In this document: positions 1-64,000 of the stretch, in pieces
Numbering within the stretch: position 1 is the first letter of the stretch
How the letters are laid out: every line of letters begins with the position of its first letter
DNA from: Candidatus Enterousia sp.
GTDB lineage: Bacteria > Pseudomonadota > Alphaproteobacteria > Rs-D84
Assembly (NCBI GenBank): GCA_045133095.1
Contig: JBGUTP010000016.1
Coordinates: 76,758-140,757 of the forward strand
Length of the DNA stretch: 64,000 bases
Direction of reading: 5' to 3'
Position numbers and translations under genes: made by a program
The notes under the pieces: generated by a model
What the model saw: the letters and a program-made list of their open reading frames with translations, nothing else
Databases searched by the model: none
Told to the model about the DNA's origin: nothing

Positions 1-2
1 CT

Positions 3-524
3 GATAAAAAAGTAAATGAAGTCACACCCGGACTGTTTCGTGTGGCGCCAAGCGCAGACAAAATGTTGGCGTTAGGGATTGACGGATTAAAAGAACATAT
101 CAAAGTTATTTCTTTTTTTAACAATAAAGCAAAAAATATAATCGCGCTGGCCGCTATGCTGGTGGCGGAAAATATTACAGATACTTTCCCAGATAAATAT
201 CACAATCGTGACGAATTGATGAAATTGCCCGGCATTGGGCAAAAGACAGCAAATGTTGTTTGTAATGTTTTATGGGGCGCACCAAATATTGGTGTGGATA
301 CGCACGTTTTCCGCAACGCACACAGATATGGTTGGGTTGACGACACAGACAATACGCCCGAAAAGGTAGAAGCAAAATTAATACAAATTATCCCAAAAAA
401 ATATCATCCAATCGTAAATCATGTAATGGTTTTACATGGAAGATATGTATGCAAGGCATTGCGACCAGAATGTGACAAATGCCCAGTTGCAAAATGGTGC
501 AATGCAAAGGATAAAAAAATTTAA
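3..524 (+). CDS. nth: Endonuclease III (Nth), 5'-truncated by window edge
   Basis: The open frame runs from the window start. It has the HhH motif LPGIGQKTANVV, VDTHVFR, and the C-terminal 4Fe-4S cluster CX6CX2CX5C (CKALRPECDKCPVAKWC). It aligns closely to E. coli Nth. Confidence 0.8.
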   Translation, partial: DKKVNEVTPGLFRVAPSADKMLALGIDGLKEHIKVISFFNNKAKNIIALAAMLVAENITDTFPDKYHNRDELMKLPGIGQKTANVVCNVLWGAPNIGVDTHVFRNAHRYGWVDDTDNTPEKVEAKLIQIIPKKYHPIVNHVMVLHGRYVCKALRPECDKCPVAKWCNAKDKKI

Positions 525-556
525 AAAAACACCGGTAAATCCCGGTGTTTTTTTTT
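522..556. terminator. Bidirectional rho-independent terminator between nth and the MFP gene
   Basis: Hairpin caccggtaaatcccggtg is followed by T9 and preceded by an A-run. Confidence 0.6.
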
Positions 557-566
557 AACAATTTTA

Positions 567-1793
567 CTACATTCTTGGACCACGCATTGGGTTGGGTCTT
601 TTAGATGTTGACGTTGATGTCATGCCGATTTTTCCAACAACTATTTTATCGCCCATTTGAATTTCATTGGATATAACCTCGGTTTCGGTGGCGGTTGTTA
701 AGCCCTTGGAATATGGAATCATTATTACTTCGTCATCACGCAATATCGCCAGATGAGATACAGGGGTGGCACCATTGATTTGTTCCGGCGTTAAAAAGCG
801 GTCAAAACTGCGTACCAAAAATGCCGAATTTGCCGCACGCCATACATTATCTTTTTCCGATATGATAATCGTCACAAACGCAGTCATACCAGGCATTAAA
901 CGTAACTGAGAATTATCAACATCTATCACAACCGTATAAACAACCACGTTGGATGTTGTTGTGGGTGATAAACGAATCTGACGTACAATGCCATTAAAGG
1001 TTTCAGTCGGATAAGCATCAACCGTAAATGTAACAGGTTGGTCTTCTTTTATCATGCCAATGTCAGCCTCGGATACGGCGGTTTCAATTTGCATTTTTGT
1101 TAAATCTTCGGCAATTTCAAATAAATCAGGTGTTTGGAAAGATGCCGCAACAGTTTGACCAACGTCCACCTTGCGCGAGATAACAGTCCCATCAACAGGG
1201 GATGTAATTGTGGCATATCCCAAATTTGTGACCGCACGGTCATACGTTGACTGGGCGCGTTTTACAGACTGTTCCGCCTGTTCATACTGAGTTTGAGATT
1301 GTTCCATTTCCGCACGGGCAATAAAGCCTTCGTCATACAACATTTTATTGCGTTCATATTCATTTTTTGCAAAGTTGCGTTGAGATATCGCACTGTCCAA
1401 TGAAGCCTTGGATTCATCAACCGTTGCCTGAAGAACCGATGGTTCGATTGTTAATAATACGTCGCCTTTTTTTACCTTGGTATTAAAATCAACATACAAA
1501 TTGTCAATCGTTCCAGAAACCTGAGAGCCAACATTTACCGTGTTTACAGGCTGAATTTCACCGGTGGCGGTTACAACCTGACGCAGGTCACCACGCGTGA
1601 TATCAAGAGTGATATACTGATTATCCTTTGGGACAGAACCAGCAAAAATAAACTTAATTGCAACCAATGCAGACACAACAAGCAATATCCACCACTTTTT
1701 GCGCCACACAAAACGCCAGATACGCCGCATATAGGATGGGCGTGGTTGATTTGTTGTTGGACTGGACTGCTTAGTCTTCGTTGTTTTGAGCAT
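567..1793 (-). CDS. Periplasmic adaptor (membrane fusion protein, HlyD/MacA family)
   Basis: It has an N-terminal TM segment, a long coiled-coil hairpin and beta-barrel/lipoyl-like segments typical of MFPs. The start was chosen at MLKTTK because GGAGG sits 9 nt upstream. That start overlaps the tolC-like stop by 23 nt. The longer track ORF runs into the upstream gene. Confidence 0.65.
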   Translation of the reverse strand: MLKTTKTKQSSPTTNQPRPSYMRRIWRFVWRKKWWILLVVSALVAIKFIFAGSVPKDNQYITLDITRGDLRQVVTATGEIQPVNTVNVGSQVSGTIDNLYVDFNTKVKKGDVLLTIEPSVLQATVDESKASLDSAISQRNFAKNEYERNKMLYDEGFIARAEMEQSQTQYEQAEQSVKRAQSTYDRAVTNLGYATITSPVDGTVISRKVDVGQTVAASFQTPDLFEIAEDLTKMQIETAVSEADIGMIKEDQPVTFTVDAYPTETFNGIVRQIRLSPTTTSNVVVYTVVIDVDNSQLRLMPGMTAFVTIIISEKDNVWRAANSAFLVRSFDRFLTPEQINGATPVSHLAILRDDEVIMIPYSKGLTTATETEVISNEIQMGDKIVVGKIGMTSTSTSKRPNPMRGPRM

Positions 1794-3111
1794 GTGTTGA
1801 TTCCTCCATTTCCGAGCGTATTTCACCAACCGCCAGCGCAACCGCAGCGCGCTTGGTAAATAAATCATATTTTGCGGCGTTATTTTGTTTTTCTGCATCA
1901 ACCAGTTCTGATTGCGCTGTCTGCCAATCCAGCATAGTTGCACGTCCTGCACGGTACATACCGGCGGTTACACGTTCTGATTCCGTTGCAGATTTTAATA
2001 GGACGTCTGTTTGCGTTAAAACCTTTTGCGCAGTCTTGTAATTTTGATACGCGGTATAAACATCAAGTGTGGCATTGTCCGCGGCAGTACGTTCGTTTTC
2101 CTGGGCGCGGGTATAGTTAGCCTGGGCAGAACGGACATTATATAAATTCGCAAAACCTGCAAACAATGGCATAGATGCACGGATGCCTATGCTGCCGCTG
2201 ATGTTATCTGTACCTGCACCGTATGTTTCAGTTGGTGTGTCATTCCAGGACACAGACCCAGATGCAGAAATTGATGGCAGATTGCTGAGAAATACGCTGT
2301 TGCGACGATGCCATGCCGCATCTTTTTGCGCAGTAGCACGCAATAAGTCCGGTCGGGTCTTTTCCGCCTGGGCAAATAATTCATCAAGTGTCTTGGTTTC
2401 TTGGGGGGTGCCAATTTCAGATGGCATATCCGCAATTTCTATCTGTTTATCCGCAGGAAACGAAAGTTTATTTAACAAGTTACCTTTGACAATTTCACGA
2501 TTGTTCTTGGCACGCTCAAGTTCAAGTTCACGACTTGCCAACGTTGTGTCCGCCTTTAACACATCGGCACGCGCAACAGAACCAGCCTTGAATTTCTTGT
2601 TCGCGGTATCACGGGCAGTTTGCGCAACGGTAAGTAGCATTTGCGCAGACTTTACGTCCGCGTCTGCGTTTAACAAAGCATAGTAAGAACCTATGATGCC
2701 ATAAATATAATTTTGAACCGTTTCATCATAATCAAAACCCGCCGCACGCCATGTGGCCGATAACTGATTTAAGTCTGATAAACGCTTGCCAAAATCAAAT
2801 ATTAAGTAAGACGCAGATAGTGATGCACCGTACGACCAATCACCCCAGTTTTCATTCCTGTAGGGCAGAGAGGCATTAGCAGATGCATTTACAGATGGTA
2901 AATAATTAGAATAGCCAGCATTCTTGGCAAAACGCGCAGATTCATAAGACATATATGATGCCGCCGTCTGAGGATTACGACACAAGCCTAGTTCTATGAC
3001 CTGGGGCAGGGTAAGTGGTCCAGACGGAACCGTGGTCCGCGTCATGCAATCAGTTGTCGCAAAGGCGGAAATTGGCGCCATACAAAACAGAATTAATGAT
3101 TTAAATCTCAT
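1771..3111 (-). CDS. Outer membrane efflux protein (TolC/OEP family)
   Basis: Signal peptide MRFKSLILFCMAPISAFA is followed by two repeated helical/beta halves typical of OEP proteins. It is translationally coupled to the downstream MFP gene. Confidence 0.65.
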   Translation of the reverse strand: MRFKSLILFCMAPISAFATTDCMTRTTVPSGPLTLPQVIELGLCRNPQTAASYMSYESARFAKNAGYSNYLPSVNASANASLPYRNENWGDWSYGASLSASYLIFDFGKRLSDLNQLSATWRAAGFDYDETVQNYIYGIIGSYYALLNADADVKSAQMLLTVAQTARDTANKKFKAGSVARADVLKADTTLASRELELERAKNNREIVKGNLLNKLSFPADKQIEIADMPSEIGTPQETKTLDELFAQAEKTRPDLLRATAQKDAAWHRRNSVFLSNLPSISASGSVSWNDTPTETYGAGTDNISGSIGIRASMPLFAGFANLYNVRSAQANYTRAQENERTAADNATLDVYTAYQNYKTAQKVLTQTDVLLKSATESERVTAGMYRAGRATMLDWQTAQSELVDAEKQNNAAKYDLFTKRAAVALAVGEIRSEMEESTHAQNNED

Positions 3112-3205
3112 AAAAATCCCCCCGAAAATAAAATTCTTTATTATCATACTATTTTTCTGTTGAATTACAAATTATTTTTGCTTAATATTGGAACACAAAA
3201 GTTTA

Positions 3206-3279
3206 GGCCTGGTGGCAGAGTGGTTATGCAGAGGACTGCAAATCCTTGGATGCCGGTTCGATTCCGACCCAGGCCTCCA
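3206..3279 (+). tRNA. tRNA-Cys (GCA)
   Basis: Cloverleaf with acceptor GGCCTGG/CCAGGCC, anticodon loop CTGCAAA, T-arm GGTTCGATTCC and a CCA end. Confidence 0.9.
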
Positions 3280-3283
3280 CCTT

Positions 3284-3312
3284 AAAAAATCGCCCGTTTT
3301 GGGCGTTTTTTG
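3284..3312 (+). terminator. Rho-independent terminator after tRNA-Cys
   Basis: Hairpin cgcccgttttgggcg followed by T6. Confidence 0.6.
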
Positions 3313-3361
3313 TTTGTTTTGACACTTGTATAAAGTACTTTTTTTGTGTACCATTCGTTTC

Positions 3362-4441
3362 ATGATTAAATCAATTAGTTTAACCGATTTCAGGAATCAT
3401 AACCTGTGCCGTGTCACAACGTACGGGCGACAGAATATTATTATCACAGGACCAAATGGCGCAGGAAAAACAGCCATCTTAGAAGCAGTTTCTATGCTGT
3501 CGGGTGATAAAGGGATGCGGGGCGCAGGTATGACAGATATTGCACGCTTTGGTGGCAATGGTGGTTTTTGCGTGTTCGCAGAACTGGCAGATGAAACGCA
3601 GGTGGCGGTACAGTATGTCGGTGGCGATGCAAACAGACGCGCAAAAATTGATGGCGATAGCGCAACACTGACAGACCTGGCAAAATATCTGAGAATGATA
3701 TGGATAAGCCCACGTGAAGATAGACTTTTTGTCGAAGGCGCCGCAGAAAGAAGAACTTTCTTTGACAGGCTGGTCACCGCGTTCGATACAACACACGCAG
3801 GCAGGACCGCAAAACTTAGCAAATTGTTAAGCGAAAGGGCGTTCGCATTGAAAACAGGTGCGGATATTCATTGGCTGAACGCACTGGATGAACAAATCGC
3901 AGGAACCGCAGTAACTATTGCAGCCGCACGAATTCAATACGCCGGCGAAATTAACTATTTTCTGAAAAGATGCGCAGTGTCGGTGTCGGGAAAATTAGAG
4001 CAAATGATTATAGATGGCGCAAAACCAGGTGACGCAGAAAGAAGTTATTTGGAATATTTAAAAGATAACAGGGTATTGGTCGGTGATAAAATGGTCATTG
4101 ATGGACCACATAAATCCGATTGGGGGGTCTTTAATAATGAATTAAAGTTGCCGGCATATCTGACCAGTACAGGACAACAAAAAACAACACTTGTCGATGT
4201 AGTGCTGGCACATGCCAAACTTATTCATACCAAGACAGGACATAAACCGATTATCCTGCTGGACGAGGCGGCAGCACACCTGGATAAAAACGCCAGGGAA
4301 GATATGTTCCGCGAATTAGGTGTTGCACAGGCACAGGTTTGGGCAACAGGATTAGACCCAGAAATATTTAAAGATGTTCCAAACGCTGTATTTGTTGCTT
4401 GCCAGGATGGTCAAATAAGTAATATACTATGCGGGGAGTAA
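3362..4441 (+). CDS. recF: DNA replication and repair protein RecF
   Basis: Walker A motif ITGPNGAGKT and the SMC-like signature/Walker B region (ILLDEAAAHLD). The start was set at MIKSISLTDFRNH, a typical RecF N-terminus. Confidence 0.85.
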   Translation: MIKSISLTDFRNHNLCRVTTYGRQNIIITGPNGAGKTAILEAVSMLSGDKGMRGAGMTDIARFGGNGGFCVFAELADETQVAVQYVGGDANRRAKIDGDSATLTDLAKYLRMIWISPREDRLFVEGAAERRTFFDRLVTAFDTTHAGRTAKLSKLLSERAFALKTGADIHWLNALDEQIAGTAVTIAAARIQYAGEINYFLKRCAVSVSGKLEQMIIDGAKPGDAERSYLEYLKDNRVLVGDKMVIDGPHKSDWGVFNNELKLPAYLTSTGQQKTTLVDVVLAHAKLIHTKTGHKPIILLDEAAAHLDKNAREDMFRELGVAQAQVWATGLDPEIFKDVPNAVFVACQDGQISNILCGE

Positions 4442-4447
4442 TTTATT

Positions 4448-4915
4448 ATGGCACGTATCGATTATCAAACTTTATTAGATAACGCATTGAAATCAATCGT
4501 CAAAGATGCATTGGTTCATGCACAGTTTAACGGACTGGGGGATGGAACACATTTCTTTATCACGTTCAGAACACGTGATAATGGGGTGGTTTTGCCAGAT
4601 TTCCTGCGTATAAGATATCCGGATATAATGACAATAGTACTGCAACATTCTTATAATAATCTGCATGTGTCCGATAAAGAGTTTGGGGTACAGTTGACAT
4701 TTGATGGACGACCTTTTTTTATACGTGTGCCGTTTGCTGCGCTGGTGGAATTTAAAGACCCATCTGTTGATTTTCTTTTATCTTTTCAACAAAAAACGCA
4801 ACAGGGCAATGCCGATAACGATATGGAATTGCCATTAGAAGAAAAACCAGGTTCCGTGCCAGACCCAGGACGGGTTGTATCTTTGGATGAATTTAGAAAA
4901 AAAAGAAATTTATAA
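4448..4915 (+). CDS. sspB: ClpXP adaptor SspB (alphaproteobacterial SspB-alpha type)
   Basis: Motifs HFFITFxT, TIVLQHxxxxLxV, FxVxLxF and PFxAxxxFxDPSVxF match Caulobacter-type SspB. Confidence 0.55.
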   Translation: MARIDYQTLLDNALKSIVKDALVHAQFNGLGDGTHFFITFRTRDNGVVLPDFLRIRYPDIMTIVLQHSYNNLHVSDKEFGVQLTFDGRPFFIRVPFAALVEFKDPSVDFLLSFQQKTQQGNADNDMELPLEEKPGSVPDPGRVVSLDEFRKKRNL

Positions 4916-4926
4916 TTTTTTTCAAT

Positions 4927-4960
4927 AAAAAAAAACACCGGCGTTTGCCGGTGTTTTTAT
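4927..4960. terminator. Bidirectional terminator between sspB and pheT
   Basis: Hairpin caccggcgtttgccggtg flanked by an A-run and a T-run. Confidence 0.6.
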
Positions 4961-4963
4961 GAT

Positions 4964-7270
4964 TTATTTATCACGGATTTTTGCATTACATTTTTTTTCA
5001 ACACTGTCTATCACAGTATTTTGTATTTTTAACAAATCCGCATCTGACATGTTGTCGTTTGGTTGAATCGTTATTGTAAAAGCAATTGATTTTTTGTCAT
5101 CGCCCATGTCAAAAGAATCAAAAACAACAACGTCTGTGATACGACTGTCCGCACTGCGCGCAATTGATGTTATCTTGTCCGCAGGGGTATCTGTATCCGT
5201 TATAAACGCAAAGTCGCGGGTAATCGGTTGAAAATCAGATAATACCGGCTGCTTGCCACCACGGCGCGCAGGGATGTTGGTAATATCCTCAACCAGCGCA
5301 ATCACTGTATTTGTTTTTATGCGTAACTTCTTGGCAACAGATGGATGTAACTGTCCAAATTCTGCAATTTTCTTTTTACCCTGATACAGCGCGCCATAGC
5401 GATATGGATGCGCCCACAAAGGTGCATTTTCAGTTGATATGGTAAAACGCTGACCCGAGAAAAGTGATATAAGGTCTGCTTTGACATCGTAAATATCAAC
5501 GTCACGATTGCGACCAGTCCAATGACGCGGTGCATTGGCGCCAGTGCGAACAAGGCAAAGTGATGTATGCTGCTGACCCGGAAGGTCCCCATCAAACACA
5601 ACACCTAATTCAAATAAAGATAAGTCTGGATAGCCGCGCTTTTCATTATTCGATACCGCCAACAATAACCCAAACAACAAACCATTGCGCAATGTGTCAT
5701 AGTCCGATGTTATAGGGTTAGATATAACAATATTAGGACGGTCCGATAATAACTGTTCCGTGGTTTTATTACCAAAACCAAAAGAACGACATTCATTCAA
5801 TCCGCGTGAAGCCAACAGATTTTTGATATCTGTTTCATTATTTGTATGTGGGCGGGCAGTACCCGTTGTATGATAGGTCGCCTGGGTCAGTAATTTATCA
5901 TAACCATATATACGGATTAAGTCCGCAACTATGGTTTCTGGGATTTTAACATCAACACGTGACGCAAGTGGTGTTACACGCCATGGGTTAGATGAATAAT
6001 CAACCGTATAACCCAATGCAACCAAGATATCACGCTGAATATCCTGGGCAAGTGAAATACCTGTCTTGGTTGTGAAATAATCAGGATTATAGGATATTGT
6101 TTGTGGCATCGGCAGTGATGTTTGCGCCGAATACGCACCAACAATGGTGCCACCGCATACGTCAATAATATTGCGCGCCGCATACACCGCCGCACGACCA
6201 GTCATAGTTGGGTCTATGCCACGTTCATAACGATAAGACGCATCAGTGGAAATGCCTAAACGCTTGGATGTGCGACGTACAGATACAGAATCAAAATACG
6301 CAGATTCCAAGATAATGTTTTTGGTATCCGATGTCGTAGAACCACGCGCACCACCAATTACACCCGCCAATGCCAATATACCCGCATCGTCCGCAATAAC
6401 TAAATCATCCGTGGTCAAAGTATGTTCAGTACCAAACAAATCGGTAAACTTTTCGTCTTGAACCGCGTTGCGGACCGTTATATCACCAGATATTTCATCC
6501 GCATCAAAACAATGCATAGGTTGCCCCATATCATAACAAACATAGTTCGTCATATCCACAGGTGCATTCTTTGGCTTGATGCCAATTGCCGCCAAACGCG
6601 CAGCGATTTTTGGGTCACTGGGGGCAACGGTAATGCCATGAATTTCTGTTAATTTATAGGCACCACATTTGTCCGATAAAATATTCACACGACGCGTACC
6701 AAATGATTCATAAAATTCTTCGTCAGATGAACAAACATATTCACCAATGCCAGATGCAGATAAATCACGCGCAATACCACGCACAGATAAATAATCCGGT
6801 CTGTTTGGGGTAATGCCTGCTTCGAATACAGTGTATGCCGGCAAAACCGCAGTGCCAGGTACCATATCAGGTGATAATTCCAGAATGCCACTGTGGTCAT
6901 TATTTATGCCCAGTTCACGACCAGAACACATCATACCGTCAGACAACACGCCACGTAATTTGCCAGACTGAATTTCATGCCCATCAATTACACAGCCAGG
7001 CACAGCCAATGCAGATACCAGACCCACACGGGCATTTGGCGCACCGCATACAACCTGGCGCAGAGTGCCAGAACCATCATCAACCTTTAATACATGCAGA
7101 TGGTCGCTGTTTTCATGTGCATGACATTCAATAATCTTGGCGGCAATCGGAACAACCGGTGTGACGACGTCTTCTACTTCCAATCCTGTACGCGTCAAGG
7201 TATCTGCAATTTTTGATGCAGATGCGTCTGTTTTCAGATATTCTTGTAACCAATCAAGTGTCCATTTCAT
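4964..7270 (-). CDS. pheT: Phenylalanine--tRNA ligase beta subunit
   Basis: The N-terminus MKWTLDWLQEYL is typical of PheT. It is 768 aa and lies downstream of pheS. Confidence 0.9.
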   Translation of the reverse strand: MKWTLDWLQEYLKTDASASKIADTLTRTGLEVEDVVTPVVPIAAKIIECHAHENSDHLHVLKVDDGSGTLRQVVCGAPNARVGLVSALAVPGCVIDGHEIQSGKLRGVLSDGMMCSGRELGINNDHSGILELSPDMVPGTAVLPAYTVFEAGITPNRPDYLSVRGIARDLSASGIGEYVCSSDEEFYESFGTRRVNILSDKCGAYKLTEIHGITVAPSDPKIAARLAAIGIKPKNAPVDMTNYVCYDMGQPMHCFDADEISGDITVRNAVQDEKFTDLFGTEHTLTTDDLVIADDAGILALAGVIGGARGSTTSDTKNIILESAYFDSVSVRRTSKRLGISTDASYRYERGIDPTMTGRAAVYAARNIIDVCGGTIVGAYSAQTSLPMPQTISYNPDYFTTKTGISLAQDIQRDILVALGYTVDYSSNPWRVTPLASRVDVKIPETIVADLIRIYGYDKLLTQATYHTTGTARPHTNNETDIKNLLASRGLNECRSFGFGNKTTEQLLSDRPNIVISNPITSDYDTLRNGLLFGLLLAVSNNEKRGYPDLSLFELGVVFDGDLPGQQHTSLCLVRTGANAPRHWTGRNRDVDIYDVKADLISLFSGQRFTISTENAPLWAHPYRYGALYQGKKKIAEFGQLHPSVAKKLRIKTNTVIALVEDITNIPARRGGKQPVLSDFQPITRDFAFITDTDTPADKITSIARSADSRITDVVVFDSFDMGDDKKSIAFTITIQPNDNMSDADLLKIQNTVIDSVEKKCNAKIRDK

Positions 7271-7285
7271 TTCTAAATTCCCTTG

Positions 7286-8233
7286 TTAAAAACCAGCACT
7301 GCGCAACCAGCGCACATCGTTGTTATACAAATCACGCAAGTCAGGCAGATTATATTTCAACATCGCCAATCTGTCCCAACCAAAACCAAAGGCAAATCCC
7401 TGATATTCGTCTGGGTTAATGCCGCAATTGCGCAATACATTAGGATGAACCATTCCCGCACCCATAATTTCCAGCCATTTATCATTCTTCCATTTTAAGT
7501 CAATTTCTATGCTGGGGTCTGTAAATGGAAAATAAGATGGGCGAATGCGCAATTCTATGTTATCCATTTCAAAATAACGTGATAAAAATGCACGCACATC
7601 TGCAATCAAATCAGACATTGTTATGTTCTTGTTAATGTATAAACCTTCTATTTGACCAAACATTGGACCATGGGTTGCATCCCATTCTTTGCGGTATGTT
7701 GAGCCAACACCAAACATTTTAATTGGCACACCATCTTGTTCCATCGCACGAATTTGAATCGCAGAAGTTTGAGTGCGCAATACATTGCCATTAGGTAAAA
7801 AGAATGTATCCTGCATATCGCGGGCAGGGTGATACGCCGGTGTATTTAACGCGGTAAAGTTATGCCAATCGTCTTCGACCTGGGGACCGGTGTACATGGT
7901 GTAACCAAAAGATTCTAAAATCTTGGATATTTGAGATAACGATTGCGTCAATGGATGCAATGTCCCACGATTTTCAGGCAATGGATTTAATGACACGTCT
8001 AACTTTTGTTTTTGCAGCGACGCCATTAAAACAGCATTTTCTATTTCACTTTGACGTGTTTTGAACAATTCACGCAACTGTGCATTTTCCATGTTTAACG
8101 CCGCGCGCGCATCATTGTCCAAATTTTTCATTTCTTTTAATCGCGCGGTCATAGTCCCATTTTTACCAAAGGTTGCCGCATACAACGATTGTAATTCTTC
8201 GAGAGTGTTTATACTCTTTATCTGTTCATACAT
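7286..8233 (-). CDS. pheS: Phenylalanine--tRNA ligase alpha subunit
   Basis: Class II aaRS motifs (FRPSYFPFTDPS, GAGMVHPNVL) are present. The ATG at MYEQ has GGGGA 9 nt upstream. The track start looks like an upstream TTG. Confidence 0.9.
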   Translation of the reverse strand: MYEQIKSINTLEELQSLYAATFGKNGTMTARLKEMKNLDNDARAALNMENAQLRELFKTRQSEIENAVLMASLQKQKLDVSLNPLPENRGTLHPLTQSLSQISKILESFGYTMYTGPQVEDDWHNFTALNTPAYHPARDMQDTFFLPNGNVLRTQTSAIQIRAMEQDGVPIKMFGVGSTYRKEWDATHGPMFGQIEGLYINKNITMSDLIADVRAFLSRYFEMDNIELRIRPSYFPFTDPSIEIDLKWKNDKWLEIMGAGMVHPNVLRNCGINPDEYQGFAFGFGWDRLAMLKYNLPDLRDLYNNDVRWLRSAGF

Positions 8234-8318
8234 AATTTTATTCCCCAAGATATTAAAAAATAAAAGCCGTCATACGACGGCTTTATTATTACAAAAGATA
8301 TACCCCGCCGACAAGGTA

Positions 8319-8687
8319 TTATTTGCCTTCGGCGTTGATAAATCGTTTCGCAGTGTCAACCAACTTTACGAAGTTAGCATCGCCCGCATAAGCCATTTCA
8401 GCCAAAACCTTGCGGTCCAGGGCAACGCCTGCTTTCTTTAAGCCATTCATAAACTGGCTGTAAGTCATACCATTTGCGCGTACTGCGGCATTGATACGAA
8501 CAATCCACAAACCACGAAATTCGCGCTTTTTAACACGACGATCGCGATATGCATACTGTCCTGCTTTTTCCGTTTTTTCACGGGCAGCACGATATGTTGA
8601 ATGATGACGGCCCAAGTAGCCCTTGGCACGCGCCAAAATCTTGTTATGTTTTTGTTTTACGGTTGTTCCGCGTTTTACTCTTGCCAT
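8319..8687 (-). CDS. rplT: 50S ribosomal protein L20
   Basis: [18 protein letters not shown]... is the canonical bL20 sequence. Confidence 0.95.
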
Positions 8688-8705
8688 GACTGATTACCCC
8701 CTTGC

Positions 8706-8909
8706 TTATTTCAAACCATATGGGGCCAGGATTTTAGCCTGTCCAACCATGTTTTCGTTCAAATACTGTGGCTTTGCACCCGCTTTGTTTGCACGAGCGG
8801 ACTTTTTGCGCAACAGTTTCTTGTGAGAGTTGCGTGCAACACGGATTTTACCGGTCGCAGTCATAGACGCACGCTTTTTTAAGTACGACTTTGTCTTTAA
8901 TTTTGGCAT
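8706..8909 (-). CDS. rpmI: 50S ribosomal protein L35
   Basis: MPKLKTKSYLKKR... is the canonical bL35 sequence. No infC is adjacent. Confidence 0.9.
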   Translation of the reverse strand: MPKLKTKSYLKKRASMTATGKIRVARNSHKKLLRKKSARANKAGAKPQYLNENMVGQAKILAPYGLK

Positions 8910-9050
8910 TTTATATCCTCTTGTTCTTAGATAGTTTTAAGGTCTGATGGCAATGCCTTGCCAGTTTGACCGATTGTTATTTTGGCATATTAAAAAGAAA
9001 AATCAAGTTTTTATTGAATATCTGTCTTTTAAAGGCTAAAGTATTGCCCG

Positions 9051-9875
9051 ATGAAACAAACAAAAATGTCCGAAAAGATTTATCCTTTTATTAAGGCTGC
9101 TGCTGCCGCGGCGGTGTTGCCTGTGCTGTTCATATATATCATGATTGCAAAGCCTGATTATAAAATTATGAACGCGCTGGGGCATGTCGTGGTGCCGGTG
9201 GCACAGTTTGTCGGCGATGTCGTTACATGGCCTGTGCGCGCCATTGCAGGTGTCGTCGATAATGTCGCACAGGTTTCGGTGCTGAGGGCGGAAAACGAAG
9301 AACTTAGGGTCAGATTAGACCAGGCACTGATAAACCAACGAAAGTGTCAGATGGCAATCGCAGAAAACCAAAAATTAAATAAAGAACTGGATTTAATACA
9401 GCAACAGCCACGTGATGCCATTATCGCAGATGTTGTGCATGACAACAGTGTTATGGGACATAATACGTATCTGATTAACCGGGGAATTAAAGACGGTATC
9501 GAAAGCGGTATGGCAGTCACAACAACAGATATGATGTTGGCAGGGATTGTAATCGATGCAGCACAAAACTTTTCACGTGTTCGCGCATTGACTGATGCAG
9601 ATACTAATATCGCCGTGCGCGTTGTCGGGTCAGAAGTTTATGGATTCTTGACCGGGAATGGGTCCATGCATCCCATGATGGGATTCTTTAGCGACCCAGA
9701 ATTTCAACCATCAAAAGGGATTAATCTGGTAACAAGTAATATTTCTGGGGTGCTGCCAGGGGAAATTAATGTTGGTGAAATGATTGACGAAACAGATGTC
9801 AAAGTCGTTACACCAAAGCAACTGTCACGGGTAATGGTACTGAAATTCGATACGCCATATAACGAATATAAATGA
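9051..9875 (+). CDS. mreC: Rod shape-determining protein MreC
   Basis: An N-terminal TM segment, a coiled-coil (RAENEELRVRL) and C-terminal beta domains. It precedes mreD, mrdA and rodA. Confidence 0.75.
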   Translation: MKQTKMSEKIYPFIKAAAAAAVLPVLFIYIMIAKPDYKIMNALGHVVVPVAQFVGDVVTWPVRAIAGVVDNVAQVSVLRAENEELRVRLDQALINQRKCQMAIAENQKLNKELDLIQQQPRDAIIADVVHDNSVMGHNTYLINRGIKDGIESGMAVTTTDMMLAGIVIDAAQNFSRVRALTDADTNIAVRVVGSEVYGFLTGNGSMHPMMGFFSDPEFQPSKGINLVTSNISGVLPGEINVGEMIDETDVKVVTPKQLSRVMVLKFDTPYNEYK

Positions 9876-10324
9876 AAAGCAATATTGTAAAATTTTTACA
9901 GGCAAGTTTTCCTTTCTTGGTCACAATTGCGTTGTGGCGACTGTCGGGTCCATGGTGGAATCCAGCAGGTATATTGGCGATTATTCCGGTGTTTTTTTGC
10001 ACCTTTATCAGACCCGTTAATTGGTTTGCACCTTTTGGTTTTTTGATGTGCATGCTGATAGATTACAAATTTGAAACTGTTTGTTTTTGGATGGCGTGGT
10101 TTTGTATGTTCTATGCGATTAACAGTTTTCAAACCTTTATTGATATTTCCAGAATGGATAAAGATGCAATTGTGGCGTTTATTTTGTTCTTTGGCGTGGG
10201 GCTGTTAATTCAACTGTTTGCAGACTTTACTTTTTTAAACCTGGCCAAAGGATTATGGGTGTTTATATGGACATGCGCATGGTATTTGCCGATAAATATG
10301 GTTATAAAAAAGGTGCATAAATGA
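9872..10324 (+). CDS. mreD: Rod shape-determining protein MreD (polytopic membrane protein)
   Basis: A 150-aa multi-TM protein. It is translationally coupled between mreC and mrdA. Confidence 0.5.
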   Translation: MKSNIVKFLQASFPFLVTIALWRLSGPWWNPAGILAIIPVFFCTFIRPVNWFAPFGFLMCMLIDYKFETVCFWMAWFCMFYAINSFQTFIDISRMDKDAIVAFILFFGVGLLIQLFADFTFLNLAKGLWVFIWTCAWYLPINMVIKKVHK

Positions 10325-12096
10325 TAGATACAGAAGTTTCACGCACCTTTGACAGACGAAGCGCACTGTTCCTTAGTGCGGGGGCAGTGTTGACGTCTGT
10401 GCTGGTGATGCGTATGCTGCACATGCAATTGTTTAGTTATCAGGATTATAAGAAAAAAAGCGAAAACAATTCGTTCCGTATTCAAATCGATATGCCAGAA
10501 AGAGGTAAAATTTTGGCACGTGGGGGAACACCTATTTCACGAGATATGCCTATATACAGAATTTATATCATCCCAGAAGAAGCAATTGATATAGAAGACT
10601 TGTTAAAAATTGTTGAACATGATTTAAATTTAAAACCAAAGAAAATCCAACGCATACGCGCAAAAATAAAAAAACAAATGCGCTTTCAACCTGTACTGGT
10701 CAGCGAAAATTCAGATTGGAAACTGTTGGCAAAATTACAGGCAAAAAATCTGCCGGGGTTACATGTGGAAAGCGGATACGCGCGTGTTTATGAACTGGGG
10801 CAGGCAGGGGCGCAAATTTTTGGTTATGTCGGTGACCCGGCAAAACCTGTTCCAGGGGCGCCGTTTTTAACAACTGGAATCACGGGGTTGGAAAAGAAAT
10901 ACGATGACGTGATGAAAGGGAAAGCCGGACAGACCGTATTGGTTACTAATGCCGTGGGACGTGTCACAGGCGAAGATAAAACACAATTTATAGCACCTGT
11001 TGTGGGAAATGATGTAAAGACAACTATACACGATGGGGCGCAAAGGGTTTTATTTGATGCACTGACCGCGCACAGGTCCGGGTGTGGGGTTGCATTGGAT
11101 ATTAATACAGGGGATATTCTGGCGATGGTGTCCGCACCCAGTTTTGACCCTAATATCTTTGCACAAGATGATGGTGAAGAATATATTGATACACTGCGAG
11201 ATGATGTGGCAAAGCCTTTTATGAACAAGGCTGTTGAAGGTTTATATCCACCAGGGTCCACGTTCAAAATCGTTGTGGCGTTGGCGGCACTTGAGGCAGG
11301 CGCAATTACAGAAAAAGAAAAAATATTTTGTCCGGGATACTGGGATTATGGCGACAGAAGATATCACTGTTGGGAAGACAAAGGGCATGGATGGGTCGAT
11401 TTAGCAAAAGCATTAAAGCATTCGTGCGACATTTATTTCTATCAGGTGGCATTGCGCATTGGAATTGATGCTATTAAAGAAATGGCGGTCAGACTTGGGT
11501 TCACACAAAAATTCATGGAAGATGTTATCCCGCGGGAAATGAGCGGGGTTATCCCTGATAGGCACTGGAAAGAAAAACACGTCGGCGCAAGGTGGGTGCA
11601 TGGTGACACTGTTATATCTGGAATTGGTCAGGGATTTATTTTGGCAAATTGTTTGCAATTGGCAATTATGACCGCACGTGCAACATCCAATAAAGTTGTG
11701 GTGCCACGGTTGATTGCAAGTGATGAAAAACCAAAGTTTAAAAAAATGGGGCTGCAGCAGAAAAATATCAAAGCCGTATTAAATGGATTGGAACAAGTGC
11801 TTAAACCTGGTGGTACCGCCAGTGGCAGCGCAATAAACGTAGATGGCGCAAAAATGGGTGGAAAAACCGGAACTTCACAGGTGCGAAGCATTTCAAAAGC
11901 AGAACGTGCAAGCGGTGTTCTGACCAATGAACAATTAAAGTGGCACATGCGAAACCATGGGTTGTTTGTTGGGTATGCGCCACTGGATGCGCCAAAATAC
12001 GCCGTATGCGTCGTTACAGAACACGCCGGAAGCAGTGGTCCCGCCGCACGTACAGCCGCAAAAGTTATGCGCGAATTGTTAAAGGAGAATAAATAA
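10321..12096 (+). CDS. mrdA: Peptidoglycan D,D-transpeptidase PBP2
   Basis: N-terminal TM segment, SXXK motif (GSTFK) and KTGT. Synteny with rodA supports it. Confidence 0.85.
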   Translation: MIDTEVSRTFDRRSALFLSAGAVLTSVLVMRMLHMQLFSYQDYKKKSENNSFRIQIDMPERGKILARGGTPISRDMPIYRIYIIPEEAIDIEDLLKIVEHDLNLKPKKIQRIRAKIKKQMRFQPVLVSENSDWKLLAKLQAKNLPGLHVESGYARVYELGQAGAQIFGYVGDPAKPVPGAPFLTTGITGLEKKYDDVMKGKAGQTVLVTNAVGRVTGEDKTQFIAPVVGNDVKTTIHDGAQRVLFDALTAHRSGCGVALDINTGDILAMVSAPSFDPNIFAQDDGEEYIDTLRDDVAKPFMNKAVEGLYPPGSTFKIVVALAALEAGAITEKEKIFCPGYWDYGDRRYHCWEDKGHGWVDLAKALKHSCDIYFYQVALRIGIDAIKEMAVRLGFTQKFMEDVIPREMSGVIPDRHWKEKHVGARWVHGDTVISGIGQGFILANCLQLAIMTARATSNKVVVPRLIASDEKPKFKKMGLQQKNIKAVLNGLEQVLKPGGTASGSAINVDGAKMGGKTGTSQVRSISKAERASGVLTNEQLKWHMRNHGLFVGYAPLDAPKYAVCVVTEHAGSSGPAARTAAKVMRELLKENK

Positions 12097-12098
12097 CT

Positions 12099-13244
12099 AT
12101 GTCCAAACAAATTCGTGTTTCTAATGCTAATATGATGAACTTCTCGGAAAAACTTAGTCGTTTTTCATGGGGAATGTTTGTGCCTATGTGCATGGTTCTG
12201 GCAATTTCTATTTTGGTTTTATATTCTGCGGGTGGGGGAAATTGGCGACCGTTTGCATTGTCACAATTAATGAAAATTATGCTGGGGTTCGGGGTTTTCT
12301 TCTTTGCAGCGTTTACTAATATAAAAACATGGATTAAGTCCGCATATCTGATTTATGCAATTGCACTGATTATGATTGTGCTGGTGACTTTTGTTGGTCA
12401 TACCGGGATGGGGGCGCAAAGATGGCTGAACCTGGGGGTGATACATATTCAACCATCGGAATTAATTAAGATTGCGCTGGTGCTGGCGTTGGCGCGGTAT
12501 TTCGCATGGTTTAATTCCGTTGAACTGGGAAAATTTAAAAACTATCTGGTGCCGGGGTTGATGTTGTTGGTTCCGTTCGGTCTGATTGTGGCACAGCCTG
12601 ATTTAGGAACCGCGTTATCGTTGGGGATGATTACCGTTGGGGTGTTTTATATTGTCGGCGCAAATAAAAAATGGTTTATTATCGCGGCAATATTAGGACT
12701 GATGGCAGCACCCGTGGTTTGGTACGGCGGGTTGCACGATTATCAGCGTGGCAGAATTATTACTTTTATCAATCCTGACAGCGATGTTCAAGGCGCGGGA
12801 TATCAAATAAATCAGGCTAAGATTGCGTTCGGCAGTGGGGGAATGCTGGGCAAGGGGTATATGAAAGGGTCACAGTCACAACAATCTTTCCTGCCGGAAA
12901 AACAAACGGACTTTATATTTACGATGCTGGGGGAAGAATTTGGTTTTATGGGCGCGTTCGGGCTGTTGATGATTTATACTTGGATTGTCGTGGTGTTGTT
13001 CTGGTGCGCTAAAATGTGCAGAAACAGATTTGGGCAACTTATATGCTTTGGTTTTATGTTGAACTTTTTTGTTTATTACTTTATAAATATCTCGATGGTT
13101 TTGGGATTACTGCCGACGGTGGGGGTACCGTTGCCCCTGATGTCGTTCGGTGGCAGCAGTTTGCTGTCACTGATGTTCGGGTTCGGTTTATGCCAAAATG
13201 CGTATATTCACAAAGACCAACAATTATCTGCAAAGGGGAGTTAA
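12099..13244 (+). CDS. rodA: Peptidoglycan glycosyltransferase RodA (SEDS family)
   Basis: A 10-TM FtsW/RodA/SpoVE-type sequence lying downstream of mrdA. Confidence 0.85.
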   Translation: MSKQIRVSNANMMNFSEKLSRFSWGMFVPMCMVLAISILVLYSAGGGNWRPFALSQLMKIMLGFGVFFFAAFTNIKTWIKSAYLIYAIALIMIVLVTFVGHTGMGAQRWLNLGVIHIQPSELIKIALVLALARYFAWFNSVELGKFKNYLVPGLMLLVPFGLIVAQPDLGTALSLGMITVGVFYIVGANKKWFIIAAILGLMAAPVVWYGGLHDYQRGRIITFINPDSDVQGAGYQINQAKIAFGSGGMLGKGYMKGSQSQQSFLPEKQTDFIFTMLGEEFGFMGAFGLLMIYTWIVVVLFWCAKMCRNRFGQLICFGFMLNFFVYYFINISMVLGLLPTVGVPLPLMSFGGSSLLSLMFGFGLCQNAYIHKDQQLSAKGS

Positions 13245-13248
13245 GGAT

Positions 13249-15486
13249 ATGAATTTACTGATTGTGGAGTCTCCGTCAAAAGCAAAAACTATTGAAAAAT
13301 ACCTGGGGGCAGGGTGGCGCGTTATTGCGTCTGTTGGTCATGTGCGTGACTTGGTGCCGGAAAATGGCAGCGTAGATACAGAAAATAATTTCAAAATGAA
13401 ATGGCAAATTATGCCAGGTAAAGAAAAACAAATTAAACTGATTACAGATGAACTGAAAAAAGCAGATGCTGTTTATTTGGCAAGCGACCCGGACCGCGAA
13501 GGAGAGGCTATTGCGTGGCACTTGCTGGATATATTAAAGGCAAAAAGATTACTGAAAGATAAAAAAGTTTATCGTGTGGCGTTTCATGAAATTACCAAGA
13601 AAGCAGTGCAAGCCGCTATTGAAAGCCCACGTGAAATTGATAAAAATTTAGTCGATGCGTATCTGGTAAGACGCGCGTTGGATTATCTGATTGGATTTGG
13701 AATTTCACCATTGCTGTGGCGCAGAAACTTGGGGAAGTCCGCAGGACGTGTGCAATCGGTGGCGGTGAAATTAGTAGTTGACCGCGAAAAAGAAATTGAA
13801 GGATTTAAACCTGTTGAATATTGGAGTTTGGAATCAGTCTGTACGGCAGATTCTGTGGCATTCAAGGCAATGCTTAATAAATTCAACGGACAAAAAATCG
13901 AAAAAATGACCATACAAAATAAAGATATGGTTGACGATATTTTAAATCAAGTTGGAACACCAGAAATTAACGCAAGTGTTGTTAATATCGAAAAGAAAAA
14001 AACACAAAGAAAACCAGCAGCACCTTTTACAACTTCGACCCTGCAACAGGAAGCGTCGCGTAAATTATACTTTTCATCTAAACGTACTATGAGTGCGGCA
14101 CAACATCTGTATGAACAGGGGTTAATAACATATATGCGAACAGACGCAACAAACCTGAATGCGGATGCAGTTAATGAAATTCGTGGTTTTATCGGACGTG
14201 AATATGGGGAAGGTTTCCTGCCCGGGGTGCCAAATGTTTATGCAACAAAATCTAAAAACGCACAGGAAGCACACGAAGCAATTCGACCAACACATTTCGA
14301 TGCAATGGCTAAAAATCTTAGCGGTGATGAAGCAAAGTTATATGATTTAATTTGGAAACGCACAATTGCATGTCAGATGAAAAATGCAGAATTTGATTCT
14401 GTTGCCGCCGATATTGAAACCGACAATAAGGTCGCGGTATTTCATGCCGTCGGGTCTGTGCGGACCTTTGATGGATTTATGAAGGTCTATACAGAAGATA
14501 AAGATGACGAAGAAGAAAAGAAAGAATCTAAGTTGCCTGTGATGAATGTCGGGGATAAAATTATTATCAGTGAACTGGTCCCGGAACAACATTTCACACA
14601 GCCACCCGCAAGATATACAGAAGCGTCACTGGTTAAAAAATTAGAAGAGTTGGGAATTGGACGTCCATCAACATACGCAACTATTATGTCAACTATTGTT
14701 GACCGCGAATATGTCGAACAAGATAAACAAAGACGTTTTCATCCGACATCTGGTGGGTGGATTATTGCATCTTATCTGAATAAGTATTTTACTGATTTAG
14801 TCGATGTCAATTTTACCGCAAAAACAGAAGATACTTTGGACGATGTTTCAAATGGTAAACAAGATAAAATTACGGCACTGGAAAATTTCTGGCGACCAAC
14901 AGATGCAATGATTGATGGCGCACGTGGAATTAAAACGTCTGAAATCATTGATGAAATTAATGATTTTATGCATAAACACTTGTTCGCAGATGATAATGAT
15001 AAATGCCCAGAATGTGGGGCAAAACTGGGGATTAAGTTATCTAAGTTTGGTGCATTTATTGGTTGTGAAAAATATCCGACGTGCAAATATACTAAACAAT
15101 TATCAAAAAACGAAAAAGCCGCAGATGCCACACAATCCGCCGTACAGAACGTTAAATCTGATGCGGTTGAATTAGGTGATGGTATCGAATTTCGTGTTGG
15201 TAAATTTGGTCCATACGTCACAGATGGTGCAAAAAATGTCGCCGCAAAACAATATAATGCGGAAACCATTACGTTGGAAATAGCGCGCGAATTGTTGGCA
15301 AATGCAGGTAAAAAAGCAGAACCAATAAAAATCGGTGAAAATCCATCAACAAAAAAAATGATTTTCTTTTATCCAACCGGGCGTTATGGGGCGTATATTT
15401 CGTCTAATCGGGTTAATGTGTCCGTGAAAGAACAACCAGATTTAGAAACCGCAATAAAACTTATTAACAACAAGACTAAGAAATAA
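13249..15486 (+). CDS. topA: DNA topoisomerase I
   Basis: Toprim N-terminus MNLLIVESPSKAKTIEKYLG and a C-terminal C4 zinc ribbon (CPECG...CEKYPTC). The start has AAGGGGAG upstream. Confidence 0.9.
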   Translation: MNLLIVESPSKAKTIEKYLGAGWRVIASVGHVRDLVPENGSVDTENNFKMKWQIMPGKEKQIKLITDELKKADAVYLASDPDREGEAIAWHLLDILKAKRLLKDKKVYRVAFHEITKKAVQAAIESPREIDKNLVDAYLVRRALDYLIGFGISPLLWRRNLGKSAGRVQSVAVKLVVDREKEIEGFKPVEYWSLESVCTADSVAFKAMLNKFNGQKIEKMTIQNKDMVDDILNQVGTPEINASVVNIEKKKTQRKPAAPFTTSTLQQEASRKLYFSSKRTMSAAQHLYEQGLITYMRTDATNLNADAVNEIRGFIGREYGEGFLPGVPNVYATKSKNAQEAHEAIRPTHFDAMAKNLSGDEAKLYDLIWKRTIACQMKNAEFDSVAADIETDNKVAVFHAVGSVRTFDGFMKVYTEDKDDEEEKKESKLPVMNVGDKIIISELVPEQHFTQPPARYTEASLVKKLEELGIGRPSTYATIMSTIVDREYVEQDKQRRFHPTSGGWIIASYLNKYFTDLVDVNFTAKTEDTLDDVSNGKQDKITALENFWRPTDAMIDGARGIKTSEIIDEINDFMHKHLFADDNDKCPECGAKLGIKLSKFGAFIGCEKYPTCKYTKQLSKNEKAADATQSAVQNVKSDAVELGDGIEFRVGKFGPYVTDGAKNVAAKQYNAETITLEIARELLANAGKKAEPIKIGENPSTKKMIFFYPTGRYGAYISSNRVNVSVKEQPDLETAIKLINNKTKK

Positions 15487-15488
15487 TA

Positions 15489-17108
15489 ATGGCACAAGGT
15501 AAATACGATTATAAAAATTTTACCGATGAATTGCGTGAACGACTTTCAATCGTTGATGTCGTAGGACGGCGTGTGCCATTAACTAAAAAAGGCGACAGGT
15601 ATTGGGGATGCTGTCCGTTTCATAATGAAAAAACCCCAAGTTTTACCGTACACGAAGAAAAAGGCTTTTTTAAATGCTTTGGTTGTGGTGAAGGTGGCGA
15701 TATTATTTCTTTCACCATGAAAGTAAATAATATGGAATTTAGGGCGGCTATTGAAGAACTGGCAAGTATGGCAGGGATGAAAATGCCTGATTATAAACCA
15801 CGTGACCCAAAGATTGTTAAACGTGAAGAGGCGTTGTTTGATATCTGCGATAAAGCGGCGCAAACATTTTCAGAAAGACTGTTTTCACCAGATGGGGCGC
15901 AGGCTTTGGAATATATCAGAGGGCGCGGATTTAGCGATGAAATTATAAAAAAATATCGTATCGGGTATGCGCCAAAAAATAATATCATTGCAAATAAATA
16001 TGCTAATTCGCCTTATTTGATTGATGCGGGTCTTTGTCGGCGCGGAGATTATGGATTGTACGATTTCTTTCGCGATAAATTGATGTTTCCACTGTTTAAC
16101 GCCAAAGGAAATATTGTTGCTTTTTCGGGGCGGTCGATGGATGGGTCGGAACCTAAGTATAAAAATACAACAGATACAGATATTTTTCACAAGCGCAAGA
16201 CTGTGTTCGGGTTGAACTTTGCACGTGATGCAATTCATCGCGCAAACAGAAGCATTGTCGTAGAAGGACAGATTGACGCAATTAAAATGCAAACAAATGG
16301 GTTCGGGGAAACTGTTGCACCTTTGGGTACCGCATTAACCGAAGACCATATAAATTTACTGTGTAAACTTAACAGAAATATCATATTTTGTTTTGATGGT
16401 GATGGCGCAGGACAAAAAGCCGCAAGACGTGCATGCGGTATTATGATACCATTCCTGCGCGATACGTCTGATGTTCGTTTTGCGTTCGTTACAGGGGGCA
16501 AGGACCCTGATGAAATTCTGCAGAAATCCGGCGTAGAGGCCATGAAAAAAATTATCGATGACGCAACACCACTGGTGGATTTTTTGTGGAACATTACTAA
16601 TACTGATTTCCTGGTTTCAACACCGGGTGGACGTGTGCAAGCGGAAAAATTCTTGAAAGGGGAATTGGAAAAAATTTCCGATGCAGATTTAAAATCAGAA
16701 ATGCAAAAAGAATATGAATCACGAAAATTTAGTTCTTGGCGCAGATGGAAAAAGCAAGATAATATCGCAAAAATTAAGTTGCCTGATATTGATACGATTA
16801 CTAAAAATACACTGGTGTATATTGTGAATTCTTTCCCGGAATTGGCGGAAAGATATTTGGAATTTTTGGGAACACTGGGGGTGGATTTTGATGGCGAGAC
16901 AAAAGACTTTAATATGACTGTCGCAGCCGCAGAAAAATTTATAGTGTCTTTGAAATTGCAAAGATATTTAGATAAATTAAGTGAACAAAAAAAACAATTA
17001 ACTATTCGTGGAATGGCGGGTGATGAAACAGTACGCAGTGAAATTGTGCGTATTGATGCGGAACTTGAAAAATATCGCGAAAAATTAGAACTGTTAATGT
17101 CTTTTTAG
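15489..17108 (+). CDS. dnaG: DNA primase
   Basis: CHC2 zinc finger (CCPFHNEKTPSF), a Toprim domain (EGQIDAI) and the FDGDxAG motif. Confidence 0.9.
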   Translation: MAQGKYDYKNFTDELRERLSIVDVVGRRVPLTKKGDRYWGCCPFHNEKTPSFTVHEEKGFFKCFGCGEGGDIISFTMKVNNMEFRAAIEELASMAGMKMPDYKPRDPKIVKREEALFDICDKAAQTFSERLFSPDGAQALEYIRGRGFSDEIIKKYRIGYAPKNNIIANKYANSPYLIDAGLCRRGDYGLYDFFRDKLMFPLFNAKGNIVAFSGRSMDGSEPKYKNTTDTDIFHKRKTVFGLNFARDAIHRANRSIVVEGQIDAIKMQTNGFGETVAPLGTALTEDHINLLCKLNRNIIFCFDGDGAGQKAARRACGIMIPFLRDTSDVRFAFVTGGKDPDEILQKSGVEAMKKIIDDATPLVDFLWNITNTDFLVSTPGGRVQAEKFLKGELEKISDADLKSEMQKEYESRKFSSWRRWKKQDNIAKIKLPDIDTITKNTLVYIVNSFPELAERYLEFLGTLGVDFDGETKDFNMTVAAAEKFIVSLKLQRYLDKLSEQKKQLTIRGMAGDETVRSEIVRIDAELEKYREKLELLMSF

Positions 17109-17128
17109 TGGATAGTGGTGGCATGATA

Positions 17129-17177
17129 AAATTACCGGCTTTTTTGATAAAAATATTCAAAAAAGCCGGTAATTTTT
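17129..17177. terminator. Long bidirectional hairpin terminator between dnaG and ychF
   Basis: Near-perfect inverted repeat aaattaccggctttttt...aaaaaagccggtaatttt. Confidence 0.6.
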
Positions 17178-17190
17178 AACAAATTGATTT

Positions 17191-18270
17191 TTAATTATTA
17201 AACAAGAAATGGCAAATGTCGCCGGGTTGCATTATATAATCGCGACCAACAAGACGCATTTTGCCGGCTTCTTTGACCGCGACTTCACCGCCAAGTGATA
17301 TAAAATCGTCCGGACTGATTACTTCGGCACGAATAAAACCTTTTTCAAAATCAGTGTGGATTTTGCCCGCCGCCTGGGGTGCGGTCATGCCAGCCTTTAT
17401 GGTCCATGCGTGTGCTTCCTTGGGTCCAATGGTATAATATGTTTGCAAGCCCAATGTTTTATAGCCGGTCTTAATCACCTGGTCCAAGCCAGATTCGGTT
17501 AACCCCAGGTCGTCCAAAAACATCTTGCGTTCGTCGGGGTCAACAATCTGTGATATTTCCATTTCTATCTTGGATGAAATCACCAGAACATCATTTGTGG
17601 CACCAAACTTTTCACGAACCATGTCCGAATATTTATTGCCGGTGGCAGCAGATGCTTCTTCGACATTGCAAACGTATATCACAGGCTTGGTCGTTAATAA
17701 ATTAAAAGGCGCGGCATCAACATCGCCCAGGCGCGCAGGTATCGATTTTTCCAAATTCGCCTTGATAGTATTTGCGTCCGCTAATAATTTAATAGCATCC
17801 TTGTCCAGACCACGTGCCTTTTTTTCAAGATTTTTTATCTGTTTTTCTATGCTTTCCAGGTCCGCCAACATTAATTCTGTTTCAATTGTTTCAATGTCCG
17901 CCAATGGGTCTATACGCCCGTTTACATGGACTATGTCATCATTTTCAAAACATCTGACAACATGAATTATGGCATCAGTTGATAATATATTGCCCAAGAA
18001 TTTATTCCCCAGACCTTCGCCCGCAGATGCACCCTTAACCAGACCTGCGATATCAACAATTTCCAGTTGTGTTGGTAATATCTTCTGAGAGCCAGCAACA
18101 CGCGCCAAAGCATGCAATGTTGCGTCCGGTACAACAACACGACCGGTGTTTGGTTCGATTGTACAGAACGGATAATTTTGCGCGTCCGCCGCCGCACTTT
18201 GCGTTAATGCATTAAATAATGTAGATTTACCAACGTTTGGCAGACCCACAATTCCACAATTGAATCCCAT
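17191..18270 (-). CDS. ychF: Ribosome-binding ATPase YchF
   Basis: MGFNCGIVGLPNVGKSTLFNALT, a C-terminal TGS domain, and the YchF-typical motif. Confidence 0.9.
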   Translation of the reverse strand: MGFNCGIVGLPNVGKSTLFNALTQSAAADAQNYPFCTIEPNTGRVVVPDATLHALARVAGSQKILPTQLEIVDIAGLVKGASAGEGLGNKFLGNILSTDAIIHVVRCFENDDIVHVNGRIDPLADIETIETELMLADLESIEKQIKNLEKKARGLDKDAIKLLADANTIKANLEKSIPARLGDVDAAPFNLLTTKPVIYVCNVEEASAATGNKYSDMVREKFGATNDVLVISSKIEMEISQIVDPDERKMFLDDLGLTESGLDQVIKTGYKTLGLQTYYTIGPKEAHAWTIKAGMTAPQAAGKIHTDFEKGFIRAEVISPDDFISLGGEVAVKEAGKMRLVGRDYIMQPGDICHFLFNN

Positions 18271-18297
18271 AATAAAATCCTTTATAATGGGTTTAAT

Positions 18298-18966
18298 ATG
18301 TCATACATGTGGAACGAATTCAACATAAAAACTTTTCCCGCGGAAACTGTTGTTTACCGCGATGGCGTGTACTGCCCAGAATTATCAACACTGCCCGATG
18401 CGCCGATTAATAAAAATTATGATTTGCCGGTGCATGTTATTTTCGTTGGTGAAATTGATGGGGAAAATAATTTAAATATCGCGGTCGGGGCGGAAAATCA
18501 AAAAGTAATTTTAAGCGTTAATTTAAAAATTAAAAAGCCGGCTTTTTTGAACATTTTTATTAAAAACGCCGGGAAAAATTCTTGTATTAACGGTACCGTG
18601 TTAATGGATAATTATTCTGAATTAACGTATAAATGCGTGGCACATCATTTATATGAAAATACCGGTATTTTGATAAAAGATAAGTTAATTGGACGGCAAA
18701 ATTCATATTCTAAATTATCAGGTACTGCGATTATTGATAAAGATTGTGAAAGATGTGATTCTGATGTCGGTTTTGTGGCAATGGTGGAAGATGGGGCAAA
18801 AATAGAATTTATGCCCGAACAACGAATTTCCGCAGTGCCTTTCGGTGCAGAACACAGCGCAAGTATTTTTAAACCAACCAAAGCACAGATATTTTATCTG
18901 CGTGGGGCAGGGCTGTCAGGCGCAGAGGTTGACACAGTTTTAAAAGAAGCGTTTTTAAGTGAGTAG
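18298..18966 (+). CDS. Short SufD/SufB-family protein (C-terminal half only)
   Basis: The C-terminal motif ...EHSASIF...IFYLRGAGLSGAEVDTVLKEAFL matches the SufB/SufD signature FYLxSRGxxxxEAxxLLxxAF. The protein is only 222 aa. No sufB, sufC or sufS is adjacent. Confidence 0.5.
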   Translation: MSYMWNEFNIKTFPAETVVYRDGVYCPELSTLPDAPINKNYDLPVHVIFVGEIDGENNLNIAVGAENQKVILSVNLKIKKPAFLNIFIKNAGKNSCINGTVLMDNYSELTYKCVAHHLYENTGILIKDKLIGRQNSYSKLSGTAIIDKDCERCDSDVGFVAMVEDGAKIEFMPEQRISAVPFGAEHSASIFKPTKAQIFYLRGAGLSGAEVDTVLKEAFLSE

Positions 18967-18999
18967 TGGTCAAAAGAGAATGCAGAATACCGTGCCATA

Positions 19000-19034
19000 A
19001 AAAAACCGCCAATCGGCGGAGTTTTTATTTTTTC
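19000..19034. terminator. Bidirectional terminator
   Basis: Hairpin ccgccaatcggcgg flanked by an A-run and T-runs. It overlaps the 3' end of rpmJ. Confidence 0.5.
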
Positions 19035-19159
19035 TTAAAGCCCTGTTTCGCTTTGAACTTTGGATTATCAGGGTCAATTAAGATAACTTGCTTTCCACGA
19101 CGGATTTGTTTTACATTACCGCGTTTCTTCCAAGCCTTTAATGAACTTAAAAATTTCAT
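19025..19159 (-). CDS. rpmJ: 50S ribosomal protein L36, Cys-less type B (44 aa)
   Basis: Hand translation gives MKFLSSLKAWKKRGNVKQIRRGKQVILIDPDNPKFKAKQGFKKK. This is very similar to E. coli YkgO/RpmJ2 ([46 protein letters not shown]). It is below the 60-aa cutoff of the ORF track. Confidence 0.8.
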   Translation of the reverse strand: MKFLSSLKAWKKRGNVKQIRRGKQVILIDPDNPKFKAKQGFKKK

Positions 19160-19227
19160 GTCGTTATCCTTTTTACAATGGCGATTATAAACATATTTTT
19201 TGAAAAATCAAATAATAATATTATTTA

Positions 19228-19465
19228 TTGTTGTTGTTGTTGGGGCTGTTTATATTGTTGAAAACTGTTTTTAGTTTTTTATCAACAAGTTTTTAACAAA
19301 AAAATCCAGGTTTTCTGCGGAATCTTATAAAGATGTTGAAAAAATACAAATGAAATTAACATGTTGATAACTTAGCGATTTTCAACAGTTTTAACAATTT
19401 TAGGGGGTGGGCTTTTTGTGCTTGTTGAAAATTGTTGAAATTGGTATAATTATCAACAAGGACGA
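19228..19465. promoter_or_regulatory. Iteron/DnaA-box-like motif array plus (TTG)5 microsatellite, overlapping the virB3 promoter
   Basis: At least nine copies of TTGTTGAAAA / TTATCAACA(AG) lie in both orientations (19255, 19279, 19335, 19363, 19379, 19423, 19433, 19450). TTATCAACA is one mismatch from the DnaA box TTATCCACA. A TATAAT sits at 19445-19450. Confidence 0.5.
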
Positions 19466-19471
19466 GAGACT

Positions 19472-19768
19472 ATGAAACAGCAAGTATTAAAAGCATTGGC
19501 AAACCCTTCGCACATTTTTTATGTGCCTTATTCGTTAGCCATACTTAATTTTGCCGTGCAGTTTATTATTTTTATGGTCTTGTTTGTTGTGTCGCTGGTT
19601 GCAACAAAGGGAAGTAAGCCATTATCACCGCTGGTTTTCTTGCTGTCGGTTATTGTGGTGCATTCGATAATTGCAATCTTTTCAAAGCGTGACCCACAAT
19701 TGGGGCAGATTGTGACCGCTAAGTTACAATTGTTTAAAAAGAAAATACCAGGAAAATTAGCAGCATGA
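19472..19768 (+). CDS. Type IV secretion protein VirB3/TrbD-like
   Basis: A 98-aa protein with two TM segments. Its stop overlaps the virB4 start, as in trbD-trbE/virB3-virB4 operons. Confidence 0.55.
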   Translation: MKQQVLKALANPSHIFYVPYSLAILNFAVQFIIFMVLFVVSLVATKGSKPLSPLVFLLSVIVVHSIIAIFSKRDPQLGQIVTAKLQLFKKKIPGKLAA

Positions 19769-29022: not shown

Positions 29023-30288
29023 TTGTTGGCCAATCAATTTATAAATGTTAATCGTAAAAAATACGCGACAGGTCTGTTTTGGCAGCCTGTGGCGGCGGGG
29101 TTCGTTGCGCGAAATTATGCCAGAAATTTAGCAAAAAATGTCGATAGAAAACTGAATCTTTATGTGGAATATCGGGCGATGGTTGGTTTGGGGGCGCGTA
29201 AAGGTGGACAGCGTTCCGGTATGCACAGCGCAGCCGCAGAAGTAATGGAAAGTTTTTCAGAATATACTTCGTTCTTGGCAGTGTTCGAAAATGGAAAAAA
29301 GTTCTATTTAGTTGCGGCGCGTAATGGAATTATTCTGGAAGATAAAGTTTTTGATTCCGAAAGTCAGGCGCGTGATGAATATGTAAAATTGTCTGAAATT
29401 CCTGATTGGGGGGCGTTCTTTGCACCTGGGGCGTGGGGAATGCCGCGTGCCGCAGAAAGAAATCTGGCAGATGTTATAACAGGACGTTCAAAGGCGGTTC
29501 TGCGTTCAATCAGTTATTTAAGAAATGGAATTGTGTCGCTGGTTCTGGTGGGATTGTTTGTGTTGGGATTTGTGTTTTTGTTTCGTGATTCTTTGGTTCA
29601 GATGATGACACCAAGACCTAAGAAGCAAGATTTAAACCCGGAATTGGTCGCGGAATATAAAAGACAAATTGAAGAAAAAAATAAGGAACTGGATAAGCAA
29701 TTCCAAATCGAAAAGGAGTTGCCGCCAGAGCCTATTGTTATGCCATACGAATTGTTGCCAGATGTTCAGGCAAGGGCAAAGTTGTGCTATCAGGCGATTG
29801 GTTTCTTGATGCAGCCTGTGGTTGGTTGGAATCAGGTTTGGGCGGAATGTGGTGAAACACATGCGGTCGCAGAATTTAGGCGTACGTTCGGTACGTTGGG
29901 GGAATTTTATAATGTCGCAGCCGGATTAATGCCAGGTGCGTTTGTGCAGGAAATAAATGATGATACGTTAAGAGTTAGTGCCGCGCTGCCTGAATTAGAA
30001 GTAATGTCCAGCCAGGACGAAAGAGATGTGGAAACAGTAATTCGTGATGTTACAACGGCTTTTCAAGGCGTTGATACAAATGTTGAAACGAATGTCGTGG
30101 TTGATACTTTGACTAATGGTGTCGATGTGGCAGATGTTAATGTGGTCGAAGTAGGGGTGGAATCAAAACTGGTGCCAATGCAGTTTATGAAAGTCTTTGA
30201 AGAATTTGGCGGTGTTTATTTGATGCGGGCTGCATGGGATGTGGCGTCGCGGACCTGGAACTATGAGGTGATAATCTATGCAAAATAA
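29023..30288 (+). CDS. Bitopic inner-membrane protein (cytoplasmic domain-TM-periplasmic domain), putative assembly-platform subunit (PilO(R64)/GspL-like role)
   Basis: A 421-aa protein. It has a cytoplasmic domain of about 170 aa, one TM segment (IVSLVLVGLFVLGFVFLF) and a periplasmic domain of about 225 aa with a coiled-coil. It is the first gene of the operon and apparently uses a TTG start. Confidence 0.4.
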   Translation: MLANQFINVNRKKYATGLFWQPVAAGFVARNYARNLAKNVDRKLNLYVEYRAMVGLGARKGGQRSGMHSAAAEVMESFSEYTSFLAVFENGKKFYLVAARNGIILEDKVFDSESQARDEYVKLSEIPDWGAFFAPGAWGMPRAAERNLADVITGRSKAVLRSISYLRNGIVSLVLVGLFVLGFVFLFRDSLVQMMTPRPKKQDLNPELVAEYKRQIEEKNKELDKQFQIEKELPPEPIVMPYELLPDVQARAKLCYQAIGFLMQPVVGWNQVWAECGETHAVAEFRRTFGTLGEFYNVAAGLMPGAFVQEINDDTLRVSAALPELEVMSSQDERDVETVIRDVTTAFQGVDTNVETNVVVDTLTNGVDVADVNVVEVGVESKLVPMQFMKVFEEFGGVYLMRAAWDVASRTWNYEVIIYAK

Positions 30289-30943
30289 AAAAATGTTGTT
30301 GGGGCTGTTGTGTTGTGGGGCAATGTTTATGTTTAATGCACACGCAGCAGAAGAATTAGAAGTCGAAATTGATATGGAACAGGTGTCGGCAGATGCAGTC
30401 GCAGATTATCAAGTCGAAGGGTCTTTGTTTCAGCAAATTACAGATTTAGAACAGGAAAAAGTTCTGATGCAGTTGGAAAAAGAACGCGCGCAGTTGGACC
30501 TGGAATTGGATAGATTGGCGGCAGAAAAAATTAAACTGCATATGGAAATTGATACGCTGTCTGGACGTGCAGAACAGCAACAGCAGGAAATCGAAACACA
30601 AAAGGCTAAGTTAGAGGCGGAAGCTGCAAGAATCGAACGTGAAAAAGAATCTTGGTTGGCGGATTTAGAAGCAAAAGAAAAAAATAAAGCAAGCGATAAA
30701 AAAGTCGTAGAAGCAAAACCAGAAGTGGATATCACAACTAGATATAGACTGGTTAATGTAATTGGTGCAGGAAATCAATTGCAGGCAACAATCGAGGATT
30801 TAAGCAGCGGACAAAGTAAAAGAATAAGCGTGGGAAGAACATTGGATGGTTTGACCGTGAAATCTATATCTTTGTATGATGGGGTGGTGTTCGAAGCAAA
30901 AGATGGAAGTGTTCAAAATTTGAATGTAAGTAATGGAAAATAA
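30278..30943 (+). CDS. PilP/GspC-HR-like periplasmic coiled-coil protein
   Basis: Signal peptide, a long coiled-coil and a C-terminal beta domain. The C-terminal motif is YRLVNVIGAGNQLQATIEDLSSGQSKRISVGRTLDGLTVKSISLYDGVVFE, matching the PilP pattern YxLxGxxxxGxxxxAxIxxxxGQxxxVxxGxxLxxxxVxxIxxxxV. Confidence 0.5.
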   Translation: MQNKKMLLGLLCCGAMFMFNAHAAEELEVEIDMEQVSADAVADYQVEGSLFQQITDLEQEKVLMQLEKERAQLDLELDRLAAEKIKLHMEIDTLSGRAEQQQQEIETQKAKLEAEAARIEREKESWLADLEAKEKNKASDKKVVEAKPEVDITTRYRLVNVIGAGNQLQATIEDLSSGQSKRISVGRTLDGLTVKSISLYDGVVFEAKDGSVQNLNVSNGK

Positions 30944-30951
30944 TATAAAAA

Positions 30952-32586
30952 ATGGCCAAGGAAAAAGAAGTCTTTGAAAATGTTGTAACAACAGATAAAC
31001 CGTCTGTTCCGGCGGGGTTGGAAAACGCAGAGTCAAAAGATATTATCGATTATTTGTTCGCTAATGGAAACAGGTTGCAGACCGCAACAGGGGCGCCATT
31101 GGAACTGCCGCATGATACGCAGGGGTTGGTTGCATATTTTACCGGTGGTGAAGTTATTATTTCCAGAACACACAGATATGATGGACGTGTGTTGGCGTTC
31201 TTGGATTTGTTGAAAAGACGTGGACGTGTTGTAAGACAGCCTTTTTATTCTGATTTAGGATTGATTTCAAATATCTATAAAACATACGAGATGAGATTAG
31301 GGGGTGGGGCGCGTTCTCGTGTGGATTTTGATAATCAAATGCAAAAGGACTTTGTCGATATTATCGCAAAGGCAGCAGCGCAAAAAGTATCTGATGTACA
31401 CGTAGAGGTCGCAGACCAGACAACTATATATTTTCGTATCGATGGCAGTATGCAGCCGGTGTTGGAATATAATTCACAGTGGGGTGAATCTTTCCTGCGT
31501 GCGGCGTTCGCATCGTCGGATATTTCTAATGCTAACTATGCGGTAAACGAATATCAATCAGCACAGAAAGACGGACGAACACCACTGCGTGGAACCAAGG
31601 ATTTATATTTGCCGTCGGGGGTGCTGGGGGTGCGTATGCAATTCAACCCGATTGCGTTTGGTACACGCTATGCGGTGATGCGATTGCTGTATGATAATCC
31701 GTCCGAAGGAATAAAAATCGAACAAGAGTTCGGACCGTATGAACAAAAAATGCTGGCAAGAATGCGGTCGTTCCCAACAGGATTGGTTATTGTCGCAGGT
31801 CCAACAAGTTCAGGTAAATCAACGACGTTAGTGCGCAATATGTCCTTGATGCTGAAAGAGCGCAATTATGAAATTAATATGATTACTGTGGAAAACCCAG
31901 TAGAACAAAAAATATTTGGCGCACGACAGATGCCAGTTGTTAATACGACTAATGAAGAACAGCGTGAAGAAAAATATGTAGAAGCATTGGCAGCAGCGTT
32001 AAGAAGTGACCCTGATACGTTGATGGTCGGAGAAATTCGTACACTTGCCGCAGCACAGTTGACCGTGCGTGGGGCGTTGTCTGGGCATAATGTGTGGACG
32101 ACGTTGCATGCTAATTCTGCAATGGCGGCGTTGACAAGATTGCTGGATTTGGGAATCGAACCGTTCAAATTAAAAGAAGAAACACTGATGCGTGGGTTGG
32201 TGTCAATGCGACTGTTTAAAAAAGTTTGCCCACATTGCCGTGAACCGTTGATGAATCATCCAGAACGTGGGGCATATCGTCGCGTGATGGATGCATATGG
32301 TGAATTAGGATTAAGACAGGTTTATCAACGTGGCGCAGGATGCAGTCATTGCAAAGGTTCAGGACATATGGGGCGTATCAAAGCAGGCGAGATTATTATT
32401 ACTAATAGTGAATTTTTGAGATTGGCTTTGTCCGGGAATACAGATGCGGCGGTGCGGTACTGGATGGAAGAAATGGATGGACGCACGTTAAAAGAAGCCG
32501 CGGCGGCGTTGATGCTGAAAGGAGTGGTGGATATTGACGAACTGGAAAGATGGGTCGGGTATGTTGATGAACCGGGGGCGTACTGA
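30952..32586 (+). CDS. GspE/PilB/TcpT-family secretion ATPase with tetracysteine zinc finger
   Basis: Walker A VAGPTSSGKSTT, Asp box, Walker B LMVGEIR, His box GHNVWTTLHANSA and a CPHC...CSHC motif. The N-terminal roughly 150 aa is atypical. Confidence 0.85.
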   Translation: MAKEKEVFENVVTTDKPSVPAGLENAESKDIIDYLFANGNRLQTATGAPLELPHDTQGLVAYFTGGEVIISRTHRYDGRVLAFLDLLKRRGRVVRQPFYSDLGLISNIYKTYEMRLGGGARSRVDFDNQMQKDFVDIIAKAAAQKVSDVHVEVADQTTIYFRIDGSMQPVLEYNSQWGESFLRAAFASSDISNANYAVNEYQSAQKDGRTPLRGTKDLYLPSGVLGVRMQFNPIAFGTRYAVMRLLYDNPSEGIKIEQEFGPYEQKMLARMRSFPTGLVIVAGPTSSGKSTTLVRNMSLMLKERNYEINMITVENPVEQKIFGARQMPVVNTTNEEQREEKYVEALAAALRSDPDTLMVGEIRTLAAAQLTVRGALSGHNVWTTLHANSAMAALTRLLDLGIEPFKLKEETLMRGLVSMRLFKKVCPHCREPLMNHPERGAYRRVMDAYGELGLRQVYQRGAGCSHCKGSGHMGRIKAGEIIITNSEFLRLALSGNTDAAVRYWMEEMDGRTLKEAAAALMLKGVVDIDELERWVGYVDEPGAY

Positions 32587-32588
32587 AG

Positions 32589-33659
32589 ATGAATAAATTG
32601 GAATTGTGGTATGCTAAATTAGTCTTTCGGTTAAATACTGAAAAACGTATGGCGATTTGCAGAAAATTGGCTTCGTTGTTGCGGAATGATTTTACGCTGA
32701 TTAATGCGTTGGAACGTTTAGAGATGATTGAATCAAAAAACGGTACAAAGCCAAATGAACCATACGCAATTGCTATGCGTGAATGGCAAAAAAGCCTGGA
32801 ACGAGGTATGAGTTTTTCAGATGCAACGCGTGGTTGGGTGCCACCAGAAGAAACACTGTTGGTGACATCAGGTAATTTGTCTAGTTTGGTTGTTGCACTT
32901 GAAAACGTCGGACGCGTCGTAGATGGAACACAGCGTATCAGACGTGCAATGACAACCGCAGTGGCGTATCCTTTGTTCTTGTTAGCGTTGACGTTCGGAA
33001 TCATTATTATGGTTGGGGTTTATCTGGTGCCGCCATTGGCAGAAGTTGCAGGGTCGCAAATTGTATGGCAGGGAACAGCCCGGTCTTTGATATGGGTGTC
33101 TGATATTTCAATAAAATACTGGTATTGGTTCTTGGTGGTTTTTGCAGGTGTCGTTGGGATTATATGGTTGTCTTTGCCAAGATGGTCCGGGCAGCTGAGG
33201 GCAAAATTTGATAAGTTGCCACCGTGGAGCGTTTATAAAATTCAGGTGTCAGTTGGGTGGCTGATGTCGTTGGCGGCAATGGTGAAAACAGGGGTTACAA
33301 TCCCAGATGCTATGCGTATGTTGGCAGATAATGCCAATCGATATCTAAGAAATATATTGGAATCTGCACTGAGGTTTATTGCTAATGGTGATAACTTGGG
33401 GGTGGCGTTGACACACACAAAGCGTAATTTCCCCGATGATGATATTATTGGCGATATTACTATTTACGCAGATATGAATGAATTTGATGATAATTTAAAC
33501 CAGGTCGCAAATGATTATCTTGAAGAGTCTGTACGTAAAATGGAAAAAATTTCTGATACTTTGAACAGTTTGGGGATTTTGCTGGTGTCCGCGATAATTG
33601 CGTGGGTGGTGCTGGGGACGTTCCAGATGCAAGACCAGATTACAAGTGCGCTGTCGTAG
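32589..33659 (+). CDS. GspF/PilC/TcpE-like inner-membrane platform protein
   Basis: A 356-aa protein with two cytoplasmic helical repeats and three TM segments. It carries the AYPLFLLALTFGIIIMVGVYLVPPL (AYPxxxL...P) signature of GspF-family proteins. Confidence 0.7.
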   Translation: MNKLELWYAKLVFRLNTEKRMAICRKLASLLRNDFTLINALERLEMIESKNGTKPNEPYAIAMREWQKSLERGMSFSDATRGWVPPEETLLVTSGNLSSLVVALENVGRVVDGTQRIRRAMTTAVAYPLFLLALTFGIIIMVGVYLVPPLAEVAGSQIVWQGTARSLIWVSDISIKYWYWFLVVFAGVVGIIWLSLPRWSGQLRAKFDKLPPWSVYKIQVSVGWLMSLAAMVKTGVTIPDAMRMLADNANRYLRNILESALRFIANGDNLGVALTHTKRNFPDDDIIGDITIYADMNEFDDNLNQVANDYLEESVRKMEKISDTLNSLGILLVSAIIAWVVLGTFQMQDQITSALS

Positions 33660-33665
33660 AAAAAC

Positions 33666-33750
33666 AAATCTAATGGCATATTTGCTTGTGGTCGGCGCGT
33701 TTATGTAACGGTCGGTACACTGCACTTGCCGACCAGGGCGCATCTATACC
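33666..33750. repeat. Diverged copy of the REP-like palindromic element
   Basis: The left end aaatctaatggcatat matches the aaatctaatggcgtatcta end of the 61.9-kb copies. The core hairpin ggtcggtacact..ccgacc is degenerate. Confidence 0.35.
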
Positions 33751-33754
33751 ATTA

Positions 33755-33775
33755 TTTTTGTTTTTTTTTTTTTTT
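33755..33775. repeat. Homopolymeric T tract (T5 G T15)
   Basis: Seen directly in the convergent intergenic region. Confidence 0.8.
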
Positions 33776-33800
33776 GTTGCTGGGGTATGTGTTATGCTGC

Positions 33801-34370
33801 TTATACCATAAATGGCAGGTTTTCCAGTGTGCCTTCGGCAACGCGGACGTTGACGTCAATCATCATGAAAACAGAATCCGGTGTGCATTGCGCGTGTTCG
33901 GCAAATAGATTGGAATCCAGCAAGTGACTGGTGTTAACAGATAATTTTGTTATCAGGTGGTCGTCGTCTAGCAATGTGTAAATAGGACCAATGTCACGTG
34001 GAGTGTTAGAGCCTATTTCGTGTTCGTTTTGTGGACAACGCAGACCGTCCATTATCGTTTTTACGCGATTGTCAATGTCAGAACGTGGAACACCAACAAT
34101 TTCAGGATGTAACATTTGAATGTCCAGTTCCGCTATTAATTTCAGGTTCGGTGTGATTATTGGATTCCAATCAATGCCACCAACGTGACGGGTGGTAATA
34201 GGGCTTTTGGTCGGGTTGGGTACCATGTACTGGGTCAGGTTGTTCCATGGACTGTGTTCAATTAATTTCTTTAATTGTGGGTGAAATTGCATCCGTATGT
34301 CGGCAATGTGTTGTGCGCGCTTTTTAGGATTAATCAAAATATCGCCAAAATATAATAATTTAAATTTCAT
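33801..34370 (-). CDS. Hypothetical protein (189 aa), coupled to the upstream HTH gene
   Basis: The start ATG lies 1 nt after the stop of the upstream small ORF, with AAAAAGG as SD. I recognise no family. Confidence 0.35.
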   Translation of the reverse strand: MKFKLLYFGDILINPKKRAQHIADIRMQFHPQLKKLIEHSPWNNLTQYMVPNPTKSPITTRHVGGIDWNPIITPNLKLIAELDIQMLHPEIVGVPRSDIDNRVKTIMDGLRCPQNEHEIGSNTPRDIGPIYTLLDDDHLITKLSVNTSHLLDSNLFAEHAQCTPDSVFMMIDVNVRVAEGTLENLPFMV

Positions 34371-34371
34371 G

Positions 34372-37146
<2,775 letters not shown>

Positions 37147-37264
37147 TAAAAGTGGTGCGGGAAACCGCACCATGAATTTATAAGGGGGCGTATTATTACG
37201 GATAATTTTGTTATAAAAGATGATGGTACGATTAGTCGTGAACAAAATCGGGAAAGGAAAATCA

Positions 37265-37558
37265 ATGATGTCAAATTTGCCAAAATTTATTAAACGTGGA
37301 CCAAGTAAAAAAGAAAAATTAATCGATAGAAAGCATGCGTTGCAAAAGCAACTTTCTGATTTCGGTAATAATGTTGGTGAAAGTCAAATCTGGCATATTC
37401 GGGCAGAAATTGAAGCGATAGATAAAAAACTGAAAGAGTTGGATACAGAACAATTTAACAACGGCAGTGATAAGTTAAAAGCCATGATGGACCATCAAAA
37501 TAAGGAAATGACAATCGAACAAATGATGCAATTAATGAAACAAAAACAGGCGGTGTAG
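37265..37558 (+). CDS. Small K-rich coiled-coil protein, unknown
   Basis: Starts at MMSNLPKF with GGAAAGGAAAA as SD. It is the first of three tightly linked ORFs. Confidence 0.3.
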   Translation: MMSNLPKFIKRGPSKKEKLIDRKHALQKQLSDFGNNVGESQIWHIRAEIEAIDKKLKELDTEQFNNGSDKLKAMMDHQNKEMTIEQMMQLMKQKQAV

Positions 37559-37559
37559 A

Positions 37560-37919
37560 ATGATTGAAAGTACAGAACAATGGTTTAGCACATTGGCAGG
37601 ATTGATGGGGCGATTGAGTATGGTTCGACCAGGTGGAAATCCATCGTCATATCAGGTGATGACCCAGATTAAGCAGTTTTTGGTGATAGAAAAAATTGGA
37701 CCAGAAAATCTTAGAAAAGATTTAATCGCGGTGCTGGATGCAAGTATCATGAAAAAAAATGCGAATGAAATCGTAAATCACATGCGCAGTATTATAAAAG
37801 GCTATCAAAATCAGCAATTAAACAAAGGCACAAATGCACTGAAGGAAAAAATGGCAAATATGCAAACCCAGATTTTAACGCCCGAACAGTTGGCGGCAAA
37901 GATGGAGGGGCGCGAATAA
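37560..37919 (+). CDS. Hypothetical protein (119 aa)
   Basis: Tightly coupled to the flanking ORFs. I recognise no family. Confidence 0.3.
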   Translation: MIESTEQWFSTLAGLMGRLSMVRPGGNPSSYQVMTQIKQFLVIEKIGPENLRKDLIAVLDASIMKKNANEIVNHMRSIIKGYQNQQLNKGTNALKEKMANMQTQILTPEQLAAKMEGRE

Positions 37920-38560
37920 TGGATTTCTCGGGTGGGTGGTTTTTTGATTTAGATGCACGGTTGCGGGTGGCAGGATTGGACAGTGATATTCAATCCTTTG
38001 ACGAGATTTTGGAAAACCTGCGAGATAGAAAAATTTATAATCCAGATGAATTTGTGTCGCATTGTGCCTATGTTATTTTGGCAGGTGGATTTTCACAAAA
38101 AACTGCCAAGAAAATTCATGAAAAAATTATGGGTTTTTTACATGTGTCCGGGGCGGATTTTGATGGATTGATTCAGATTTTTAATAATAAAAATAAAATT
38201 AATGCAATTTGTAAAATCTGGGAAAATCGGCATAGTTTGCGCGATGATTATTATAAGTTAGAATCATTGGACGACAGGTTGATGTTTTTGCAAAAACTGC
38301 CGCATGTTGGAAAAATTACCGCAAATCATCTGGCACGAAATCTGGGCGAAGATGTCGTAAAATATGATGTGTGGATTCAGCGATTGGGATGCGTATTTGC
38401 GGGAAAAAATTTGCCAATAGATAATGGTAAATTGTCGCCGGAAATCAAGGCGGCGTGTGATGATATGTTTGCGCATCTGGTAGGGCAGACAGGTTTACCA
38501 CGTGGGTATATTGATGTGGTTCTGTGGCGTAGCCTGCAACAGGGGTTGATAAAGTTATGA
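37919..38560 (+). CDS. tag: HhH DNA glycosylase, 3-methyladenine glycosylase I (Tag)-like
   Basis: Pattern CAYVILAGGFSQKTAKKIHEKIMGF is similar to Tag LFEMICLEGQQAGLSWITVLKKRENYRACF. HhH motif LPHVGKITANHLARNLG is present. It is coupled to ung. Confidence 0.35.
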   Translation: MDFSGGWFFDLDARLRVAGLDSDIQSFDEILENLRDRKIYNPDEFVSHCAYVILAGGFSQKTAKKIHEKIMGFLHVSGADFDGLIQIFNNKNKINAICKIWENRHSLRDDYYKLESLDDRLMFLQKLPHVGKITANHLARNLGEDVVKYDVWIQRLGCVFAGKNLPIDNGKLSPEIKAACDDMFAHLVGQTGLPRGYIDVVLWRSLQQGLIKL

Positions 38561-39219
38561 ATGTGAAAATTGAACAGTCTTGGAAAGATGCATTAAGTGA
38601 TGAGTTTGATAAAGAATATTTTATCAAATTAACGGACTTTGTGCGTGCAGAATATTTGTCGGGGCAGGCAATCTATCCAGCACCACAGAATATCTTTAAT
38701 GCGTTCAACCTGTGTCCACTGGACAAGGTCAAGGTTGTTATCATCGGTCAGGACCCTTATCATGAACCAGGGCAGGCGCATGGTTTGTGTTTCTCGGTTT
38801 TGCCGCCGACACCAGTGCCACCAAGTTTGAAAAATATCTATAAAGAAATTGAAAATGACCTGGGGCGTCGGTCGGTGACAAGTGGCGATTTGACGTATTG
38901 GGCAAATCAAGGGGTGCTGTTGCTGAATTCTACATTGACGGTGCGGGCGCATCAGGCGGCATCGCATGCAAAGCGTGGGTGGGAACAATTTACAGATGCA
39001 GTTGTGCGGGCGGTGGCAAAAAGAGATAATATTGTCTATATGCTGTGGGGCGGTTATGCCCAGAAAAAGGCAGACTTTGTTGATTTGGAAAAAAATCTGG
39101 TGCTGAAATGTGCGCATCCGTCACCACTGTCGGTGATGCGTGGGTTTTATGGATGTCGGCATTTTAGTAAAGCAAATCAATATTTGGTGCATTGTGGTAA
39201 ATCACCAATTGATTGGTAA
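38557..39219 (+). CDS. ung: Uracil-DNA glycosylase (family 1)
   Basis: Motifs VVIIGQDPYH, the water-activating loop and HPSPLS. Confidence 0.9.
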   Translation: MNVKIEQSWKDALSDEFDKEYFIKLTDFVRAEYLSGQAIYPAPQNIFNAFNLCPLDKVKVVIIGQDPYHEPGQAHGLCFSVLPPTPVPPSLKNIYKEIENDLGRRSVTSGDLTYWANQGVLLLNSTLTVRAHQAASHAKRGWEQFTDAVVRAVAKRDNIVYMLWGGYAQKKADFVDLEKNLVLKCAHPSPLSVMRGFYGCRHFSKANQYLVHCGKSPIDW

Positions 39220-39250
39220 ATGAAAATCCCCAATTTGGGGATTTGTTTGT

Positions 39251-39817
39251 CTAGAAACTGTATGTCAGACCTGCGCCGAAAAACGCGTATGAATTATTTT
39301 CAGGTGCGGTGTTGCCGTTGGAATAATGCTGGGCAAATAATTCAAGGTGGGTACATTCAGATAATCTGTAGCCACTGCCCAGTTTGAAACCGAATAGCAA
39401 TTTTGAACCAATGCGTTCGTTCTGTTGCGCTTGGAAACCGACAGATGCGCCCGTATAAAAATACCAACCGTGACCACTTGCCAGGATTACGTCTTCGGAT
39501 ATGGTTATGATGGGTATTGTGTATTTATCCCAATGCCATCCGCGTGATGTGCCAAAACCAAGTGTCTGGGTCACGTTTAATGATTTGCGTGCCGGCAGAC
39601 GGAAAAATTCAGTGGGTTGAGAATACTGGACGTTAAGCATCGTGAATGGTACCCAACGAACAGGCGCAGGGATTAAAAAACCACTGTCCACGCCCCAGCC
39701 AAAATTGACCGCAACTTGATTTTCATAGCCATTAAAAAATGGGTTTGTGTCCGCCCAGGCAGTTGCCGAAACAGATGAAATAATAAAAGCAGTTATGATT
39801 TTTTTCATAGGGTCCAT
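39251..39817 (-). CDS. Small outer-membrane beta-barrel, PagL-like (lipid A deacylase family?)
   Basis: Signal peptide, a terminal Phe (LTYSF) and a conserved H-x-S-N-G motif (QHYSNGN) as in PagL. Confidence 0.3.
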   Translation of the reverse strand: MDPMKKIITAFIISSVSATAWADTNPFFNGYENQVAVNFGWGVDSGFLIPAPVRWVPFTMLNVQYSQPTEFFRLPARKSLNVTQTLGFGTSRGWHWDKYTIPIITISEDVILASGHGWYFYTGASVGFQAQQNERIGSKLLFGFKLGSGYRLSECTHLELFAQHYSNGNTAPENNSYAFFGAGLTYSF

Positions 39818-39905
39818 GATATCATAAAAGAAGAACGTCTGCAATAGAGTTTATTAAAAACAATAATAATTGTAAATATGAATAAAATCACGCATGTTGT
39901 TTTTC

Positions 39906-39933
39906 TTGCATTTGAAAAAAATGCTGTTATAAT
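39906..39933 (+). promoter_or_regulatory. Sigma70-like promoter for tRNA-Met
   Basis: TTGCAT, a 16-nt spacer and TATAAT, 11 nt upstream of the tRNA 5' end. Confidence 0.5.
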
Positions 39934-39944
39934 CTGTGTCGCTT

Positions 39945-40019
39945 GGCAGCGTAGCTCAGTGGTAGAGCAGAGGAATCATAATCCTTTGGTCGGGGGTCCG
40001 AATCCCTCCGCTGCTACCA
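39945..40019 (+). tRNA. tRNA with CAT anticodon (elongator Met or lysidine-Ile2)
   Basis: Cloverleaf with acceptor GGCAGCG/CGCTGCT (G1-U72), D-arm GCTCAGTGGTAGAGC, anticodon loop ATCATAA, T-arm GGGGGTCCGAATCCCTC and a CCA end. Confidence 0.85.
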
Positions 40020-40022
40020 AAG

Positions 40023-40057
40023 ATTCAACCCCGATTTATTCGGGGTTTAATTTTTGG
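40023..40057 (+). terminator. Terminator after tRNA-Met
   Basis: Hairpin aaccccgatttattcggggtt followed by taattttt. Confidence 0.5.
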
Positions 40058-40175
40058 TATAGTTGTGGCAGATAAGGACCCCAGGGTCCGACAAAAAAGC
40101 AGGTTTTGCAAGTGAAACGCGGCGAAACCGTTGCGATTTGGAAAGGGACCCGCACACAAAGTGTGTGGGAATACA

Positions 40176-40229
40176 CAATCGGCTGCGCTGCTACCAGAAT
40201 TCAAACCGCCCGTGTGGCGGTTGTTTTTT
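40176..40229 (+). repeat. Duplicated tRNA-Met 3' end (cgctgctacca) followed by a terminator hairpin
   Basis: An 11-nt exact match to the 3' end of tRNA-Met lies about 170 bp downstream. It is followed by aaccgcccgtgtggcggtt and T8. Confidence 0.4.
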
Positions 40230-40317
40230 TTGTATTATGACCTGGGTCCCGCGGGGATTCACCCACAAAAATCTTTAATTTTTGCGGGGGCCGAAAAAGC
40301 CACGGGATGATAAAGGA

Positions 40318-40346
40318 CATAAAAACACCGCCCGGGTGGGCGGTGG
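40318..40346. repeat. 29-bp direct repeat, left copy (cataaaaacaccgcccgggtgggcggtgg)
   Basis: Matches 41545-41573 at 28 of 29 positions. On the minus strand it works as the terminator of the cassette. Confidence 0.55.
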
Positions 40347-40360
40347 TGGGGTAATTTTGA

Positions 40361-40750
40361 CTATGTTTCAGTTTGCATGCCGTGCAGTTGGCAACAAAAA
40401 TCATGTATTATTTGTTTTGTGGCGGTGTATTGTTTATGTGGGTTTTGTTTAACAGTGCTTTGTTCTTGTATAAATCTATAGAATTCTAGTAATTCTTGAT
40501 ATCCAGTATCGCCAGATTCTAATATGTAACGATGGCGTGGTTCATATATAGTTAATATCATATTTCTGCCAAATCCATTTTCAACTTGTGCATATAATCC
40601 ATCACGGACAAGGGTGTCGAACCCGTCGTAGTACGCGATATCAAATAGTTTTTTTGTGTTCTGATAAACCGAAAAAAATTTTTTGTCTCTTTTTATGGAG
40701 ATTCCAGACTCTTTTAACTTTGTCTTTAATTCTGCAATTATTTCTTTCAT
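40361..40750 (-). CDS. Hypothetical protein (129 aa), possible immunity/partner protein
   Basis: A small acidic/aromatic protein lying immediately downstream of the 207-aa ORF. I recognise no family. Confidence 0.35.
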   Translation of the reverse strand: MKEIIAELKTKLKESGISIKRDKKFFSVYQNTKKLFDIAYYDGFDTLVRDGLYAQVENGFGRNMILTIYEPRHRYILESGDTGYQELLEFYRFIQEQSTVKQNPHKQYTATKQIIHDFCCQLHGMQTET

Positions 40751-40783
40751 TTTTTGCTTCTTTTTTCTGAAGTTTAGAGTTTT

Positions 40784-41407
40784 TTATTTTTGTGGTATTG
40801 CGGTTTGTATTAACAGACCACGATAGCCGTCAAGCAATGCGCCTAATTTTAGGCATGATTCCATTTCCGAACGTGTTAAGGTTGGCGTGCTTGTTCCCAT
40901 ATAAATGTTATTTGGGCGGATTATGCGACCTGTTTTTTTATCACGAACAATCAATTTATGTACGGTTGCAGGTGTGAAATCGCCACCATTTTTGCCAACA
41001 GTATCCGATTGTACAGGTGTTAATTGTGGATTTGATATTAGTTGTCCGCCGATGATTGTGCCACCCTGTGTTGATTTTTTTTGGTTGCGTGTGGTGTCAT
41101 TTAATATTTGTAAATGTTTTGGTGTTTCTGAATACGCATTTAAGTACAGATATGCGACCAATTCATATTTTTTAGACCAGCGCACATCATTGTCTATGGC
41201 TTTCTTGAGGTCTTGTGCCAATTTCTCGTCAGTCTGTTGTTTAGAATGACTTAATACGCCATAGGCGCTTTTAGTTGCAAAATTTAACTCACCACCATAT
41301 TGCGATTGGTTGTTGTCAAAATTGTACACGATAAAACAACCTTGGTCTGGGAACCAGTTGCCTAGCATATCATTTGTTAATGTTTCTTTTTTATATTTTT
41401 TGAACAT
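40784..41407 (-). CDS. Hypothetical protein (207 aa)
   Basis: A good ORF with no recognisable family. It has a Gly-rich central segment (GGTIIGGQLISNP) and a conserved-looking C-terminus. Confidence 0.35.
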   Translation of the reverse strand: MFKKYKKETLTNDMLGNWFPDQGCFIVYNFDNNQSQYGGELNFATKSAYGVLSHSKQQTDEKLAQDLKKAIDNDVRWSKKYELVAYLYLNAYSETPKHLQILNDTTRNQKKSTQGGTIIGGQLISNPQLTPVQSDTVGKNGGDFTPATVHKLIVRDKKTGRIIRPNNIYMGTSTPTLTRSEMESCLKLGALLDGYRGLLIQTAIPQK

Positions 41408-41544
41408 GCGTAATACCCTTCTTTTAGCAAAAAGGATATCACAAATGTTGTATTTGTCAATATCTTTTACAAGATGTGGTGTTTGTGTATTTGGTCTGAT
41501 TAACGCTTATGGGTTGTTTTACATATTTTAGATATAGTCCTGGG

Positions 41545-41573
41545 CATAAAAATACCGCCCGGGTGGGCGGTGG
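41545..41573. repeat. 29-bp direct repeat, right copy (cataaaaataccgcccgggtgggcggtgg)
   Basis: Direct repeat of 40318-40346. Here it is an orphan terminator-like hairpin with no upstream minus-strand gene. Confidence 0.55.
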
Positions 41574-41646
41574 GAAACTTGAACGGTTGACTTTTATTTG
41601 CATATCTTGGATAATAGGGGCAATTAAGTAAAAAAAGGAAAGGATT

Positions 41647-42144
41647 ATGCGGAAGTTCTTAGTTGCGTTGTTGGCGTTGATTCCAATGAATGTTATGGCA
41701 AATCCGGCATGTCCGGTGTGTACTATCGCGGTCGGGGCAGGGCTGGATATCGCACGACGTTTGGGCGTGCCGGACAGTATTGTTGGACTGTGGGCGGGGG
41801 CGTTGTTGACACTGCTGGGGTATTGGATGCTGAAATGGATGGATAAGAAAAACTGGCATTTCCGGGGTCGTGATACGATTGTTATTGTTTTGTCCGTCGC
41901 AATGATTGGGTTTGTGTATCTGGGGACGGTAAAGTATAACCCTGTGTCAATCTGTGGCGCGTTCGTTATGGACCCGGTTTTGTTCGGTACAATCTGTGGG
42001 GCGTTGATTTTTGTCGGAACCGGTAAATTATATCAATGGATGAAAAATAAAAACGGTGGACATGCGCACTTTCCCTTTGAAAAAGTAGTGTTGCCAGTTG
42101 CTGCGTTGGCGTTGGCTAGTTGGGCAATGATGTTGTGTTTCTAG
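41647..42144 (+). CDS. Small polytopic membrane protein, unknown
   Basis: Signal/TM-like N-terminus and 3-4 predicted TM segments. Confidence 0.4.
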   Translation: MRKFLVALLALIPMNVMANPACPVCTIAVGAGLDIARRLGVPDSIVGLWAGALLTLLGYWMLKWMDKKNWHFRGRDTIVIVLSVAMIGFVYLGTVKYNPVSICGAFVMDPVLFGTICGALIFVGTGKLYQWMKNKNGGHAHFPFEKVVLPVAALALASWAMMLCF

Positions 42145-42162
42145 GATAAGGAGAAAAGTAAA

Positions 42163-42711
42163 ATGAAGAAAATTGAATCTGTTCAGGAATTTGTTGAAAA
42201 GTTAGATGCCGCAAAAAAAGTCAATCCAAAAGATTTGTCGTCCGACCAGGATTTGACAATCGGTATTATGAACCTGATTTCAATTGAAGAACATTTGATG
42301 TTTTCGGGCGCAAAAACCGGCAAGACAGAGTTTTATGACCTGATTAACGAAGTGCGCGAAATGCGTAAAAATGCTATGCTGAAAATCATCCCGGCATACG
42401 AAGGTGAAGTGTGGTGTATTTCAAAGCACTTGCTGGCGGCATCTATGCGTGTGTTTGAAGTGGGTACCAAGGCACTGGCCGCGGGGGATAATCAAACCGC
42501 ATACGATTTGTTTGACCAGTCTTATTCTCTTTATTGTATGTTCTGGGGCTTGAACATGGGGATGTTAACAGGTGAAAAAAAAGACCTGAAGCCATCTAAG
42601 AAATCTGCCCCCATCAAAGCCGCCACACCCGCACAAAAGCAGGAAGTTAAAGGTGGTATGGGTAAGTTAAAAAGTTGGGTTAGGAATGCCGTTAACTGTT
42701 GTATCGAGTAA
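42163..42711 (+). CDS. Hypothetical protein (182 aa)
   Basis: SD GGAGAAAAG is present. I recognise no family. The C-terminus is K/P/A-rich. Confidence 0.4.
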   Translation: MKKIESVQEFVEKLDAAKKVNPKDLSSDQDLTIGIMNLISIEEHLMFSGAKTGKTEFYDLINEVREMRKNAMLKIIPAYEGEVWCISKHLLAASMRVFEVGTKALAAGDNQTAYDLFDQSYSLYCMFWGLNMGMLTGEKKDLKPSKKSAPIKAATPAQKQEVKGGMGKLKSWVRNAVNCCIE

Positions 42712-42720
42712 AATAAATTA

Positions 42721-42960
42721 TAATAATTCATATACGAGCGGGGGCGACAACTCATGTAGCGTTAGTACACTACGTTGTCGCCCCCATCTCGTATCTAAAT
42801 CATTCTAATTTATTTTTAACGAGGCTTAATAATTCATCTACGAGTGGGGGCGCAACTCATGCGGCGTTAGTACACTACGTTGTCGCCCCCCATATTCGTA
42901 TCTAAATCATTCTAAAGAGTACACCGCGTTGTCGCCCCCCCATATCGGGTCTAAATCATT
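42721..42960. repeat. Array of 2.5 copies of a roughly 90-bp REP/MITE-like palindromic element
   Basis: Core atacgagCGGGGGCGACAACtcatgtagcgttagtacactacGTTGTCGCCCCCatctcgtat is a perfect 12-bp stem with nested inverted repeats. It is flanked by taataattcat...ctaaatcattctaa. Two full copies and one half copy are present. Confidence 0.8.
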
Positions 42961-42996
42961 TTTAAATATTGTTTGTTTGTGATATAATCTGGTGAT

Positions 42997-44181
42997 ATGG
43001 CACGAGATAAATATATTTCAATTAATAAAAATGTTAGTGGTTTTTCTTTTGCAAACCTGGGGTTGTTTACAGGGTTTGCAGATGGTATTTATAATGCGGT
43101 TTATTCGCTGGTTATATTAGAGATTTTTAAGTCGTCCGCAATTGTTGGTGTTTATGTGGCGATTTATTCGGTGTTCTGCTTTATCGTTGGATTGTTCGCA
43201 AATGAAATACTGCGCCAATTTTCCAAGGTTCGTGTGTTTTTCTTTGTGTTGCTGATGTTGGCGGCGTGTTACGCGATGATGAGTTTTTCAATCTTGCCAC
43301 GTACTTTTATTATTTTGGATTATACAACCGGAATAGCGGCGACTTTGGTTGGGGTTTTGATTCCGTTGTTTATGTCTGATTTTTCAAAAGATGTGGGAAT
43401 GGCACGTCTTAATTCGCGATATCATTTGTGGATAAATGTTGGGGCGTTGTTTGCACCAACTGTGGCGGTATTAATTGCGAATCATTTTGGAAATAGGGCG
43501 GCTTTCTTTGCGTCGGCGGTTATTTATTTCCTGGCGTGGATGTTGTTTAAATACTTTAGAATTGTTCAAGAAGATAAAAGAATTAAACCGGTTAATCCAA
43601 GAAAAACTTTTATCGGACTGTGGAAAAATACCATAGATTTTTTCAAGGTGCCGGGAATGCTGCGGGCATATTTGATAAATTTTGGATACTATTCGTTGCG
43701 GGCGATGCGTGTGTTGTATGTGCCAATTGTTGTAATCGAAAATGGTTTTGATAAAGGTGTTCTGGGGTGGGTTCTGACATTGGGAATTATTCCGTATCTG
43801 TTGCTAAGTGATGCAATGGCACGCGCCGTGCGCAGATATGGAAAAACAATTTGGTTGGTGTTGGGATTTGGTTCGTTCGCATTGTTGTCGGCGGCGGCAA
43901 CTGTTACAACAGGGGTGCCGTTGTTGGCAATCTTTGTAGCGTGGCAGGTTTCTGGGGCGTTGATGGAATCTGTGCATGATTTGTTGTTCTTTGATGGAAC
44001 CAAAAAATCACAGCAAACAAAATACTATGGGGTGTTCAGAACAAGTTCTAATTTACCTAATGTTTTGGCACCGATTTTGGGGGCTGCGATGATTGCAGGG
44101 TTTGGAATGACTGCTGCGGTGTGGGCGGTGACTGCAACCGTTGGTGCGTTAAGTGTTGGCGTTTTGATAACCAAAAAGTGA
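42997..44181 (+). CDS. MFS-type transporter (12 TM)
   Basis: A 394-aa protein with about 12 hydrophobic segments and a mid-protein break typical of MFS transporters. Confidence 0.55.
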   Translation: MARDKYISINKNVSGFSFANLGLFTGFADGIYNAVYSLVILEIFKSSAIVGVYVAIYSVFCFIVGLFANEILRQFSKVRVFFFVLLMLAACYAMMSFSILPRTFIILDYTTGIAATLVGVLIPLFMSDFSKDVGMARLNSRYHLWINVGALFAPTVAVLIANHFGNRAAFFASAVIYFLAWMLFKYFRIVQEDKRIKPVNPRKTFIGLWKNTIDFFKVPGMLRAYLINFGYYSLRAMRVLYVPIVVIENGFDKGVLGWVLTLGIIPYLLLSDAMARAVRRYGKTIWLVLGFGSFALLSAAATVTTGVPLLAIFVAWQVSGALMESVHDLLFFDGTKKSQQTKYYGVFRTSSNLPNVLAPILGAAMIAGFGMTAAVWAVTATVGALSVGVLITKK

Positions 44182-44240
44182 TACTTGCTTTTTAAGGTTT
44201 TTCTGTGTATGCTTTCCTTAAGAAATAAAGGGGAAATTGT

Positions 44241-45320
44241 ATGGCAAAAAAAGAAGCAGCAAAAGATAGTGGGCTGTTTGGAAAAAATCCAGCGTTGGAA
44301 TCTGCGTTGGCACAAATTCAAAAACAGTTTGGTAAAGAAGCCATTATGAAAATGGGTGATGGTTCACAGCAAAATATCGAAGCGATTTCATCGGGTTCGT
44401 TGGGGCTGGATATTGCGTTGGGAATTGGTGGTTATCCAAAGGGACGTATCGTTGAAATCTATGGACCAGAATCTTCGGGTAAGACAACGTTGGCGTTGCA
44501 TGCGGTTGCGGAATCTCAGAAAAAGGGTGGTACGTGTGCGTATATTGATGCAGAAAATGCACTGGACCCAAGTTATGCAAAAAAGTTAGGGGTGGATGTT
44601 GCTAACTTGATTATTTCACAGCCAGATTCCGGTGAACAGGCATTGGAAATCGCAGATACGCTGATTAAATCAGGCGCGGTTGATGTTGTCGTTATTGACA
44701 GTGTGGCGGCATTGGTGCCAAAGGCAGAATTAGAAGGTAATATTGGGGATTCGTTCGTTGGAACAACTGCACGTTTGATGTCGCAGTCGCTGAAAAAATT
44801 GGCGGGTTCGGTTTCACGCAGTAATACATTGCTTATCTTTATCAATCAAATTCGTATGAAGATTGGTGTGATGTTTGGAAACCCAGAAACAACATCAGGG
44901 GGCAATGCGTTAAAGTTCTATGCGTCGGTGCGTCTTGATATCCGTCGTACAGGACAAATTAAGGATAAAGAAAATATCATCGGTAATGAAACACGTGTCA
45001 AGGTTGTGAAAAATAAGGTCGCGCCACCTTTCCGTACAGTTGACTTTAAGATTATGTACGGCGAAGGTATTAGCCGTATCAGTGAAATCTTGGATATGGG
45101 CGTTAAATACGACTTGATTGAAAAGGCAGGCAGTTTCTATTCTTATAACAGTGAAAGAATGGGGCAGGGTGAAGCGAATGCGCGTCAATGGTTGAAGGAC
45201 CATCCAGAGGCGCAGGAAGAACTGCTGAATAAAATCATGGCGCGGGCATCGGGAATCGCCGAAGAAATGACGACCGGTCCGATTGATGATGAAGATGATG
45301 TGGCAGAAATTGTCGAATGA
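44241..45320 (+). CDS. recA: Recombinase RecA
   Basis: [12 protein letters not shown], loops L1/L2 and canonical RecA sequence throughout. Confidence 0.95.
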
Positions 45321-45375
45321 TTTTGTCCCCCAGTTTAGTTTCTGGGGGTAATTTGTTAAAAAAAAGGAAGAAAGT

Positions 45376-46272
45376 ATGAATGTACAACGTATGTGGGCAA
45401 TGACAAAAATAATCGTTCAGGGACATGTGTTAAACTGGTTCTGGCGTGACAGAAAACACAGACGCGAAGTGCGCAGCAAGGTCATAGAACGTGTAATCCC
45501 AAAATACTTTGAAAGATATTTGCCAGCCGCAGCCGCAGTAAAAGAACGCAAGGTCGTTAATAACGATAAAAACGACAAGATTTTTTCACTGTGGTTGCAA
45601 GGTGAAGAAAATGCACCAGAGTTGGTGAAGTCTTGTTTTCGCAGTGTGCGCAGACATTGTAAACAAGAATTGGTTGTTTTGGACGAAAAGACCGTGTTTG
45701 ATTATATTACTCTGCCAGAAGAAATTATGAAAAAGCGCAAAGCGGGTAAGATTTCACATGCGCACTTTGCGGATATTTGTCGGGTGGAATTGTTGTATAA
45801 TCATGGCGGGTATTGGCTGGATTCAACAGGGTTTGTGACCGAAGCCATTCCTGATTGGATTGAAAAAGAAGATTTCTTTGTTTATATGGCAGGGCAAAAG
45901 GTCGGCAGCCCATACAGTTATATGCAAAATTGTTTTATTCGTTCGCGAAAGGGGGCATATCTGCTGGATGCGTGGCGGGCGATGATGTTGGATTACTGGA
46001 TGCATGAAAACGGACCGTTTGATTATTTTATGCATCAATTGTTGTTCAAGACAATGGTTATGAATGATGAACGTGCAAAAAAACACTTTGCAAAAATGCC
46101 ACACGTTGACCAAGACCCGACACATGCACTGTGGTGGGATTGGCATGATAAGCCATACGATGAAAAAAAATTCCGTGAAGTAACAAGTGGGGCTTTCTTT
46201 CAAAAGACAACTTATCATCAGGCGAAAAATCCAAAGCCGGGTTCTGTGGCAGAAGCAATGTTGAAGATGTAA
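45376..46272 (+). CDS. Glycosyltransferase, GT32/Caps_synth-like (OCH1-type DXD sugar transferase)
   Basis: Motifs IFSLWLQGEENAP and HFADICRVELLYNHGGYWLDS are typical of the Gly_transf_sug/capsule synthesis family. Confidence 0.5.
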   Translation: MNVQRMWAMTKIIVQGHVLNWFWRDRKHRREVRSKVIERVIPKYFERYLPAAAAVKERKVVNNDKNDKIFSLWLQGEENAPELVKSCFRSVRRHCKQELVVLDEKTVFDYITLPEEIMKKRKAGKISHAHFADICRVELLYNHGGYWLDSTGFVTEAIPDWIEKEDFFVYMAGQKVGSPYSYMQNCFIRSRKGAYLLDAWRAMMLDYWMHENGPFDYFMHQLLFKTMVMNDERAKKHFAKMPHVDQDPTHALWWDWHDKPYDEKKFREVTSGAFFQKTTYHQAKNPKPGSVAEAMLKM

Positions 46273-46285
46273 AAAAGGATTTTCT

Positions 46286-47059
46286 ATGCCAGTGGTGTCA
46301 GTCATTATTCCTGTGTATAAGGTGGAAAAATATCTGCGACGTTGCCTGGACAGTTTAATCGCCCAGACTTTTGCAGATTGGCAGGCAATTTGTATCGATG
46401 ATGGCAGCCCAGATAGGTCGCCGGCGATACTGGATGAATATGCCGCACGTGATGCAAGAATTAAGGTTATTCACAGGGCAAATGGTGGGGTGTCGTCTGC
46501 GCGAAATCTGGGAATAGAAAATGCAAGTGGAAATTATATTCATTTCTTGGATGCAGATGATTGGATTGACCCAGAATATTATCAGGCAATGGTAACGGTT
46601 GCCACGGATTCAGATGCAGATATGGTAGTGTCTGGGTTCGTCAGTGATAATAAATATACTAAACCTATTGTTTATCGTGATGTTAAATTAAAACGTAAGA
46701 TTGCCGATAAGTTGCGGTTGACATATGCTTTGACTGATTCTTATGTGTGGCGGTATTTGTTTAAAACAGATTTTGTGCGTACAAAAAAATTATTGTTTGA
46801 TACAAATTTAATCGCACAGGAAGATACTTTGTTTGTGTTAAACGCAATTGCAGATGCGAATGCAATTGTGACCGTGCCGTGGGTTAATTATCATTATATG
46901 TTTAATGAAAATTCAGCCTTGAATAATCGTGACGCGGCGCATCATGCAAAGGTTAAAGCGCAATATAAAATAGGTAAACAATATAGACGTGATTTCGCAA
47001 AACAACACGGTGTGATAAGACTGTGGAGATTGCGTAAAATATTAAACTTATTCAGATAA
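46286..47059 (+). CDS. Family 2 glycosyltransferase
   Basis: VSVIIPVYKVEKYLRRCLDSLIAQTF...DDGSPD...DADD is the GT2 N-terminal signature. Confidence 0.75.
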   Translation: MPVVSVIIPVYKVEKYLRRCLDSLIAQTFADWQAICIDDGSPDRSPAILDEYAARDARIKVIHRANGGVSSARNLGIENASGNYIHFLDADDWIDPEYYQAMVTVATDSDADMVVSGFVSDNKYTKPIVYRDVKLKRKIADKLRLTYALTDSYVWRYLFKTDFVRTKKLLFDTNLIAQEDTLFVLNAIADANAIVTVPWVNYHYMFNENSALNNRDAAHHAKVKAQYKIGKQYRRDFAKQHGVIRLWRLRKILNLFR

Positions 47060-47074
47060 ACATAGGGGGATATA

Positions 47075-48103
47075 ATGCCAGCAATTTCTGTAATTATTCC
47101 AATTTATAATGTCGAAAAGTATCTGCGCAGATGTTTGGATAGTGTAAAAAATCAAACATTTACAGACTGGGAGGCGATTTGTGTAAATGACGGCAGCCCT
47201 GATAACTGTGCAGAGATATTGGCAGAATATGCCGCCAAGGACGCTAGATTTAAAATAGTTAATAAGGAAAATGGTGGACTGTCCGATGCGCGAAATGCAG
47301 GTATGAAGGTCGCAACAGGTGAATATATTTTATACCTGGATAGCGATGATTTTATCCATCCGCAAACAATGGAAATTACACATGTGCTGGCGGTGCGTGA
47401 TGGGTCCGATATGGTGGCGTTTACATACGACAGAATTTATCGACCGCAACTGATGATACGGCATTATCTGAAAATGGATACAGATAACGTTGTGCCAAGG
47501 AGGTTGAATAAAAAATATAAACTGTCAAATGTGCCAACGTTGGTAACTGATGATGTTTATGAGTATGCAACAGAAAAAACACATAATCGGTGGAGTAAGA
47601 AAAAAAAGTGGATGATTAAACATTGTCAGGTGTGGAAGCATTTGTATAAACGTGAACTGATTGCAGATATTCCGTTTATCAAAGGGATTTTGTTCGAGGA
47701 CTTTCCATGGTGGAGTCAGGTTATGATGTCTAATCCACGTGTGACAATTACTAATTTGCCTTTGTATTTCTATATACCGAATTTTGGTGGGATTGTATTA
47801 AGTGCCAAGCAATTGCGCATTATGAAAAGTTTGTGCGTAGGTTTAAAAGATGCATATACGCGATATGTTCATGCAGCAACGCCATATCAAATGAAAAAAT
47901 GGTCGGAAAATTTTCAGTGGTATTTTGTCGCCAAGGCGTTTGGAAAGATTAAATATCTTGATGGAAATGATGATGTAGATGCGGCACGAGAATGTTTGCG
48001 CGAACTGGAACATATGGGGGCGTTAGATAAGCCACCGTATAAGTGGGCAAAAAAACTGCGCAGTCAGATTTGTGCTTTTATTAAAACATGTAGGGTTGAA
48101 TAG
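47075..48103 (+). CDS. Family 2 glycosyltransferase (paralog)
   Basis: ISVIIPIYNVEKYLRRCLDSVKNQTF...NDGSPD...DSDD. It is a paralog of the preceding gene. Confidence 0.75.
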   Translation: MPAISVIIPIYNVEKYLRRCLDSVKNQTFTDWEAICVNDGSPDNCAEILAEYAAKDARFKIVNKENGGLSDARNAGMKVATGEYILYLDSDDFIHPQTMEITHVLAVRDGSDMVAFTYDRIYRPQLMIRHYLKMDTDNVVPRRLNKKYKLSNVPTLVTDDVYEYATEKTHNRWSKKKKWMIKHCQVWKHLYKRELIADIPFIKGILFEDFPWWSQVMMSNPRVTITNLPLYFYIPNFGGIVLSAKQLRIMKSLCVGLKDAYTRYVHAATPYQMKKWSENFQWYFVAKAFGKIKYLDGNDDVDAARECLRELEHMGALDKPPYKWAKKLRSQICAFIKTCRVE

Positions 48104-48150
48104 TAGGTACGTGGTTAGTGAATGTGTGCGGCAAATGCCGCACATTTTTA

Positions 48151-49164
48151 TTATTTTTCAAATTGACTTTTGTTCGGAAAACGTTCGCGCATAAATTTTG
48201 CGTTGTTTTCAAGAATTGTATCGTCTGTGTCGCGAGAATCGTTTATGCAAAACGTTGGGGCGCCAAGTAATGCACGACGTGCCGCAACAGTGTCAGAACA
48301 AACAACCGGTGAATTGTGTATCCATGGCGCAAAAATAGTGTTGTAAATTGCGTTTATTATTTTATGACGTGTGAATTTGCGGGCGCGGCTGTGGATGAAT
48401 TTCGCGCGACCCGTGATTAAATCATACAGGTTGAACATCCAACGTTGAACTTCGGTGTTTGTGCGGAATTTGTTATATTTTTGTGCCTCGATTTGTGGCG
48501 CAATATCAGGGTGTGAAATACATTCTGACCATGATGATTTTATGTATGGGTCAATGCCGTGTGATGGGCGATATTTGTAAACCTTTTTGCCGTAAACTCG
48601 GTCGATGAATTCGGCGGACAATATTAATGTTTGGTTGTATTCGTCAACCTGAGTTTTCCATGTTTTTATGTCACGACTGTGGCGGGAATGATTGCTGAAC
48701 CGAATAAGGGCGCGACCACGGGAATCATAAAAGAAACTTGGGGTCAGCGGGCGATTGAAAAATATGTCATCATTCATTAATAAAAAGTGTTCTGATAATC
48801 CAGGGATGTTTGGGATGCACATTTCAATGGCGGTCGCGTTAAATGTTGGCAGGGCGTCCGATGGAAATATCTGTTCGTGTGGAACAATTGTGATTTTTGG
48901 GTGTTTGGTATTCAACCATTTTGGAATCTGACCAAAGCCGGTGATAATGTAAATGTGATTTACCCAAGGGGCAAATTGTTCAACACTGCGCAGAGAATAA
49001 AGTAATTCGCCATTGTCGCGCCAGCGTGCCTCTATGGCGGCATCGTTATAGACAGGTTTTTCACCCTTGACGATTTCCAACCATTTATCTTTCTGGGTGC
49101 GCCACTTTTTGTCGCCACCATCAACCCACAGGTAAACTAAATCTATTTTTTTTGGTGTCGCCAT
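48151..49164 (-). CDS. Stealth-family capsular polysaccharide hexose-1-phosphate transferase
   Basis: Stealth CR1 (IDLVYLWVDGGDKKW) and CR2 (ELLYSLRSVEQFAPWVNHIYIITGFGQIP) motifs. Confidence 0.6.
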   Translation of the reverse strand: MATPKKIDLVYLWVDGGDKKWRTQKDKWLEIVKGEKPVYNDAAIEARWRDNGELLYSLRSVEQFAPWVNHIYIITGFGQIPKWLNTKHPKITIVPHEQIFPSDALPTFNATAIEMCIPNIPGLSEHFLLMNDDIFFNRPLTPSFFYDSRGRALIRFSNHSRHSRDIKTWKTQVDEYNQTLILSAEFIDRVYGKKVYKYRPSHGIDPYIKSSWSECISHPDIAPQIEAQKYNKFRTNTEVQRWMFNLYDLITGRAKFIHSRARKFTRHKIINAIYNTIFAPWIHNSPVVCSDTVAARRALLGAPTFCINDSRDTDDTILENNAKFMRERFPNKSQFEK

Positions 49165-49168
49165 AATT

Positions 49169-50011
49169 TTAAACCCCTGATTTTTGAAAACGGTTTGGAA
49201 TTTTTACAACGCGTTTTATCCCCAGCATGCCGGGTTTATCCCACGCATAGATTGGACGGAAAATACGCTGCATAATGCGGGCTATCCTTAGCCATCGTTC
49301 GTCGCGCGCCCGACGGTTGGTCACATCGTTGATTGTCCCGTTGCCACGACGACGTAAGTGGTTTACCCAGTCGGGACCACGAGATGCCGCCTTGGATACC
49401 AGCATGTCCATGTCAACCGCGCCAAAATGTAATAAATATAAATTAGGGTCAATGTGGAAATTGTGACCGTTTATGCTGTGAAACCCGCTGCCCCAGCGGA
49501 CAGGGCGGTTAATTACAACCGGTTTGGTATAGCGTGTGGATAGTAGGGCGTATGAACGCTGAGTCAGGAATGGTTTAGATGTGTCAAGTGGTTCTTCGTG
49601 TGTTAAGTGCTGGCCCACGTCCAGACCCAGACCAGATAGGGTGGTGTTGATTTCTTTGTTTGATAAATATTCAGATAAAGACGTGTTCAGGTCAGGGTCC
49701 ACAATTAAAAATTCATCACAGTCACAACCAATAACAATGTCATAGTCTTTTAATAAATGCGCCGCAAGGTCGGACATTTTGTTGATTCTGTATTTGTCGC
49801 CCGCAGCACGTGACATGTCAGTGTGGGGTAATTTTGTGATGTGGGCAGTATCCGCGTTTTCAGGGATGTCTTGGTCGGTCCCATCAAGGTATATGTATAA
49901 ATTGTCAGTGCCAATTTCGCGACCATAATATTCAATCCAGCGGGATAGAAAAAATGTGTCGTTTCGTGCCATCGTTATCGCGGCAATACGTTTTAAATTC
50001 TGTGTTTTCAT
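49169..50011 (-). CDS. GT-A fold glycosyltransferase (DxD), family uncertain
   Basis: AAITMARNDTFFLSRWIEYY...IYLDGTDQD...CDCDEFLIVDP. It has a DXD-like acidic motif and GT-A-like layout. Confidence 0.4.
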   Translation of the reverse strand: MKTQNLKRIAAITMARNDTFFLSRWIEYYGREIGTDNLYIYLDGTDQDIPENADTAHITKLPHTDMSRAAGDKYRINKMSDLAAHLLKDYDIVIGCDCDEFLIVDPDLNTSLSEYLSNKEINTTLSGLGLDVGQHLTHEEPLDTSKPFLTQRSYALLSTRYTKPVVINRPVRWGSGFHSINGHNFHIDPNLYLLHFGAVDMDMLVSKAASRGPDWVNHLRRRGNGTINDVTNRRARDERWLRIARIMQRIFRPIYAWDKPGMLGIKRVVKIPNRFQKSGV

Positions 50012-50856
50012 AATTTTCCCGTAAGTATTTTTTTTGTTGTGTGTTTTAATTGCCTGAAAAATATTTTTAATGGGTTTGTGGTTAATAACCAGTTTAGGTA
50101 TTTGTCGCCGTATTGCATCTGGGCAGAAAGTGTAATGGCAATGCGTGTGTCATCGTCAACATGGTTTAGTACATACAGAATCTGTCGCCCAAGTGAACCA
50201 TAGTGACGCGTAAATGCCAGTTTTTTCATAAATGGCATTTCGGCAATATATAATTTTTTTACCTGATTATAAATGCCGCGGTTTTTTACCGTATAGAGGC
50301 ACTTCCATGTCAGATTGTGTGCCAAAATCTTTTTTGATAAGCCGTGTTCATATTGACGGGTTATTTGACCCTTGGATGCAAGTTTTGTAACAGAACGAAT
50401 AAAAGTGTCGTACCAATTCGATAAAAATATACTGGGGCGCAGACCTATGAACCAAGATTGAATATGTGGGTGGTCTGTGTTTGGATTCTTGACCATTCCA
50501 AATCCGTCGGTCCCCATGTTTTCCATGCGTTCCAGATATGGCGCAATGTCGTATAATGGACCATATACAGAATCGTTGACCATATAAACATAGTCATAGT
50601 CAGAAAGATTTAGATTTTCAGTTGCCCATACGTATGCGCGTTTGTAAGAACCAAAATCATATTCGCCATGACGCACGCCATGCGCATAAAGTGTGATTTT
50701 GTTCAGTTTCTGTAATTCGGATTTTGGACAGTCTGAATCCATAAAAACAATAACGTCGCCAGATTGACTGAGTGCGCGAACATAATAAACCAGGGCAGGG
50801 TCAATCGTGCCATTTTTATCATAGCCCGCAAATAAAAATAAACGCTTGGGTTTCAT
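50008..50856 (-). CDS. RgpF/rhamnan-synthesis-F-like polysaccharide biosynthesis protein
   Basis: The N-terminus LFLFAGYDKNGTIDPALVYYVRAL matches the RgpF-family pattern FxxYDxxGxIDxxxxYY. Confidence 0.4.
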   Translation of the reverse strand: MKPKRLFLFAGYDKNGTIDPALVYYVRALSQSGDVIVFMDSDCPKSELQKLNKITLYAHGVRHGEYDFGSYKRAYVWATENLNLSDYDYVYMVNDSVYGPLYDIAPYLERMENMGTDGFGMVKNPNTDHPHIQSWFIGLRPSIFLSNWYDTFIRSVTKLASKGQITRQYEHGLSKKILAHNLTWKCLYTVKNRGIYNQVKKLYIAEMPFMKKLAFTRHYGSLGRQILYVLNHVDDDTRIAITLSAQMQYGDKYLNWLLTTNPLKIFFRQLKHTTKKILTGKL

Positions 50857-50941
50857 ATCTTATAATTTACATGTTTTTTCTTGTTTTTGCAACTAATCAC
50901 TTTATAGCCAAAAAGAACACGCCACAGGTGTGGCGTGCGGA

Positions 50942-52774
50942 TTATTCTTCGATGTGTTTTTTCAGTTTTTTACGTGTGTTGCTGTCCAATTCTTTCTTGC
51001 GCAGACGAATTGTGTCGGGGGTAACTTCGACCAGTTCGTCGTCCAGGATATAGGACAGGGCTTCTTCCAGCGAGATACGACGTGGTGGCGCCAAGAATAA
51101 CTTTTCGTCGGCGGTGACCGAACGCATGTTTGTTAATTCTTTGCCCTTGATTGGGTTGACTTCCAAATCGTTTTCTTTGCTGTGTTCACCTATAATCATA
51201 CCAGAATAAACTTCGGTTTGGGGTTCAATGAACAATGTGCCACGTGGTTGCAGATTAAACAGTGCGTATGTGGCGGCACTGCCTTTTTCCATTGATACCA
51301 AGACCCCTGGGCGGTATTGCTGAATCGCACCACGATAAAGGTCGTATTTATCAAATACACGGTTCATGATACCTGTGCCGCGGGTGTCGGTGCGGAATTC
51401 TGATAGGTAACCAATCAGACCACGTGATGGGGCGGAAAATACAATGCGTGTTTTGCCGGCGCCACTTGCCTTCATTTCGGTAATTGTGGCCTTGCGCTTG
51501 GTCATTTTTTCAATTACGACACCAGAAAATTCGTCATCTACGTCGATTACAACATCTTCGATTGGTTCCAGTTTGTTTCCGTTTTCGTCTGTCTGCATCA
51601 CAACGCGTGGGCGGGATACAGACAGTTCAAATCCTTCGCGGCGCATTGTTTCAATTAAAATCCCCAATTGTAATTCGCCACGACCAGAAACTTCGAATGC
51701 TTCGTTGTTTTCGCTTTGTTCAACACGCAGGGCGATGTTTGTTTCGGCTTCTTTGAACAGGCGTTCGCCAATCATGCGTGATGTTAATTTTTTACCACTT
51801 TTGCCCGCCAAGGGTGATGTGTTTACAAAGAATGTCATGGTCAGGGTTGGTGGGTCAATCGGCATGGCAGGAATTGGTTCGGAAACGCTTGGGTCGCACA
51901 GAGTGTCCGCCACAGTTGCTTTGGAAAAACCTGCCACAACAACAATGTCACCAGCAGATGCAGTGTCGCGTGAAATCTTTTCAACGCCACGGTGTTCGAT
52001 GATTTTTGTAATTTTTGCATTTTCGATAAATTCGCCGTTGCGATTGATTGCCTTGACTGATTGACCAACACGGACAGTGCCTGATTCAATTTTGCCGGTC
52101 AGAATGCGACCAACGTATGGGTCCGCTTCTAGTGTGGTTGCCAACATTGTAAATGGTGCATCTAATTGACAGCGACTGCCATTGCAATCTGGGGCGGGAA
52201 CATGGTCAACAATTAGTTGGAACAATGGGGTTAAATCTTTGCGTTCATCATTTAAATCGCGTACCGCCCAACCATCACGGCCGACCGAATACAAGTATGG
52301 AAAATCAAGTTGAGAATCCGTCGCACCCAATTTATCAAACAAGTCAAATGTTTCAGACAAAACTTCGTCTGGGCGGGCGTCGGAACGGTCGATTTTGTTA
52401 ATGCATACAATCGGACGCAGCCCCAGTTTTAATGCCTTGGATAATACGAATTTAGTTTGGGGCAGGGGACCTTCGGAACTGTCCACCAATAATACAACGC
52501 CGTCAACCATGGACAGGATTCGTTCAACTTCGCCGCCAAAGTCCGCGTGACCCGGTGTGTCAACGATGTTAATTTTGTATTCGCCCCATTGGATAGACGT
52601 TGGTTTTGCGGAAATGGTAATGCCGCGTTCGCGTTCGATGTCGCCGCTGTCCATGACGCGGTCGTCAATTTTTTCGTTTTCGCGGAATGTTCCCGCCTGT
52701 TTCAGCATGTTGTCAACCAGTGTCGTCTTGCCGTGGTCAACGTGTGCGATAATTGCTATGTTGCGAATTTTCAT
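50942..52774 (-). CDS. typA: Translational GTPase TypA/BipA
   Basis: IRNIAIIAHVDHGKTTLVD, DTPGHADF, NKID and an EF-G-like domain series. The start was set at MKIRNIAII. Confidence 0.9.
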   Translation of the reverse strand: MKIRNIAIIAHVDHGKTTLVDNMLKQAGTFRENEKIDDRVMDSGDIERERGITISAKPTSIQWGEYKINIVDTPGHADFGGEVERILSMVDGVVLLVDSSEGPLPQTKFVLSKALKLGLRPIVCINKIDRSDARPDEVLSETFDLFDKLGATDSQLDFPYLYSVGRDGWAVRDLNDERKDLTPLFQLIVDHVPAPDCNGSRCQLDAPFTMLATTLEADPYVGRILTGKIESGTVRVGQSVKAINRNGEFIENAKITKIIEHRGVEKISRDTASAGDIVVVAGFSKATVADTLCDPSVSEPIPAMPIDPPTLTMTFFVNTSPLAGKSGKKLTSRMIGERLFKEAETNIALRVEQSENNEAFEVSGRGELQLGILIETMRREGFELSVSRPRVVMQTDENGNKLEPIEDVVIDVDDEFSGVVIEKMTKRKATITEMKASGAGKTRIVFSAPSRGLIGYLSEFRTDTRGTGIMNRVFDKYDLYRGAIQQYRPGVLVSMEKGSAATYALFNLQPRGTLFIEPQTEVYSGMIIGEHSKENDLEVNPIKGKELTNMRSVTADEKLFLAPPRRISLEEALSYILDDELVEVTPDTIRLRKKELDSNTRKKLKKHIEE

Positions 52775-52920
52775 GTTTTGCCCCACTTTATTTTGTTTAA
52801 TCGGGTACAGGGTATAATTAATTAAATGAATTTTCAACTTTTTTTATATCAAATATTGACGTTTTGTAAAATTTGTCTATATTAGTGGTGTGAGTTTGAT
52901 AGAAATAAAAGGAGTTCGAT

Positions 52921-53484
52921 ATGACAAAGAAGATTACAGAGCATGAAGTGCGTGTGGCAATTGAGAATGGATTTAAAAGTCTGTATGAGTTGGCACGTTT
53001 AAAGGTTAAGGGTAACTGGGATAAGTGTGATTTGTCGCAAAAGTATAATGCGGGGCGTGGACTGGTTCGTATGTGCGATGTCGCAAAGAATCCGAGTGAG
53101 AATTTTTCACGTGCAACAACAGCGGCAGCGTGGAAACAGAGGGTTTCAGATTGGGCAGCAAAAAACGATGTTCCGGCAGAACAGGCGTGGAATGGATACT
53201 ATATTGTTCAGGACCCAGCAAGTGTGGTTATGCAAAAAATTACCCCTGTGTTTCATGTGTTGAAGGATGGTGATATGTACTGTCAGATTGCACGCTTTTT
53301 CAGTTTGGTTCAAAAATGGGAATATGGACATACGTCACAAAAAGCAGCAGACAGATATGCCGCGCAGGGGGTGGCGGATGCTTTGATTATGTGTTCCGCG
53401 GATTTGAAAAAGCAGTTGGATATTAAAAAATGTAATCCGATATTGCGTCCGGTTAAATCATTTCTGTATCAGATTCAAAGATAA
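52921..53484 (+). CDS. Hypothetical protein (187 aa)
   Basis: A clean ORF with an SD. I recognise no family. Confidence 0.35.
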   Translation: MTKKITEHEVRVAIENGFKSLYELARLKVKGNWDKCDLSQKYNAGRGLVRMCDVAKNPSENFSRATTAAAWKQRVSDWAAKNDVPAEQAWNGYYIVQDPASVVMQKITPVFHVLKDGDMYCQIARFFSLVQKWEYGHTSQKAADRYAAQGVADALIMCSADLKKQLDIKKCNPILRPVKSFLYQIQR

Positions 53485-53510
53485 AAAAACGCCCGTTTGG
53501 GCGTTTTTTT
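53484..53510. terminator. Bidirectional terminator between the hypothetical gene and serS
   Basis: Hairpin aacgcccgtttgggcgtt flanked by A7 and T7. Confidence 0.6.
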
Positions 53511-54786
53511 AATGTTTGCCACCGATTTTTGTGCGACCACCCATCAGTGGTTGCAGACACTTTGGAATGTTGACCGAACCGTCTGGGTTTTGGTGGTTTT
53601 CAATTACCGGTACAATCGCACGTGGCAGGGCAATGCCTGTGTTGTTTAATGTCGCACAGAATTGCATGTTGCCATTTTTGTCGCGAAAGCGCGTATTGGT
53701 GCGGCGGGCCTGGAATTGACCAATCGAAGAACAAGAACCCAGTTCACGATAGGTGCCTTCACTTGGGAACCAGGCTTCGACGTCGTGCATTTTTACTTTG
53801 TTAAAGCCCATGTCGCCAGTACATGCCGCAATTACGCGATATGGTAATTCCAAATCTGCCATAACTTCGCACAGATTGTTTAGTAAATGTTCGTGCATTT
53901 CGTCCGACTGTTCTGGGGTGCAGTAAATGTACTGTTCGACTTTGTTAAATTGATGTATACGCACAATTCCGCGGGTGTCACGACCGGCAGCACCGGCTTC
54001 TTTGCGAAAGCATGGTGAAAAACCAGCGTATTTTATAGGTAGGTCTTTTTCATTTAAAACTTCGTCGCTGTGCAGGGAATTTAAGATAATTTCCGCAGTG
54101 CCAGCCAGGCAGCGGTCTGTGTCAGACAACATAAATACGTCGTTTGCCATAACCGCAGGGTCAGACCCCATAAAGTGACCAGCGTTAAATATGGTTTGTG
54201 GCTTGGTTATCGATGGGCAGTTTACGAATGTAAAGCCTTTGCCGATTAATTTTTGCAGAACGTATGTCTGGATGGCCAGTTCAAGTTCGGCGGCTTCGCC
54301 AAATAGGGCATAGGTGCGTGTGCCGCAAATGTTGGCAATTTTTTCAGGTTGCCACCAACCATTCATTTCCAGCAGGTCCCATTGCGCGCGTGGCGTAAAG
54401 TCAAATTCGCGTGGCGTGCCAACACGACGGACTTCGACGTTTTCAGTATCGTCGCGACCAATTGGGGCGTCGTCTGATGGAATTTGTGGAACGCGATGTA
54501 ACAGGTCGTCTAATGTTTTTTCTTTGTCCGCCAGTTCAGCCATATCGGCAGCGATTTCGGCACCGATTTCTTTGCTGCGTGCGATTAAAGGTGCTTTGTC
54601 CGTGGCAGTCGGAATTTCACGCGTTATTTTGTTTTTTTCGGCGGTTTTGCTTTGTGTGATTGTTTTTAATTCACGAACGCGGATGTCCAGTGCCAAGATT
54701 TCATCGGTCTTGTCGGCAATGCCTTTAAGTTGACAGGCGCGCTTTACAACATCTGGATTTTCACGAATAAATTTCATGTCTAGCAT
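53509..54786 (-). CDS. serS: Serine--tRNA ligase
   Basis: An N-terminal coiled-coil arm and class II motifs (FRKEAGAAGRDTRGIVRIHQF). Confidence 0.95.
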   Translation of the reverse strand: MLDMKFIRENPDVVKRACQLKGIADKTDEILALDIRVRELKTITQSKTAEKNKITREIPTATDKAPLIARSKEIGAEIAADMAELADKEKTLDDLLHRVPQIPSDDAPIGRDDTENVEVRRVGTPREFDFTPRAQWDLLEMNGWWQPEKIANICGTRTYALFGEAAELELAIQTYVLQKLIGKGFTFVNCPSITKPQTIFNAGHFMGSDPAVMANDVFMLSDTDRCLAGTAEIILNSLHSDEVLNEKDLPIKYAGFSPCFRKEAGAAGRDTRGIVRIHQFNKVEQYIYCTPEQSDEMHEHLLNNLCEVMADLELPYRVIAACTGDMGFNKVKMHDVEAWFPSEGTYRELGSCSSIGQFQARRTNTRFRDKNGNMQFCATLNNTGIALPRAIVPVIENHQNPDGSVNIPKCLQPLMGGRTKIGGKH

Positions 54787-55040
54787 AATAAAAGTCCTTT
54801 GATATACGATTTTAATATTTTGTTATAACTGATTGTTTTTTTGTAATTAATGTGCGCAATAATCTATTCCCCAAATGGGGATGATGAAAAACTGGAAAAT
54901 GTAATGTTGAATTTCATATCATAAGGATTATAAAACTATTTTGTTTTTTTTGCAACAGTTTCGTTGGTGTTGATTTTTGTTTGCATATTATGATTTTTTT
55001 TGTATCCTGGGGCCAGAACTTATAAGGAAAGGTTAGTATT

Positions 55041-55940
55041 ATGTATGATGTTATTATCTTGGGGTCGGGACCCGCAGGATTAACCGCAGCGTTATATACA
55101 GCGCGCGCAAATAAAAAAACTGTCGTTCTGGGCGGTGATAGATTAGGCGGACAGACCGCAGGAATTGCCGTGTTGGAAAATTATCCAGGATGGGCAGGCA
55201 GTGGTTTAGAGTTAGCGCAGTTTATGAAAAATCAAGCAGAAACATTTGGTGCGACTGTAGAATTTGTAAGTGCAAAAAATATTTCAGGTGATGCGGAAAA
55301 TGGATTCGTGGTTGCGTGTGATAATGGTGCAGAATACAAAGGGCGCGCAATTATTATCGCAACAGGTGCCAGTCCACGTAAATTAGAAATCGAAGGCGCA
55401 CGTGAATTGATGGGGCGCGGTGTTTCGTACTGTGCAACGTGTGATGGATTCTTTTACAGTGGAAAAACAGTTATGGTTATGGGGGGCGGAAACAGTGCGT
55501 TGAATGATGCGTTGTATTTGGCTGACTTGGCAAAAAATGTAAAAATAGTTTATCGCAAGGGGGCGTTTACGCGGGCAGAAGCCGTATTGCGCGAACGTGT
55601 CGCGGCGCGTGATAATATTGAATGCCTGTTCAATACAGACTTGGCAAAAGTCGCCCTGAAGCCTGATTCCGAAGATGGAGAATTAATCGTAACAACCACC
55701 GCCGGTCAGGAAATTGTTGTTGATGGGTTGTTCGTTGCAATTGGACATGAAGCCAATACTGATTTCTTGTCCGAAGATGTTAAACGTGATAATCTGGGGC
55801 GTTTGGCACCGTCTGCAATGCCCACAGGCATCTTTGTTGCAGGTGATGTTCATTCAGAACTGAAAATGCAAATCGCAACAGCCGTAGGAACAGGGTGTAG
55901 CGCAGGCATGGATGCCATAGCGTACCTAAATAAAATCTAA
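55041..55940 (+). CDS. trxB: Thioredoxin reductase
   Basis: GSGPAG FAD motif, the CATCDG redox-active disulfide and GGGNSA NADPH motif. Confidence 0.9.
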   Translation: MYDVIILGSGPAGLTAALYTARANKKTVVLGGDRLGGQTAGIAVLENYPGWAGSGLELAQFMKNQAETFGATVEFVSAKNISGDAENGFVVACDNGAEYKGRAIIIATGASPRKLEIEGARELMGRGVSYCATCDGFFYSGKTVMVMGGGNSALNDALYLADLAKNVKIVYRKGAFTRAEAVLRERVAARDNIECLFNTDLAKVALKPDSEDGELIVTTTAGQEIVVDGLFVAIGHEANTDFLSEDVKRDNLGRLAPSAMPTGIFVAGDVHSELKMQIATAVGTGCSAGMDAIAYLNKI

Positions 55941-55966
55941 TGATGTATCTATGGGCGGGGGGGCGC
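55930..55966. repeat. Truncated (left-half) copy of the REP-like element, overlapping the trxB stop codon
   Basis: aaatctaatgatgtatctatgggcggggggg matches the left end of the 61.9-kb copies (aaatctaatggcgtatctacgggcggggg). Confidence 0.5.
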
Positions 55967-55977
55967 TAAATATTTCC

Positions 55978-56005
55978 TTGCATTTTATTTCATTTGGTAT
56001 ATAAT
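55978..56005 (+). promoter_or_regulatory. Sigma70-like promoter for tRNA-Gly(-Tyr)
   Basis: TTGCAT, a 16-nt spacer and TATAAT, about 20 nt upstream of tRNA-Gly. Confidence 0.45.
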
Positions 56006-56025
56006 CAGTGGGCTTTGAATTTGTT

Positions 56026-56100
56026 GCGGGCATAGTACAAAGGCTAGTATGCAAGCCTTCCAAGCTTGAAATGCGGGTTCGATTCCCGCTGCCCGCACCA
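56026..56100 (+). tRNA. tRNA-Gly (TCC)
   Basis: Acceptor GCGGGCA/TGCCCGC, anticodon loop CTTCCAA, T-arm GCGGGTTCGATTCCCGC and a CCA end. Confidence 0.9.
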
Positions 56101-56214
56101 AAAAATTGTGAAAAATGGAATCTGCTTGATTTTGATTCCGGTCGTGTACGCTTTGTACACTCACCTTTATCAAAATCGTCGCATCTTCTCGTTTTTGACA
56201 ATTTTTAGGAGATT

Positions 56215-56301
56215 GGGCGTGCGCCGGAGTTGGAGAGCCGGGGCAGACTGTAAATCTGTTGGCTTAAGCCTGAGCTGGTTCGAATCCAGCCACTCCCACC
56301 A
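56215..56301 (+). tRNA. tRNA-Tyr (GTA), long variable arm
   Basis: Anticodon stem-loop GCAGA-CTGTAAA-TCTGT, long variable arm GGCTTAAGCC and T-arm GCTGGTTCGAATCCAGC. The discriminator is A with a CCA end. There is one acceptor-stem mismatch at 4:69 by my reading. Confidence 0.8.
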
Positions 56302-56307
56302 CTAATA

Positions 56308-56336
56308 AAAAAGACCGCACTTGGCGGTCTTTTTTA
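56308..56336. terminator. Bidirectional terminator
   Basis: Hairpin gaccgcacttggcggtc flanked by an A-run and a T-run. Confidence 0.6.
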
Positions 56337-56352
56337 TTAGTATGAATTGTGG

Positions 56353-57981
56353 TTATTCGTAAATTTCGTATTCTTCGATGTATGAACGACCAACGCGTTC
56401 AAGTTTGACAGGGGTGTAATTTTCCGCGCGGATGGTGTCACCGTCTTCTTCGGGCATGATTGTGATAAGTTCGCTTTTTTGGACAACCGGTGCGCTGGTT
56501 GTGTTCGCGCCAAGGGTTTTGCTGCGATATTTAAAACGGTAACGGTCGGGAATCGTTATATAGTTGTCTGGGTCAATGCCAGATGTTTGTAATTCCATGG
56601 ATGGGGCAGGGGTTATGTGATTCTGCTGGATATTGTATAGTGGTTCCAGGAAATTGTTCGGGGCGTCCTTGACCAGGCGTGGTGTGCCAGATGCGTCCAG
56701 TTCAACAATACGCAGGGCGCGTTCTGATGCGCCGTTTGGATGAATGCGGAAAAGACCGTCCGTGCCAAGGTAACCGCTGGGGTTCAAAAGATATGCCGCA
56801 GTTGATTTGTTTGAATAAATCATGCCAATTGCAAAGTTGGTCGCGTCATAACCAAATGTCGCAAGACGGTTCGGTAGGGTGCCAGAGATAAGTGAATATG
56901 TGTTAGAAAAGGTTGGGTCTGTATCGGGCATGGTTGCATATTTTGCACCAGACATCGTAAAGTCAGATGCTATGTTGGAACCTTCCCACATTGTGGTGCC
57001 GTATAAACGTGCATCAGATGCGCCCACATTGTAATAGCGCAAAAATGATGTCAGCGCCTGAGTGTCGTCGCCACCGCCCAGGAATAATATGGCGTTGTAT
57101 GGCACAGGACCAAGGGTTTCCGTGCGTGATAATTTGGTTAATTGGTGATTAAGATTTGATTTTTCCAATGATGTTAATTTTTCATTTATAAGAATGTCTG
57201 ATAAAACCTGGCGGGCGCGGGTGTGGGCAGACGTGCGCGCATTGTTCATTGATGCAGATAACGCAGCAGATTTTATAGAATCTGTGTCTTTTTCTTTGTA
57301 GTAAAATATGCCAGATAATGGAATGTTGTAAATTTCTGATGCGCTTTTTGCAGCACCTGCCATTAAGTGACCAGAATCAGTGTCGGGTGCCATGACGATA
57401 AAGTTTTGAACACCGTCAATCTGCATTTCTTGGATTATTGTTTCTATGCCGTTCGTTGGCATAAGTGCCATGGTCATTACACCGTCGCCAAGGACGGTCG
57501 CATCTGATGTAAATGATAATACAGGTATGTCAGATGTTCTGGATTGCTTTACCAGGCGGGTGTCGGCAGAAAATACAGGACCCAGGATAACCTCGGGTTG
57601 TGTTGCAAGAATGGTGGGCATCTGTTCAGATAGATTGTCGTTGGTATCATAGAAAGATACAGATAAATTCTTTGGCGCGTTTTGCAGTATTGCCGCCTCG
57701 ACAGAAGTGCGTATCGTGCGACCAACAGATGCGTTAGTGCCAGACAGCGGTAATAAAACCGCCATGTTATATGTGTCTGATGTCGATAGGTCCGTGCCAT
57801 AGCCGTCGGATTGGGTGCCGTACAGCATTTGAACCGGCGTGCCAGTTGTCATGGCGTCGTATTCCGAAAACCAATCTGTTGCAGAGGTGGATGATTTGTC
57901 GCCACCAGTTGTGCAACCAGATAAAACGCCAAGTGCCAGTAAGTATCTAAAAAATCTGTTCTTAAACATTGAAATATCCAT
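56353..57981 (-). CDS. LppC/LpoA-family lipoprotein (periplasmic-binding-protein-like domain)
   Basis: Lipobox LSGC. The central segment AVLLPLSGTNASVGRTIRTSVEAAIL is typical of LpoA/LppC PBP-type domains. Confidence 0.35.
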   Translation of the reverse strand: MDISMFKNRFFRYLLALGVLSGCTTGGDKSSTSATDWFSEYDAMTTGTPVQMLYGTQSDGYGTDLSTSDTYNMAVLLPLSGTNASVGRTIRTSVEAAILQNAPKNLSVSFYDTNDNLSEQMPTILATQPEVILGPVFSADTRLVKQSRTSDIPVLSFTSDATVLGDGVMTMALMPTNGIETIIQEMQIDGVQNFIVMAPDTDSGHLMAGAAKSASEIYNIPLSGIFYYKEKDTDSIKSAALSASMNNARTSAHTRARQVLSDILINEKLTSLEKSNLNHQLTKLSRTETLGPVPYNAILFLGGGDDTQALTSFLRYYNVGASDARLYGTTMWEGSNIASDFTMSGAKYATMPDTDPTFSNTYSLISGTLPNRLATFGYDATNFAIGMIYSNKSTAAYLLNPSGYLGTDGLFRIHPNGASERALRIVELDASGTPRLVKDAPNNFLEPLYNIQQNHITPAPSMELQTSGIDPDNYITIPDRYRFKYRSKTLGANTTSAPVVQKSELITIMPEEDGDTIRAENYTPVKLERVGRSYIEEYEIYE

Positions 57982-58017
57982 TTTATTCTGTATCATTTTA
58001 CTATAAAAGGATTAAGA

Positions 58018-58818
58018 ATGCAAACCGGGCTTTATGTTGTTGGAACACCTATTGGAAATTTGGCGGATATGTCGCCACGTGCCATCGATATTTTGAAAGG
58101 CGTTGATTTGATTGCCGCAGAAGATACACGTGTCTTTGGTAAGTTGGCGGCACATTTCGATATCAAAACAAAAAGAATTTCATGTCATGAACATAATGAA
58201 CGTGATGTCGTACCAGAAATCATAGAAAAAATTCAGACAGGGTGCGCGGTTGCAACGGTGTCTGATGCCGGGATGCCAGGAATTTCAGACCCGGGATTTA
58301 GGTTGGTGCGTGCCGCACGTGCCGCAGGGGTGCCTGTGTTTGTGGTGCCAGGGCCGGTGGCGGCAATAAGTGCGCTGGTGTTGAGTGGATTCCCAACAGA
58401 TAGATTTACATTCTGTGGTTTTTTTGATGAAAAAAAATTAAGAGATGATAATAAAATAGCGCATACGATTATTTACTATGAAAGTCCAAATCGAATTATG
58501 GCGACAATTGCGGCTTTGGCACGTGTGATGCCGGAAAGAAAAATCGCAATTGTACGTGAAATTACAAAAATTCATGAAGAAACATTAATCGGATATCCTG
58601 CAGAACTGATGAATATAACACCGCCACGTGGGGAAATTGTTATTGTGGTGGCACCAAGGCCGGAAAGAAAAATGTCTGACCAGGAAATTTCTGATATAGT
58701 AAATGATATTGCAGCAACGTCTGTGAAATCTGCCGCCGCAGAATTAGCAGCAAGGACAGGTATTTCAAAAAAAGAAGCGTATAGGCGGATGCTGAATAAG
58801 GGGGAAGCGGATGATTAA
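58018..58818 (+). CDS. rsmI: 16S rRNA (cytidine1402-2'-O)-methyltransferase
   Basis: LYVVGTPIGNLADMSPRA...AAEDTR is the tetrapyrrole-methylase-like RsmI N-terminus. Confidence 0.85.
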   Translation: MQTGLYVVGTPIGNLADMSPRAIDILKGVDLIAAEDTRVFGKLAAHFDIKTKRISCHEHNERDVVPEIIEKIQTGCAVATVSDAGMPGISDPGFRLVRAARAAGVPVFVVPGPVAAISALVLSGFPTDRFTFCGFFDEKKLRDDNKIAHTIIYYESPNRIMATIAALARVMPERKIAIVREITKIHEETLIGYPAELMNITPPRGEIVIVVAPRPERKMSDQEISDIVNDIAATSVKSAAAELAARTGISKKEAYRRMLNKGEADD

Positions 58819-59365
58819 ATTTGTTGGCAGTTTCGAAACTGTTCAAAGTTTGCCAAATTCACAATTTGCAGAGTATGCCTTTATTGGACGCAGTAATGTG
58901 GGAAAGTCGTCGTTGATTAATGCGGTGGTGGGGTCGCCTGTGGCACGGACGTCAAATACCCCGGGGCGTACACAAAGTTTAAATCTGTTCAATGTTGATG
59001 GGCGGGTGATGATTGTTGATTTGCCTGGGTATGGTTACGCCAAAGTGTCAAAAGTTGATGCGATGAGGTGGCTGAAAAGATTGGAAGAATATCTGTTGAC
59101 ACGTCGGCAGTTAAAAAGACTGTTTATATTGATAGATTCCAGAATAGGGGCGCGTGATTCCGATTTGGATTTAATGGATTTTTGTGATGCTAATGCAATT
59201 CCATATCAAATCGTTTATACAAAAAAAGATAAAAAAGTACGTGAAGAAAAACAAGTCGAATTAAAGCATACTGACCATGGCGCAATGTTGCCAGAGGTGC
59301 TGATGACGTCGGCGGAAAAAAAGACAGGATTAGAACCAATAAGGATTACTCTTGGCATCAAATAA
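58811..59365 (+). CDS. engB: Ribosome biogenesis GTPase EngB/YsxC
   Basis: EYAFIGRSNVGKSSLINA, DLPGYGYA and TKKD (NKxD-like) motifs. Confidence 0.85.
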   Translation: MIKFVGSFETVQSLPNSQFAEYAFIGRSNVGKSSLINAVVGSPVARTSNTPGRTQSLNLFNVDGRVMIVDLPGYGYAKVSKVDAMRWLKRLEEYLLTRRQLKRLFILIDSRIGARDSDLDLMDFCDANAIPYQIVYTKKDKKVREEKQVELKHTDHGAMLPEVLMTSAEKKTGLEPIRITLGIK

Positions 59366-61862
59366 AAATATTTTTTGTGCAACAAATCCCGCAAAAATGG
59401 CAGATGCACTGTGGCAGGTTATGGTGCAGTCGGGCGCGAATGTGGCAGATATGCTGATTTTTCTGCCCAGTCGGCGTGCTGTGCGCAGCGTGGAAAAAAT
59501 GATTGTGGAAAAATCAGGGGGGGCTGCGATTTTGCCACGATTGGTTGCATTGGGGGAAGGGGCAGATGAAGAAAAAGATTTAGATTGCAATGATGATGAA
59601 AATGTAATTTCTAATACAGAAAGAATAGTGGTGTTGGCGCGACTGTTGGCGGCGGACGCAAGTGTGGGTGGGTTGTCTGTGGCGTTGGGGGTGGCGCGCG
59701 ATTTGGTGCGTATGCAAGATTATCTTGAAAACGAAGGAATTAATGCAAAAAATATCGATTGGGAAAAAATTGTCGATGAAAAATATGCAGCGCACTTTCA
59801 AAGTAAGGCAAAAATATTAAAGATTTTATCCGATTTTATGCCAATGTATGCAAATGGCAGAATAACTGCCACCGCGGCAAGAAATCGTGATATAAGGGCG
59901 TGGCGTAATCAGTTGAATAACTATGCGCTGGTTATAGTGTGTGCGTCAACTGCCAGTGTGCCGGCAACTGCTGATTTAATGCAGGCGATTGCAGAATTGC
60001 CGCATGGGCGAATTATTTTGTCCGGGAAAATAAGTGGCAGGGTTTCTGATTTTGAACTAAATACCAATCCGTACAATTCAGAATATAAGTTTTTAACCAG
60101 GTTGGAACTGGGGGCGGATGATGTTGTTCCAATAGATGTGGGGGCGTCTGTTATTGATTTTTTGAATTTTTCGTTCGGAAATGATTGTGATATGGCGCAG
60201 ACCGGGGGACGGATTGATAATTGCAAATTGATAGAATGTAAAAGTGAAGCAATAGAAGCAAATGCCGTCGCAGAAATTGCACAAAGGGCGATAGATGAAA
60301 ATAAGTCTGTGTTGGTAATAACGCCTGATGCCGCCGGAAATCAACGTATAGCGGCGGCGTTGGCATTAAGAAAAATTGATGCGGATTTTTCTGGTGGCGT
60401 TTCGGGGGCAATGACAAATACTGGGCGGGCAATATTAAATCTGATTGATGGATGGATTGAAAAATCAAATTCTGAGTTCGATGATATTTATGCCGCACAA
60501 GGTGGTGATTTGTTTAATACGCTTGGTGTGATTGTCGATAAATACGCAGATAGATTTGTGCCGGAATTTGATATTTATGCCCCAGAAAGCCGACAAATAT
60601 GGGTCGCAATTAAGGAAGTGTCAGATGCGCTTAATGCCGCAGGTGTCAGGTTGAATTTAACCGAGGCACGTGTCTTCATAGCGGATGCTGTTGCCGGGGT
60701 TTCTGTGCGTGGGCAGATGAATGACAGTGCCAAGGTCGTTGTGTTGGGAACAATTGAATCGCGTATGCAAACCGCAGATGTTGTAATATTGACAGGATTG
60801 AACGAAGGAATGTTCCCCGCACGCGGCTATGAAAATGCGTGGTTGCCACGTGCATTGGCGGATAAAATAGGATTGCCGTCACCAGACAGAAAGGTGTCTT
60901 TGCAGGCGTTGGACTTTATGAATTTGTCGTGTGGGGCGGATGTCTATTGGTTGCGCAGTTTGGTTTCAGGTGGTGTGCAGACAACCGAATCTCGCTTTTT
61001 ATCACGTGTTGTTGCGCGACGTGGGGTCATTAATCGTGATGTGGCGCGTTCTGTTTTGGGGGCAATAGAAGAACGTGATAACGTACCGTCAAAACCGCTG
61101 CAAAATTTGCCAGCCGTGGCGGGAAATGATTATTCAGATGTCTATGTGACGGAATTGGAATTGCTGATACATAATCCATACGCGTTTTATGTGCGACATA
61201 TTTTGCGATTGAACGTGTTAAAGGATTATTGGGAATTGCCAGATGCGCGTGACTTTGGAACCTTGGTTCATAAAACCATAGAAGAAGCCAAAAGTTGGAA
61301 TGAAAATGAATTAGTGGCAGATATGGACCGGCGGGCGTTGGAAATCTTGGGGCAGGGAAGTGTGATTTTCCATTTCTGGCATAAGAGATTTGTCGAAATT
61401 GCCCCAGTGATAGTAAAAGAATTTTCACAACTGATTGATTCAAGCCCGGAAATAGAAGGGGCGGTTAATATCGCAGGACGAAATGTGCGTGCAAAAGCAG
61501 ACCGGGTTTGGGATGGCGGTGTTTTGGATATCAAAACAGGCGAGGCGCCGTCAAAGTCGCAACTGAAAGATGGCAATATGCCACAATTGCCATTAGAAGC
61601 GTTTATATTACAGCAAGGCGGATTTCCAATTCAGACAACGCAATTGTCGCGTACGCCGGTTATGCGCTTTTTGCAATTGAAAAATAATGACGCGCGCATT
61701 GTAAAATTTGACCAAAATCAGACCCAAGATTATATTCGTGCCGCCGTTGATAAGGTTACCTCCTTGTTCAACATTTATTCCGCAGGTGACGCAGAATATA
61801 AATATCACGAGACAAGCGACCAGAAATATAAACAGTATGATGACCTGGCGCGTGTTAAATAA
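59352..61862 (+). CDS. addB: AddB-like PD-(D/E)XK nuclease (inactivated-helicase N-domain + RecB nuclease C-domain)
   Basis: The C-terminal motifs GRNVRAKADRVW...LDIKTG and FGTLVHKTIEE are typical of the RecB-family nuclease domain. I see no Walker A motif, which is consistent with alphaproteobacterial AddB. Confidence 0.55.
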   Translation: MASNKNIFCATNPAKMADALWQVMVQSGANVADMLIFLPSRRAVRSVEKMIVEKSGGAAILPRLVALGEGADEEKDLDCNDDENVISNTERIVVLARLLAADASVGGLSVALGVARDLVRMQDYLENEGINAKNIDWEKIVDEKYAAHFQSKAKILKILSDFMPMYANGRITATAARNRDIRAWRNQLNNYALVIVCASTASVPATADLMQAIAELPHGRIILSGKISGRVSDFELNTNPYNSEYKFLTRLELGADDVVPIDVGASVIDFLNFSFGNDCDMAQTGGRIDNCKLIECKSEAIEANAVAEIAQRAIDENKSVLVITPDAAGNQRIAAALALRKIDADFSGGVSGAMTNTGRAILNLIDGWIEKSNSEFDDIYAAQGGDLFNTLGVIVDKYADRFVPEFDIYAPESRQIWVAIKEVSDALNAAGVRLNLTEARVFIADAVAGVSVRGQMNDSAKVVVLGTIESRMQTADVVILTGLNEGMFPARGYENAWLPRALADKIGLPSPDRKVSLQALDFMNLSCGADVYWLRSLVSGGVQTTESRFLSRVVARRGVINRDVARSVLGAIEERDNVPSKPLQNLPAVAGNDYSDVYVTELELLIHNPYAFYVRHILRLNVLKDYWELPDARDFGTLVHKTIEEAKSWNENELVADMDRRALEILGQGSVIFHFWHKRFVEIAPVIVKEFSQLIDSSPEIEGAVNIAGRNVRAKADRVWDGGVLDIKTGEAPSKSQLKDGNMPQLPLEAFILQQGGFPIQTTQLSRTPVMRFLQLKNNDARIVKFDQNQTQDYIRAAVDKVTSLFNIYSAGDAEYKYHETSDQKYKQYDDLARVK

Positions 61863-62060
61863 AATCTAATGGCGTATCTACGGGCGGGGGCGACAACTCA
61901 TGTAGCGTTAGTACACTACGTTGTCGCCCCCATCCCGTATTTGCACCATTATCTTTCATTTAATAAAATCTAATGGCGTGTCTGTGGGTGGGTGTGATAA
62001 CTCATGCGGCGTTAGTACACTACGTTGTTGTCCCCATATTCGTATCTGCACCATTATCTT
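61861..62060. repeat. Two tandem copies of the roughly 95-bp REP/MITE-like palindromic element
   Basis: Copy A has a perfect 12-bp stem GGGGGCGACAAC..GTTGTCGCCCCC. Copy B is mutated (GGGTGTGATAAC..GTTGTTGTCCCC). Flanks are aaatctaatggcg...gcaccattatcttt. Copy A starts at the addB-like stop codon. Confidence 0.8.
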
Positions 62061-62084
62061 TTATAATGCACTGCAAAGGTGGGG

Positions 62085-62855
62085 TTATTTTAATTCCAGC
62101 ATTAATCCACAATGGTCGGTGGGTTTGTTGGCAAGGCGTGGTTCGATATCTATTTCACAATTCTTTATCATTTGTGCCGCGGTTTTATTACACAGAAAAT
62201 AATCCAGACGCAGGCCTTGTTTGTTGCCGACGGTGTCACGGCCACGGTATCCGTACCATGTGTAACCAATGTCGTCTGGGTGTAGGGTGCGCCATGCGTC
62301 CACCCAGCCAGCATTCAGCCATTCGTTCATTATCGCGCGCGCCGCCGGGGCAGAGATGGCGATGCCTTCGTAATTTTTTGGTTTCCAGATGTCACGGTCT
62401 TCAATAGCGACGTTAAAATCACCACCTATGATGACAGGTTCTGGGGAATCTAGGTGTTGGGATATATAGTCCGTGAATGCGCGCATCCATTCCAATTTAT
62501 ATGGGAATTTTGGAGATTCAACGGTGTCGCCATTGGGCATGTACGTGTTAATCAGGCGTACGCGACCGTCAACAACACATTCCAAAAAGCGGGCGTTGGG
62601 GTCGGCGTAATTCGGCATGCCAAGGGTGGTGTCTTCAATTGAAAATTTAGAGAAGGTCGCAACGCCATTCCAGGATTTTTGACCAAAAACCTTTACGTTA
62701 TAGCCAAATTCATCAAAAATCATGTGCGGAAAGTTGGCGGTTTCAACCTTTAGTTCTTGGACCATGATTGTGTCGTATTCGCCGCGGCGTAAGATGTCAA
62801 TGAAACTTTCAATATGGGCGCGAATGGAATTTATGTTCAACGTTAAGATTTTCAT
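62085..62855 (-). CDS. xth: Exodeoxyribonuclease III
   Basis: MKILTLNINSIRAH, the catalytic motifs of the EEP family and a C-terminal DHCGL. The start has AAAGGAAAG as SD. Confidence 0.9.
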   Translation of the reverse strand: MKILTLNINSIRAHIESFIDILRRGEYDTIMVQELKVETANFPHMIFDEFGYNVKVFGQKSWNGVATFSKFSIEDTTLGMPNYADPNARFLECVVDGRVRLINTYMPNGDTVESPKFPYKLEWMRAFTDYISQHLDSPEPVIIGGDFNVAIEDRDIWKPKNYEGIAISAPAARAIMNEWLNAGWVDAWRTLHPDDIGYTWYGYRGRDTVGNKQGLRLDYFLCNKTAAQMIKNCEIDIEPRLANKPTDHCGLMLELK

Positions 62856-62925
62856 ATTTGCTTTCCTTTTTTTCATGAGTATAATATCCGTGTCCAATAT
62901 AAAAAACAACAAGGAATTTTATAAC

Positions 62926-63999
62926 ATGAATATGTATCAGTTATTGGAACGTACCGCACAAACATGGCCAGATAATTTGTATCTGGTGCGCGAAAACGTT
63001 TCGTATAAAGATTTTATCAATTTGGTTAAAGCACGTGCGGCATCACTGGATAAAGCAGGTGTTAAAAAGGGTGATGTGGTTGGTGTTTTGTCGCACAATA
63101 TCCCAGAATTTCCAATCACAATGTTTGCAATTTGGTATCTGGGGGGGACGGTGCTGTTGCTGGATACTAATTTAACGCCGTTTGAATATGACAATATGAC
63201 CACAACAACAAACTGTAAATTGGTTTGTGCGGAAAAGTCTTTTGTGTATAAAACAGATAAATTTAAATTCTATGATATTACAAAAAAAGATGGCAAGGTT
63301 AATCCGGATTTAAAGCCAGCGGCGGTTGAATCATTGGATGTGGCGACTATGTCATTTACATCTGGGTCAACAGGGGTGCCAAAGGTTGTGCCGTTGACGC
63401 ACTTTAATTTGATTGAATGCGCAAATTCTTTGGAAGATATGGCAGGATGGATTAGACCAGGTGATTTCTTGTATGGATTTTTGCCAATGTACCATGTGTT
63501 CGGTTTCGCAGTAGAAGTTTTGGCAACGCTTCATTATGGGGCAGGGGTTTTATTACAACCAACAATTAATCCAAAAGAAATTATGGCGGACTTTAAAAAG
63601 TTCCGTCCACAAATTATCCCGGCGGTTCCGCGCTTGTGGGAAGTGTTCCGTAACAAAATTATCGACAATGTCAAAGCACAGAAAAAATGGTGGTTGGTAT
63701 CGTTTGTGCTGAAATATGGCAAGTTGTTGCAGAAAATCGGTCTGGGCGCATTTGTGCGCAAAGTGCAAAAGCCAATTCTGGATGTCTTTGGTGGACGGGC
63801 GCGTTTGTTAATTGCAGGGGGTGCCGCAACCAAGCCAGAAGTAGAAACTTTCTATGAACGTTTGGGACTGACCTTTATTCAGGGGTATGGTTTGACGGAA
63901 ACAGTTGGACCAATCTGTATTTCAAAGCCGACAAAACGTCGTTTCCCATTTGCGTTCGGTGGCCCAACAGTGAACAACGAATGTGAAATTCGTGATAAA
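62926..63999 (+). CDS. Long-chain fatty acid--CoA ligase (AMP-binding), 3'-truncated by window
   Basis: AMP-binding motif SFTSGSTGVPKVV, GYGLTE and an open frame to the window end. AAGGA is present as SD. Confidence 0.75.
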   Translation, partial: MNMYQLLERTAQTWPDNLYLVRENVSYKDFINLVKARAASLDKAGVKKGDVVGVLSHNIPEFPITMFAIWYLGGTVLLLDTNLTPFEYDNMTTTTNCKLVCAEKSFVYKTDKFKFYDITKKDGKVNPDLKPAAVESLDVATMSFTSGSTGVPKVVPLTHFNLIECANSLEDMAGWIRPGDFLYGFLPMYHVFGFAVEVLATLHYGAGVLLQPTINPKEIMADFKKFRPQIIPAVPRLWEVFRNKIIDNVKAQKKWWLVSFVLKYGKLLQKIGLGAFVRKVQKPILDVFGGRARLLIAGGAATKPEVETFYERLGLTFIQGYGLTETVGPICISKPTKRRFPFAFGGPTVNNECEIRDK

Positions 64000-64000
64000 A

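What the first reader, a model, noticed from the sequence alone, without database searches (positions are those of the whole stretch)
19228..19465. Dense array of TTGTTGAAAA / TTATCAACA motifs (DnaA-box-like) plus a (TTG)5 microsatellite upstream of virB3
Seen in sequence: the 280-bp AT-rich intergenic region contains at least nine copies of a 9-10-mer in both orientations. These are TTGTTGAAAA x4, TTATCAACAAG x2 and their reverse complements TGTTGATAA and TTTTCAACAG. Two directly abutting copies lie at 19423-19442. A TATAAT at 19445-19450 precedes the virB3 start.

TTATCAACA differs from the canonical DnaA box TTATCCACA at one position. This architecture is typical of plasmid oriV iterons, a chromosomal origin, or a multi-site operator for a T4SS regulator. 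The adjacent (TTG)5 tract could additionally vary by slippage.
Basis: seen in the sequence. Interest (0 to 1): 0.55.

Follow-up and report, generated by a model that had tools for sequence, protein, structure and literature searches.

The report
Probable chromosome origin upstream of virB3
The repeated 9-mers between rpmJ and virB3 are real, are conserved across a whole genus of uncultured, small-genome gut bacteria (Candidatus Enterousia), and most likely mark a chromosome replication origin with the type IV secretion promoter built into it, not a slippage-prone or plasmid-type element.

Summary
The 311-bp rpmJ|virB3 spacer (19161-19471; 27% GC against 42% for the window) carries 8 TGTTGA cores where 0.36 are expected (0 of 5000 shuffles). 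No other such cluster occurs in 64 kb.

In 76 Enterousia species the true unit is TGTT[G/A]A[A/T]AA, at 11 fixed positions. This equals the relaxed DnaA box TGTGNAWAA with one fixed change.

The left end reads: AT-rich tract (the least stable 40-mer in the window), then (T-N-G)x5, a 4-bp GC cluster, a weak 9-mer and a strong 9-mer. This has the geometry of the DnaA-box/DnaA-trio unwinding module, including its 13-bp spacer. The central adenine of the trios is mostly missing; the window has TTG x5.

Third-codon GC skew steps up sharply at this spacer in about 70 species. In one genome it switches sign (-0.24 to +0.45). gidA, recF, gyrB, parB and rnpA lie nearby.

Best reading (about 0.5): oriC with variant DnaA boxes and outward rpmJ and virB3 promoters. 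Main rival (about 0.27): a multi-site operator for an unknown regulator.

Weak points are that left-flank skew is near zero in the window's lineage and that no dnaA sequence could be examined. (TTG)5 slippage, iterons and VirG boxes are not supported.

The parts
19026..19160 (-). rpmJ (ribosomal protein L36, Cys-less type, 44 aa), the left boundary gene
   Evidence: Pfam PF00444. It is linked to the spacer in every locus that reaches far enough upstream: all 76 species analysed plus the conspecific contigs.
19184..19211 (-). rpmJ promoter: -35 TTGATT (19211-19206), 16-bp spacer, -10 TATAAT (19189-19184)
   Evidence: 10 of 12 consensus match. The hexamers are nearly invariant in 76 species. Function is inferred.
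19184..19227 (.). AT-rich tract, the candidate DNA-unwinding element; it overlaps the rpmJ promoter
   Evidence: 19184-19223 is the least stable 40-bp duplex of the whole 64-kb window. Positions 19195-19227 average 93% A+T across species.
19228..19242 (+). (TTG)5, the window's version of a conserved T-N-G x5 trinucleotide element (DnaA-trio-like; TAG in many relatives)
   Evidence: Four or five of the five triplets are T-N-G in 63 of 76 species, and the box-proximal triplet is TAG in most species. The length is invariant in 7 conspecific sequences.
19243..19246 (.). 4-bp GC cluster (GGGC)
   Evidence: GGCC, GGGC, GCCC or GGGG at this position in 56 of 76 species.
19247..19255 (+). Box F1p, the weak proximal 9-mer (TGTTTATAT here; TGTTGAAAT in many species)
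   Evidence: Core GTTnA present in 58 of 76 species.
19256..19264 (+). Box F1d, the strong distal 9-mer TGTTGAAAA
   Evidence: Exact in 60 of 76 species and matches the motif in 73 of 76. It lies 13 bp from the last triplet.
19279..19298 (-). Boxes R2a (TTATCAACA) and R2b (TTTTTAACA), 11 bp apart. Together they read TCAA-N7-TTAA, which is CtrA-box-like.
   Evidence: R2b matches the motif in 76 of 76 species and R2a has the core in 73 of 76. A perfect TTAA-N7-TTAA occurs somewhere in the spacer in 30 of 76 species.
19313..19320 (.). Conserved central element TTCTGCGG, function unknown. The hairpin idea was rejected.
   Evidence: kept in the distant relative L109. No covariation beyond shuffles.
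19334..19342 (+). Box F3, TGTTGAAAA
   Evidence: Motif present in 68 of 76 species.
19353..19370 (.). Back-to-back boxes R4a (AAATTAACA) and F4b (TGTTGATAA)
   Evidence: R4a core in 72 of 76 species. In most species F4b reads GTTGAAAA directly after AACA; the window has a 1-bp insertion.
19379..19396 (-). Boxes R5a (TTTTCAACA) and R5b (GTTTTAACA), 9 bp apart
   Evidence: Core in 69 of 76 and 76 of 76 species.
19422..19450 (+). Boxes F6a (19423-19431) and F6b (19433-19441), overlapping the virB3 promoter: -35 TTGTTG (19422-19427) and extended -10 TGGTATAAT (19442-19450)
   Evidence: F6a is exact in 74 of 76 species and F6b in 65 of 76. The segment is 95% identical to the window across species. 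Promoter function is inferred from the consensus.
19450..19458 (-). TTATCAACA copy just downstream of the -10 hexamer. It is lineage-specific and not part of the conserved array.
   Evidence: Motif in only 10 of 76 species.
19472..22194 (+). virB3 (19472-19768) and virB4 (19765-22194), the right boundary operon
   Evidence: Pfam PF05101 and PF03135.

Best explanation
The rpmJ|virB3 spacer is a chromosomal replication origin of Candidatus Enterousia, either the origin or one of its origins. Two outward-facing promoters are embedded in it.

**Proposed mechanism (inferred).**
1. DnaA binds eleven variant DnaA boxes, TGTT[G/A]A[A/T]AA. This is TGTGNAWAA with G4 changed to T.
2. The tandem pair F1d/F1p, the 4-bp GC cluster and the five T-N-G triplets act like a basal unwinding system. 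They guide a DnaA filament into the adjacent AT-rich tract (19184-19227), which melts.
3. The rpmJ promoter fires leftward and the virB3 promoter fires rightward, away from the origin. Divergent transcription would add negative supercoiling.
4. Boxes F6a/F6b overlap the -35 region and spacer of the virB3 promoter. Initiator occupancy would therefore also gate virB3-virB4 transcription.

**Shown:** the anatomy, its conservation, its uniqueness in the sequence examined, and its coincidence with a strand-skew discontinuity.

**Inferred:** the identity of the binding protein, unwinding, origin firing, and promoter coupling.
For: 1. **Motif.** The unit is a 9-mer. Its only variable positions (G .56/A .44, and A .79/T .20) fall on the N and W of the DnaA-box consensus, with one fixed difference (the consensus TTATNCACA is as used in PMC1914354). 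A DnaA domain IV has been shown to bind an oligonucleotide containing TTATCAACA (PMC4674748).
2. **Array.** Eleven positionally conserved sites occur in about 200 bp, in both orientations, with tandem spacings of 9, 10 and 11 bp.
3. **BUS geometry** as defined in PMC8287927. There are tandem co-oriented boxes with a 0-bp gap, and the distal box is the better conserved. A 4-bp GC cluster follows, giving a 13-bp spacer, which is the modal value. The triplet repeats lie on the strand whose 3' end faces the boxes, and TAG (3'-GAT-5') is the commonest triplet next to the boxes.
4. **Duplex stability.** The least stable 40-bp duplex of the 64 kb abuts the triplets.
5. **Strand skew.** In the window, genes right of 19.4 kb have a plus-strand GC3 skew of about +0.43 on the plus strand and about +0.31 on the minus strand. 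Genes to the left have about +0.2 and -0.09. Across about 70 species the means are 0.00 and -0.17 on the left against +0.34 and +0.17 on the right. In deep-branching species the nearest left genes are at -0.2 to -0.5. In contig JAZONN010000016.1 the region 12.6 to 33.5 kb to the left has r of about -0.24 while virB4 is at +0.48. That is a sign switch with origin polarity.
6. **Uniqueness.** This is the only cluster under an Ori-Finder-like rule in the window plus 10 kb. No similar array occurs in about 100 kb of neighbouring DNA from 5 species.
7. **Ori-linked genes nearby.** recF, gyrB, dnaG and topA lie in the window. gidA lies about 27 kb to the left. parB and rnpA-yidD sit beside fabD-gidA in relatives.
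8. **Non-coding conservation.** Identity to the window is 0.84-0.95 in the two end modules, against 0.49 at virB3 third codon positions and 0.39 in the 5' UTR.
Against: 1. **Left-flank skew.** In the window's own lineage the left domain is not negative. r is about 0 to +0.19 out to 29 kb left of the spacer. A simple single bidirectional origin here does not fit that lineage.
2. **Inverted-block species.** In species where the block rpmJ-spacer-virB3-virB4 is inverted in place, virB4 skew falls from about +0.39 to about +0.09. An origin inside the block should have preserved it, unless left-side skew is generally weak. Divergence estimates make a simple decay after inversion equally possible.
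3. **Motif mismatch.** The fixed difference is at a normally conserved DnaA-box position. Exact TTATCAACA is not conserved.
4. **Trios.** The central adenine required of DnaA-trios is absent in the window (TTG x5). Three or more consecutive N-A-N triplets occur in only 4 of 76 species. Central A-to-T substitutions lower origin activity in B. subtilis (PMC10721633).
5. **No initiator sequence.** No dnaA or ctrA gene lies in any sequence I hold, so an altered DnaA specificity could not be checked.
6. **Promoter overlap.** The best-conserved pair of sites sits on the virB3 promoter, as an operator would.
Confidence: 0.5

Rival explanations
1. The array is a multi-site transcriptional operator. 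An unidentified sequence-specific regulator binds the eleven TGTTRAWAA sites and controls the divergent virB3-virB4 and rpmJ promoters. The regulator could be a CtrA-like or OmpR-family response regulator, or a small T4SS regulator of the EcxR kind. The region would have no role in replication.
For: - The array lies directly upstream of the T4SS operon in every species, including a more distant relative.
- The two best-conserved sites overlap the -35 region and spacer of the virB3 promoter.
- Sites R2a/R2b read T[T/C]AA-N7-TTAAC, and 30 of 76 species have a perfect CtrA-type TTAA-N7-TTAA somewhere in the spacer.
- The rpmJ-spacer-virB3 block moves as one unit in inversions.
Against: - No regulator gene lies among the neighbours.
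- No further sites lie upstream of other operons in the window, including hyp572 and the pilus genes.
- Tandem spacings of 9, 10 and 11 bp do not fit a fixed dimer.
- A 3-nt periodic T-N-G element, a GC clamp and the most meltable tract are not explained.
- The skew step at exactly this spacer is not explained.
- VirG vir boxes are not enriched.
Confidence: 0.27
2. The array is a DnaA-box cluster that binds DnaA without firing replication. It would act as a DnaA-controlled promoter region, or as a titration locus of the datA/DARS kind, lying near the true origin but distinct from it.
For: - The motif arguments are the same as for the best explanation.
- Ori-linked genes such as gidA, parB and rnpA lie tens of kb to the left.
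- Left-flank skew is about 0 in many lineages.
Against: - No other box cluster was found in about 100 kb of the neighbouring region.
- The sharpest skew discontinuity is at this spacer, not elsewhere in the 75 kb examined.
- The BUS-like module with an adjacent meltable tract is an origin feature.
Confidence: 0.1
3. The array is a plasmid-type oriV made of iterons, a remnant of an integrated conjugative element that carries the T4SS.
For: - The repeats lie next to T4SS genes.
- An R64-like thin-pilus cluster, topA and dnaG lie nearby.
Against: - The units are 9-mers in both orientations with irregular spacing, not 17-22-bp direct iterons.
- There is no rep gene within 20 kb.
- The neighbours are single-copy core genes in a genome of about 0.9 Mb.
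- Synteny is conserved in 76 species.
Confidence: 0.03
4. (TTG)5 is a contingency microsatellite that switches expression of rpmJ or virB3 by slippage.
For: There are five perfect trinucleotide repeats upstream of two promoters.
Against: - The length is identical in the window and 6 conspecific contigs from different samples.
- Relatives keep the 15-nt length but substitute bases (TAGTAGTTGTAGTAG, TTGTTGTTTTAGTAG). That is the signature of constraint, not slippage.
Confidence: 0.02

Closest known systems
Basal unwinding system (BUS) of bacterial oriC: tandem DnaA boxes, GC-rich spacer and DnaA-trios next to an AT-rich region (B. subtilis incC, H. pylori and others; PMC8287927, PMC10721633)
   Same: - Two co-oriented 9-mers with a 0-bp gap, the distal one better conserved.
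- A 4-bp GC cluster.
- A 13-bp spacer to the first triplet.
- Five 3-nt repeats on the strand whose 3' end faces the boxes.
- TAG (3'-GAT-5') is the commonest triplet next to the boxes.
- An AT-rich, least stable tract lies beyond.
   Different: - The boxes are TGTTGAAAA, with 2 mismatches to TGTGGATAA, one of them fixed.
- The conserved triplet positions are the outer T and G. The central base is T or A, whereas BUS requires a central A. The window has none.
- Binding and unwinding are untested.
Alphaproteobacterial origins: Caulobacter Cori and the roughly 400-bp intergenic ori of Wolbachia, Ehrlichia and Rickettsia, with DnaA, CtrA and IHF sites (PMC1914354)
   Same: - A 300-400-bp AT-rich intergenic region.
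- Several initiator boxes.
- TTAA-N7-TTAA-like pairs overlapping the boxes.
- A strong promoter inside the origin.
- GC skew that is often blurred by rearrangements.
   Different: - The flanking genes are rpmJ and virB3, not hemE with COG1806 or COG1253.
- No canonical TTATNCACA box is conserved.
- There is only one weak IHF match.
- The presence of ctrA in this genus is unknown.
E. coli oriC with its flanking gidA and mioC promoters (from my own knowledge)
   Same: - The order AT-rich DUE, GC-rich stretch, then a box reading TGTGGATAA on the same strand.
- Arrays of 9-mers in opposed orientations.
- Outward or adjacent transcription that modulates opening.
   Different: - There are no GATC sites or 13-mers.
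- The box sequence differs.
- Here the promoters lie inside the array.
Operators of T4SS regulators: Agrobacterium VirG vir boxes (TNCAATTGAAAY) and Ehrlichia EcxR at virB promoters (from my own knowledge)
   Same: - The position upstream of a virB operon.
- A shared TTGAAA(Y) fragment.
   Different: - The vir-box pattern is not enriched. One 1-mismatch hit occurs in the spacer, outside the repeats, and the window total is below chance.
- No regulator gene is nearby.
- There are eleven sites rather than one to three.

Membership tests
DnaA-dependent chromosomal origin (oriC) | Cluster of at least 3-4 DnaA boxes | tested here: inconclusive
   There are three TTATCAACA copies (1 mismatch to TTATCCACA) within 172 bp. 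This is the only such cluster in the window plus 10 kb. The unit conserved across the genus is TGTTRAWAA, which has 2 mismatches, one of them fixed.
DnaA-dependent chromosomal origin (oriC) | Adjacent AT-rich DNA-unwinding element | tested here: met
   19184-19223 is the least stable 40-mer of the 64 kb. The tract averages 93% A+T across species.
DnaA-dependent chromosomal origin (oriC) | Strand-composition (GC-skew) switch from negative to positive at the site | tested here: inconclusive
   A sharp upward step occurs at the spacer in about 70 species. A true sign switch is seen in deep-branching species and in JAZONN010000016.1. In the window's lineage the left side is about 0 to +0.19.
DnaA-dependent chromosomal origin (oriC) | Neighbourhood of origin-linked genes | tested here: met
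   recF, gyrB, dnaG and topA are in the window. gidA lies about 27 kb to the left. parB and rnpA-yidD are next to fabD-gidA in relatives. No dnaA lies within the region from about -35 to +45 kb.
DnaA-dependent chromosomal origin (oriC) | DnaA binding, and replication starting there (marker frequency, autonomous replication) | not testable with these tools
   This needs EMSA or footprinting with Enterousia DnaA, and read-depth profiles on a closed genome.
Basal unwinding system (BUS) | One or two co-oriented DnaA boxes (at most 2 and at most 4 mismatches), with a gap of at most 3 bp | tested here: met
   The distal box TGTTGAAAA has 2 mismatches (60 of 76 species exact). The proximal box has 2-5 mismatches. 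The gap is 0 bp (criteria).
Basal unwinding system (BUS) | Spacer of at most 16 bp (mode 13) including a GC-rich stretch of about 4 bp | tested here: met
   The spacer is 13 bp. The cluster is GGCC, GGGC, GCCC or GGGG in 56 of 76 species.
Basal unwinding system (BUS) | At least 3 consecutive DnaA-trios with a central adenine (3'-NAN-5') | tested here: not met
   The window has TTG x5, so 0 of 5. Three or more consecutive such triplets occur in only 4 of 76 species. The box-proximal triplet is TAG in most species.
Alphaproteobacterial Cori-type origin | CtrA sites (TTAA-N7-TTAA) and an IHF site (WATCAN5WTR) | tested here: inconclusive
   The window has no perfect CtrA site and has 2 loci with 1 mismatch. 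Perfect sites occur in 30 of 76 species. There is one IHF-consensus hit at 19357 on the minus strand. No ctrA gene lies in the held DNA.
Plasmid iteron oriV | Direct repeats of 17-22 bp in one orientation plus an adjacent rep gene | tested here: not met
   The units are 9-mers in both orientations. No Rep family is present among the neighbours.
VirG vir-box operator | TNCAATTGAAAY boxes upstream of vir promoters | tested here: not met
   One 1-mismatch hit lies in the spacer, not at a repeat. The window has 86 hits against 110 expected.
OmpR/PhoB/CtrA-type response-regulator tandem sites | Direct half-sites at a fixed spacing of 10-11 bp | tested here: not met
   Tandem pairs are spaced 9, 11, 9 and 10 bp. 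Only R2a/R2b fits N7.
Phase-variable simple-sequence contingency locus | Repeat-number polymorphism among close strains | tested here: not met
   (TTG)5 is present in all 7 conspecific sequences.

The most novel reading that the evidence does not exclude
The spacer is an unconventional origin, with three proposed features.
1. Its DnaA has shifted specificity, to TGTTNAWAA boxes and T-N-G triplets.
2. It establishes a strongly skewed rightward replichore. The left side is replicated in mixed directions, through part-time or unidirectional firing or through a second origin nearby.
3. Its last two initiator boxes form the promoter of the virB3-virB4 secretion operon. Secretion-system expression would therefore be wired directly to the initiation state of the cell.
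Probability: 0.15. Interest if true: 0.75.

Novelty: new variant of a known kind. Interest (0 to 1): 0.5.

Why it matters
Candidatus Enterousia (order Rs-D84) is an abundant, uncultured gut lineage with genomes of 0.75-1.0 Mb. Nothing is known about how it replicates or how it controls its type IV secretion system.

If this spacer is the origin, it would give four things:
- An anchor for growth-rate estimates from metagenomes (peak-to-trough ratios).
- A natural variant of the DnaA box and of the DnaA-trio, with the central A replaced by T, to test current unwinding models.
- A case of an origin that contains the promoter of a secretion operon.
- An explanation for the local hotspot of small inversions.

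If it is instead an operator, it defines an 11-site control region of a T4SS for an unknown regulator.

Tried and rejected
1. **Hairpin or terminator at 19303-19325.** Several species show perfect palindromes there. RNAalifold found no consensus structure, and pair counts were no better than shuffles.
2. **Known RNA families.** Only sub-threshold chance hits were found in the spacer.
3. **VirG vir boxes.** Not enriched.
4. **Regulator or Rep gene nearby.** None was found in the 64 kb with Pfam, or among ten hypothetical ORFs with NCBIfam.
5. **Inverted-block species as a natural experiment.** The inversion arose at least three times. However, 4-fold divergence (JC 0.7-0.95) means that simple decay after inversion predicts the observed virB4 skew about as well as the alternative. 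The test does not discriminate.
6. **A second candidate origin at the divergent rpmI|mreC spacer (8910-9050).** It has no box array.
7. **Walking left to find a negative-skew domain in the window's own species.** I reached 29 kb left of the spacer without finding one.
8. **Metagenome scan with a degenerate pattern.** Most hits were chance. It recovered three more Enterousia-like loci and one more distant relative (VirB4 66% identical), all in the same rpmJ|virB3 context.
9. **Search for dnaA and ctrA in all held DNA.** Neither was found.
Full report
**Source and setting**

The window is a chromosome fragment (41.9% GC) of an uncultured gut alphaproteobacterium of the candidate genus Enterousia, order Rs-D84. 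Identical VirB3 proteins occur in MAG GCA_045631125.1 and in several gut metagenome assemblies. Eighty species-level genomes, many labelled Candidatus Enterousia, carry VirB4 orthologues at 75-89% identity. Genomes of this genus are 0.75-1.0 Mb (PMC12306168).

The local gene order is topA, dnaG, ychF(-), a SufBD-like gene, rpmJ(-), the 311-bp spacer, virB3, virB4, then a 207-aa ORF, an outer-membrane protein (-), a 572-aa ORF, lpxK, lpxC, an R64-like thin-pilus cluster and gyrB. No transcription factor or Rep protein is encoded anywhere in the 64 kb.

**Checking the observation**

Two corrections apply:
- Only two of the four 'TTGTTGAAAA' copies are exact.
- The spacer is 311 bp, not 280 bp.

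The spacer holds 8 TGTTGA/TCAACA cores, against 0.36 expected from dinucleotide shuffles (0 of 5000 shuffles reach 8). The 8-mer TGTT[GA]A[AT]A occurs 10 times in the spacer and only 32 times in the other 63.7 kb. No other 311-bp window holds more than 4 of the 6-mer cores TGTT[GA]A, against 11 in the spacer. The array is real and unique in this window.

**What comparison across species shows**

rpmJ and virB3 are neighbours, separated by about 310 bp, in all 76 species for which both genes were recovered.

The spacer is better conserved than neutral sites. Mean identity to the window is:

| Segment | Identity |
|---|---|
| Left module, 19161-19264 | 0.84 |
| 19421-19450 | 0.95 |
| virB3 third codon positions | 0.49 |
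| virB3 5' UTR | 0.39 |

The conserved unit is TGTT[G/A]A[A/T]AA. It sits at eleven fixed positions:
- F1p/F1d at 19247 and 19256
- R2a/R2b at 19279 and 19290
- F3 at 19334
- R4a/F4b at 19353 and 19362
- R5a/R5b at 19379 and 19388
- F6a/F6b at 19423 and 19433

(TTG)5 is identical in seven conspecific sequences. In relatives it is a 15-nt T-N-G x5 element that keeps its length but varies in sequence, for example TAGTAGTTGTAGTAG. It is a constrained element, not a slipping microsatellite.

**The promoters**

On the minus strand, TTGATT-16-TATAAT (19211-19184) precedes rpmJ. On the plus strand, TTGTTG-17-TATAAT with a TG extension (19422-19450) precedes virB3. Both are nearly invariant. F6a/F6b therefore lie on the -35 region and spacer of the virB3 promoter. 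Promoter function is inferred from consensus only.

**Why I take the origin reading seriously**

1. **Motif degeneracy.** The two variable positions of the motif coincide with the N and W of the DnaA-box consensus. The form TTATNCACA is as used in PMC1914354; the form TT[A/T]TNCACA is from my own knowledge. That leaves one fixed difference, TGT[T]NAWAA against TGT[G]NAWAA. A cyanobacterial DnaA domain IV binds an oligonucleotide containing TTATCAACA (PMC4674748).

2. **The left-end module.** The left end reads AT-rich tract, T-N-G x5, 4-bp GC cluster, weaker 9-mer, stronger 9-mer. Pelliciari et al. (PMC8287927) define the basal unwinding system as follows:
   - a box with at most 2 mismatches;
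   - an optional second box, within 3 bp, with at most 4 mismatches;
   - a GC-rich stretch of about 4 bp;
   - a spacer of at most 16 bp, with a mode of 13;
   - at least 3 trios with a central A, 3'-GAT-5' being commonest next to the box.

   Here the spacer is exactly 13 bp and the gap is 0 bp. The distal box is exact in 60 of 76 species. The GC cluster is GGCC, GGGC, GCCC or GGGG in 56 of 76 species. The box-proximal triplet is TAG in most species. The strand and orientation match those of B. subtilis and E. coli DUE-R1; that comparison rests on my own knowledge. The central-adenine rule is not met: the window has none, and only 4 of 76 species have three in a row. In B. subtilis, central A-to-T changes lower origin activity (PMC10721633).

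3. **Duplex stability.** The least stable 40-bp duplex of the entire window is 19184-19223, directly beside the triplets.

4. **Uniqueness.** With an Ori-Finder-like rule, this is the only box cluster in the window plus a 10-kb extension. No comparable array occurs in about 100 kb of neighbouring DNA from five species.

**Strand skew**

Raw GC skew rises monotonically, which at first looked like a refutation. Separating genes by strand shows a discontinuity exactly at the spacer.

In the window, the plus-strand GC3 skew is:

| Side | Plus-strand genes | Minus-strand genes |
|---|---|---|
| Right of 19.4 kb | about +0.43 | about +0.31 |
| Left | about +0.2 | about -0.09 |

At 4-fold sites the replication-type component is about +0.04 (0.5-8.7 kb), +0.19 (9-19 kb) and +0.38 (beyond 19.4 kb).

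The step is present across about 70 species. Mean values are 0.00 and -0.17 on the left and +0.34 and +0.17 on the right. In deep-branching species the genes just left of the spacer are at -0.2 to -0.5.

For one genome I recovered both sides of the same contig, JAZONN010000016.1. The region 12.6 to 33.5 kb to the left has plus-strand genes at -0.14 and minus-strand genes at -0.33, so r is about -0.24. virB4 is at +0.48. That is a sign switch with origin polarity.

The left domain carries gidA, a gidB-like gene, recF and mreB. In relatives it also carries parB and rnpA-yidD, which are classical origin-linked genes.

**What does not fit**

- In the window's own lineage the left domain has r of about 0 to +0.19 out to 29 kb left of the spacer, not a negative value. 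Other species range from about -0.1 to +0.17.
- The block rpmJ-spacer-virB3-virB4-207aa has been inverted in place at least three times. In those species virB4 skew is about +0.09 instead of about +0.39.
- That result is expected if the fork direction is set outside the block, with the skew decaying after inversion; 4-fold divergence of 0.7-0.95 makes this quantitatively possible. It is equally expected if everything left of the spacer equilibrates near zero. The natural experiment does not discriminate.
- topA and dnaG keep a constant orientation across the genus yet never reach the right-hand skew. Their near-zero value therefore looks like an equilibrium.
- Under the usual interpretation of skew, that requires leftward forks to start at the spacer in some replication cycles. 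That is an inference, not an observation.
- The left domain is also rearrangement-prone: blocks are translocated or inverted between species, and a strain-variable mobile element sits next to ileS. This can blur skew, as noted for other alphaproteobacteria (PMC1914354).

**Rivals**

- **Multi-site operator for an unknown regulator.** This remains plausible. The array never separates from virB3, even in a relative with only 66% VirB4 identity, and the best-conserved pair sits on the promoter. It does not explain the triplet/GC-clamp/meltable module, the variable 9-11-bp spacing or the skew step. No regulator gene or second target was found.
- **DnaA-binding regulatory cluster near, but distinct from, the true origin.** This is possible.
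- **Iterons and contingency slippage.** Both are disfavoured.
- **A conserved hairpin in the centre of the spacer.** Tested and rejected.

**Verdict**

The most likely identity, at about 0.5, is a chromosomal replication origin with variant DnaA boxes and embedded rpmJ and virB3 promoters. This would be a new variant of a known kind, in a lineage where no origin has been described.

The decisive tests are whole-genome skew and read-depth profiles on a closed Enterousia genome, plus DnaA binding. None of these could be run here.

Noticed in passing
window 19026-22829 compared with L014, L016, L017, L018, L021, L034, L046, L075, L080, L083: The block rpmJ-spacer-virB3-virB4-207aa ORF is inverted in place relative to its flanks in at least three independent lineages. 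The endpoints lie in the short convergent spacers suf|rpmJ and 207aa|OMP.
   Followed up: partly
window 17191-18966 compared with L031, L033, L036, L039, L047, L049, L051, L058; also L001 31-1798: The ychF-suf pair is inverted in one clade. A conspecific MAG (L001) has an OMP gene instead of dnaG upstream of ychF. The origin-side flank is a hotspot of small rearrangements.
   Followed up: partly
L087 17671-21341, L089 17682-19533, L091 7808-11478 against L088 17448-21341 (left of the window start): A strain-variable insertion lies next to ileS and an 89-aa ORF in contigs that otherwise match the window. It carries DUF4238, AAA_25 and a Bro-N phage-type gene. L088 has gidA-fabG-fabD at that position instead.
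   Followed up: no
window 29023-33659: There is a type IVb (R64 thin-pilus-like) gene cluster: a PilO-like gene (PF06864), a PilP-like gene (TIGR03021), a T2SSE ATPase and a T2SSF platform protein. In another species (L097 15235-19882) the same cluster lies directly next to gidA.
   Followed up: no
window 19313-19320: The central element TTCTGCGG is conserved, even in the distant relative L109 (1512-1519). It is not part of the 9-mer family and is not a conserved hairpin.
   Followed up: partly
window 55041-55940: The thioredoxin-reductase-like gene has a GC3 skew of +0.07 inside a domain where neighbours show +0.3 to +0.66. It may be a recent arrival or a recent inversion.
   Followed up: no
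window 19006-19019: A perfect GC-rich hairpin (CCGCCAATCGGCGG) has T-runs on both strands between the SufBD-like gene and rpmJ. It looks like a bidirectional terminator and is also one endpoint region of the block inversion.
   Followed up: no
window 23510-23572: The 572-aa ORF (TTG start) overlaps the start of the divergent OMP gene by 63 nt, so its true start is probably further downstream. Neither this ORF nor the 207-aa ORF after virB4 matches any Pfam or NCBIfam family convincingly. They may be divergent T4SS components.
   Followed up: no
L158 5353-5485 and L171 4083-4735: The degenerate pattern scan also hit unrelated, very AT-rich metagenome contigs (17% and 25% GC). They carry tandem arrays of a TGTTRAWA-containing unit with periods of about 15 bp and about 66 bp. 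They are not related to this locus.
   Followed up: no

What the first reader, a model, noticed from the sequence alone, without database searches (positions are those of the whole stretch)
29023..33659. Orphan 4-gene pilus/secretion-like module (bitopic protein, PilP-like, zinc-finger GspE-family ATPase, GspF-family platform) with no pilin, peptidase or secretin in cis
Seen in sequence: the four genes are tightly packed. Gaps are -11, 8 and 2 nt. They follow a perfect extended -10 promoter. The ATPase has the full Walker A/B, Asp-box, His-box and CxxC-CxxC set. The fourth gene has the GspF AYP..P signature. The second gene has a PilP/GspC-HR-like C-terminal beta domain. The first gene is a 421-aa bitopic protein.

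Established knowledge: gene order and sizes (421, 221, 544 and 356 aa) resemble pilO-pilP-pilQ-pilR of IncI1/R64-type thin (type IVb) pili. Those pili are normally ICE or plasmid borne. They also come with a secretin (pilN), pilin (pilS), peptidase (pilU) and adhesin (pilV).

None of those partners is present in the window. Instead the module sits between lipid A genes (lpxK-lpxC plus a lipoprotein) and a convergent gene pair. I infer either a stripped-down, possibly secretin-independent ATPase-platform machine or a domesticated remnant of a conjugative thin-pilus locus.
Basis: partly seen in the sequence, partly recalled or inferred. Interest (0 to 1): 0.78.

Follow-up and report, generated by a model that had tools for sequence, protein, structure and literature searches.

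The report
Inner-membrane core of scattered type-IVb pilus
The four genes are real and form the inner-membrane motor of an R64-like type IVb pilus, but they are not an orphan: in this tiny-genome gut bacterium (Candidatus Enterousia) the outer-membrane pore and the pilin genes sit at other chromosomal sites, as seen in related genomes.

Summary
Four tightly packed genes (pilO2-like, pilP-like, BfpD-like ATPase, GspF-family platform) follow a conserved extended -10 promoter. The 64-kb window holds no pilin, secretin or peptidase.

The "orphan / secretin-independent / remnant" reading does not hold. The window comes from Candidatus Enterousia (order Rs-D84, Alphaproteobacteria), gut bacteria with genomes of about 0.9 Mb. 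The promoter-plus-four-gene block is intact in every complete locus among 80 species examined, out of 239 species genomes with a relative. It is under strong purifying selection (dN/dS 0.04-0.24) and moves as one unit when genomes rearrange.

Relatives encode the missing partners elsewhere. These are a tcpQ-pilN pair (lipoprotein secretin of the R64 PilN family) near dnaA, small prepilins next to dnaX or uvrC, and three pilin-like genes of 400-460 aa. Each partner lies on the same contig as pilOPQR in several species.

It is therefore the inner-membrane core of a dispersed, vertically inherited chromosomal type IVb pilus system. It is a new member of a known kind, and no paper found describes it for this lineage.

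Two gaps remain. No prepilin peptidase was located. The partner genes could not be checked in this exact genome.

The parts
28906..28927 (+). Intrinsic-terminator-like hairpin plus T-run. It ends the upstream lipoprotein gene and marks the 5' boundary of the unit.
   Evidence: 8-bp stem, T-run; coordinates confirmed
28965..28994 (+). Sigma-70-type promoter with an extended -10 element (TTGCCT-18 nt-TGTGTTATAAT).
   Evidence: It is conserved in 76 of 77 orthologous loci and travels with the block in rearranged genomes.
29013..29021 (+). Purine-rich GAGAGAGAG, a probable ribosome-binding site a few nt before the TTG start.
   Evidence: Conserved as GAGAGAGA(A/G) in related loci; coordinates. The role is inferred.
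29023..30288 (+). pilO2-like bitopic protein (421 aa; the conserved start is probably 29026). It has a cytoplasmic BfpC/PilO2-type N-domain, one transmembrane segment (169-187), and a periplasmic domain with two invariant Cys (C255, C276).
   Evidence: orthologues carry PF06864; profile hits BfpC 3vhj at E=1e-5 and PilO2Bp 4bz0 at 2e-4
30278..30943 (+). pilP-like periplasmic protein (221 aa). It has a signal sequence, a long coiled coil (about 38-139) and a C-terminal beta domain.
   Evidence: TIGR03021 in 25/25 orthologues, best E=3.5e-10; single-sequence model: the helix is confident, the beta domain has low confidence
30952..32586 (+). pilQ-like extension ATPase (544 aa) of the GspE/PilB/BfpD superfamily, with an N-terminal domain and a CxxC...CxxC zinc motif.
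   Evidence: (BfpD 262 bits over residues 37-529, against about 157 bits for PilF/GspE)
32589..33659 (+). pilR-like polytopic platform protein (356 aa) of the GspF/PilC family.
   Evidence: (201-243 bits to T4b platform proteins of E. coli and Bosea plasmids)

Best explanation
The four genes are one self-contained transcription unit: its own promoter followed by pilO, pilP, pilQ and pilR. It encodes the inner-membrane assembly core of an R64/PilN-family type IVb pilus machine in Candidatus Enterousia. This is a gut alphaproteobacterium of order Rs-D84 with a genome of about 0.9 Mb, predicted to depend on partner organisms.

Proposed mechanism, inferred from the homologous BFP, R64 and type II secretion systems:
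- The hexameric ATPase PilQ docks on the cytoplasmic actin-like domain of the bitopic PilO.
- PilQ turns the polytopic platform PilR, which lifts processed pilins out of the inner membrane into a growing filament.
- Periplasmic PilP, through its coiled coil and beta domain, ties this platform to the outer-membrane secretin.

The remaining parts are not missing but lie elsewhere on the chromosome, as seen in relatives:
- A tcpQ-pilN pair (lipoprotein secretin) in the origin-proximal block sufB-u182 | tcpQ-pilN | ... S20-plsY-dprA-dnaA.
- One or two small prepilins next to dnaX or uvrC.
- Three pilin-like proteins of 400-460 aa next to dnaX.

The likely output is a surface filament that attaches the cell to its partner or to gut surfaces. 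That function is inference only.
For: Family identity:
- PilO2.
- PilP.
- BfpD-like ATPase.
- GspF platform.
- The best plasmid match lies inside a complete locus in Bosea, ordered TcpQ-secretin-PilO2-PilP-ATPase-platform. An E. coli plasmid has the same order.

Lineage and conservation:
- 239 species genomes carry a relative. The best 80 are all gut MAGs of Ca. Enterousia or unnamed Alphaproteobacteria, including a closed genome of 958,618 bp.
- The O-P-Q-R block is invariant. It keeps its promoter in about 15 loci where the flanks differ.
- Protein identity to the window is 61-77% for O, 55-78% for P, 78-89% for Q and 69-85% for R.
- dN/dS is 0.04-0.24.

Partners in the lineage:
- Secretin. 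It was found on the same contig as pilOPQ in L051 and L146. JGI names several homologues 'type IVB pilus formation R64 PilN family'. TIGR02520 is the best model at 239.7 bits. A TcpQ (PF10671) gene lies directly upstream. The gene is interior to contigs of 935, 851, 697 and 590 kb. 73 of 84 copies are full length, and 67 of those have a lipobox.
- Pilins. In L038, L040 and L057 the block is preceded by dnaX-pilin(152 aa)-ompA-skp, with three large pilin-like genes on the other strand. All show G|xxxx(E/Q) followed by a hydrophobic helix. The small pilin hits the E. coli T4b major pilin at E of about 1e-5. The large pilin has 883 homologues. The same pilin island occurs in MAG GCA_017936185.1, which also holds pilOPQR (L014 and L173).
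- Closest named relative. In the MAG whose ATPase is 89% identical to the window's, the ATPase (MBP3397405.1) and a large pilin (MBP3397416.1) are 11 accession numbers apart.
Against: - The partner genes were seen only in related genomes. The rest of this genome could not be fetched, so their presence here is inferred. The window's exact ATPase sequence is on record on an NCBI contig of 185,836 bp.
- No A24 prepilin peptidase and no PilT-type retraction ATPase was found in any held locus. Whole genomes were not searchable.
- The pilin-like proteins do not reach HMM thresholds for prepilin models. The AlphaFold model of the large one has low confidence (mean pLDDT 46; only the long N-terminal helix and the first alpha-beta part are moderately confident).
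- The window's PilO and PilP scores lie just under the curated cut-offs.
- PilP did not align significantly with the Bosea or E. coli PilP proteins.
- No expression data exist, and no filament has been observed.
Confidence: 0.8

Rival explanations
1. Orphan, secretin-independent ATPase-platform machine. On this view the four proteins work alone in the inner membrane or periplasm, without a pilin, secretin or peptidase.
For: No partner gene lies in the 64-kb window. The block is a self-contained unit with its own promoter. No prepilin peptidase was found in any held locus.
Against: Relatives carry an intact tcpQ-pilN locus and pilin genes, in several species on the same contig as pilOPQR. PilP belongs to a family of periplasmic proteins that tie the inner-membrane platform to the secretin (established knowledge of PilP/GspC; not tested here), and it is kept under purifying selection (dN/dS 0.07-0.21).
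Confidence: 0.05
2. Decaying remnant of a plasmid- or ICE-borne conjugative thin-pilus locus that landed in the chromosome and is on its way out.
For: R64-type systems are best known from IncI plasmids and ICEs (PMC3984277). The window region carries only four of the genes listed for R64-type pil operons, which number 14 in R64 itself.
Against: All four ORFs are intact in every complete locus of 80 species, with dN/dS of 0.04-0.24 and a conserved promoter. No integrase, tRNA-flanked island or change in GC content surrounds the block. The flanks are housekeeping genes (lpxK, lpxC, gyrB).
Confidence: 0.03
3. The same dispersed machine, but its main output is not an adhesive pilus. It could be a short pseudopilus that secretes proteins, as type II secretion does. 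It could also be a DNA-uptake filament that feeds a cell unable to make nucleotides.
For: The part list mirrors type II secretion. PilO resembles GspL, PilP resembles GspC, PilQ resembles GspE and PilR resembles GspF. The secretin corresponds to the T2SS secretin, and the pilin set is one small plus several larger pilin-like proteins. dprA lies in the conserved block next to pilN. The lineage lacks nucleotide and amino-acid synthesis (PMC12306168).
Against: Every component scores best against type IVb pilus families, not T2SS models. The ATPase scores 217 bits against a cut-off of 630 for GspE, and the platform 75 against 424 for GspF. The secretin is best matched by the PilN family. No ComEC or ComEA was seen in held loci, but this was not searched systematically. 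dprA is widespread in non-competent bacteria (general knowledge).
Confidence: 0.12

Closest known systems
R64 (IncI1) thin pilus, genes pilN-pilO-pilP-pilQ-pilR, and its relatives PAPI-1 pil2 of P. aeruginosa and Tfp7 of Burkholderia pseudomallei (PMC3984277)
   Same: The protein families are the same: PilO2/PF06864, PilP/TIGR03021, a GspE-type ATPase, a GspF-type platform and a PilN-family lipoprotein secretin. As in Tfp7, TcpQ is present. The order O-P-Q-R and the protein sizes also match.
   Different: - The genes are chromosomal, vertically inherited and split over at least three or four loci instead of one operon on a mobile element.
- Identity to known members is only 22-37%.
- No shufflon-type PilV, PilT2, PilM or PilL was recognised.
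- The prepilin leaders are only about 5-7 aa, with Arg at +1.
- There are three large pilin-like proteins of 400-460 aa.
Bundle-forming pilus of enteropathogenic E. coli (BfpC, BfpD, BfpE)
   Same: The ATPase's best solved relative is BfpD (262 bits, nearly full length). The PilO profile hits the BfpC N-domain (3vhj, E=1e-5). This supports a docking pair like BfpC-BfpD.
   Different: BFP is a single 14-gene plasmid operon with a retraction ATPase (BfpF), by general knowledge. No second ATPase was seen here.
Bosea sp. RAC05 plasmid pBSY19_1 T4b locus (NZ_CP016463.1)
   Same: It is the best plasmid match for the ATPase (37.5% over 99% of the length). The locus reads TcpQ-secretin-PilO2-PilP-ATPase-platform-PilT-...-PilV, in an alphaproteobacterium.
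   Different: It is contiguous and plasmid-borne, with PilT and PilV. The Enterousia block lacks these and is separated from its secretin.
Type II secretion inner-membrane platform (GspL, GspC, GspE, GspF)
   Same: It has the same architecture: a bitopic actin-like docking protein, a periplasmic secretin-binding linker, a zinc-binding ATPase and a polytopic platform.
   Different: Scores are far below the GspE and GspF equivalog cut-offs. The secretin and accessory proteins belong to pilus families.

Membership tests
R64/PilO2-type type IVb pilus system | PilO2-family bitopic protein (PF06864) with a BfpC/PilO2Bp-type cytoplasmic N-domain | tested here: met
   - The window protein scores 23.2 bits, below the gathering score of 26.7.
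- Orthologues 61-77% identical carry PF06864 on record.
- tblastn hits annotated pilO2 genes.
- The family profile hits BfpC 3vhj at E=1e-5 and PilO2Bp 4bz0/4byz at 2e-4.
- It has a single transmembrane segment at 169-187.
R64/PilO2-type type IVb pilus system | PilP-family periplasmic protein (TIGR03021) encoded between pilO and the ATPase | tested here: inconclusive
   The window protein scores 34.2 bits against a cut-off of 34.65. All 25 orthologues match, with best E=3.5e-10. Comparing the family profile with the Bosea and E. coli PilP sequences (hhalign) gave nothing significant. The beta domain in the single-sequence model has low confidence.
R64/PilO2-type type IVb pilus system | GspE-superfamily extension ATPase of the T4b (BfpD/PilQ) type, with Walker A and B, Asp and His boxes and a tetracysteine motif | tested here: met
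   Walker A and B were read from the translation
R64/PilO2-type type IVb pilus system | GspF/PilC-family polytopic platform protein | tested here: met
R64/PilO2-type type IVb pilus system | PilN-family lipoprotein secretin in the same genome | not testable with these tools
   It is absent from the window, and the rest of this genome could not be fetched. It is met in relatives. The secretin lies on the same contig as pilOPQ in L051 and L146. 153 metagenome loci carry a relative. 73 of 84 copies are full length.
R64/PilO2-type type IVb pilus system | Major and minor pilins with a class III signal peptide | not testable with these tools
   None lies in the window. In relatives there are small prepilins of 152-162 aa and three pilin-like proteins of 400-460 aa, all with G|xxxx(E/Q) plus a hydrophobic helix. 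They fall below HMM thresholds.
R64/PilO2-type type IVb pilus system | Prepilin peptidase (A24), either cognate or borrowed from another system | not testable with these tools
   None was found in the window or in any of the roughly 170 held loci. PAPI-1 and Tfp7 also lack a cognate pilU. A whole-genome scan is needed.
R64/PilO2-type type IVb pilus system | Single contiguous pil operon on a plasmid or ICE, with a PilV shufflon adhesin (typical of R64, not universal) | tested here: not met
   The genes are chromosomal with housekeeping flanks, and the parts are split over several loci. There was no PilV hit.
Type II secretion system | GspE and GspF equivalogs scoring above the curated cut-offs | tested here: not met
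   TIGR02533 scores 217 bits against 630. TIGR02120 scores 75 bits against 424.
Tad/Flp pilus (public records call the ATPase 'TadA') | TadA/CpaF-type ATPase | tested here: not met
   The TadA-family model TIGR03819 scores only 30.9 bits against 373, over the core only. The best relatives are BfpD, GspE and PilB. The 'TadA' label is a generic annotation.

The most novel reading that the evidence does not exclude
The dispersed type IVb pilus is the organelle by which an obligate, partner-dependent gut alphaproteobacterium with a 0.9-Mb genome finds and holds its host cell, and perhaps takes up DNA or nutrients from it. This would parallel the type IV pili of epibiotic Saccharibacteria. The three conserved pilin-like proteins of 400-460 aa would act as the host-recognition tip. 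A stronger variant is that the lineage has no A24 peptidase at all and processes, or fails to process, its pilins in a new way.
Probability: 0.3. Interest if true: 0.6.

Novelty: new member of a known kind. Interest (0 to 1): 0.4.

Why it matters
Candidatus Enterousia (order Rs-D84) is widespread in ruminant, pig, chicken and human guts. Its genomes are below 1 Mb, and it is predicted to live off partner organisms. How it contacts them is unknown.

The one genomic survey I found reports no flagella and does not mention pili for this lineage (PMC12306168). A type IVb pilus machine kept intact in every species examined is therefore a concrete candidate for the attachment or uptake device. It is encoded alongside VirB type IV secretion genes.

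The case also shows that an R64-type system, usually treated as an accessory of plasmids and ICEs, can be a vertically inherited core system. Its parts are scattered like those of type IVa pili. That matters for annotation: 'no secretin or pilin nearby' should not be read as 'orphan'.

Tried and rejected
- Large unknown ORFs in the window as hidden secretins. 567-1952 is HlyD-like, 56353-57996 is LppC-like and 62722-end is an AMP-binding enzyme. Rejected.
- The upstream lipoprotein (28438-28899) and the convergent pair downstream as parts of the system. They stay with lpxC and gyrB when the block moves. Rejected.
- An apparently split secretin (a small lipoprotein ORF plus a body without a signal) as a programmed frameshift. 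The split is an N-gap in L088 and a 1-nt frameshift only in L090/L091. 73 of 84 copies are intact. Rejected.
- The truncated secretin in L089. The 5' part of that low-coverage contig looks chimeric. Ignored.
- The idea that the secretin is rare or confined to short contigs. The metagenome scan overturned this.
- The genes after virB4-u207 in relatives (298, 183, 273 and 342 aa) as further virB genes. Their N-terminal sequences look like dTDP-rhamnose synthesis enzymes (rmlABCD-like), a judgement made by eye with no family scan.
- The polytopic 310-aa protein near tcpQ as a hidden A24 peptidase. It has no GxGDxK-type motif and no Pfam hit on record.
- Structure predictions. The PilP single-sequence model and the large-pilin model were too low in confidence for fold searches, so none was run.
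- Extending the window through exact-protein look-ups failed.
- Literature searches found nothing on pili in Rs-D84 or Enterousia.
Full report
**The observation**

The window holds four co-directional ORFs at 29023-30288, 30278-30943, 30952-32586 and 32589-33659, of 421, 221, 544 and 356 aa. The gaps are -11, 8 and 2 nt, exactly as reported. The family scans gave these results:
- ORF1 hits PAP_PilO (PF06864) weakly, at 23.2 bits against a gathering score of 26.7.
- ORF2 hits the R64 PilP family TIGR03021 at 34.2 bits against 34.65.
- ORF3 hits T2SSE at 210 bits.
- ORF4 hits T2SSF at 95 bits.

The ATPase carries the Asp box, the His box and CPHC...CSHC. Walker A (GPTSSGKST) and Walker B (DPDTLMVGEIR) are readable in the translation. 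ORF1 has one transmembrane segment at 169-187. ORF2 has a signal-like N-terminus. ORF4 has AYP and three strongly hydrophobic segments.

An extended -10 promoter (TTGCCT-18-TGTGTTATAAT, 28965-28994) follows a terminator of the upstream gene at 28906-28927.

Pfam scans covered the window's longer ORFs whose function was not evident on reading. Together with a prepilin-motif scan, tblastn and phmmer, they found no pilin, secretin, TcpQ or A24 peptidase in the 64 kb.

**What the four proteins are**

- ORF1. tblastn of ORF1 against plasmids hits only genes annotated 'type 4b pilus protein PilO2', at 22-30% identity. A profile of the ORF1 family hits the solved N-domains of BfpC (3vhj, E=1e-5) and of Burkholderia PilO2 (4bz0/4byz, E=2e-4). 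These are actin-like domains (PMC3984277).
- ATPase. Its best solved relative is BfpD, the type IVb extension ATPase. BfpD scores 262 bits over residues 37-529, against about 157 bits for PilF, GspE and PilB.
- Plasmid matches. The best plasmid match (37.5% over 99% of the length) lies in a Bosea plasmid locus that reads TcpQ-secretin-PilO2-PilP-ATPase-platform-PilT-...-PilV. An E. coli plasmid shows the same order.
- ORF2. All 25 ORF2 orthologues tested hit TIGR03021.

So the R64-type pilO-pilP-pilQ-pilR assignment is right. The 'TadA' label that public records give the ATPase is not supported.

**Whose genome it is**

The ATPase has more than 120 clusters of homologues at 85-89% identity in uncultured gut Alphaproteobacteria. 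A scan of one genome per species found relatives of ORF1 in 239 species. The best 80 are all MAGs named 'Alphaproteobacteria bacterium', 'Candidatus Enterousia sp.' or 'uncultured Rickettsiales'. They come from ruminant, human and other guts, and include a closed chromosome of 958,618 bp.

Ca. Enterousia belongs to order Rs-D84. It has genomes of 0.75-1.0 Mb, lacks most biosynthesis and respiration, and is predicted to be an obligate symbiont or parasite. That paper notes the absence of flagella and mentions type IV pili only for another lineage (PMC12306168). I found no paper on pili in Rs-D84.

**A conserved, self-contained unit**

In all 80 loci the O-P-Q-R block is intact wherever the contig is complete. 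About 65 loci share the window's context (DUF374-lpxK-lpxC-lipoprotein-OPQR-convergent gene-gyrB). About 15 have other flanks. In those, neither the upstream lipoprotein nor the downstream genes travel with the block, but the promoter does.

TTTGCC-N17/18-TGTGTTATAAT, a GAGAGAGA ribosome-binding motif and a TTG start are present in 76 of 77 loci.

| Gene | Protein identity to the window | dN/dS |
|---|---|---|
| O | 61-77% | 0.10-0.24 |
| P | 55-78% | 0.07-0.21 |
| Q | 78-89% | 0.04-0.11 |
| R | 69-85% | 0.07-0.12 |

Synonymous sites are near saturation in these comparisons. The periplasmic part of PilO keeps two invariant cysteines. None of this fits a remnant.

**The partners exist elsewhere**

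Pilins. In three species (L038, L040, L057) the block is preceded by dnaX, a 152-aa prepilin-like gene, an OmpA-like lipoprotein and a Skp-like gene. On the other strand lie three pilin-like genes of 451, 405 and 439 aa, followed by a zinc-ribbon membrane protein and a small secreted protein.
- All four pilin-like proteins show a short charged leader ending in Gly, Glu or Gln at +5, and about 20 hydrophobic residues. Examples are MKQELG|RSLIEVIGVMAITG and TRG|SILVELLLSVALAS.
- A second small-pilin subfamily sits between uvrC and a pseudouridine synthase gene in L015, L120, L122 and L160.
- The small pilins hit an E. coli T4b major pilin at E of about 1e-5.
- The 439-aa protein has 883 homologues.
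- The pilin island recurs unchanged in other species. One of them is MAG GCA_017936185.1, whose neighbouring contig holds pilOPQR (L014).
- In the MAG whose ATPase is 89% identical to the window's, the ATPase and this pilin differ by 11 in protein accession number.

Secretin. phmmer with T4b reference proteins picked up the C-terminus of a secretin 10 kb upstream of pilO in L051.
- Several of its homologues are named by JGI 'type IVB pilus formation R64 PilN family outer membrane protein'.
- They sit directly after a TcpQ-domain gene.
- They score best against TIGR02520 (239.7 bits).
- A metagenome scan found 153 relatives, some interior to contigs of 935, 851, 697 and 590 kb.
- The synteny is very stable: gatBAC-ruvX-...-sufC-sufB-u182 | tcpQ-pilN | variable surface-protein genes | S20-plsY-u284-dprA-dnaA-...-gyrB.
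- L146 again has tcpQ-pilN and lpxK-lpxC-lipoprotein-pilOPQ on one contig.
- 73 of 84 secretin ORFs are full length, at 530 aa or more, and 67 of those have a lipobox. The rest are cut by contig ends, a scaffold gap or, in one strain, a 1-nt frameshift.

**Best explanation**

The module is the inner-membrane core of a complete but dispersed chromosomal type IVb pilus system. The sequence-level facts above are shown. The wiring is inferred from the homologous BFP, R64 and type II secretion systems:
- PilQ docks on the PilO N-domain.
- PilR acts as the rotating platform.
- PilP bridges to PilN.
- TcpQ assists the secretin.

The biological role, attachment of a partner-dependent cell to its host or substrate, is inference. 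A secretion or DNA-uptake role for the same machine is not excluded.

**Limits**

- I could not see the rest of this genome, so the presence of pilN, tcpQ and the pilins in this strain rests on conservation across the genus.
- No A24 prepilin peptidase and no retraction ATPase was found in the window or in about 170 held loci. Those loci cover only part of a genome. PAPI-1 and Tfp7 also lack a cognate peptidase.
- The pilin-like proteins do not reach HMM thresholds.
- The two structure predictions were of low confidence. In the PilP model only the coiled coil is confident. The large-pilin model has a mean pLDDT of 46, with a 52-residue N-terminal helix.
- PilP did not align significantly with the Bosea or E. 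coli PilP proteins.

**Verdict**

The orphan, secretin-independent and remnant interpretations are not supported.

The system is a new member of a known kind: an R64/PilN-type type IVb pilus. Three things are unusual about it. It is a vertically inherited core trait of a genome-reduced gut lineage, its genes are scattered over several loci, and its pilins have short leaders with Arg at +1. Interest is moderate. It gives a concrete, testable candidate for how Enterousia contacts its partners, but the mechanism itself is conventional.

Noticed in passing
window 19472-22829: virB3 (98 aa), virB4 (809 aa) and a 207-aa secreted protein are parts of a type IV secretion system. They lie 6 kb upstream of the lpx/pil region, and this linkage recurs in many Enterousia loci.
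   Followed up: partly
window 23510-25228: A 572-aa Lys/Glu-rich protein with no Pfam hit. It is present in only a few relatives (L012, L023, L030, L033).
   Followed up: no
window 28984-29028; the same position in L001-L086: The 5' region of pilO is conserved across about 80 species: TGTGTTATAAT, then GAGAGAGA(A/G)TTT, then a TTG start directly before GCC. This suggests the true start is 29026 and that a non-canonical purine-rich ribosome-binding motif is used.
   Followed up: partly
L004 7004-7969; also L008, L009, L010, L019: Some species carry an extra gene of 320-331 aa between the lipoprotein gene and pilO. The protein looks like an outer-membrane beta-barrel and ends in Phe. The gene is absent from the window and split in L006.
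   Followed up: partly
L090 8213-9840 and L091 5738-7365: The secretin pilN has a 1-nt frameshift that separates its lipoprotein signal from the body. It appears in two Logan assemblies of one strain, so it is either a real pseudogene or an assembly error.
   Followed up: partly
L089 3405-6814; L015 14687-17760: Variable Cys-rich and Gly-rich secreted proteins lie downstream of pilN or near the pil block. Their number and size differ between species, and several contigs end right after pilN.
   Followed up: no
L172 4848-5306 (-) and L015 20008-20484 (+): There are two subfamilies of small prepilin, one dnaX-linked (GRSLIEVIGVMAITG) and one uvrC-linked (GRSMIEMLGVLAIMG). Both have leaders of only about 5-7 aa and Arg at +1, which is unusual for type IVb pilins. 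Whether one genome carries both is unknown.
   Followed up: partly
L092-L171 (e.g. L094, L096): dprA sits in the conserved origin-proximal block S20-plsY-u284-dprA-dnaA, a few genes from tcpQ-pilN. This is a weak hint of DNA uptake in a lineage that cannot make nucleotides.
   Followed up: no
window 1-64000: GC skew is strongly positive (0.2-0.3) from about 10 kb to the end of the window, and nearly all genes there are on the + strand. This fits a long stretch of leading strand. In relatives, dnaA lies within about 10-20 kb of gyrB or pilN.
   Followed up: no
window 45376-50856: A cluster of surface-polysaccharide genes, by Pfam hits: Caps_synth, Stealth, Glyco_tranf_2_4 and RgpF-like. Two further ORFs at 46286-48103 were read by eye as family-2 glycosyltransferases and were not scanned. 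PagL lies at 39251-39844. The envelope is elaborate for a 0.9-Mb genome.
   Followed up: no

What the first reader, a model, noticed from the sequence alone, without database searches (positions are those of the whole stretch)
40020..41580. Two-gene cassette of unknown function flanked by 29-bp direct repeats, next to tRNA-Met with a duplicated 3' end
Seen in sequence: immediately after tRNA-Met(CAT) and its terminator there is an 11-nt exact repeat of the tRNA 3' end (cgctgctacca, 40186-40196). It is followed by a second terminator. Then come two co-oriented minus-strand ORFs of 207 and 129 aa with a 33-nt gap, and I recognise no family for either. They are bracketed by cataaaaa(c/t)accgcccgggtgggcggtgg at 40318-40346 and 41545-41573, matching at 28 of 29 positions.

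The right copy is an orphan terminator-like hairpin with no gene to terminate, which argues for duplication by insertion. The size of about 1.2 kb and the organisation are reminiscent of a toxin-immunity or defence mini-cassette, or of a tiny integrated element whose integrase is gone.
Basis: partly seen in the sequence, partly recalled or inferred. Interest (0 to 1): 0.6.

Follow-up and report, generated by a model that had tools for sequence, protein, structure and literature searches.

The report
Decayed island cassettes beside tRNA-Met
The two unknown genes are accessory cargo in a gene-swapping hotspot next to a tRNA-Met gene of a small-genome gut bacterium (Candidatus Enterousia). The 29-bp repeats are shared terminator ends of neighbouring decayed integrated-element cassettes, not an insertion scar, and the duplicated tRNA end marks a separate 177-bp mini-element from a widespread family I could not find described.

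Summary

**Setting.** The window comes from Candidatus Enterousia. In 47 species of the genus, the spacer between tRNA-Met and a conserved 165-aa gene varies from 116 bp to 7.4 kb. Its content differs almost completely between species and includes DarTG, HigBA, SoFic and Hhe.

**The two genes.**
- ORF207 occurs in 1 of 47 species and ORF129 in 2 of 47.
- Both are real genes (dN/dS about 0.2), but neither matches a known family or fold.
- Each occurs without the other in relatives.

**The 29-mers.**
- Empty sites carry no 29-mer.
- Both copies belong to a terminator module (GGACATA, A-run, CCGCCC-loop-GGGCGG) that ends other cargo genes in relatives.
- The right copy is the orphaned terminator of a 293-aa-gene cassette that has been deleted here.
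- It sits fused to an arm sequence that elsewhere abuts partial tRNA-Met copies and an integrase.

So the locus is a decayed tandem array of tRNA-integrating elements, not a target-site duplication and not a demonstrable toxin-immunity pair.

**The duplicated tRNA end.** It bounds a 177-bp mini-element. A sister variant of this element sits behind at least 16 different tRNA species in gut metagenomes. Each copy repeats its own tRNA's T-loop-to-CCA end, and the shared core contains covarying hairpins. It has no Rfam match.

The parts
39945..40019 (+). Intact elongator tRNA-Met(CAT). Its last 18 nt (40002-40019, T-loop to CCA) are the segment that is repeated downstream.
   Evidence: ARAGORN and Rfam tRNA at 66 bits. 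It is 100% conserved in most of the 47 Enterousia loci.
40020..40196 (+). A 177-bp mini-element, variant V1. In order it contains:
- its own terminator (40027-40047);
- an imperfect inverted copy of the tRNA 3' end (40056-40073);
- a hairpin whose 3' arm copies the T-stem 5' half (40077-40091);
- an 89-nt interior (40091-40179);
- the displaced, partly mutated old tRNA end (40178-40196), of which 40186-40196 is the exact 11-mer.
   Evidence: Sequence. The same block, with 16-19-nt repeats, is present in 17 related loci. The interior is 94-99% identical in 11 related loci (9 of the 47 species) whose coding genes are about 76-85% identical. It folds with z = -4.3. It has no Rfam match.
40204..40232 (+). 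The original tRNA-Met terminator (AACCGCCCGTGTGGCGGTT plus a T-run), pushed downstream by the mini-element.
   Evidence: The same sequence directly follows the tRNA, or a partial tRNA copy, and abuts the 165-aa gene in L014. Analogous terminators are seen at the empty sites L057, L055 and L042.
40318..40346 (-). Left 29-mer. It is the intrinsic terminator of the ORF207-ORF129 transcription unit and a member of the GGACATA + A-run + CCGCCC-loop-GGGCGG cassette-end module.
   Evidence: The homologous position in L011 and L014 holds a related terminator with a different loop and 5' flank.
40361..40750 (-). ORF129, a cargo gene of unknown function.
   Evidence: - dN/dS is 0.19-0.42.
- Only 3 homologue clusters were found, and it is present in 2 of 47 species.
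- No Pfam, PHROG, PADLOC or NCBIfam hit.
- It occurs without ORF207 in L014, L015, L018 and L053.
40784..41407 (-). ORF207, a cargo gene of unknown function belonging to a small alphaproteobacterial family.
   Evidence: - dN/dS is 0.16-0.21.
- There are 6 close clusters plus about 9 distant or fragmentary ones, and it is present in 1 of 47 species.
- No family hits.
- The AlphaFold2 model has pLDDT 46 and is unusable.
- In L001, L007, L010 and L052 it is paired with a convergent 118-aa gene instead of ORF129.
41433..41460 (-). Sigma-70-like promoter of ORF207 (TTGACA, 16-nt spacer, TATCCT).
   Evidence: 10 of 12 matches, with a TG extension. The sequence is conserved upstream of ORF207 in L007, L010 and L011.
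41472..41544 (.). Arm-like sequence of the tRNA-Met-integrating element family (gtatttggtctgattaacgcttatgggttg + TTTTACATATTTTAGATAT). Here it is a hybrid: a type-B left half joined to a type-A right half.
   Evidence: Motif census and alignment A8. In L014, L019, L023, L026, L042, L043 and L045 the type-B arm directly abuts a 45-nt partial tRNA-Met. In L001 it precedes the HTH_17-integrase operon.
41545..41573 (-). Right 29-mer, an orphan terminator. It is the relic of the terminator of a neighbouring 293-aa-gene-type cassette whose gene has been deleted.
   Evidence: Alignment A8. The same module, followed by GGGGATTATCGTGTG (the stop codon and last codons of the 293-aa gene), is present in L034, L039, L052 and L061, and a close variant upstream of ORF207 in L001. 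L011 keeps only a stub of that gene. The window and L010 have none.
41587..41615 (+). Promoter of the conserved 165-aa gene (TTGACT, 17-nt spacer, GATAAT). Its -35 box marks the right edge of the variable region.
   Evidence: All empty and filled sites rejoin the common sequence at gTTGACTTTT.

Best explanation
The region from 40020 to about 41585 is the variable spacer of an integration hotspot. It lies between tRNA-Met and a conserved 165-aa gene in Candidatus Enterousia (Alphaproteobacteria, order Rs-D84; genomes below 1 Mb).

**How the array formed (inferred).** Tyrosine-integrase elements integrate into the 3' part of tRNA-Met. Over time they pile up in tandem and decay, through deletions between their repeated arms, into short integrase-less cassettes. 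Each cassette consists of arm, promoter, one or two cargo genes, and a terminator.

**What remains in this genome.**
1. A 177-bp mini-element next to the tRNA. It regenerated the tRNA's 3' end and displaced the old end together with its terminator.
2. One cargo unit, ORF207-ORF129, transcribed leftward from its own promoter and stopped by the left 29-mer.
3. The orphaned terminator of a further cassette, which is the right 29-mer. Its gene is a 293-aa gene in relatives and has been deleted here.

**The 29-mers.** They are therefore equivalent end-modules of two adjacent cassettes. They are not target-site duplications. Their near-identity, including the loop, is best explained by recent gene conversion or by shared descent within this lineage.

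**Shown versus inferred.**
- Shown: the presence/absence polymorphism, the empty sites, the homology of the arms and terminators, the partial tRNA copies and the integrase in relatives, the separability of the two genes, and purifying selection on both.
- Inferred: the order of events, past mobility, and gene conversion.
- Unknown: the biochemical function of ORF207 and ORF129. My best guess is two independent accessory cargo genes, possibly related to defence or stress because of the company they keep.
For: **Hotspot**
- 47 Enterousia species share the order PagL(-), tRNA-Met(+), variable spacer, 165-aa(+), 182-aa(+).
- In the 20 loci with the intact tRNA in view, the spacer is 116 bp to 7.4 kb. 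I called 175 ORFs in the spacers of 45 loci; they fall into 119 clusters, 93 of them singletons.
- Empty sites L057, L042 and L055 read tRNA, terminator, TTGACT with no 29-mer.

**Integrative origin**
- 45-nt partial tRNA-Met copies (positions 31-75) occur in at least 9 loci.
- In L001 an HTH_17 gene and a P4-type integrase sit next to such a copy.
- The motif TTTTACATATACTRGACAT marks both arm types.
- In L014 the ORF129 homologue lies between two roughly 190-bp direct repeats, each made of an arm plus a partial tRNA.

**The 29-mer as a module**
- ccccaCCGCCC-loop-GGGCGGtgtttt(t/c)tatgtcc ends the radical-SAM gene in L001 and the 293-aa gene in L039. Alignment A8 shows the same module behind the 293-aa gene in L034, L052 and L061.
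- L010 has flanks 98.6% identical to the window. It carries the right copy at the same position but has a 118-aa gene instead of ORF129.
- L011 keeps a stub of the 293-aa gene behind the hairpin.

**The genes are accessory and separable**
- ORF207 is in 1 of 47 species and ORF129 in 2 of 47.
- Between the window and L011, dS is 0.20 for ORF207 but 0.89 for ORF129.
- The nearest ORF129 relative (L018, 95% identity) sits beside a DUF5662 gene rather than ORF207.

**No integrase** was found in the 64-kb window by searching with two integrase queries from relatives.

**Literature**
- Islands at tRNA genes regenerate the target and leave a displaced fragment (PMC4383910).
- Decayed elements can retain their att sites, and further elements then accrete in tandem; these are called CIMEs (PMC5704250).
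Against: - In the window, no partial tRNA copy flanks the 1.2-kb unit itself. Its membership in the element family rests on about 65 bp of arm homology plus the 32-bp terminator module.
- Mobility of any of these cassettes has not been observed.
- Only one relative (L001/L002) shows an integrase at the locus.
- The two window 29-mers share the same loop, whereas most orthologous hairpins differ in theirs. A local duplication event therefore cannot be excluded.
- The apparent split of an ancestral spacer (acctgggt | ggttgac at 40247 / 41584, compare L014) could mean that the whole block arrived, or was moved, by a non-att event.
- Related genomes are MAG contigs, so the absence of a gene from a locus does not prove its absence from the genome.
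Confidence: 0.72

Rival explanations
1. The 1.2-kb two-gene unit is a discrete mobile cassette, and its insertion duplicated a 29-bp target sequence.
For: The two copies are 28 of 29 identical, in direct orientation, and have identical loops. The right copy is orphaned. The flanking spacer pieces acctgggt and ggttgac look like one ancestral sequence split by the block.
Against: - Empty sites contain no 29-mer that could have been duplicated.
- The right copy exists in L010 without ORF129.
- Homologous hairpins are terminators of other genes in relatives.
- ORF207 and ORF129 have different partners and different divergence.
- A 29-bp target duplication is outside the range of known transposases (my own knowledge).
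Confidence: 0.06
2. ORF207 and ORF129 form a toxin-antitoxin, toxin-immunity or anti-phage defence pair.
For: - They form a small co-oriented operon with a 33-nt gap.
- In other species the same hotspot carries DarT/DarG, HigB/HigA-like genes, SoFic, Hhe, PDC-S37 and Mko-like genes.
- The pair is kept together in L011-L013.
Against: - No hit in PADLOC, Pfam, PHROGs, NCBIfam or PDB.
- No fold match for ORF129.
- ORF207 occurs without ORF129 in L001, L007, L010 and L052. ORF129 homologues occur without ORF207 in L014, L015, L018 and L053.
- Distant ORF207 homologues are solitary genes between fabF and an acyl-CoA-ligase-like gene.
- dS is 0.20 versus 0.89 between the same two genomes.
Confidence: 0.12
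3. Both genes are ordinary lineage-specific chromosomal genes, and the two hairpins are unrelated generic terminators that look alike by chance or by convergence.
For: GC-rich CGCCC/GGGCG stems are common among terminators in this AT-rich genome (family D2). Both genes are under purifying selection.
Against: - The genes are in 1 of 47 and 2 of 47 species.
- The match extends beyond the stem to the loop and to the GGACATAAAAA flank, with 0 expected by chance.
- The same extended module recurs at cassette ends within this hotspot in other species.
Confidence: 0.05

Closest known systems
Tandem accretion of integrative elements at a tRNA gene, with decay to cis-mobilizable elements (CIMEs). Reviewed in PMC5704250; the endpoint logic is given in the Islander paper, PMC4383910.
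   Same: - The array lies at the 3' side of a tRNA gene.
- Displaced tRNA fragments appear as direct repeats: 45 nt and 16-19 nt in relatives, 11-19 nt in the window.
- An integrase is present in one relative and absent in most.
- Several unrelated cargo modules lie in tandem, and presence or absence varies between species.
   Different: - The modules are very small, with 1-2 genes each.
- The window's 1.2-kb unit has lost its tRNA-derived att repeats, so it is no longer even a CIME in the strict sense.
- Arms have recombined into hybrids.
- No conjugation or mobilisation genes were seen.
Defence islands and integration hotspots for anti-phage systems
   Same: A single conserved intergenic site holds different small systems in different species, including DarTG, SoFic, Hhe and HigBA.
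   Different: The host has a genome below 1 Mb. The two genes in this window match no known system.
Integron gene cassettes
   Same: An array of short, mostly co-oriented one-gene units separated by repeated hairpin-containing boundaries.
   Different: No IntI or attI was seen. The units carry their own promoters and terminators. The boundaries are integrase-arm-like sequences plus partial tRNA copies, not attC sites.
Integration at the tRNA T-loop by tyrosine integrases (for example mycobacteriophage Ms6 at tRNA-Ala, PMC1762012). This comparison concerns the 177-bp mini-element.
   Same: The direct repeat runs from the T-loop to CCA. The element regenerates the tRNA's 3' end and supplies a terminator. 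The old end is displaced.
   Different: - The element is only 160-200 bp and has no integrase.
- One shared core is found behind at least 16 different tRNA species.
- It carries an extra inverted copy of the tRNA end.
- Its core has covarying hairpins.
Delocalized crRNAs of CRISPR-associated transposons that home next to tRNA genes (PMC11656645), and guide RNAs of IS200/IS605-family nucleases (my own knowledge). This comparison concerns the mini-element.
   Same: A conserved structured scaffold is followed directly by about 17-19 nt identical to the neighbouring tRNA's 3' end.
   Different: No transposon ends were identified. No match to any curated Rfam family was found. The window was not searched for cas or tnpB genes. 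The resemblance is a lead only.

Membership tests
tRNA-integrating genomic island / CIME | Lies immediately 3' of a tRNA gene that remains intact. | tested here: met
   tRNA-Met at 39945-40019 is intact. The variable block starts at 40020.
tRNA-integrating genomic island / CIME | A displaced fragment of the tRNA forms a direct repeat at the far end of the element. | tested here: inconclusive
   - Met for the 177-bp mini-element (40178-40196).
- Not met for the ORF207-ORF129 unit in the window.
- Met for the ORF129 homologue in L014, where 45-nt partial tRNA copies lie on both sides.
tRNA-integrating genomic island / CIME | A tyrosine integrase is present (island), or is absent while the att sites are retained (CIME). 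| tested here: inconclusive
   No integrase was found in the 64-kb window with two integrase queries. A P4-type integrase and an HTH_17 gene lie at the same locus in L001. The att repeats around the two-gene unit have been lost.
tRNA-integrating genomic island / CIME | Presence/absence polymorphism, with an empty site in relatives. | tested here: met
   Empty or near-empty sites are L057, L028, L058, L042 and L055.
Transposon-style target-site duplication | The repeated sequence is present once in the unoccupied target. | tested here: not met
   No 29-mer is present at any empty site. Single copies occur only as terminators of other cargo genes.
Type II toxin-antitoxin or toxin-immunity pair | The two genes co-occur as a conserved adjacent pair. 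| tested here: not met
   Each gene is found without the other in several loci. Divergence is discordant.
Type II toxin-antitoxin or toxin-immunity pair | Homology or fold similarity to a known toxin, antitoxin or immunity protein. | tested here: not met
   The ORF207 model was too poor to search with.
Type II toxin-antitoxin or toxin-immunity pair | One product is toxic and the other neutralises it. | not testable with these tools
   This needs expression experiments.
Integron cassette array | An IntI integrase, attI, and attC sites at the cassette boundaries, with promoterless cassettes. | tested here: not met
   No integrase was found in the window with the two integrase queries used. The unit has its own promoter and terminator. 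The boundaries are arm plus partial tRNA sequences. I made no search for attC consensus sequences.
Intrinsic (rho-independent) terminator | A GC-rich hairpin followed by a T-run on the transcribed strand. | tested here: met
   Both 29-mers meet this on the minus strand. Function was not tested.
Any curated RNA family (Rfam 15), tested for the mini-element | A covariance-model match. | tested here: not met
   Only tRNA matches were found.

The most novel reading that the evidence does not exclude
The 177-bp block at 40020-40196 and its sister at 25394-25561 (behind the initiator tRNA-fMet) may belong to an undescribed family of roughly 160-200-bp elements.

**What the family looks like.**
- The elements sit directly behind tRNA genes of many specificities.
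- The sister variant was found behind 16 different anticodons in gut and rumen metagenomes.
- Each copy carries its own terminator, a decaying inverted copy of the cognate tRNA's 3' end, and a direct copy of the T-arm split in the T-loop by a core of about 90 nt.
- Each copy ends in an exact 11-19-nt repeat of that tRNA's T-loop-to-CCA end.
- The core has an invariant stretch (GGCAGACGGNAGUAUGCCGG) and two helices with many compensatory changes.

**What it could be.** Either a structured RNA or single-stranded-DNA element that targets or reads tRNA 3' ends, or a miniature integrase-less integrative element with an unusually broad range of tRNA targets.
Probability: 0.35. Interest if true: 0.75.

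Novelty: new member of a known kind. Interest (0 to 1): 0.42.

Why it matters
**The finding as posed.** It shows how a bacterium with a genome below 1 Mb still keeps one intergenic site as a dump and exchange point for accessory genes. It also warns that direct repeats around a small cassette can be shared module ends rather than insertion scars.

**The two proteins.** They add two orphan families to the cargo pool of a hotspot that otherwise carries defence and toxin-antitoxin systems. That makes them reasonable but unproven candidates for functional screening.

**The mini-element.** This is the more interesting by-product. One conserved structured core sits behind many different tRNA genes, each time with a matching copy of that tRNA's end. 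If this reflects a targeting or sensing mechanism, it would be a new way of recognising tRNA genes or tRNAs.

Tried and rejected
**Function of the two proteins**
- Family searches with four libraries found nothing for either protein.
- Scans of distant homologues gave only sub-threshold DUF4468 hints. I rejected these as evidence.
- The AlphaFold2 model of ORF207 from a 7-sequence alignment was unusable (pLDDT 46).
- Profile searches against PDB found nothing.
- One hit from the 1.84-billion-protein profile search (P0015, 2194 aa, repetitive) was discarded as low-complexity noise.

**Mini-element**
- RNAalifold over all variants together gave no common fold. The variants are too different to align.
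- I tested whether the outer inverted copy pairs with the repeated tRNA end as RNA. Substitutions that keep G-U pairs (18) were no more frequent than substitutions that create A-C mismatches (16), and there were 65 transversions. I therefore dropped the idea of a selected outer RNA helix, or tRNA-like acceptor stem.
- The viral-contig scan for the core found nothing. The 3 viral hits to the arm motif were not pursued because they are likely chance matches.
- I considered tmRNA (including the two-piece alphaproteobacterial form), SRP RNA and T-box readings of the mini-element. I dropped them because ARAGORN and Rfam gave no match.

**Technical**
- A fuzzy-regex scan timed out and was replaced by blastn.
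Full report
**1. The observation**

- tRNA-Met(CAT) is at 39945-40019.
- Its last 11 nt recur exactly at 40186-40196.
- Each copy is followed by a terminator-like hairpin, at 40027-40047 and 40204-40222.
- Two minus-strand ORFs of 207 aa (40784-41407) and 129 aa (40361-40750) are separated by 33 nt.
- The 29-mer occurs at 40318-40346 and 41545-41573, with 28 of 29 identical (30 of 32 when extended). It has no third copy in the 64-kb window and none is expected by chance.
- Read on the minus strand, both copies are a hairpin followed by a T-run. The left copy terminates the two ORFs. The right copy has no gene to terminate, because the next gene to the right is on the plus strand.

**2. Organism and setting**

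ORF207 has only six close homologue clusters, all from gut metagenomes. A scan of one genome per species with the neighbouring 165-aa protein returned 47 loci. All are MAGs labelled Candidatus Enterousia or Alphaproteobacteria from ruminant and other animal guts (taxonomy). The genus belongs to order Rs-D84 and has genomes below about 1 Mb (PMC12306168).

In these loci the gene order PagL(-), tRNA-Met(+), spacer, 165-aa(+), 182-aa(+) is conserved. The spacer is not conserved.

- In the 20 loci where the intact tRNA is in view, the spacer ranges from 116 bp to 7.4 kb.
- I called 175 ORFs in the spacers of 45 loci. They fall into 119 clusters, of which 93 are singletons.
- Known systems among the spacer ORFs include DarT/DarG, SoFic, Hhe, PDC-S37 and Mko-like proteins, plus HigB/HigA-like pairs.
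- Some housekeeping families in that census come from loci where the tRNA was not in view, so my region was drawn too wide there.

**3. Empty sites**

L057, L055 and L042 read tRNA (or partial tRNA), terminator AAACCGCCC-loop-GGGCGGTTTTT, then the -35 box TTGACT of the 165-aa gene. None has a 29-mer. The variable region therefore ends just left of TTGACT, at window position about 41585, which is 12 nt to the right of the right 29-mer. An empty site exists, but it does not carry a single copy of the 29-mer.

**4. Integrative elements use this tRNA**

- Many loci carry extra copies of tRNA-Met positions 31-75. This is a 45-nt segment running from the anticodon loop to CCA.
- In L001 such a copy lies beside an HTH_17 gene and a 412-aa integrase with Arm-DNA-bind_3, Phage_int_SAM_3 and Phage_integrase domains.
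- A 19-nt motif, TTTTACATATACTRGACAT, occurs in two kinds of flanking arm.
  - Type A follows the tRNA and its terminator. It continues as AATyyCGGACATAGAAAA, followed either by the excisionase-promoter region or by a hairpin terminator.
  - Type B (gtatttaatctgattaacgcttatggacaa, the motif, then gtggcggatttctgcgg...) runs into the partial tRNA copy.
- In L014 the ORF129 homologue sits between two roughly 190-bp direct repeats, each a type-B arm plus a partial tRNA. The second repeat directly abuts the 165-aa gene.
- L052 and L053 show several one-gene units in a row, each with its own promoter next to such arm sequences.

This is the pattern described for tandem accretion and decay of integrative elements into integrase-less remnants (PMC5704250). 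Regenerated and displaced tRNA fragments mark the element ends (PMC4383910).

**5. What the 29-mers are**

Alignment A8 places both window copies in one module: GGACATA, an A-run, CACCGCCC-loop-GGGCGGTGGGG.

- In L034, L039, L052 and L061 this module is followed by ATTATCGTGTGTTTTGC. That sequence is the stop codon and last codons of a 293-aa cargo gene read on the minus strand (one search gives the reading in L001).
- In L001 the module also ends the radical-SAM gene.
- In L001 the 293-aa gene lies immediately upstream of ORF207, with this hairpin between them.
- L011 has the hairpin plus only a stub of that gene.
- The window and its close relative L010 have the hairpin joined straight to the 165-aa promoter.

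Left of the right 29-mer, window 41472-41544 is a type-B arm as far as the motif and type-A after it. It is a hybrid, as expected from a deletion between the motif copies of two adjacent elements.

The right copy is thus a relic terminator, orphaned by deletion. The left copy occupies the position of the ORF129 terminator seen in L011, L014 and L053. There the loop and 5' flank differ. The window's two copies have the same loop, which suggests local gene conversion or duplication over about 32 bp. I cannot distinguish these, and the same loop variant also occurs in L046.

**6. The two genes**

- *Real genes.* Against five and four relatives respectively, dN/dS is 0.16-0.21 for ORF207 and 0.19-0.42 for ORF129.
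- *Rare.* ORF207 occurs in 1 of 47 species representatives and ORF129 in 2 of 47.
- *Not a fixed pair.*
  - ORF207 is followed by a convergent 118-aa lipoprotein-like gene in L001, L007, L010 and L052.
  - ORF129 homologues stand alone or with other genes in L014, L015, L018 and L053.
  - Only L011-L013 keep the pair. Between the window and L011, dS is 0.20 for ORF207 but 0.89 for ORF129.
  - L010 has flanks 98.6% identical to the window, yet its ORF207 allele is only 74% identical in protein. Alleles are therefore exchanged by recombination.
- *No known family.* Neither protein matches Pfam, PHROGs, PADLOC, NCBIfam or PDB sequences.
- *Distant relatives.* A profile search of 1.84 billion representatives found a handful of distant full-length relatives of ORF207, 176-227 aa long. 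In two lineages these are solitary genes between fabF and an AMP-binding enzyme. Three of them give sub-threshold hits to DUF4468, which I do not count.

Function is therefore unknown. The toxin-immunity idea has only contextual support and is weakened by the separability of the genes.

**7. The duplicated tRNA end**

The block 40020-40196 is a unit found in many Enterousia loci. It is bounded by the intact tRNA's end and a 16-19-nt repeat of it. In L058 it is the only thing between the tRNA and the 165-aa gene.

The repeat runs from the T-loop to CCA. The block supplies a new terminator, and the old end plus the old terminator (40204-40232) are displaced. By island logic this is a 177-bp 'island' with no genes.

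Its 89-nt interior is 94-99% identical in 11 related loci, 9 of them among the 47 species loci. For comparison, window coding sequences match L001, L007 and L008 at 76-81% nucleotide identity, and the 165-aa protein is about 79-93% identical across most of the species.

A second sequence variant (V2) occupies the same place in other species. Unexpectedly, the window's initiator tRNA-fMet (25562-25638, minus strand) is followed by a V2-type unit at 25394-25561, and then by a degenerate second unit at 25294-25393.

**8. The V2 core elsewhere**

An exact-pattern scan for AAAGGCAGACGGNNGNATGCCGGT found 62 copies at 58 metagenome loci.

- In 45 copies an intact tRNA lies 73-200 nt upstream on the same strand. 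Sixteen different anticodons are represented.
- In 35 of the 45, an exact repeat of at least 9 nt of that tRNA's own 3' end follows 55-106 nt after the motif, usually 17-19 nt long.
- Upstream of the core lies an imperfect inverted copy of the cognate tRNA end. After it comes a direct copy of the T-stem 5' strand plus TTCG(A). The direct T-arm copy is therefore split in the T-loop by the core.
- Cognate inverted copies pair better than non-cognate ones: mean -15.8 versus -13.6 kcal/mol, p = 7e-4.
- The mismatches show no bias toward G-U pairs: 18 versus 16, with 65 transversions. I therefore do not regard this outer palindrome as a selected RNA helix.
- Inside the core there is covariation.
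  - The hairpin right after CCGG appears with at least 12 different complementary arm pairs.
  - A short closing helix also covaries (GCAA/TTGC, GTAA/TTAC, GAAA/TTTC, GGCA/TGCC, GGT/ACC).
  - The hairpin is 89% canonically paired, versus 68% on average and 76% at most in 1000 shuffles. The closing helix is 70% paired, versus 52% on average and 62% at most.
  - Some hairpin arms were mis-assigned by my script, so these numbers are approximate.
- Tandem arrays of units occur in L102, L086, L087, L108 and L113.
- There is no Rfam match and no hit in viral contigs.

I cannot decide between three readings:
- a miniature integrase-less integrative element that uses T-loop crossover (compare Ms6, PMC1762012);
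- a small single-strand-type insertion in the T-loop;
- a structured RNA with a tRNA-matching 3' tail (compare the delocalized crRNAs of CASTs, PMC11656645).

**9. Verdict**

- It is wrong on the mechanism of the repeats, which are shared module ends with one orphaned by deletion, not an insertion duplication.
- The toxin or defence function is unsupported.
- The cassette itself is an ordinary new member of a known kind.
- The tRNA-end mini-element inside the same coordinates is the part that deserves follow-up.

Noticed in passing
window 25294-25561 (minus strand), downstream of the initiator tRNA-fMet at 25562-25638: A 168-bp mini-element lies at 25394-25561. It contains a terminator, a hairpin copying the T-arm, the conserved core AAAGGCAGACGGCAGTATGCCGGT, and a 20-nt copy of the tRNA-fMet 3' end that differs from the tRNA at 2 positions. 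A second, core-less degenerate unit follows at 25294-25393. This is the same family as variant V2 found at tRNA-Met in other Enterousia species.
   Followed up: yes
L073-L130 (metagenome loci): The V2 core occurs behind tRNAs with 16 different anticodons. Most copies carry an exact 11-19-nt repeat of the cognate tRNA end, and some are in tandem arrays. The inner hairpins covary. There is no Rfam match.
   Followed up: partly
window 40091-40179, compared with L001, L021, L032, L036, L039, L040, L041 and L050: The interior of the V1 mini-element is 94-99% identical across species whose protein-coding genes are only about 76-85% identical. This points either to strong constraint or to recent spread.
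   Followed up: partly
window 42709-42787, 42814-42892, 42869-42965, 55927-55961, 61855-61933, 61959-62037: A family of intergenic repeats of about 79 nt, built around a long GC-rich hairpin (GGGGGCGACAACTCATGTAGCGTTAGTACACTACGTTGTCGCCCCC). They often occur as tandem pairs about 104 bp apart and are unrelated to the 29-mer.
   Followed up: no
L019 3889-5603: A DarG-like (macro domain) and DarT gene pair is carried as cargo between the intact tRNA-Met and a 45-nt partial copy, with no integrase. Other species carry SoFic, Hhe, PDC-S37 and Mko-like genes at the same site.
   Followed up: partly
L011 5400-7600 (also L012, L013): The segment tRNA-Met, ORF129 homologue, ORF207 is inverted relative to PagL. 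On its other side it is joined to an ABC-transporter and glycosyltransferase cluster instead of the 165-aa gene.
   Followed up: no
L010 4044-6282, compared with window 40780-45000: The flanks are 98.6% identical to the window, but the ORF207 allele is only 74% identical in protein (dS 0.87) and ORF129 is replaced by a convergent 118-aa lipoprotein-like gene. This is allele or cassette replacement by recombination inside otherwise near-identical genomes.
   Followed up: partly
window 40240-40247 and 41584-41596, compared with L014 6650-6700: The spacer acctgggt|ggttgacttt is contiguous in L014, L027 and L053 but is split in the window by the whole 1.3-kb block. This hints that the block's present position is not a tRNA-core att junction.
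   Followed up: no

What the first reader, a model, noticed from the sequence alone, without database searches (positions are those of the whole stretch)
42721..42960. Novel REP/MITE-like palindromic element family (roughly 90 bp; perfect 12-bp GC stem plus nested inverted repeats), 2.5 tandem copies
Seen in sequence: the core atacgag-CGGGGGCGACAAC-tcatgtagcgttagtacactac-GTTGTCGCCCCC-atctcgtat can fold into a long imperfect hairpin. Copies here are flanked by taataattcat / ctaaatcattctaa. The same core appears with different flanks at 61861-62060 (two copies), 55930-55966 (a half copy) and 33666-33750 (a diverged copy). The family is therefore dispersed and always intergenic at gene 3' ends in this window. 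Such elements can act as terminators, mRNA stabilisers, recombination hot spots or miniature transposable elements.
Basis: seen in the sequence. Interest (0 to 1): 0.55.

Follow-up and report, generated by a model that had tools for sequence, protein, structure and literature searches.

The report
Stop-codon-hugging hairpin repeat family
This is a real, previously uncatalogued family of about 105-base hairpin-forming repeats that sit right on the stop codons of genes in a group of uncultured gut-type Alphaproteobacteria, always in one orientation; it is a new example of the known class of small palindromic intergenic repeats, with some unusual habits.

Summary
The window holds eight copies or fragments at five sites.

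The unit is about 105 nt, not 90. The same family occurs in six other species-level genomes of the clade (AddB 66-70% identical), at about one site per 8 kb.

Each unit has three nested parts:
- A/T-rich outer arms of two types
- a 16-18 bp middle stem that differs between copies but stays complementary (12 of 12 pairs covary)
- a conserved 24-nt apical module

All copies point the same way. They start within about 10 nt of the upstream gene's stop codon and often supply that codon. Array length varies between strains (1 to 3.5 units). Resident copies evolve more slowly than synonymous sites.

I found no Rfam match, no transposase in the window and no clear target-site duplication. The best reading is a MITE/ERIC-like repeat family whose resident copies serve as 3'-end hairpins. 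The mobilising enzyme is unknown. Only about 187 kb could be surveyed.

The parts
42709..42816 (+). Copy A. Full unit with type I outer arms (AAAATAAATTATAATAATTCAT ... TATCTAAATCATTCTAATTTATTTT), middle stem CGAGCGGGGGCGACAA and apical module at 42751-42774. It begins 2 nt inside the TAA stop of the 182-aa ORF (42163-42711).
   Evidence: Covariance-model hit of 113.6 bits. Fold -44.9 kcal/mol, z = -8.8. Stop-codon junction shown.
42819..42916 (+). Copy B. Second unit of the array, with a shortened left arm, a 1-nt deletion in the left stem and the apical variant CTCATGCGGCG.
   Evidence: Direct repeats D3/D4 at 89-92% identity, spacing 105-106 nt. Alignments. Weaker fold, -27.3 kcal/mol.
42917..42972 (+). 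Copy C. A 3' half unit that starts inside the apical module (AGTACACCGCG) and carries the right stem and right arm. It is followed by the promoter-like site (TG-extended TATAAT) of the MFS gene that starts at 42997.
   Evidence: Direct repeat D2. The same right end closes the single-copy allele in strains L024/L025. Promoter-like site at 42961-42988.
61855..61962 (+). Copy D. Full unit with type II outer arms (AAATAAAATCTAATGGCGTATCTA ... TATTTGCACCATTATCTTTCATTT). Its core is identical to A over 50 nt. The TAA stop of the AddB-like gene (59352-61862) lies inside its left end.
   Evidence: Covariance-model hit of 121.7 bits. Fold -51.4 kcal/mol on the + strand and -63.3 on the - strand. Junction shown.
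61960..62066 (+). Copy E. Second unit of the array, decaying, with C-to-T changes in both stem halves. It ends 19 nt before the stop of the convergent Exo_endo_phos gene (62085-62912, - strand).
   Evidence: Alignments. The fold is no better than shuffles (z = -0.7). A strain with a single hybrid D/E copy exists (L021).
33659..33765 (+). Copy F. Diverged full unit with type II arms, a different but complementary middle stem (TGGTCGGC/GCCGACCA) and the apical variant TTTATGTAACGGTCGGTACACTGC. It is followed by a run of 15 T and starts at the TAG stop of the T2SSF gene (32589-33659).
   Evidence: Covariance-model hit of 77.7 bits. Fold -42.3 kcal/mol, z = -3.4. Strain variants.
55926..55996 (+). 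Copy G. A 5' stub consisting of a type II left arm plus GGGCGGGGGGGCG, then truncated against the tRNA-Gly promoter. Its left arm encodes the last three codons (N-K-I) and the TAA stop of the thioredoxin-reductase-like ORF (55041-55940).
   Evidence: Covariance-model hit of 26.4 bits. Sequence. Conserved tRNA promoter in relatives.
56100..56206 (+). A diverged full-length unit that fills the spacer between tRNA-Gly (56026-56100) and tRNA-Tyr (56215-56301). Its middle stem is TTGATTTTGAT/ATCAAAATCG and its apical region is GTGTACGCTTTGTACAC.
   Evidence: Covariance-model hit of 33.5 bits, E = 5e-6. tRNA coordinates. The same spacer is 6 nt in L035 and 30 nt in L033.
42751..42774 (+). Apical module CTCATGTAGCGTTAGTACACTACG, the most conserved part of the family. 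The consensus across species is CTCATGTAGCKTYTGTACACTRCG. It is identical at 61897-61920.
   Evidence: Fuzzy-pattern census. Invariant columns. On the - strand it forms a 7-bp hairpin with a tetraloop.

Best explanation
This is a family of about 105-nt non-coding, quasi-palindromic repeat elements. It belongs to the class of small bacterial intergenic repeats that includes MITEs and ERIC, and it is confined, as far as I could see, to a clade of uncultured gut-type Alphaproteobacteria.

Shown:
- Each unit is one long hairpin made of three nested modules. The outer arms are A/T-rich and come in two sequence types. The 16-18 bp middle stem differs in sequence from copy to copy but remains complementary. 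The 24-nt apical module is conserved.
- Units begin at, or a few bases from, the stop codon of a gene on the G-rich (leading) strand, and often supply that stop codon.
- All copies lie in one orientation.
- Units occur singly or in head-to-tail arrays, and array length changes between strains.
- Resident copies are conserved between species well above synonymous sites.

Inferred:
- The family spreads, or has spread, as a non-autonomous element. It would be copied to new stop-codon-proximal sites by a strand-specific mechanism, driven by a trans-acting enzyme that reads the apical module and/or the arms. Copies are then reshuffled by gene conversion and unequal crossing-over.
- Once resident, a unit is co-transcribed with the upstream gene and acts as a 3'-end RNA hairpin. 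That hairpin would be a barrier to 3' exonucleases and a terminator or insulator between convergent genes. This role would explain why resident copies are kept and why several sites have a unit in place of an ordinary terminator.
- The uniform orientation places the less stable of the two possible hairpins on the strand that is exposed during lagging-strand synthesis. This would limit palindrome-induced breakage.
For: Dispersal:
- Five sites in the window, and 23-24 sites in about 187 kb from seven genomes. No copy lies in the minus orientation; every minus-strand hit is the lower-scoring mirror of a plus-strand hit.

Structure:
- Across 23 distinct copies, 92% of cells are paired, against 38-45% when partners are slid by 1-3 columns.
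- 25 of 40 pairs show compensatory double changes. The inner helix covaries at 12 of 12 pairs and is 96% paired. No shuffle of 500 reaches the observed values.

Duplicative spread and reshuffling:
- Two L036 copies at different loci share identical middle stems and arms.
- The cores of A and D are identical over 50 nt although their arm types differ. The type I arm of A matches that of L033_5894, whose stem is different.
- Mixed arrays exist, such as type I followed by type II after SecB in L033.
- Occupied and empty orthologous sites both occur. The SecB 3' end is occupied in L033 and empty in L036. The AMP-ligase 3' end has an ordinary terminator in L033 and a unit in L038, L040 and L041. 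The tRNA spacer holds H in the window but is 6 nt in L035.

Strain polymorphism:
- 1, 1.5, 2, 2.5 or 3.5 units at the A-C locus, and 1 versus 2 units at D/E.

Position and orientation:
- The stop codon lies within or next to the left end in 18 of 19 protein-gene junctions.
- At 9 occupied convergent junctions the unit is always attached to the plus-strand gene (gene tables).

Constraint on resident copies (element identity versus codon third positions of the flanking genes):
- 90% versus 47-59%
- 97% versus 74%
- 93% versus 66%
One of these orthologous pairs also shows an in-situ compensatory C-G to T-A change.

Terminator replacement:
- Several convergent junctions contain nothing but the unit (window D/E and F; L038 15035).

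Strand asymmetry:
- The minus strand folds more stably in 23 of 23 copies, with a mean of -52.3 versus -41.3 kcal/mol.
- All loci have GC skew of +0.17 to +0.19 on the plus strand.

Not a known RNA family.
Against: - No target-site duplication can be seen. No intraspecific empty allele was found, so transposition itself is not shown.
- No transposase, RAYT or integrase lies among the window's ORFs. Whole genomes could not be searched.
- Copy H sits inside a tRNA-Gly/tRNA-Tyr unit, so at least that copy cannot be an efficient terminator in the sense direction.
- The consensus terminator scan does not call any unit.
- The strand that folds better is antisense to the mRNA. This is unexpected if the selected structure is the sense RNA.
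- Wobble intermediates are rare compared with double changes. This fits DNA-level or templated maintenance as well as it fits RNA selection.
- Some sites keep an ordinary terminator next to the unit (L033 6075-6109).
- Copies are related by descent, so the counts are not independent events.
Confidence: 0.6

Rival explanations
1. The family is a host-evolved cis-acting RNA signal and is not mobile. It would be a 3'-UTR or intercistronic hairpin whose conserved apical loop is the binding or cleavage site of a dedicated RNA-binding protein or RNase, for example in processing, decay control or protein-assisted termination. The copies would have arisen by occasional duplication and be kept by selection at each gene.
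For: - Resident copies are conserved well above synonymous sites, including copy-specific stems.
- The apical module is nearly invariant across species whose AddB proteins are 66-78% identical.
- One copy lies inside a tRNA operon, where processing sites are expected.
- Covariation runs along the whole stem.
Against: - The better-folding strand is the antisense one in 23 of 23 copies.
- G-U intermediates are scarce.
- The same site carries unrelated arm types and stems in sister species. Identical copies sit at unrelated loci in one genome, and heterogeneous head-to-tail arrays exist. All of these point to turnover by copying rather than site-by-site evolution.
- Orientation follows the replication strand at convergent junctions, not simply the nearest gene.
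Confidence: 0.2
2. The element acts in single-stranded DNA. It would be mobilised, or recombined, by an HUH/Y1-type or other strand-specific enzyme that recognises the minus-strand hairpin, in the way IS200/IS605 ends, REP/RAYT pairs or integron attC sites are recognised. Any RNA effect would be incidental.
For: - All copies have one orientation relative to the G-rich strand.
- Hairpin quality is strand-specific: the minus strand is better in 23 of 23 copies, and the apical module forms a clean 7-bp hairpin only on the minus strand.
- No target-site duplication is visible.
- New units abut old ones head to tail.
- Strand-specific targeting of the lagging-strand template is established for IS608 and ISDra2 (abstract of PMC6006769).
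Against: - The strand that folds better is the template of the leading strand, not of the lagging strand as in the IS608 paradigm. This is an inference from the GC skew.
- The element is a single long palindrome rather than two subterminal hairpins.
- No Y1 or RAYT gene lies in the 64 kb window.
- Purifying selection on unique resident copies is not explained by mobility alone.
Confidence: 0.12
3. The family is a set of ordinary bidirectional intrinsic terminators that merely look alike, or a local duplication or assembly artefact.
For: - The base of the hairpin is an A-tract paired with a T-tract, as in the genome's ordinary terminators (window 17128-17176 and 56301-56341; L033 families D2/D3).
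- Short contigs often break inside the unit.
Against: - Ordinary terminators in these genomes are 30-40 nt with 6-8 bp stems and share no loop sequence.
- The units share a 24-nt apical module and 20-25 nt arms across seven genomes and independent assemblies from ENA, NCBI and Logan.
- The terminator scan does not call them.
Confidence: 0.03

Closest known systems
ERIC / IRU elements of Enterobacteriaceae and Vibrio. These are 127-bp imperfect palindromes, listed among the bacterial MITEs in PMC3733652. The further properties given here are from my own knowledge.
   Same: - About 100-130 nt, with the whole unit forming one long imperfect hairpin.
- Intergenic but inside transcription units.
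- Strongly conserved between species.
- No transposase known.
- Proposed to act on mRNA stability when transcribed.
   Different: - No sequence similarity.
- ERIC occurs in both orientations and is not tied to stop codons.
- ERIC lacks a hypervariable but complementary middle stem under a fixed apical module.
Correia / NEMIS elements of Neisseria. These are MITEs (PMC3733652 background). The details given here are from my own knowledge.
   Same: - Size of 100-150 bp with terminal inverted repeats.
- Hundreds of copies close to genes.
- Co-transcribed.
- A conserved central site in addition to conserved ends.
- Hairpin RNA processed by RNase III.
   Different: - Correia elements have a TA target duplication and occur in either orientation.
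- Here no duplication is seen and orientation is uniform.
- The sequences are unrelated.
REP / BIME and REPINs with RAYT transposases (PMC3733652, PMC3116915).
   Same: - Extragenic, mostly downstream of genes between unidirectional or convergent ORFs.
- Form large hairpins in single-stranded DNA or mRNA.
- Occur in clusters and mosaics.
- Persist for long periods as within-genome populations.
- A GTAG...CTAC motif is present in the apical module.
   Different: - REP units are 20-40 bp palindromes with an unpaired GTAG or CGTC tag, and a REPIN is a doublet of such units.
- Here the arms do not fold on their own, and GTAG is paired with CTAC at the tip.
- The most conserved part is the 'spacer' (the apex), not the arms.
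- No RAYT gene was seen.
Bidirectional intrinsic terminators.
   Same: - A hairpin flanked by an A-tract and a T-tract at gene 3' ends.
- Units are the only structure in several convergent gaps, and they replace an ordinary terminator at the AMP-ligase site.
   Different: - The stem is about 45 bp with internal loops and a 22-nt apex, not 5-15 bp with a 3-8 nt loop.
- The sequence is shared between sites and species.
- One copy lies within a tRNA operon.
- The terminator scan does not call the units.
IS200/IS605-type single-strand elements and their ORF-less derivatives (PATEs), and integron attC sites.
   Same: - Strand-specific hairpins.
- No target duplication.
- Orientation linked to replication.
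- Structure more conserved than sequence in part of the site.
   Different: - Those elements carry two subterminal hairpins (IS200/IS605) or conserved R/L boxes at the base with a variable tip (attC).
- Here a single palindrome has a conserved tip and a conserved base.
- No Y1 transposase or integrase lies nearby.

Membership tests
MITE (generic) | Size of 70-300 bp with no coding capacity. | tested here: met
   The unit is 105-108 nt. The reading frames across it are not conserved between copies: stem length shifts the frame, and type I arms lack the ATG.
MITE (generic) | Terminal inverted repeats of 15-30 bp. | tested here: met
   The outer arms are inverted repeats of about 22-25 nt and come in two types. 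They pair in 90% of cells (helix 1).
MITE (generic) | Target-site duplication flanking each copy. | tested here: inconclusive
   No direct repeat of 2 nt or more is visible at the 20 junctions listed. The ends are A/T-rich and merge with the flanks, and no empty allele within a species was available.
MITE (generic) | A related autonomous IS with the same ends that encodes the transposase. | not testable with these tools
   None was found in the 64 kb window or in the fetched loci (gene tables).
MITE (generic) | Many dispersed copies per genome. | tested here: met
   23-24 sites in about 187 kb, which is about one per 8 kb. A genome-wide number would be an extrapolation.
REP (GTAG/CGTC-tagged) and BIME | A unit that is a 20-40 bp palindrome. 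| tested here: not met
   The unit is about 105 nt. Left or right halves alone do not fold better than shuffles (z = -0.85 to +0.5).
REP (GTAG/CGTC-tagged) and BIME | An unpaired GTAG or CGTC tetranucleotide at one end of the palindrome (PMC3733652). | tested here: not met
   GTAG occurs only inside the apical module, where it pairs with CTAC. CGTC is present in the apex of some species but not in the window's copies.
REPIN / RAYT system | Two inverted REP units plus a spacer forming the hairpin, and a linked RAYT (Y1 transposase) gene. | tested here: not met
   The arms are not REPs. Conservation is highest in the apex, not in the arms. No Y1_Tnp domain lies in the window. Absence from the rest of the genome was not testable.
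Intrinsic (Rho-independent) terminator | A short G+C-rich stem with a 3-8 nt loop, followed immediately by a U-run. | tested here: not met
   None of the units is reported by the scan of 42500-62400, while ordinary terminators are. The GC stem is separated from the T-rich end by about 30 nt of A/U-rich stem. Copy F does carry a T15 run.
Any Rfam family | A score at or above the family's gathering threshold. | tested here: not met
   Only 5 tRNAs pass in the window. The permissive search of D/E gives only noise, with E above 1.
Integron attC | Conserved R''/R' core sites (RYYYAAC...GTTRRRY) at the base, a variable tip, arrays of gene cassettes and a nearby integrase. | tested here: not met
   ACAAC/GTTGT occurs next to the apex, not at the base, and only in some copies. 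The flanking genes are housekeeping genes. There is no integrase.

The most novel reading that the evidence does not exclude
The units would not be ordinary MITEs. They would be a distinct kind of strand-polar hairpin module that is installed at the stop codons of leading-strand genes by a single-strand-specific enzyme recognising the conserved apical module.

The module would bring its own stop codons and a terminator-like hairpin. Its middle stem would be kept perfectly complementary by hairpin-templated copying rather than by slow compensatory mutation.

The host would then retain these modules as insulators between genes. Together these points would account for four observations: the absolute orientation bias, the antisense-strand folding advantage, the scarcity of wobble intermediates, and purifying selection on resident copies.
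Probability: 0.15. Interest if true: 0.7.

Novelty: new member of a known kind. Interest (0 to 1): 0.5.

Why it matters
- **A new repeat family in an unstudied group.** Small palindromic repeats are among the least understood parts of bacterial genomes, and almost nothing is known about them in uncultured gut Alphaproteobacteria.
- **A test case for an open question.** The family combines features usually seen separately: high density, conservation across a clade, absolute strand polarity, fusion with stop codons, a protein-sized recognition module at the tip, and clear purifying selection on resident copies. That makes it useful for asking whether such repeats are parasites, domesticated terminators, or both.
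- **Practical consequences.** The units break metagenome assemblies. They also generate spurious gene calls, such as the 93-aa and 144-aa ORFs at 61.9-62.4 kb and a 104-aa called gene in L035. They alter the C-termini of real proteins. The array length is a ready-made strain marker.

Tried and rejected
1. **Exact-match scans of public collections.** I scanned GTDB species genomes, JGI metagenomes and IMG/VR with the 18-mer GTTAGTACACYRCGTTGT. These gave only chance hits. The 18-mer proved specific to the window's species, because relatives have TCTGTACAC or TTTGTACAC.
2. **Peptide search.** I searched the protein database with a concatenation of the peptides encoded by the open frames across the unit, hoping to catch spurious ORFs at other sites. 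Nothing scored.
3. **Failed look-ups.** Two look-ups found nothing because the ORF starts I chose are not the called ones. The look-up for the G locus returned only the same sample.
4. **Apical module inserted into a native terminator loop.** I tested whether the apical module is a small insert in the loop of pre-existing terminators, so that the variable stems would be native terminator stems. At the AMP-ligase site the ordinary terminator of L033 (CCCGCC/GGCGGG) is unrelated to the stems of the units in L038, L040 and L041. Stem 10-mers do not recur nearby, except at L033 12491. Rejected as a general rule.
5. **Coding potential.** Rejected. The frames are not conserved.
6. **REP doublet (REPIN).** Rejected. 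The arms do not self-fold.
7. **Plasmid relatives.** None found.
8. **Contig breaks as evidence of high copy number.** Short contigs break inside the unit, but the known copies A and D already share 50 nt. That is longer than typical assembly k-mers, so the breaks prove nothing further.
Full report
**1. The observation**

- The 12-nt stem GGGGGCGACAAC/GTTGTCGCCCCC occurs six times in the window, against 0.31 expected.
- Copy A folds at -44.9 kcal/mol (z = -8.8) and copy D at -51.4 kcal/mol (z = -7.8).
- The array at 42.7 kb is indeed two full units plus a 3' half unit.
- A covariance model built from clean copies recovers the diverged copy F (33659-33765) and the stub G (55926-55996).
- The model also finds an unnoticed diverged unit, H (56100-56206), which fills the spacer between tRNA-Gly and tRNA-Tyr.
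- The unit is about 105-107 nt.

**2. Host and neighbourhood**

The window is chromosomal and full of housekeeping genes. These include PheST, L20, MreC, PBP2, RodA, TopA, DnaG, GyrB, RecA, SerRS and an AddB-like nuclease, plus type IV secretion and pilus genes (gene tables).
- The AddB-like protein has a 99% match in an ENA metagenome. Otherwise it matches at 70% or less, to MAGs labelled only 'Alphaproteobacteria bacterium'.
- G+C is 42%. GC skew is strongly positive on the plus strand (0.18 overall), so the plus strand is the leading strand.
- No ORF in the window has a transposase, Y1/RAYT or integrase domain.

**3. Distribution**

My exact 18-mer scans of GTDB genomes, JGI metagenomes and IMG/VR found only chance hits. 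The 18-mer I chose turned out to be species-specific. Fetching DNA around AddB orthologues then showed the family in every species-level relative examined:

| Locus | Sites | Units |
|---|---|---|
| L033 | 4 | 5 |
| L035 | 3 | 7 |
| L036 | 2 | 3 |
| L038 | 5 | - |
| L039 | 1 additional | - |
| L040 | 2 | - |
| L041 | 2 | - |

- With the window's 5 sites this gives 23-24 sites in about 187 kb, or one per 8 kb.
- These AddB proteins are 66-78% identical to each other and to the window's, so the family spans a deep clade.
- Only these patches could be surveyed. A per-genome figure of a few hundred is an extrapolation.

**4. Anatomy**

Aligning copies on the apex shows three nested modules.
- **Outer arms.** These are 20-25 nt and come in two types, both conserved across species.
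  - Type I is AAAATAAATTATAATAATTCATMTA ... TATCTAAATCATTCTAATTTATTTT.
  - Type II is AAATAAAAYCTAATGGCRTATCTA ... TATCTRYACCATTATCTTTTATTTT.
- **Middle stem.** This is 16-18 bp and can be entirely different between copies, yet it stays complementary. Examples are CGGGCGGGGGCGACAA, AAAACAATTCGGGCAT, AAAACAAAACCGACAA, CACACAAACCCGACAT and GTTGCGATTTGAACAAC. Some are 16/16 or 18/18 perfect.
- **Apical module.** The 24-nt consensus is CTCATGTAGCKTYTGTACACTRCG, with ATGTA and GTACACT almost invariant.

On 23 distinct copies, 92% of cells pair, against 38-45% when partners are slid. Of 40 pairs, 25 show compensatory double changes. The inner helix covaries at 12 of 12 pairs and is 96% paired. No shuffle of 500 reaches these values (smaller set). 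Single-sided (wobble) changes are rare: about 15 cells, against 172 double changes.

**5. Position and orientation**

- Every unit begins within about 10 nt of the stop codon of the upstream plus-strand gene.
- In many cases the TAA lies inside the conserved left end AAATAAAATCTAATGG. In copy G the element encodes the last three codons and the stop of the thioredoxin-reductase-like ORF.
- All units are in the plus orientation. All minus-strand model hits are lower-scoring mirror images.
- At the nine occupied convergent junctions, the unit is always attached to the plus-strand gene. The junctions are not fully independent. This makes the bias follow the replication strand rather than simply the nearest gene.

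**6. Dynamics**

- At the A-C locus, strains of the window's species carry 1, 1.5, 2, 2.5 or 3.5 units. At D/E they carry 1 or 2. The single units are left/right hybrids of the array members, which is the signature of unequal recombination.
- Modules reassort.
  - A and D share an identical 50-nt core under different arm types.
  - The arm of A matches that of L033_5894, which has a different stem.
- Arrays can be heterogeneous. L033 has a type I unit followed by a type II unit after SecB.
- Two L036 units at different loci are identical.
- Orthologous sites can be occupied, empty, or occupied by different variants.
  - The SecB 3' end is occupied in L033 and empty in L036.
  - The AMP-ligase 3' end has an ordinary terminator in L033 and units in L038, L040 and L041.
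  - The AddB 3' end carries five different variants across species, and none in L040.
  - The tRNA spacer is 6 nt in L035 and 30 nt in L033, but 114 nt with H in the window.
- No target-site duplication is visible.

**7. Constraint on resident copies**

Where a unit is clearly orthologous between species, it is far better conserved than synonymous sites of the flanking genes:

| Copy and species pair | Element identity | Codon third positions |
|---|---|---|
| AddB 3' copy, L033 vs L038 | 77/86 (90%) | 47-59% |
| YebC 3' copy, L033 vs L040 | 104/107 (97%) | 74% |
| AMP-ligase 3' copy, L038 vs L040 | 100/107 (93%) | 66% |

The AddB 3' pair also shows one in-situ compensatory C-G to T-A change. 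These copies have unique stems, so gene conversion from other copies cannot explain their conservation. They are under purifying selection.

**8. Which strand folds**

- The minus strand, which is antisense to the upstream gene, folds more stably in 23 of 23 well-preserved copies. The means are -52.3 and -41.3 kcal/mol.
- Both the arms and the apex contribute.
- The apical module forms a clean 7-bp hairpin with a tetraloop only on the minus strand.
- Positions that are A·C on the plus strand, and therefore G·U or G·T on the minus strand, outnumber the reverse by 34 to 20.
- This runs against the expected C-to-T bias of the G-rich strand.
- It could mean that the selected or recognised hairpin is the minus strand.
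- It could instead mean that the observed orientation keeps the weaker hairpin on the strand exposed during lagging-strand synthesis. That would reduce the known instability of long palindromes (SbcCD, as discussed in PMC3733652). This step is inference.

**9. Function**

- Ordinary terminators in these genomes are short G+C hairpins between A- and T-tracts. The consensus terminator scan does not call the units.
- Several convergent gene pairs nevertheless have nothing but a unit between them (window D/E and F; L038 15035-15141).
- At the AMP-ligase site, a unit stands where a sister species has an ordinary terminator.
- Copy H lies inside a tRNA-Gly/tRNA-Tyr unit that has one upstream promoter and one downstream terminator. 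At least that diverged copy must therefore be read through.
- The most economical reading is a co-transcribed 3'-end or intercistronic hairpin. It would act as an exonuclease barrier, a partial or bidirectional terminator, and possibly a processing site.
- The conserved apex would serve either mobilisation or a binding protein.

**10. Comparison with known families**

- Rfam has no match.
- By the definitions in PMC3733652, the element fits a MITE in size, inverted-repeat ends, lack of coding capacity and location. It lacks a demonstrable target duplication and a partner IS.
- It is not a REP or a REPIN.
  - The halves do not fold alone.
  - There is no unpaired GTAG or CGTC tag.
  - Conservation peaks in the 'spacer' (the apex).
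- It works most like ERIC and Correia elements. Those are long transcribed hairpins conserved across species. This comparison rests on my own knowledge, beyond their listing as MITEs. It differs from them in three ways: absolute polarity, fusion with stop codons, and a variable middle stem under a fixed apex.
- Resemblances to IS200/IS605-type single-strand elements are functional leads only. They consist of strand specificity, the absence of a duplication and the link to replication (PMC6006769 abstract).

**11. Verdict**

It is a new family within a known kind of element, with several features that deserve follow-up.

Not shown:
- the act of mobility
- the enzyme
- the genome-wide copy number
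- which strand or molecule carries the selected structure

Noticed in passing
window 39945-41650; compare L022 5031-9485, L023 6459-9485, L024 6877-9485 and L027 1-2312: The stretch between the PagL-like gene / tRNA-Met (39945-40019) and the 165-aa ORF carries different genes in different strains. The cargo includes a KAP NTPase with DUF805, a Gp49/HTH toxin-antitoxin pair, DUF6994, and several ORFs with no Pfam domain. This looks like a tRNA-adjacent integration hot spot.
   Followed up: partly
L036 4984-5134: Between tRNA-Gly and tRNA-Tyr, about 100 nt of unrelated DNA is bracketed by a direct repeat of the tRNA-Gly 3' end (TTCCCGCTGCCCGCACCA). This is the signature of an insertion into the tRNA 3' end. 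It occupies the same spacer that holds copy H in the window.
   Followed up: no
L033 12470-12575 and L038 12518-12600: The AddB 3' unit of these two species has the apical module but none of the standard outer arms. In L033 both halves of its stem recur just downstream as a second small hairpin (TTGTTCAAAT ... TTGCGATTTGAAC). I have no explanation for this.
   Followed up: partly
window 33766-33780; L024 about 1399-1406; L023 about 975-985: The T-run after copy F varies in length between strains: 15, 8 and 6 T. The L023 allele has also lost about 11 nt of the right stem.
   Followed up: partly
window 42961-43000: The MFS gene's ATG (42997) lies only about 8 nt after a TG-extended TATAAT box (42983-42988). 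This suggests a leaderless or nearly leaderless mRNA.
   Followed up: no
window 61921-62202 and 61973-62407; L035 12526-12840: Open reading frames of 93, 144 and 104 aa run through the repeat units. The L035 one is a called gene in the public record. They are most likely spurious.
   Followed up: partly
window 26529-26585: An A-rich tandem repeat (period 26, 2.2 copies) lies at the 3' end of the DUF374 ORF (25782-26588), where that ORF overlaps the start of lpxK. It would encode a lysine-rich tail.
   Followed up: no
window 10000-48000: GC skew is unusually strong and sustained (0.2-0.3 in 2-kb windows), and nearly all genes lie on the plus strand. The relatives show the same skew (0.17-0.19 over 22 kb).
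   Followed up: partly
window 19472-22194 and 29023-33659: VirB3/VirB4-like type IV secretion genes and a T2SSE/T2SSF/PilO-like pilus cluster sit among core housekeeping genes.
   Followed up: no
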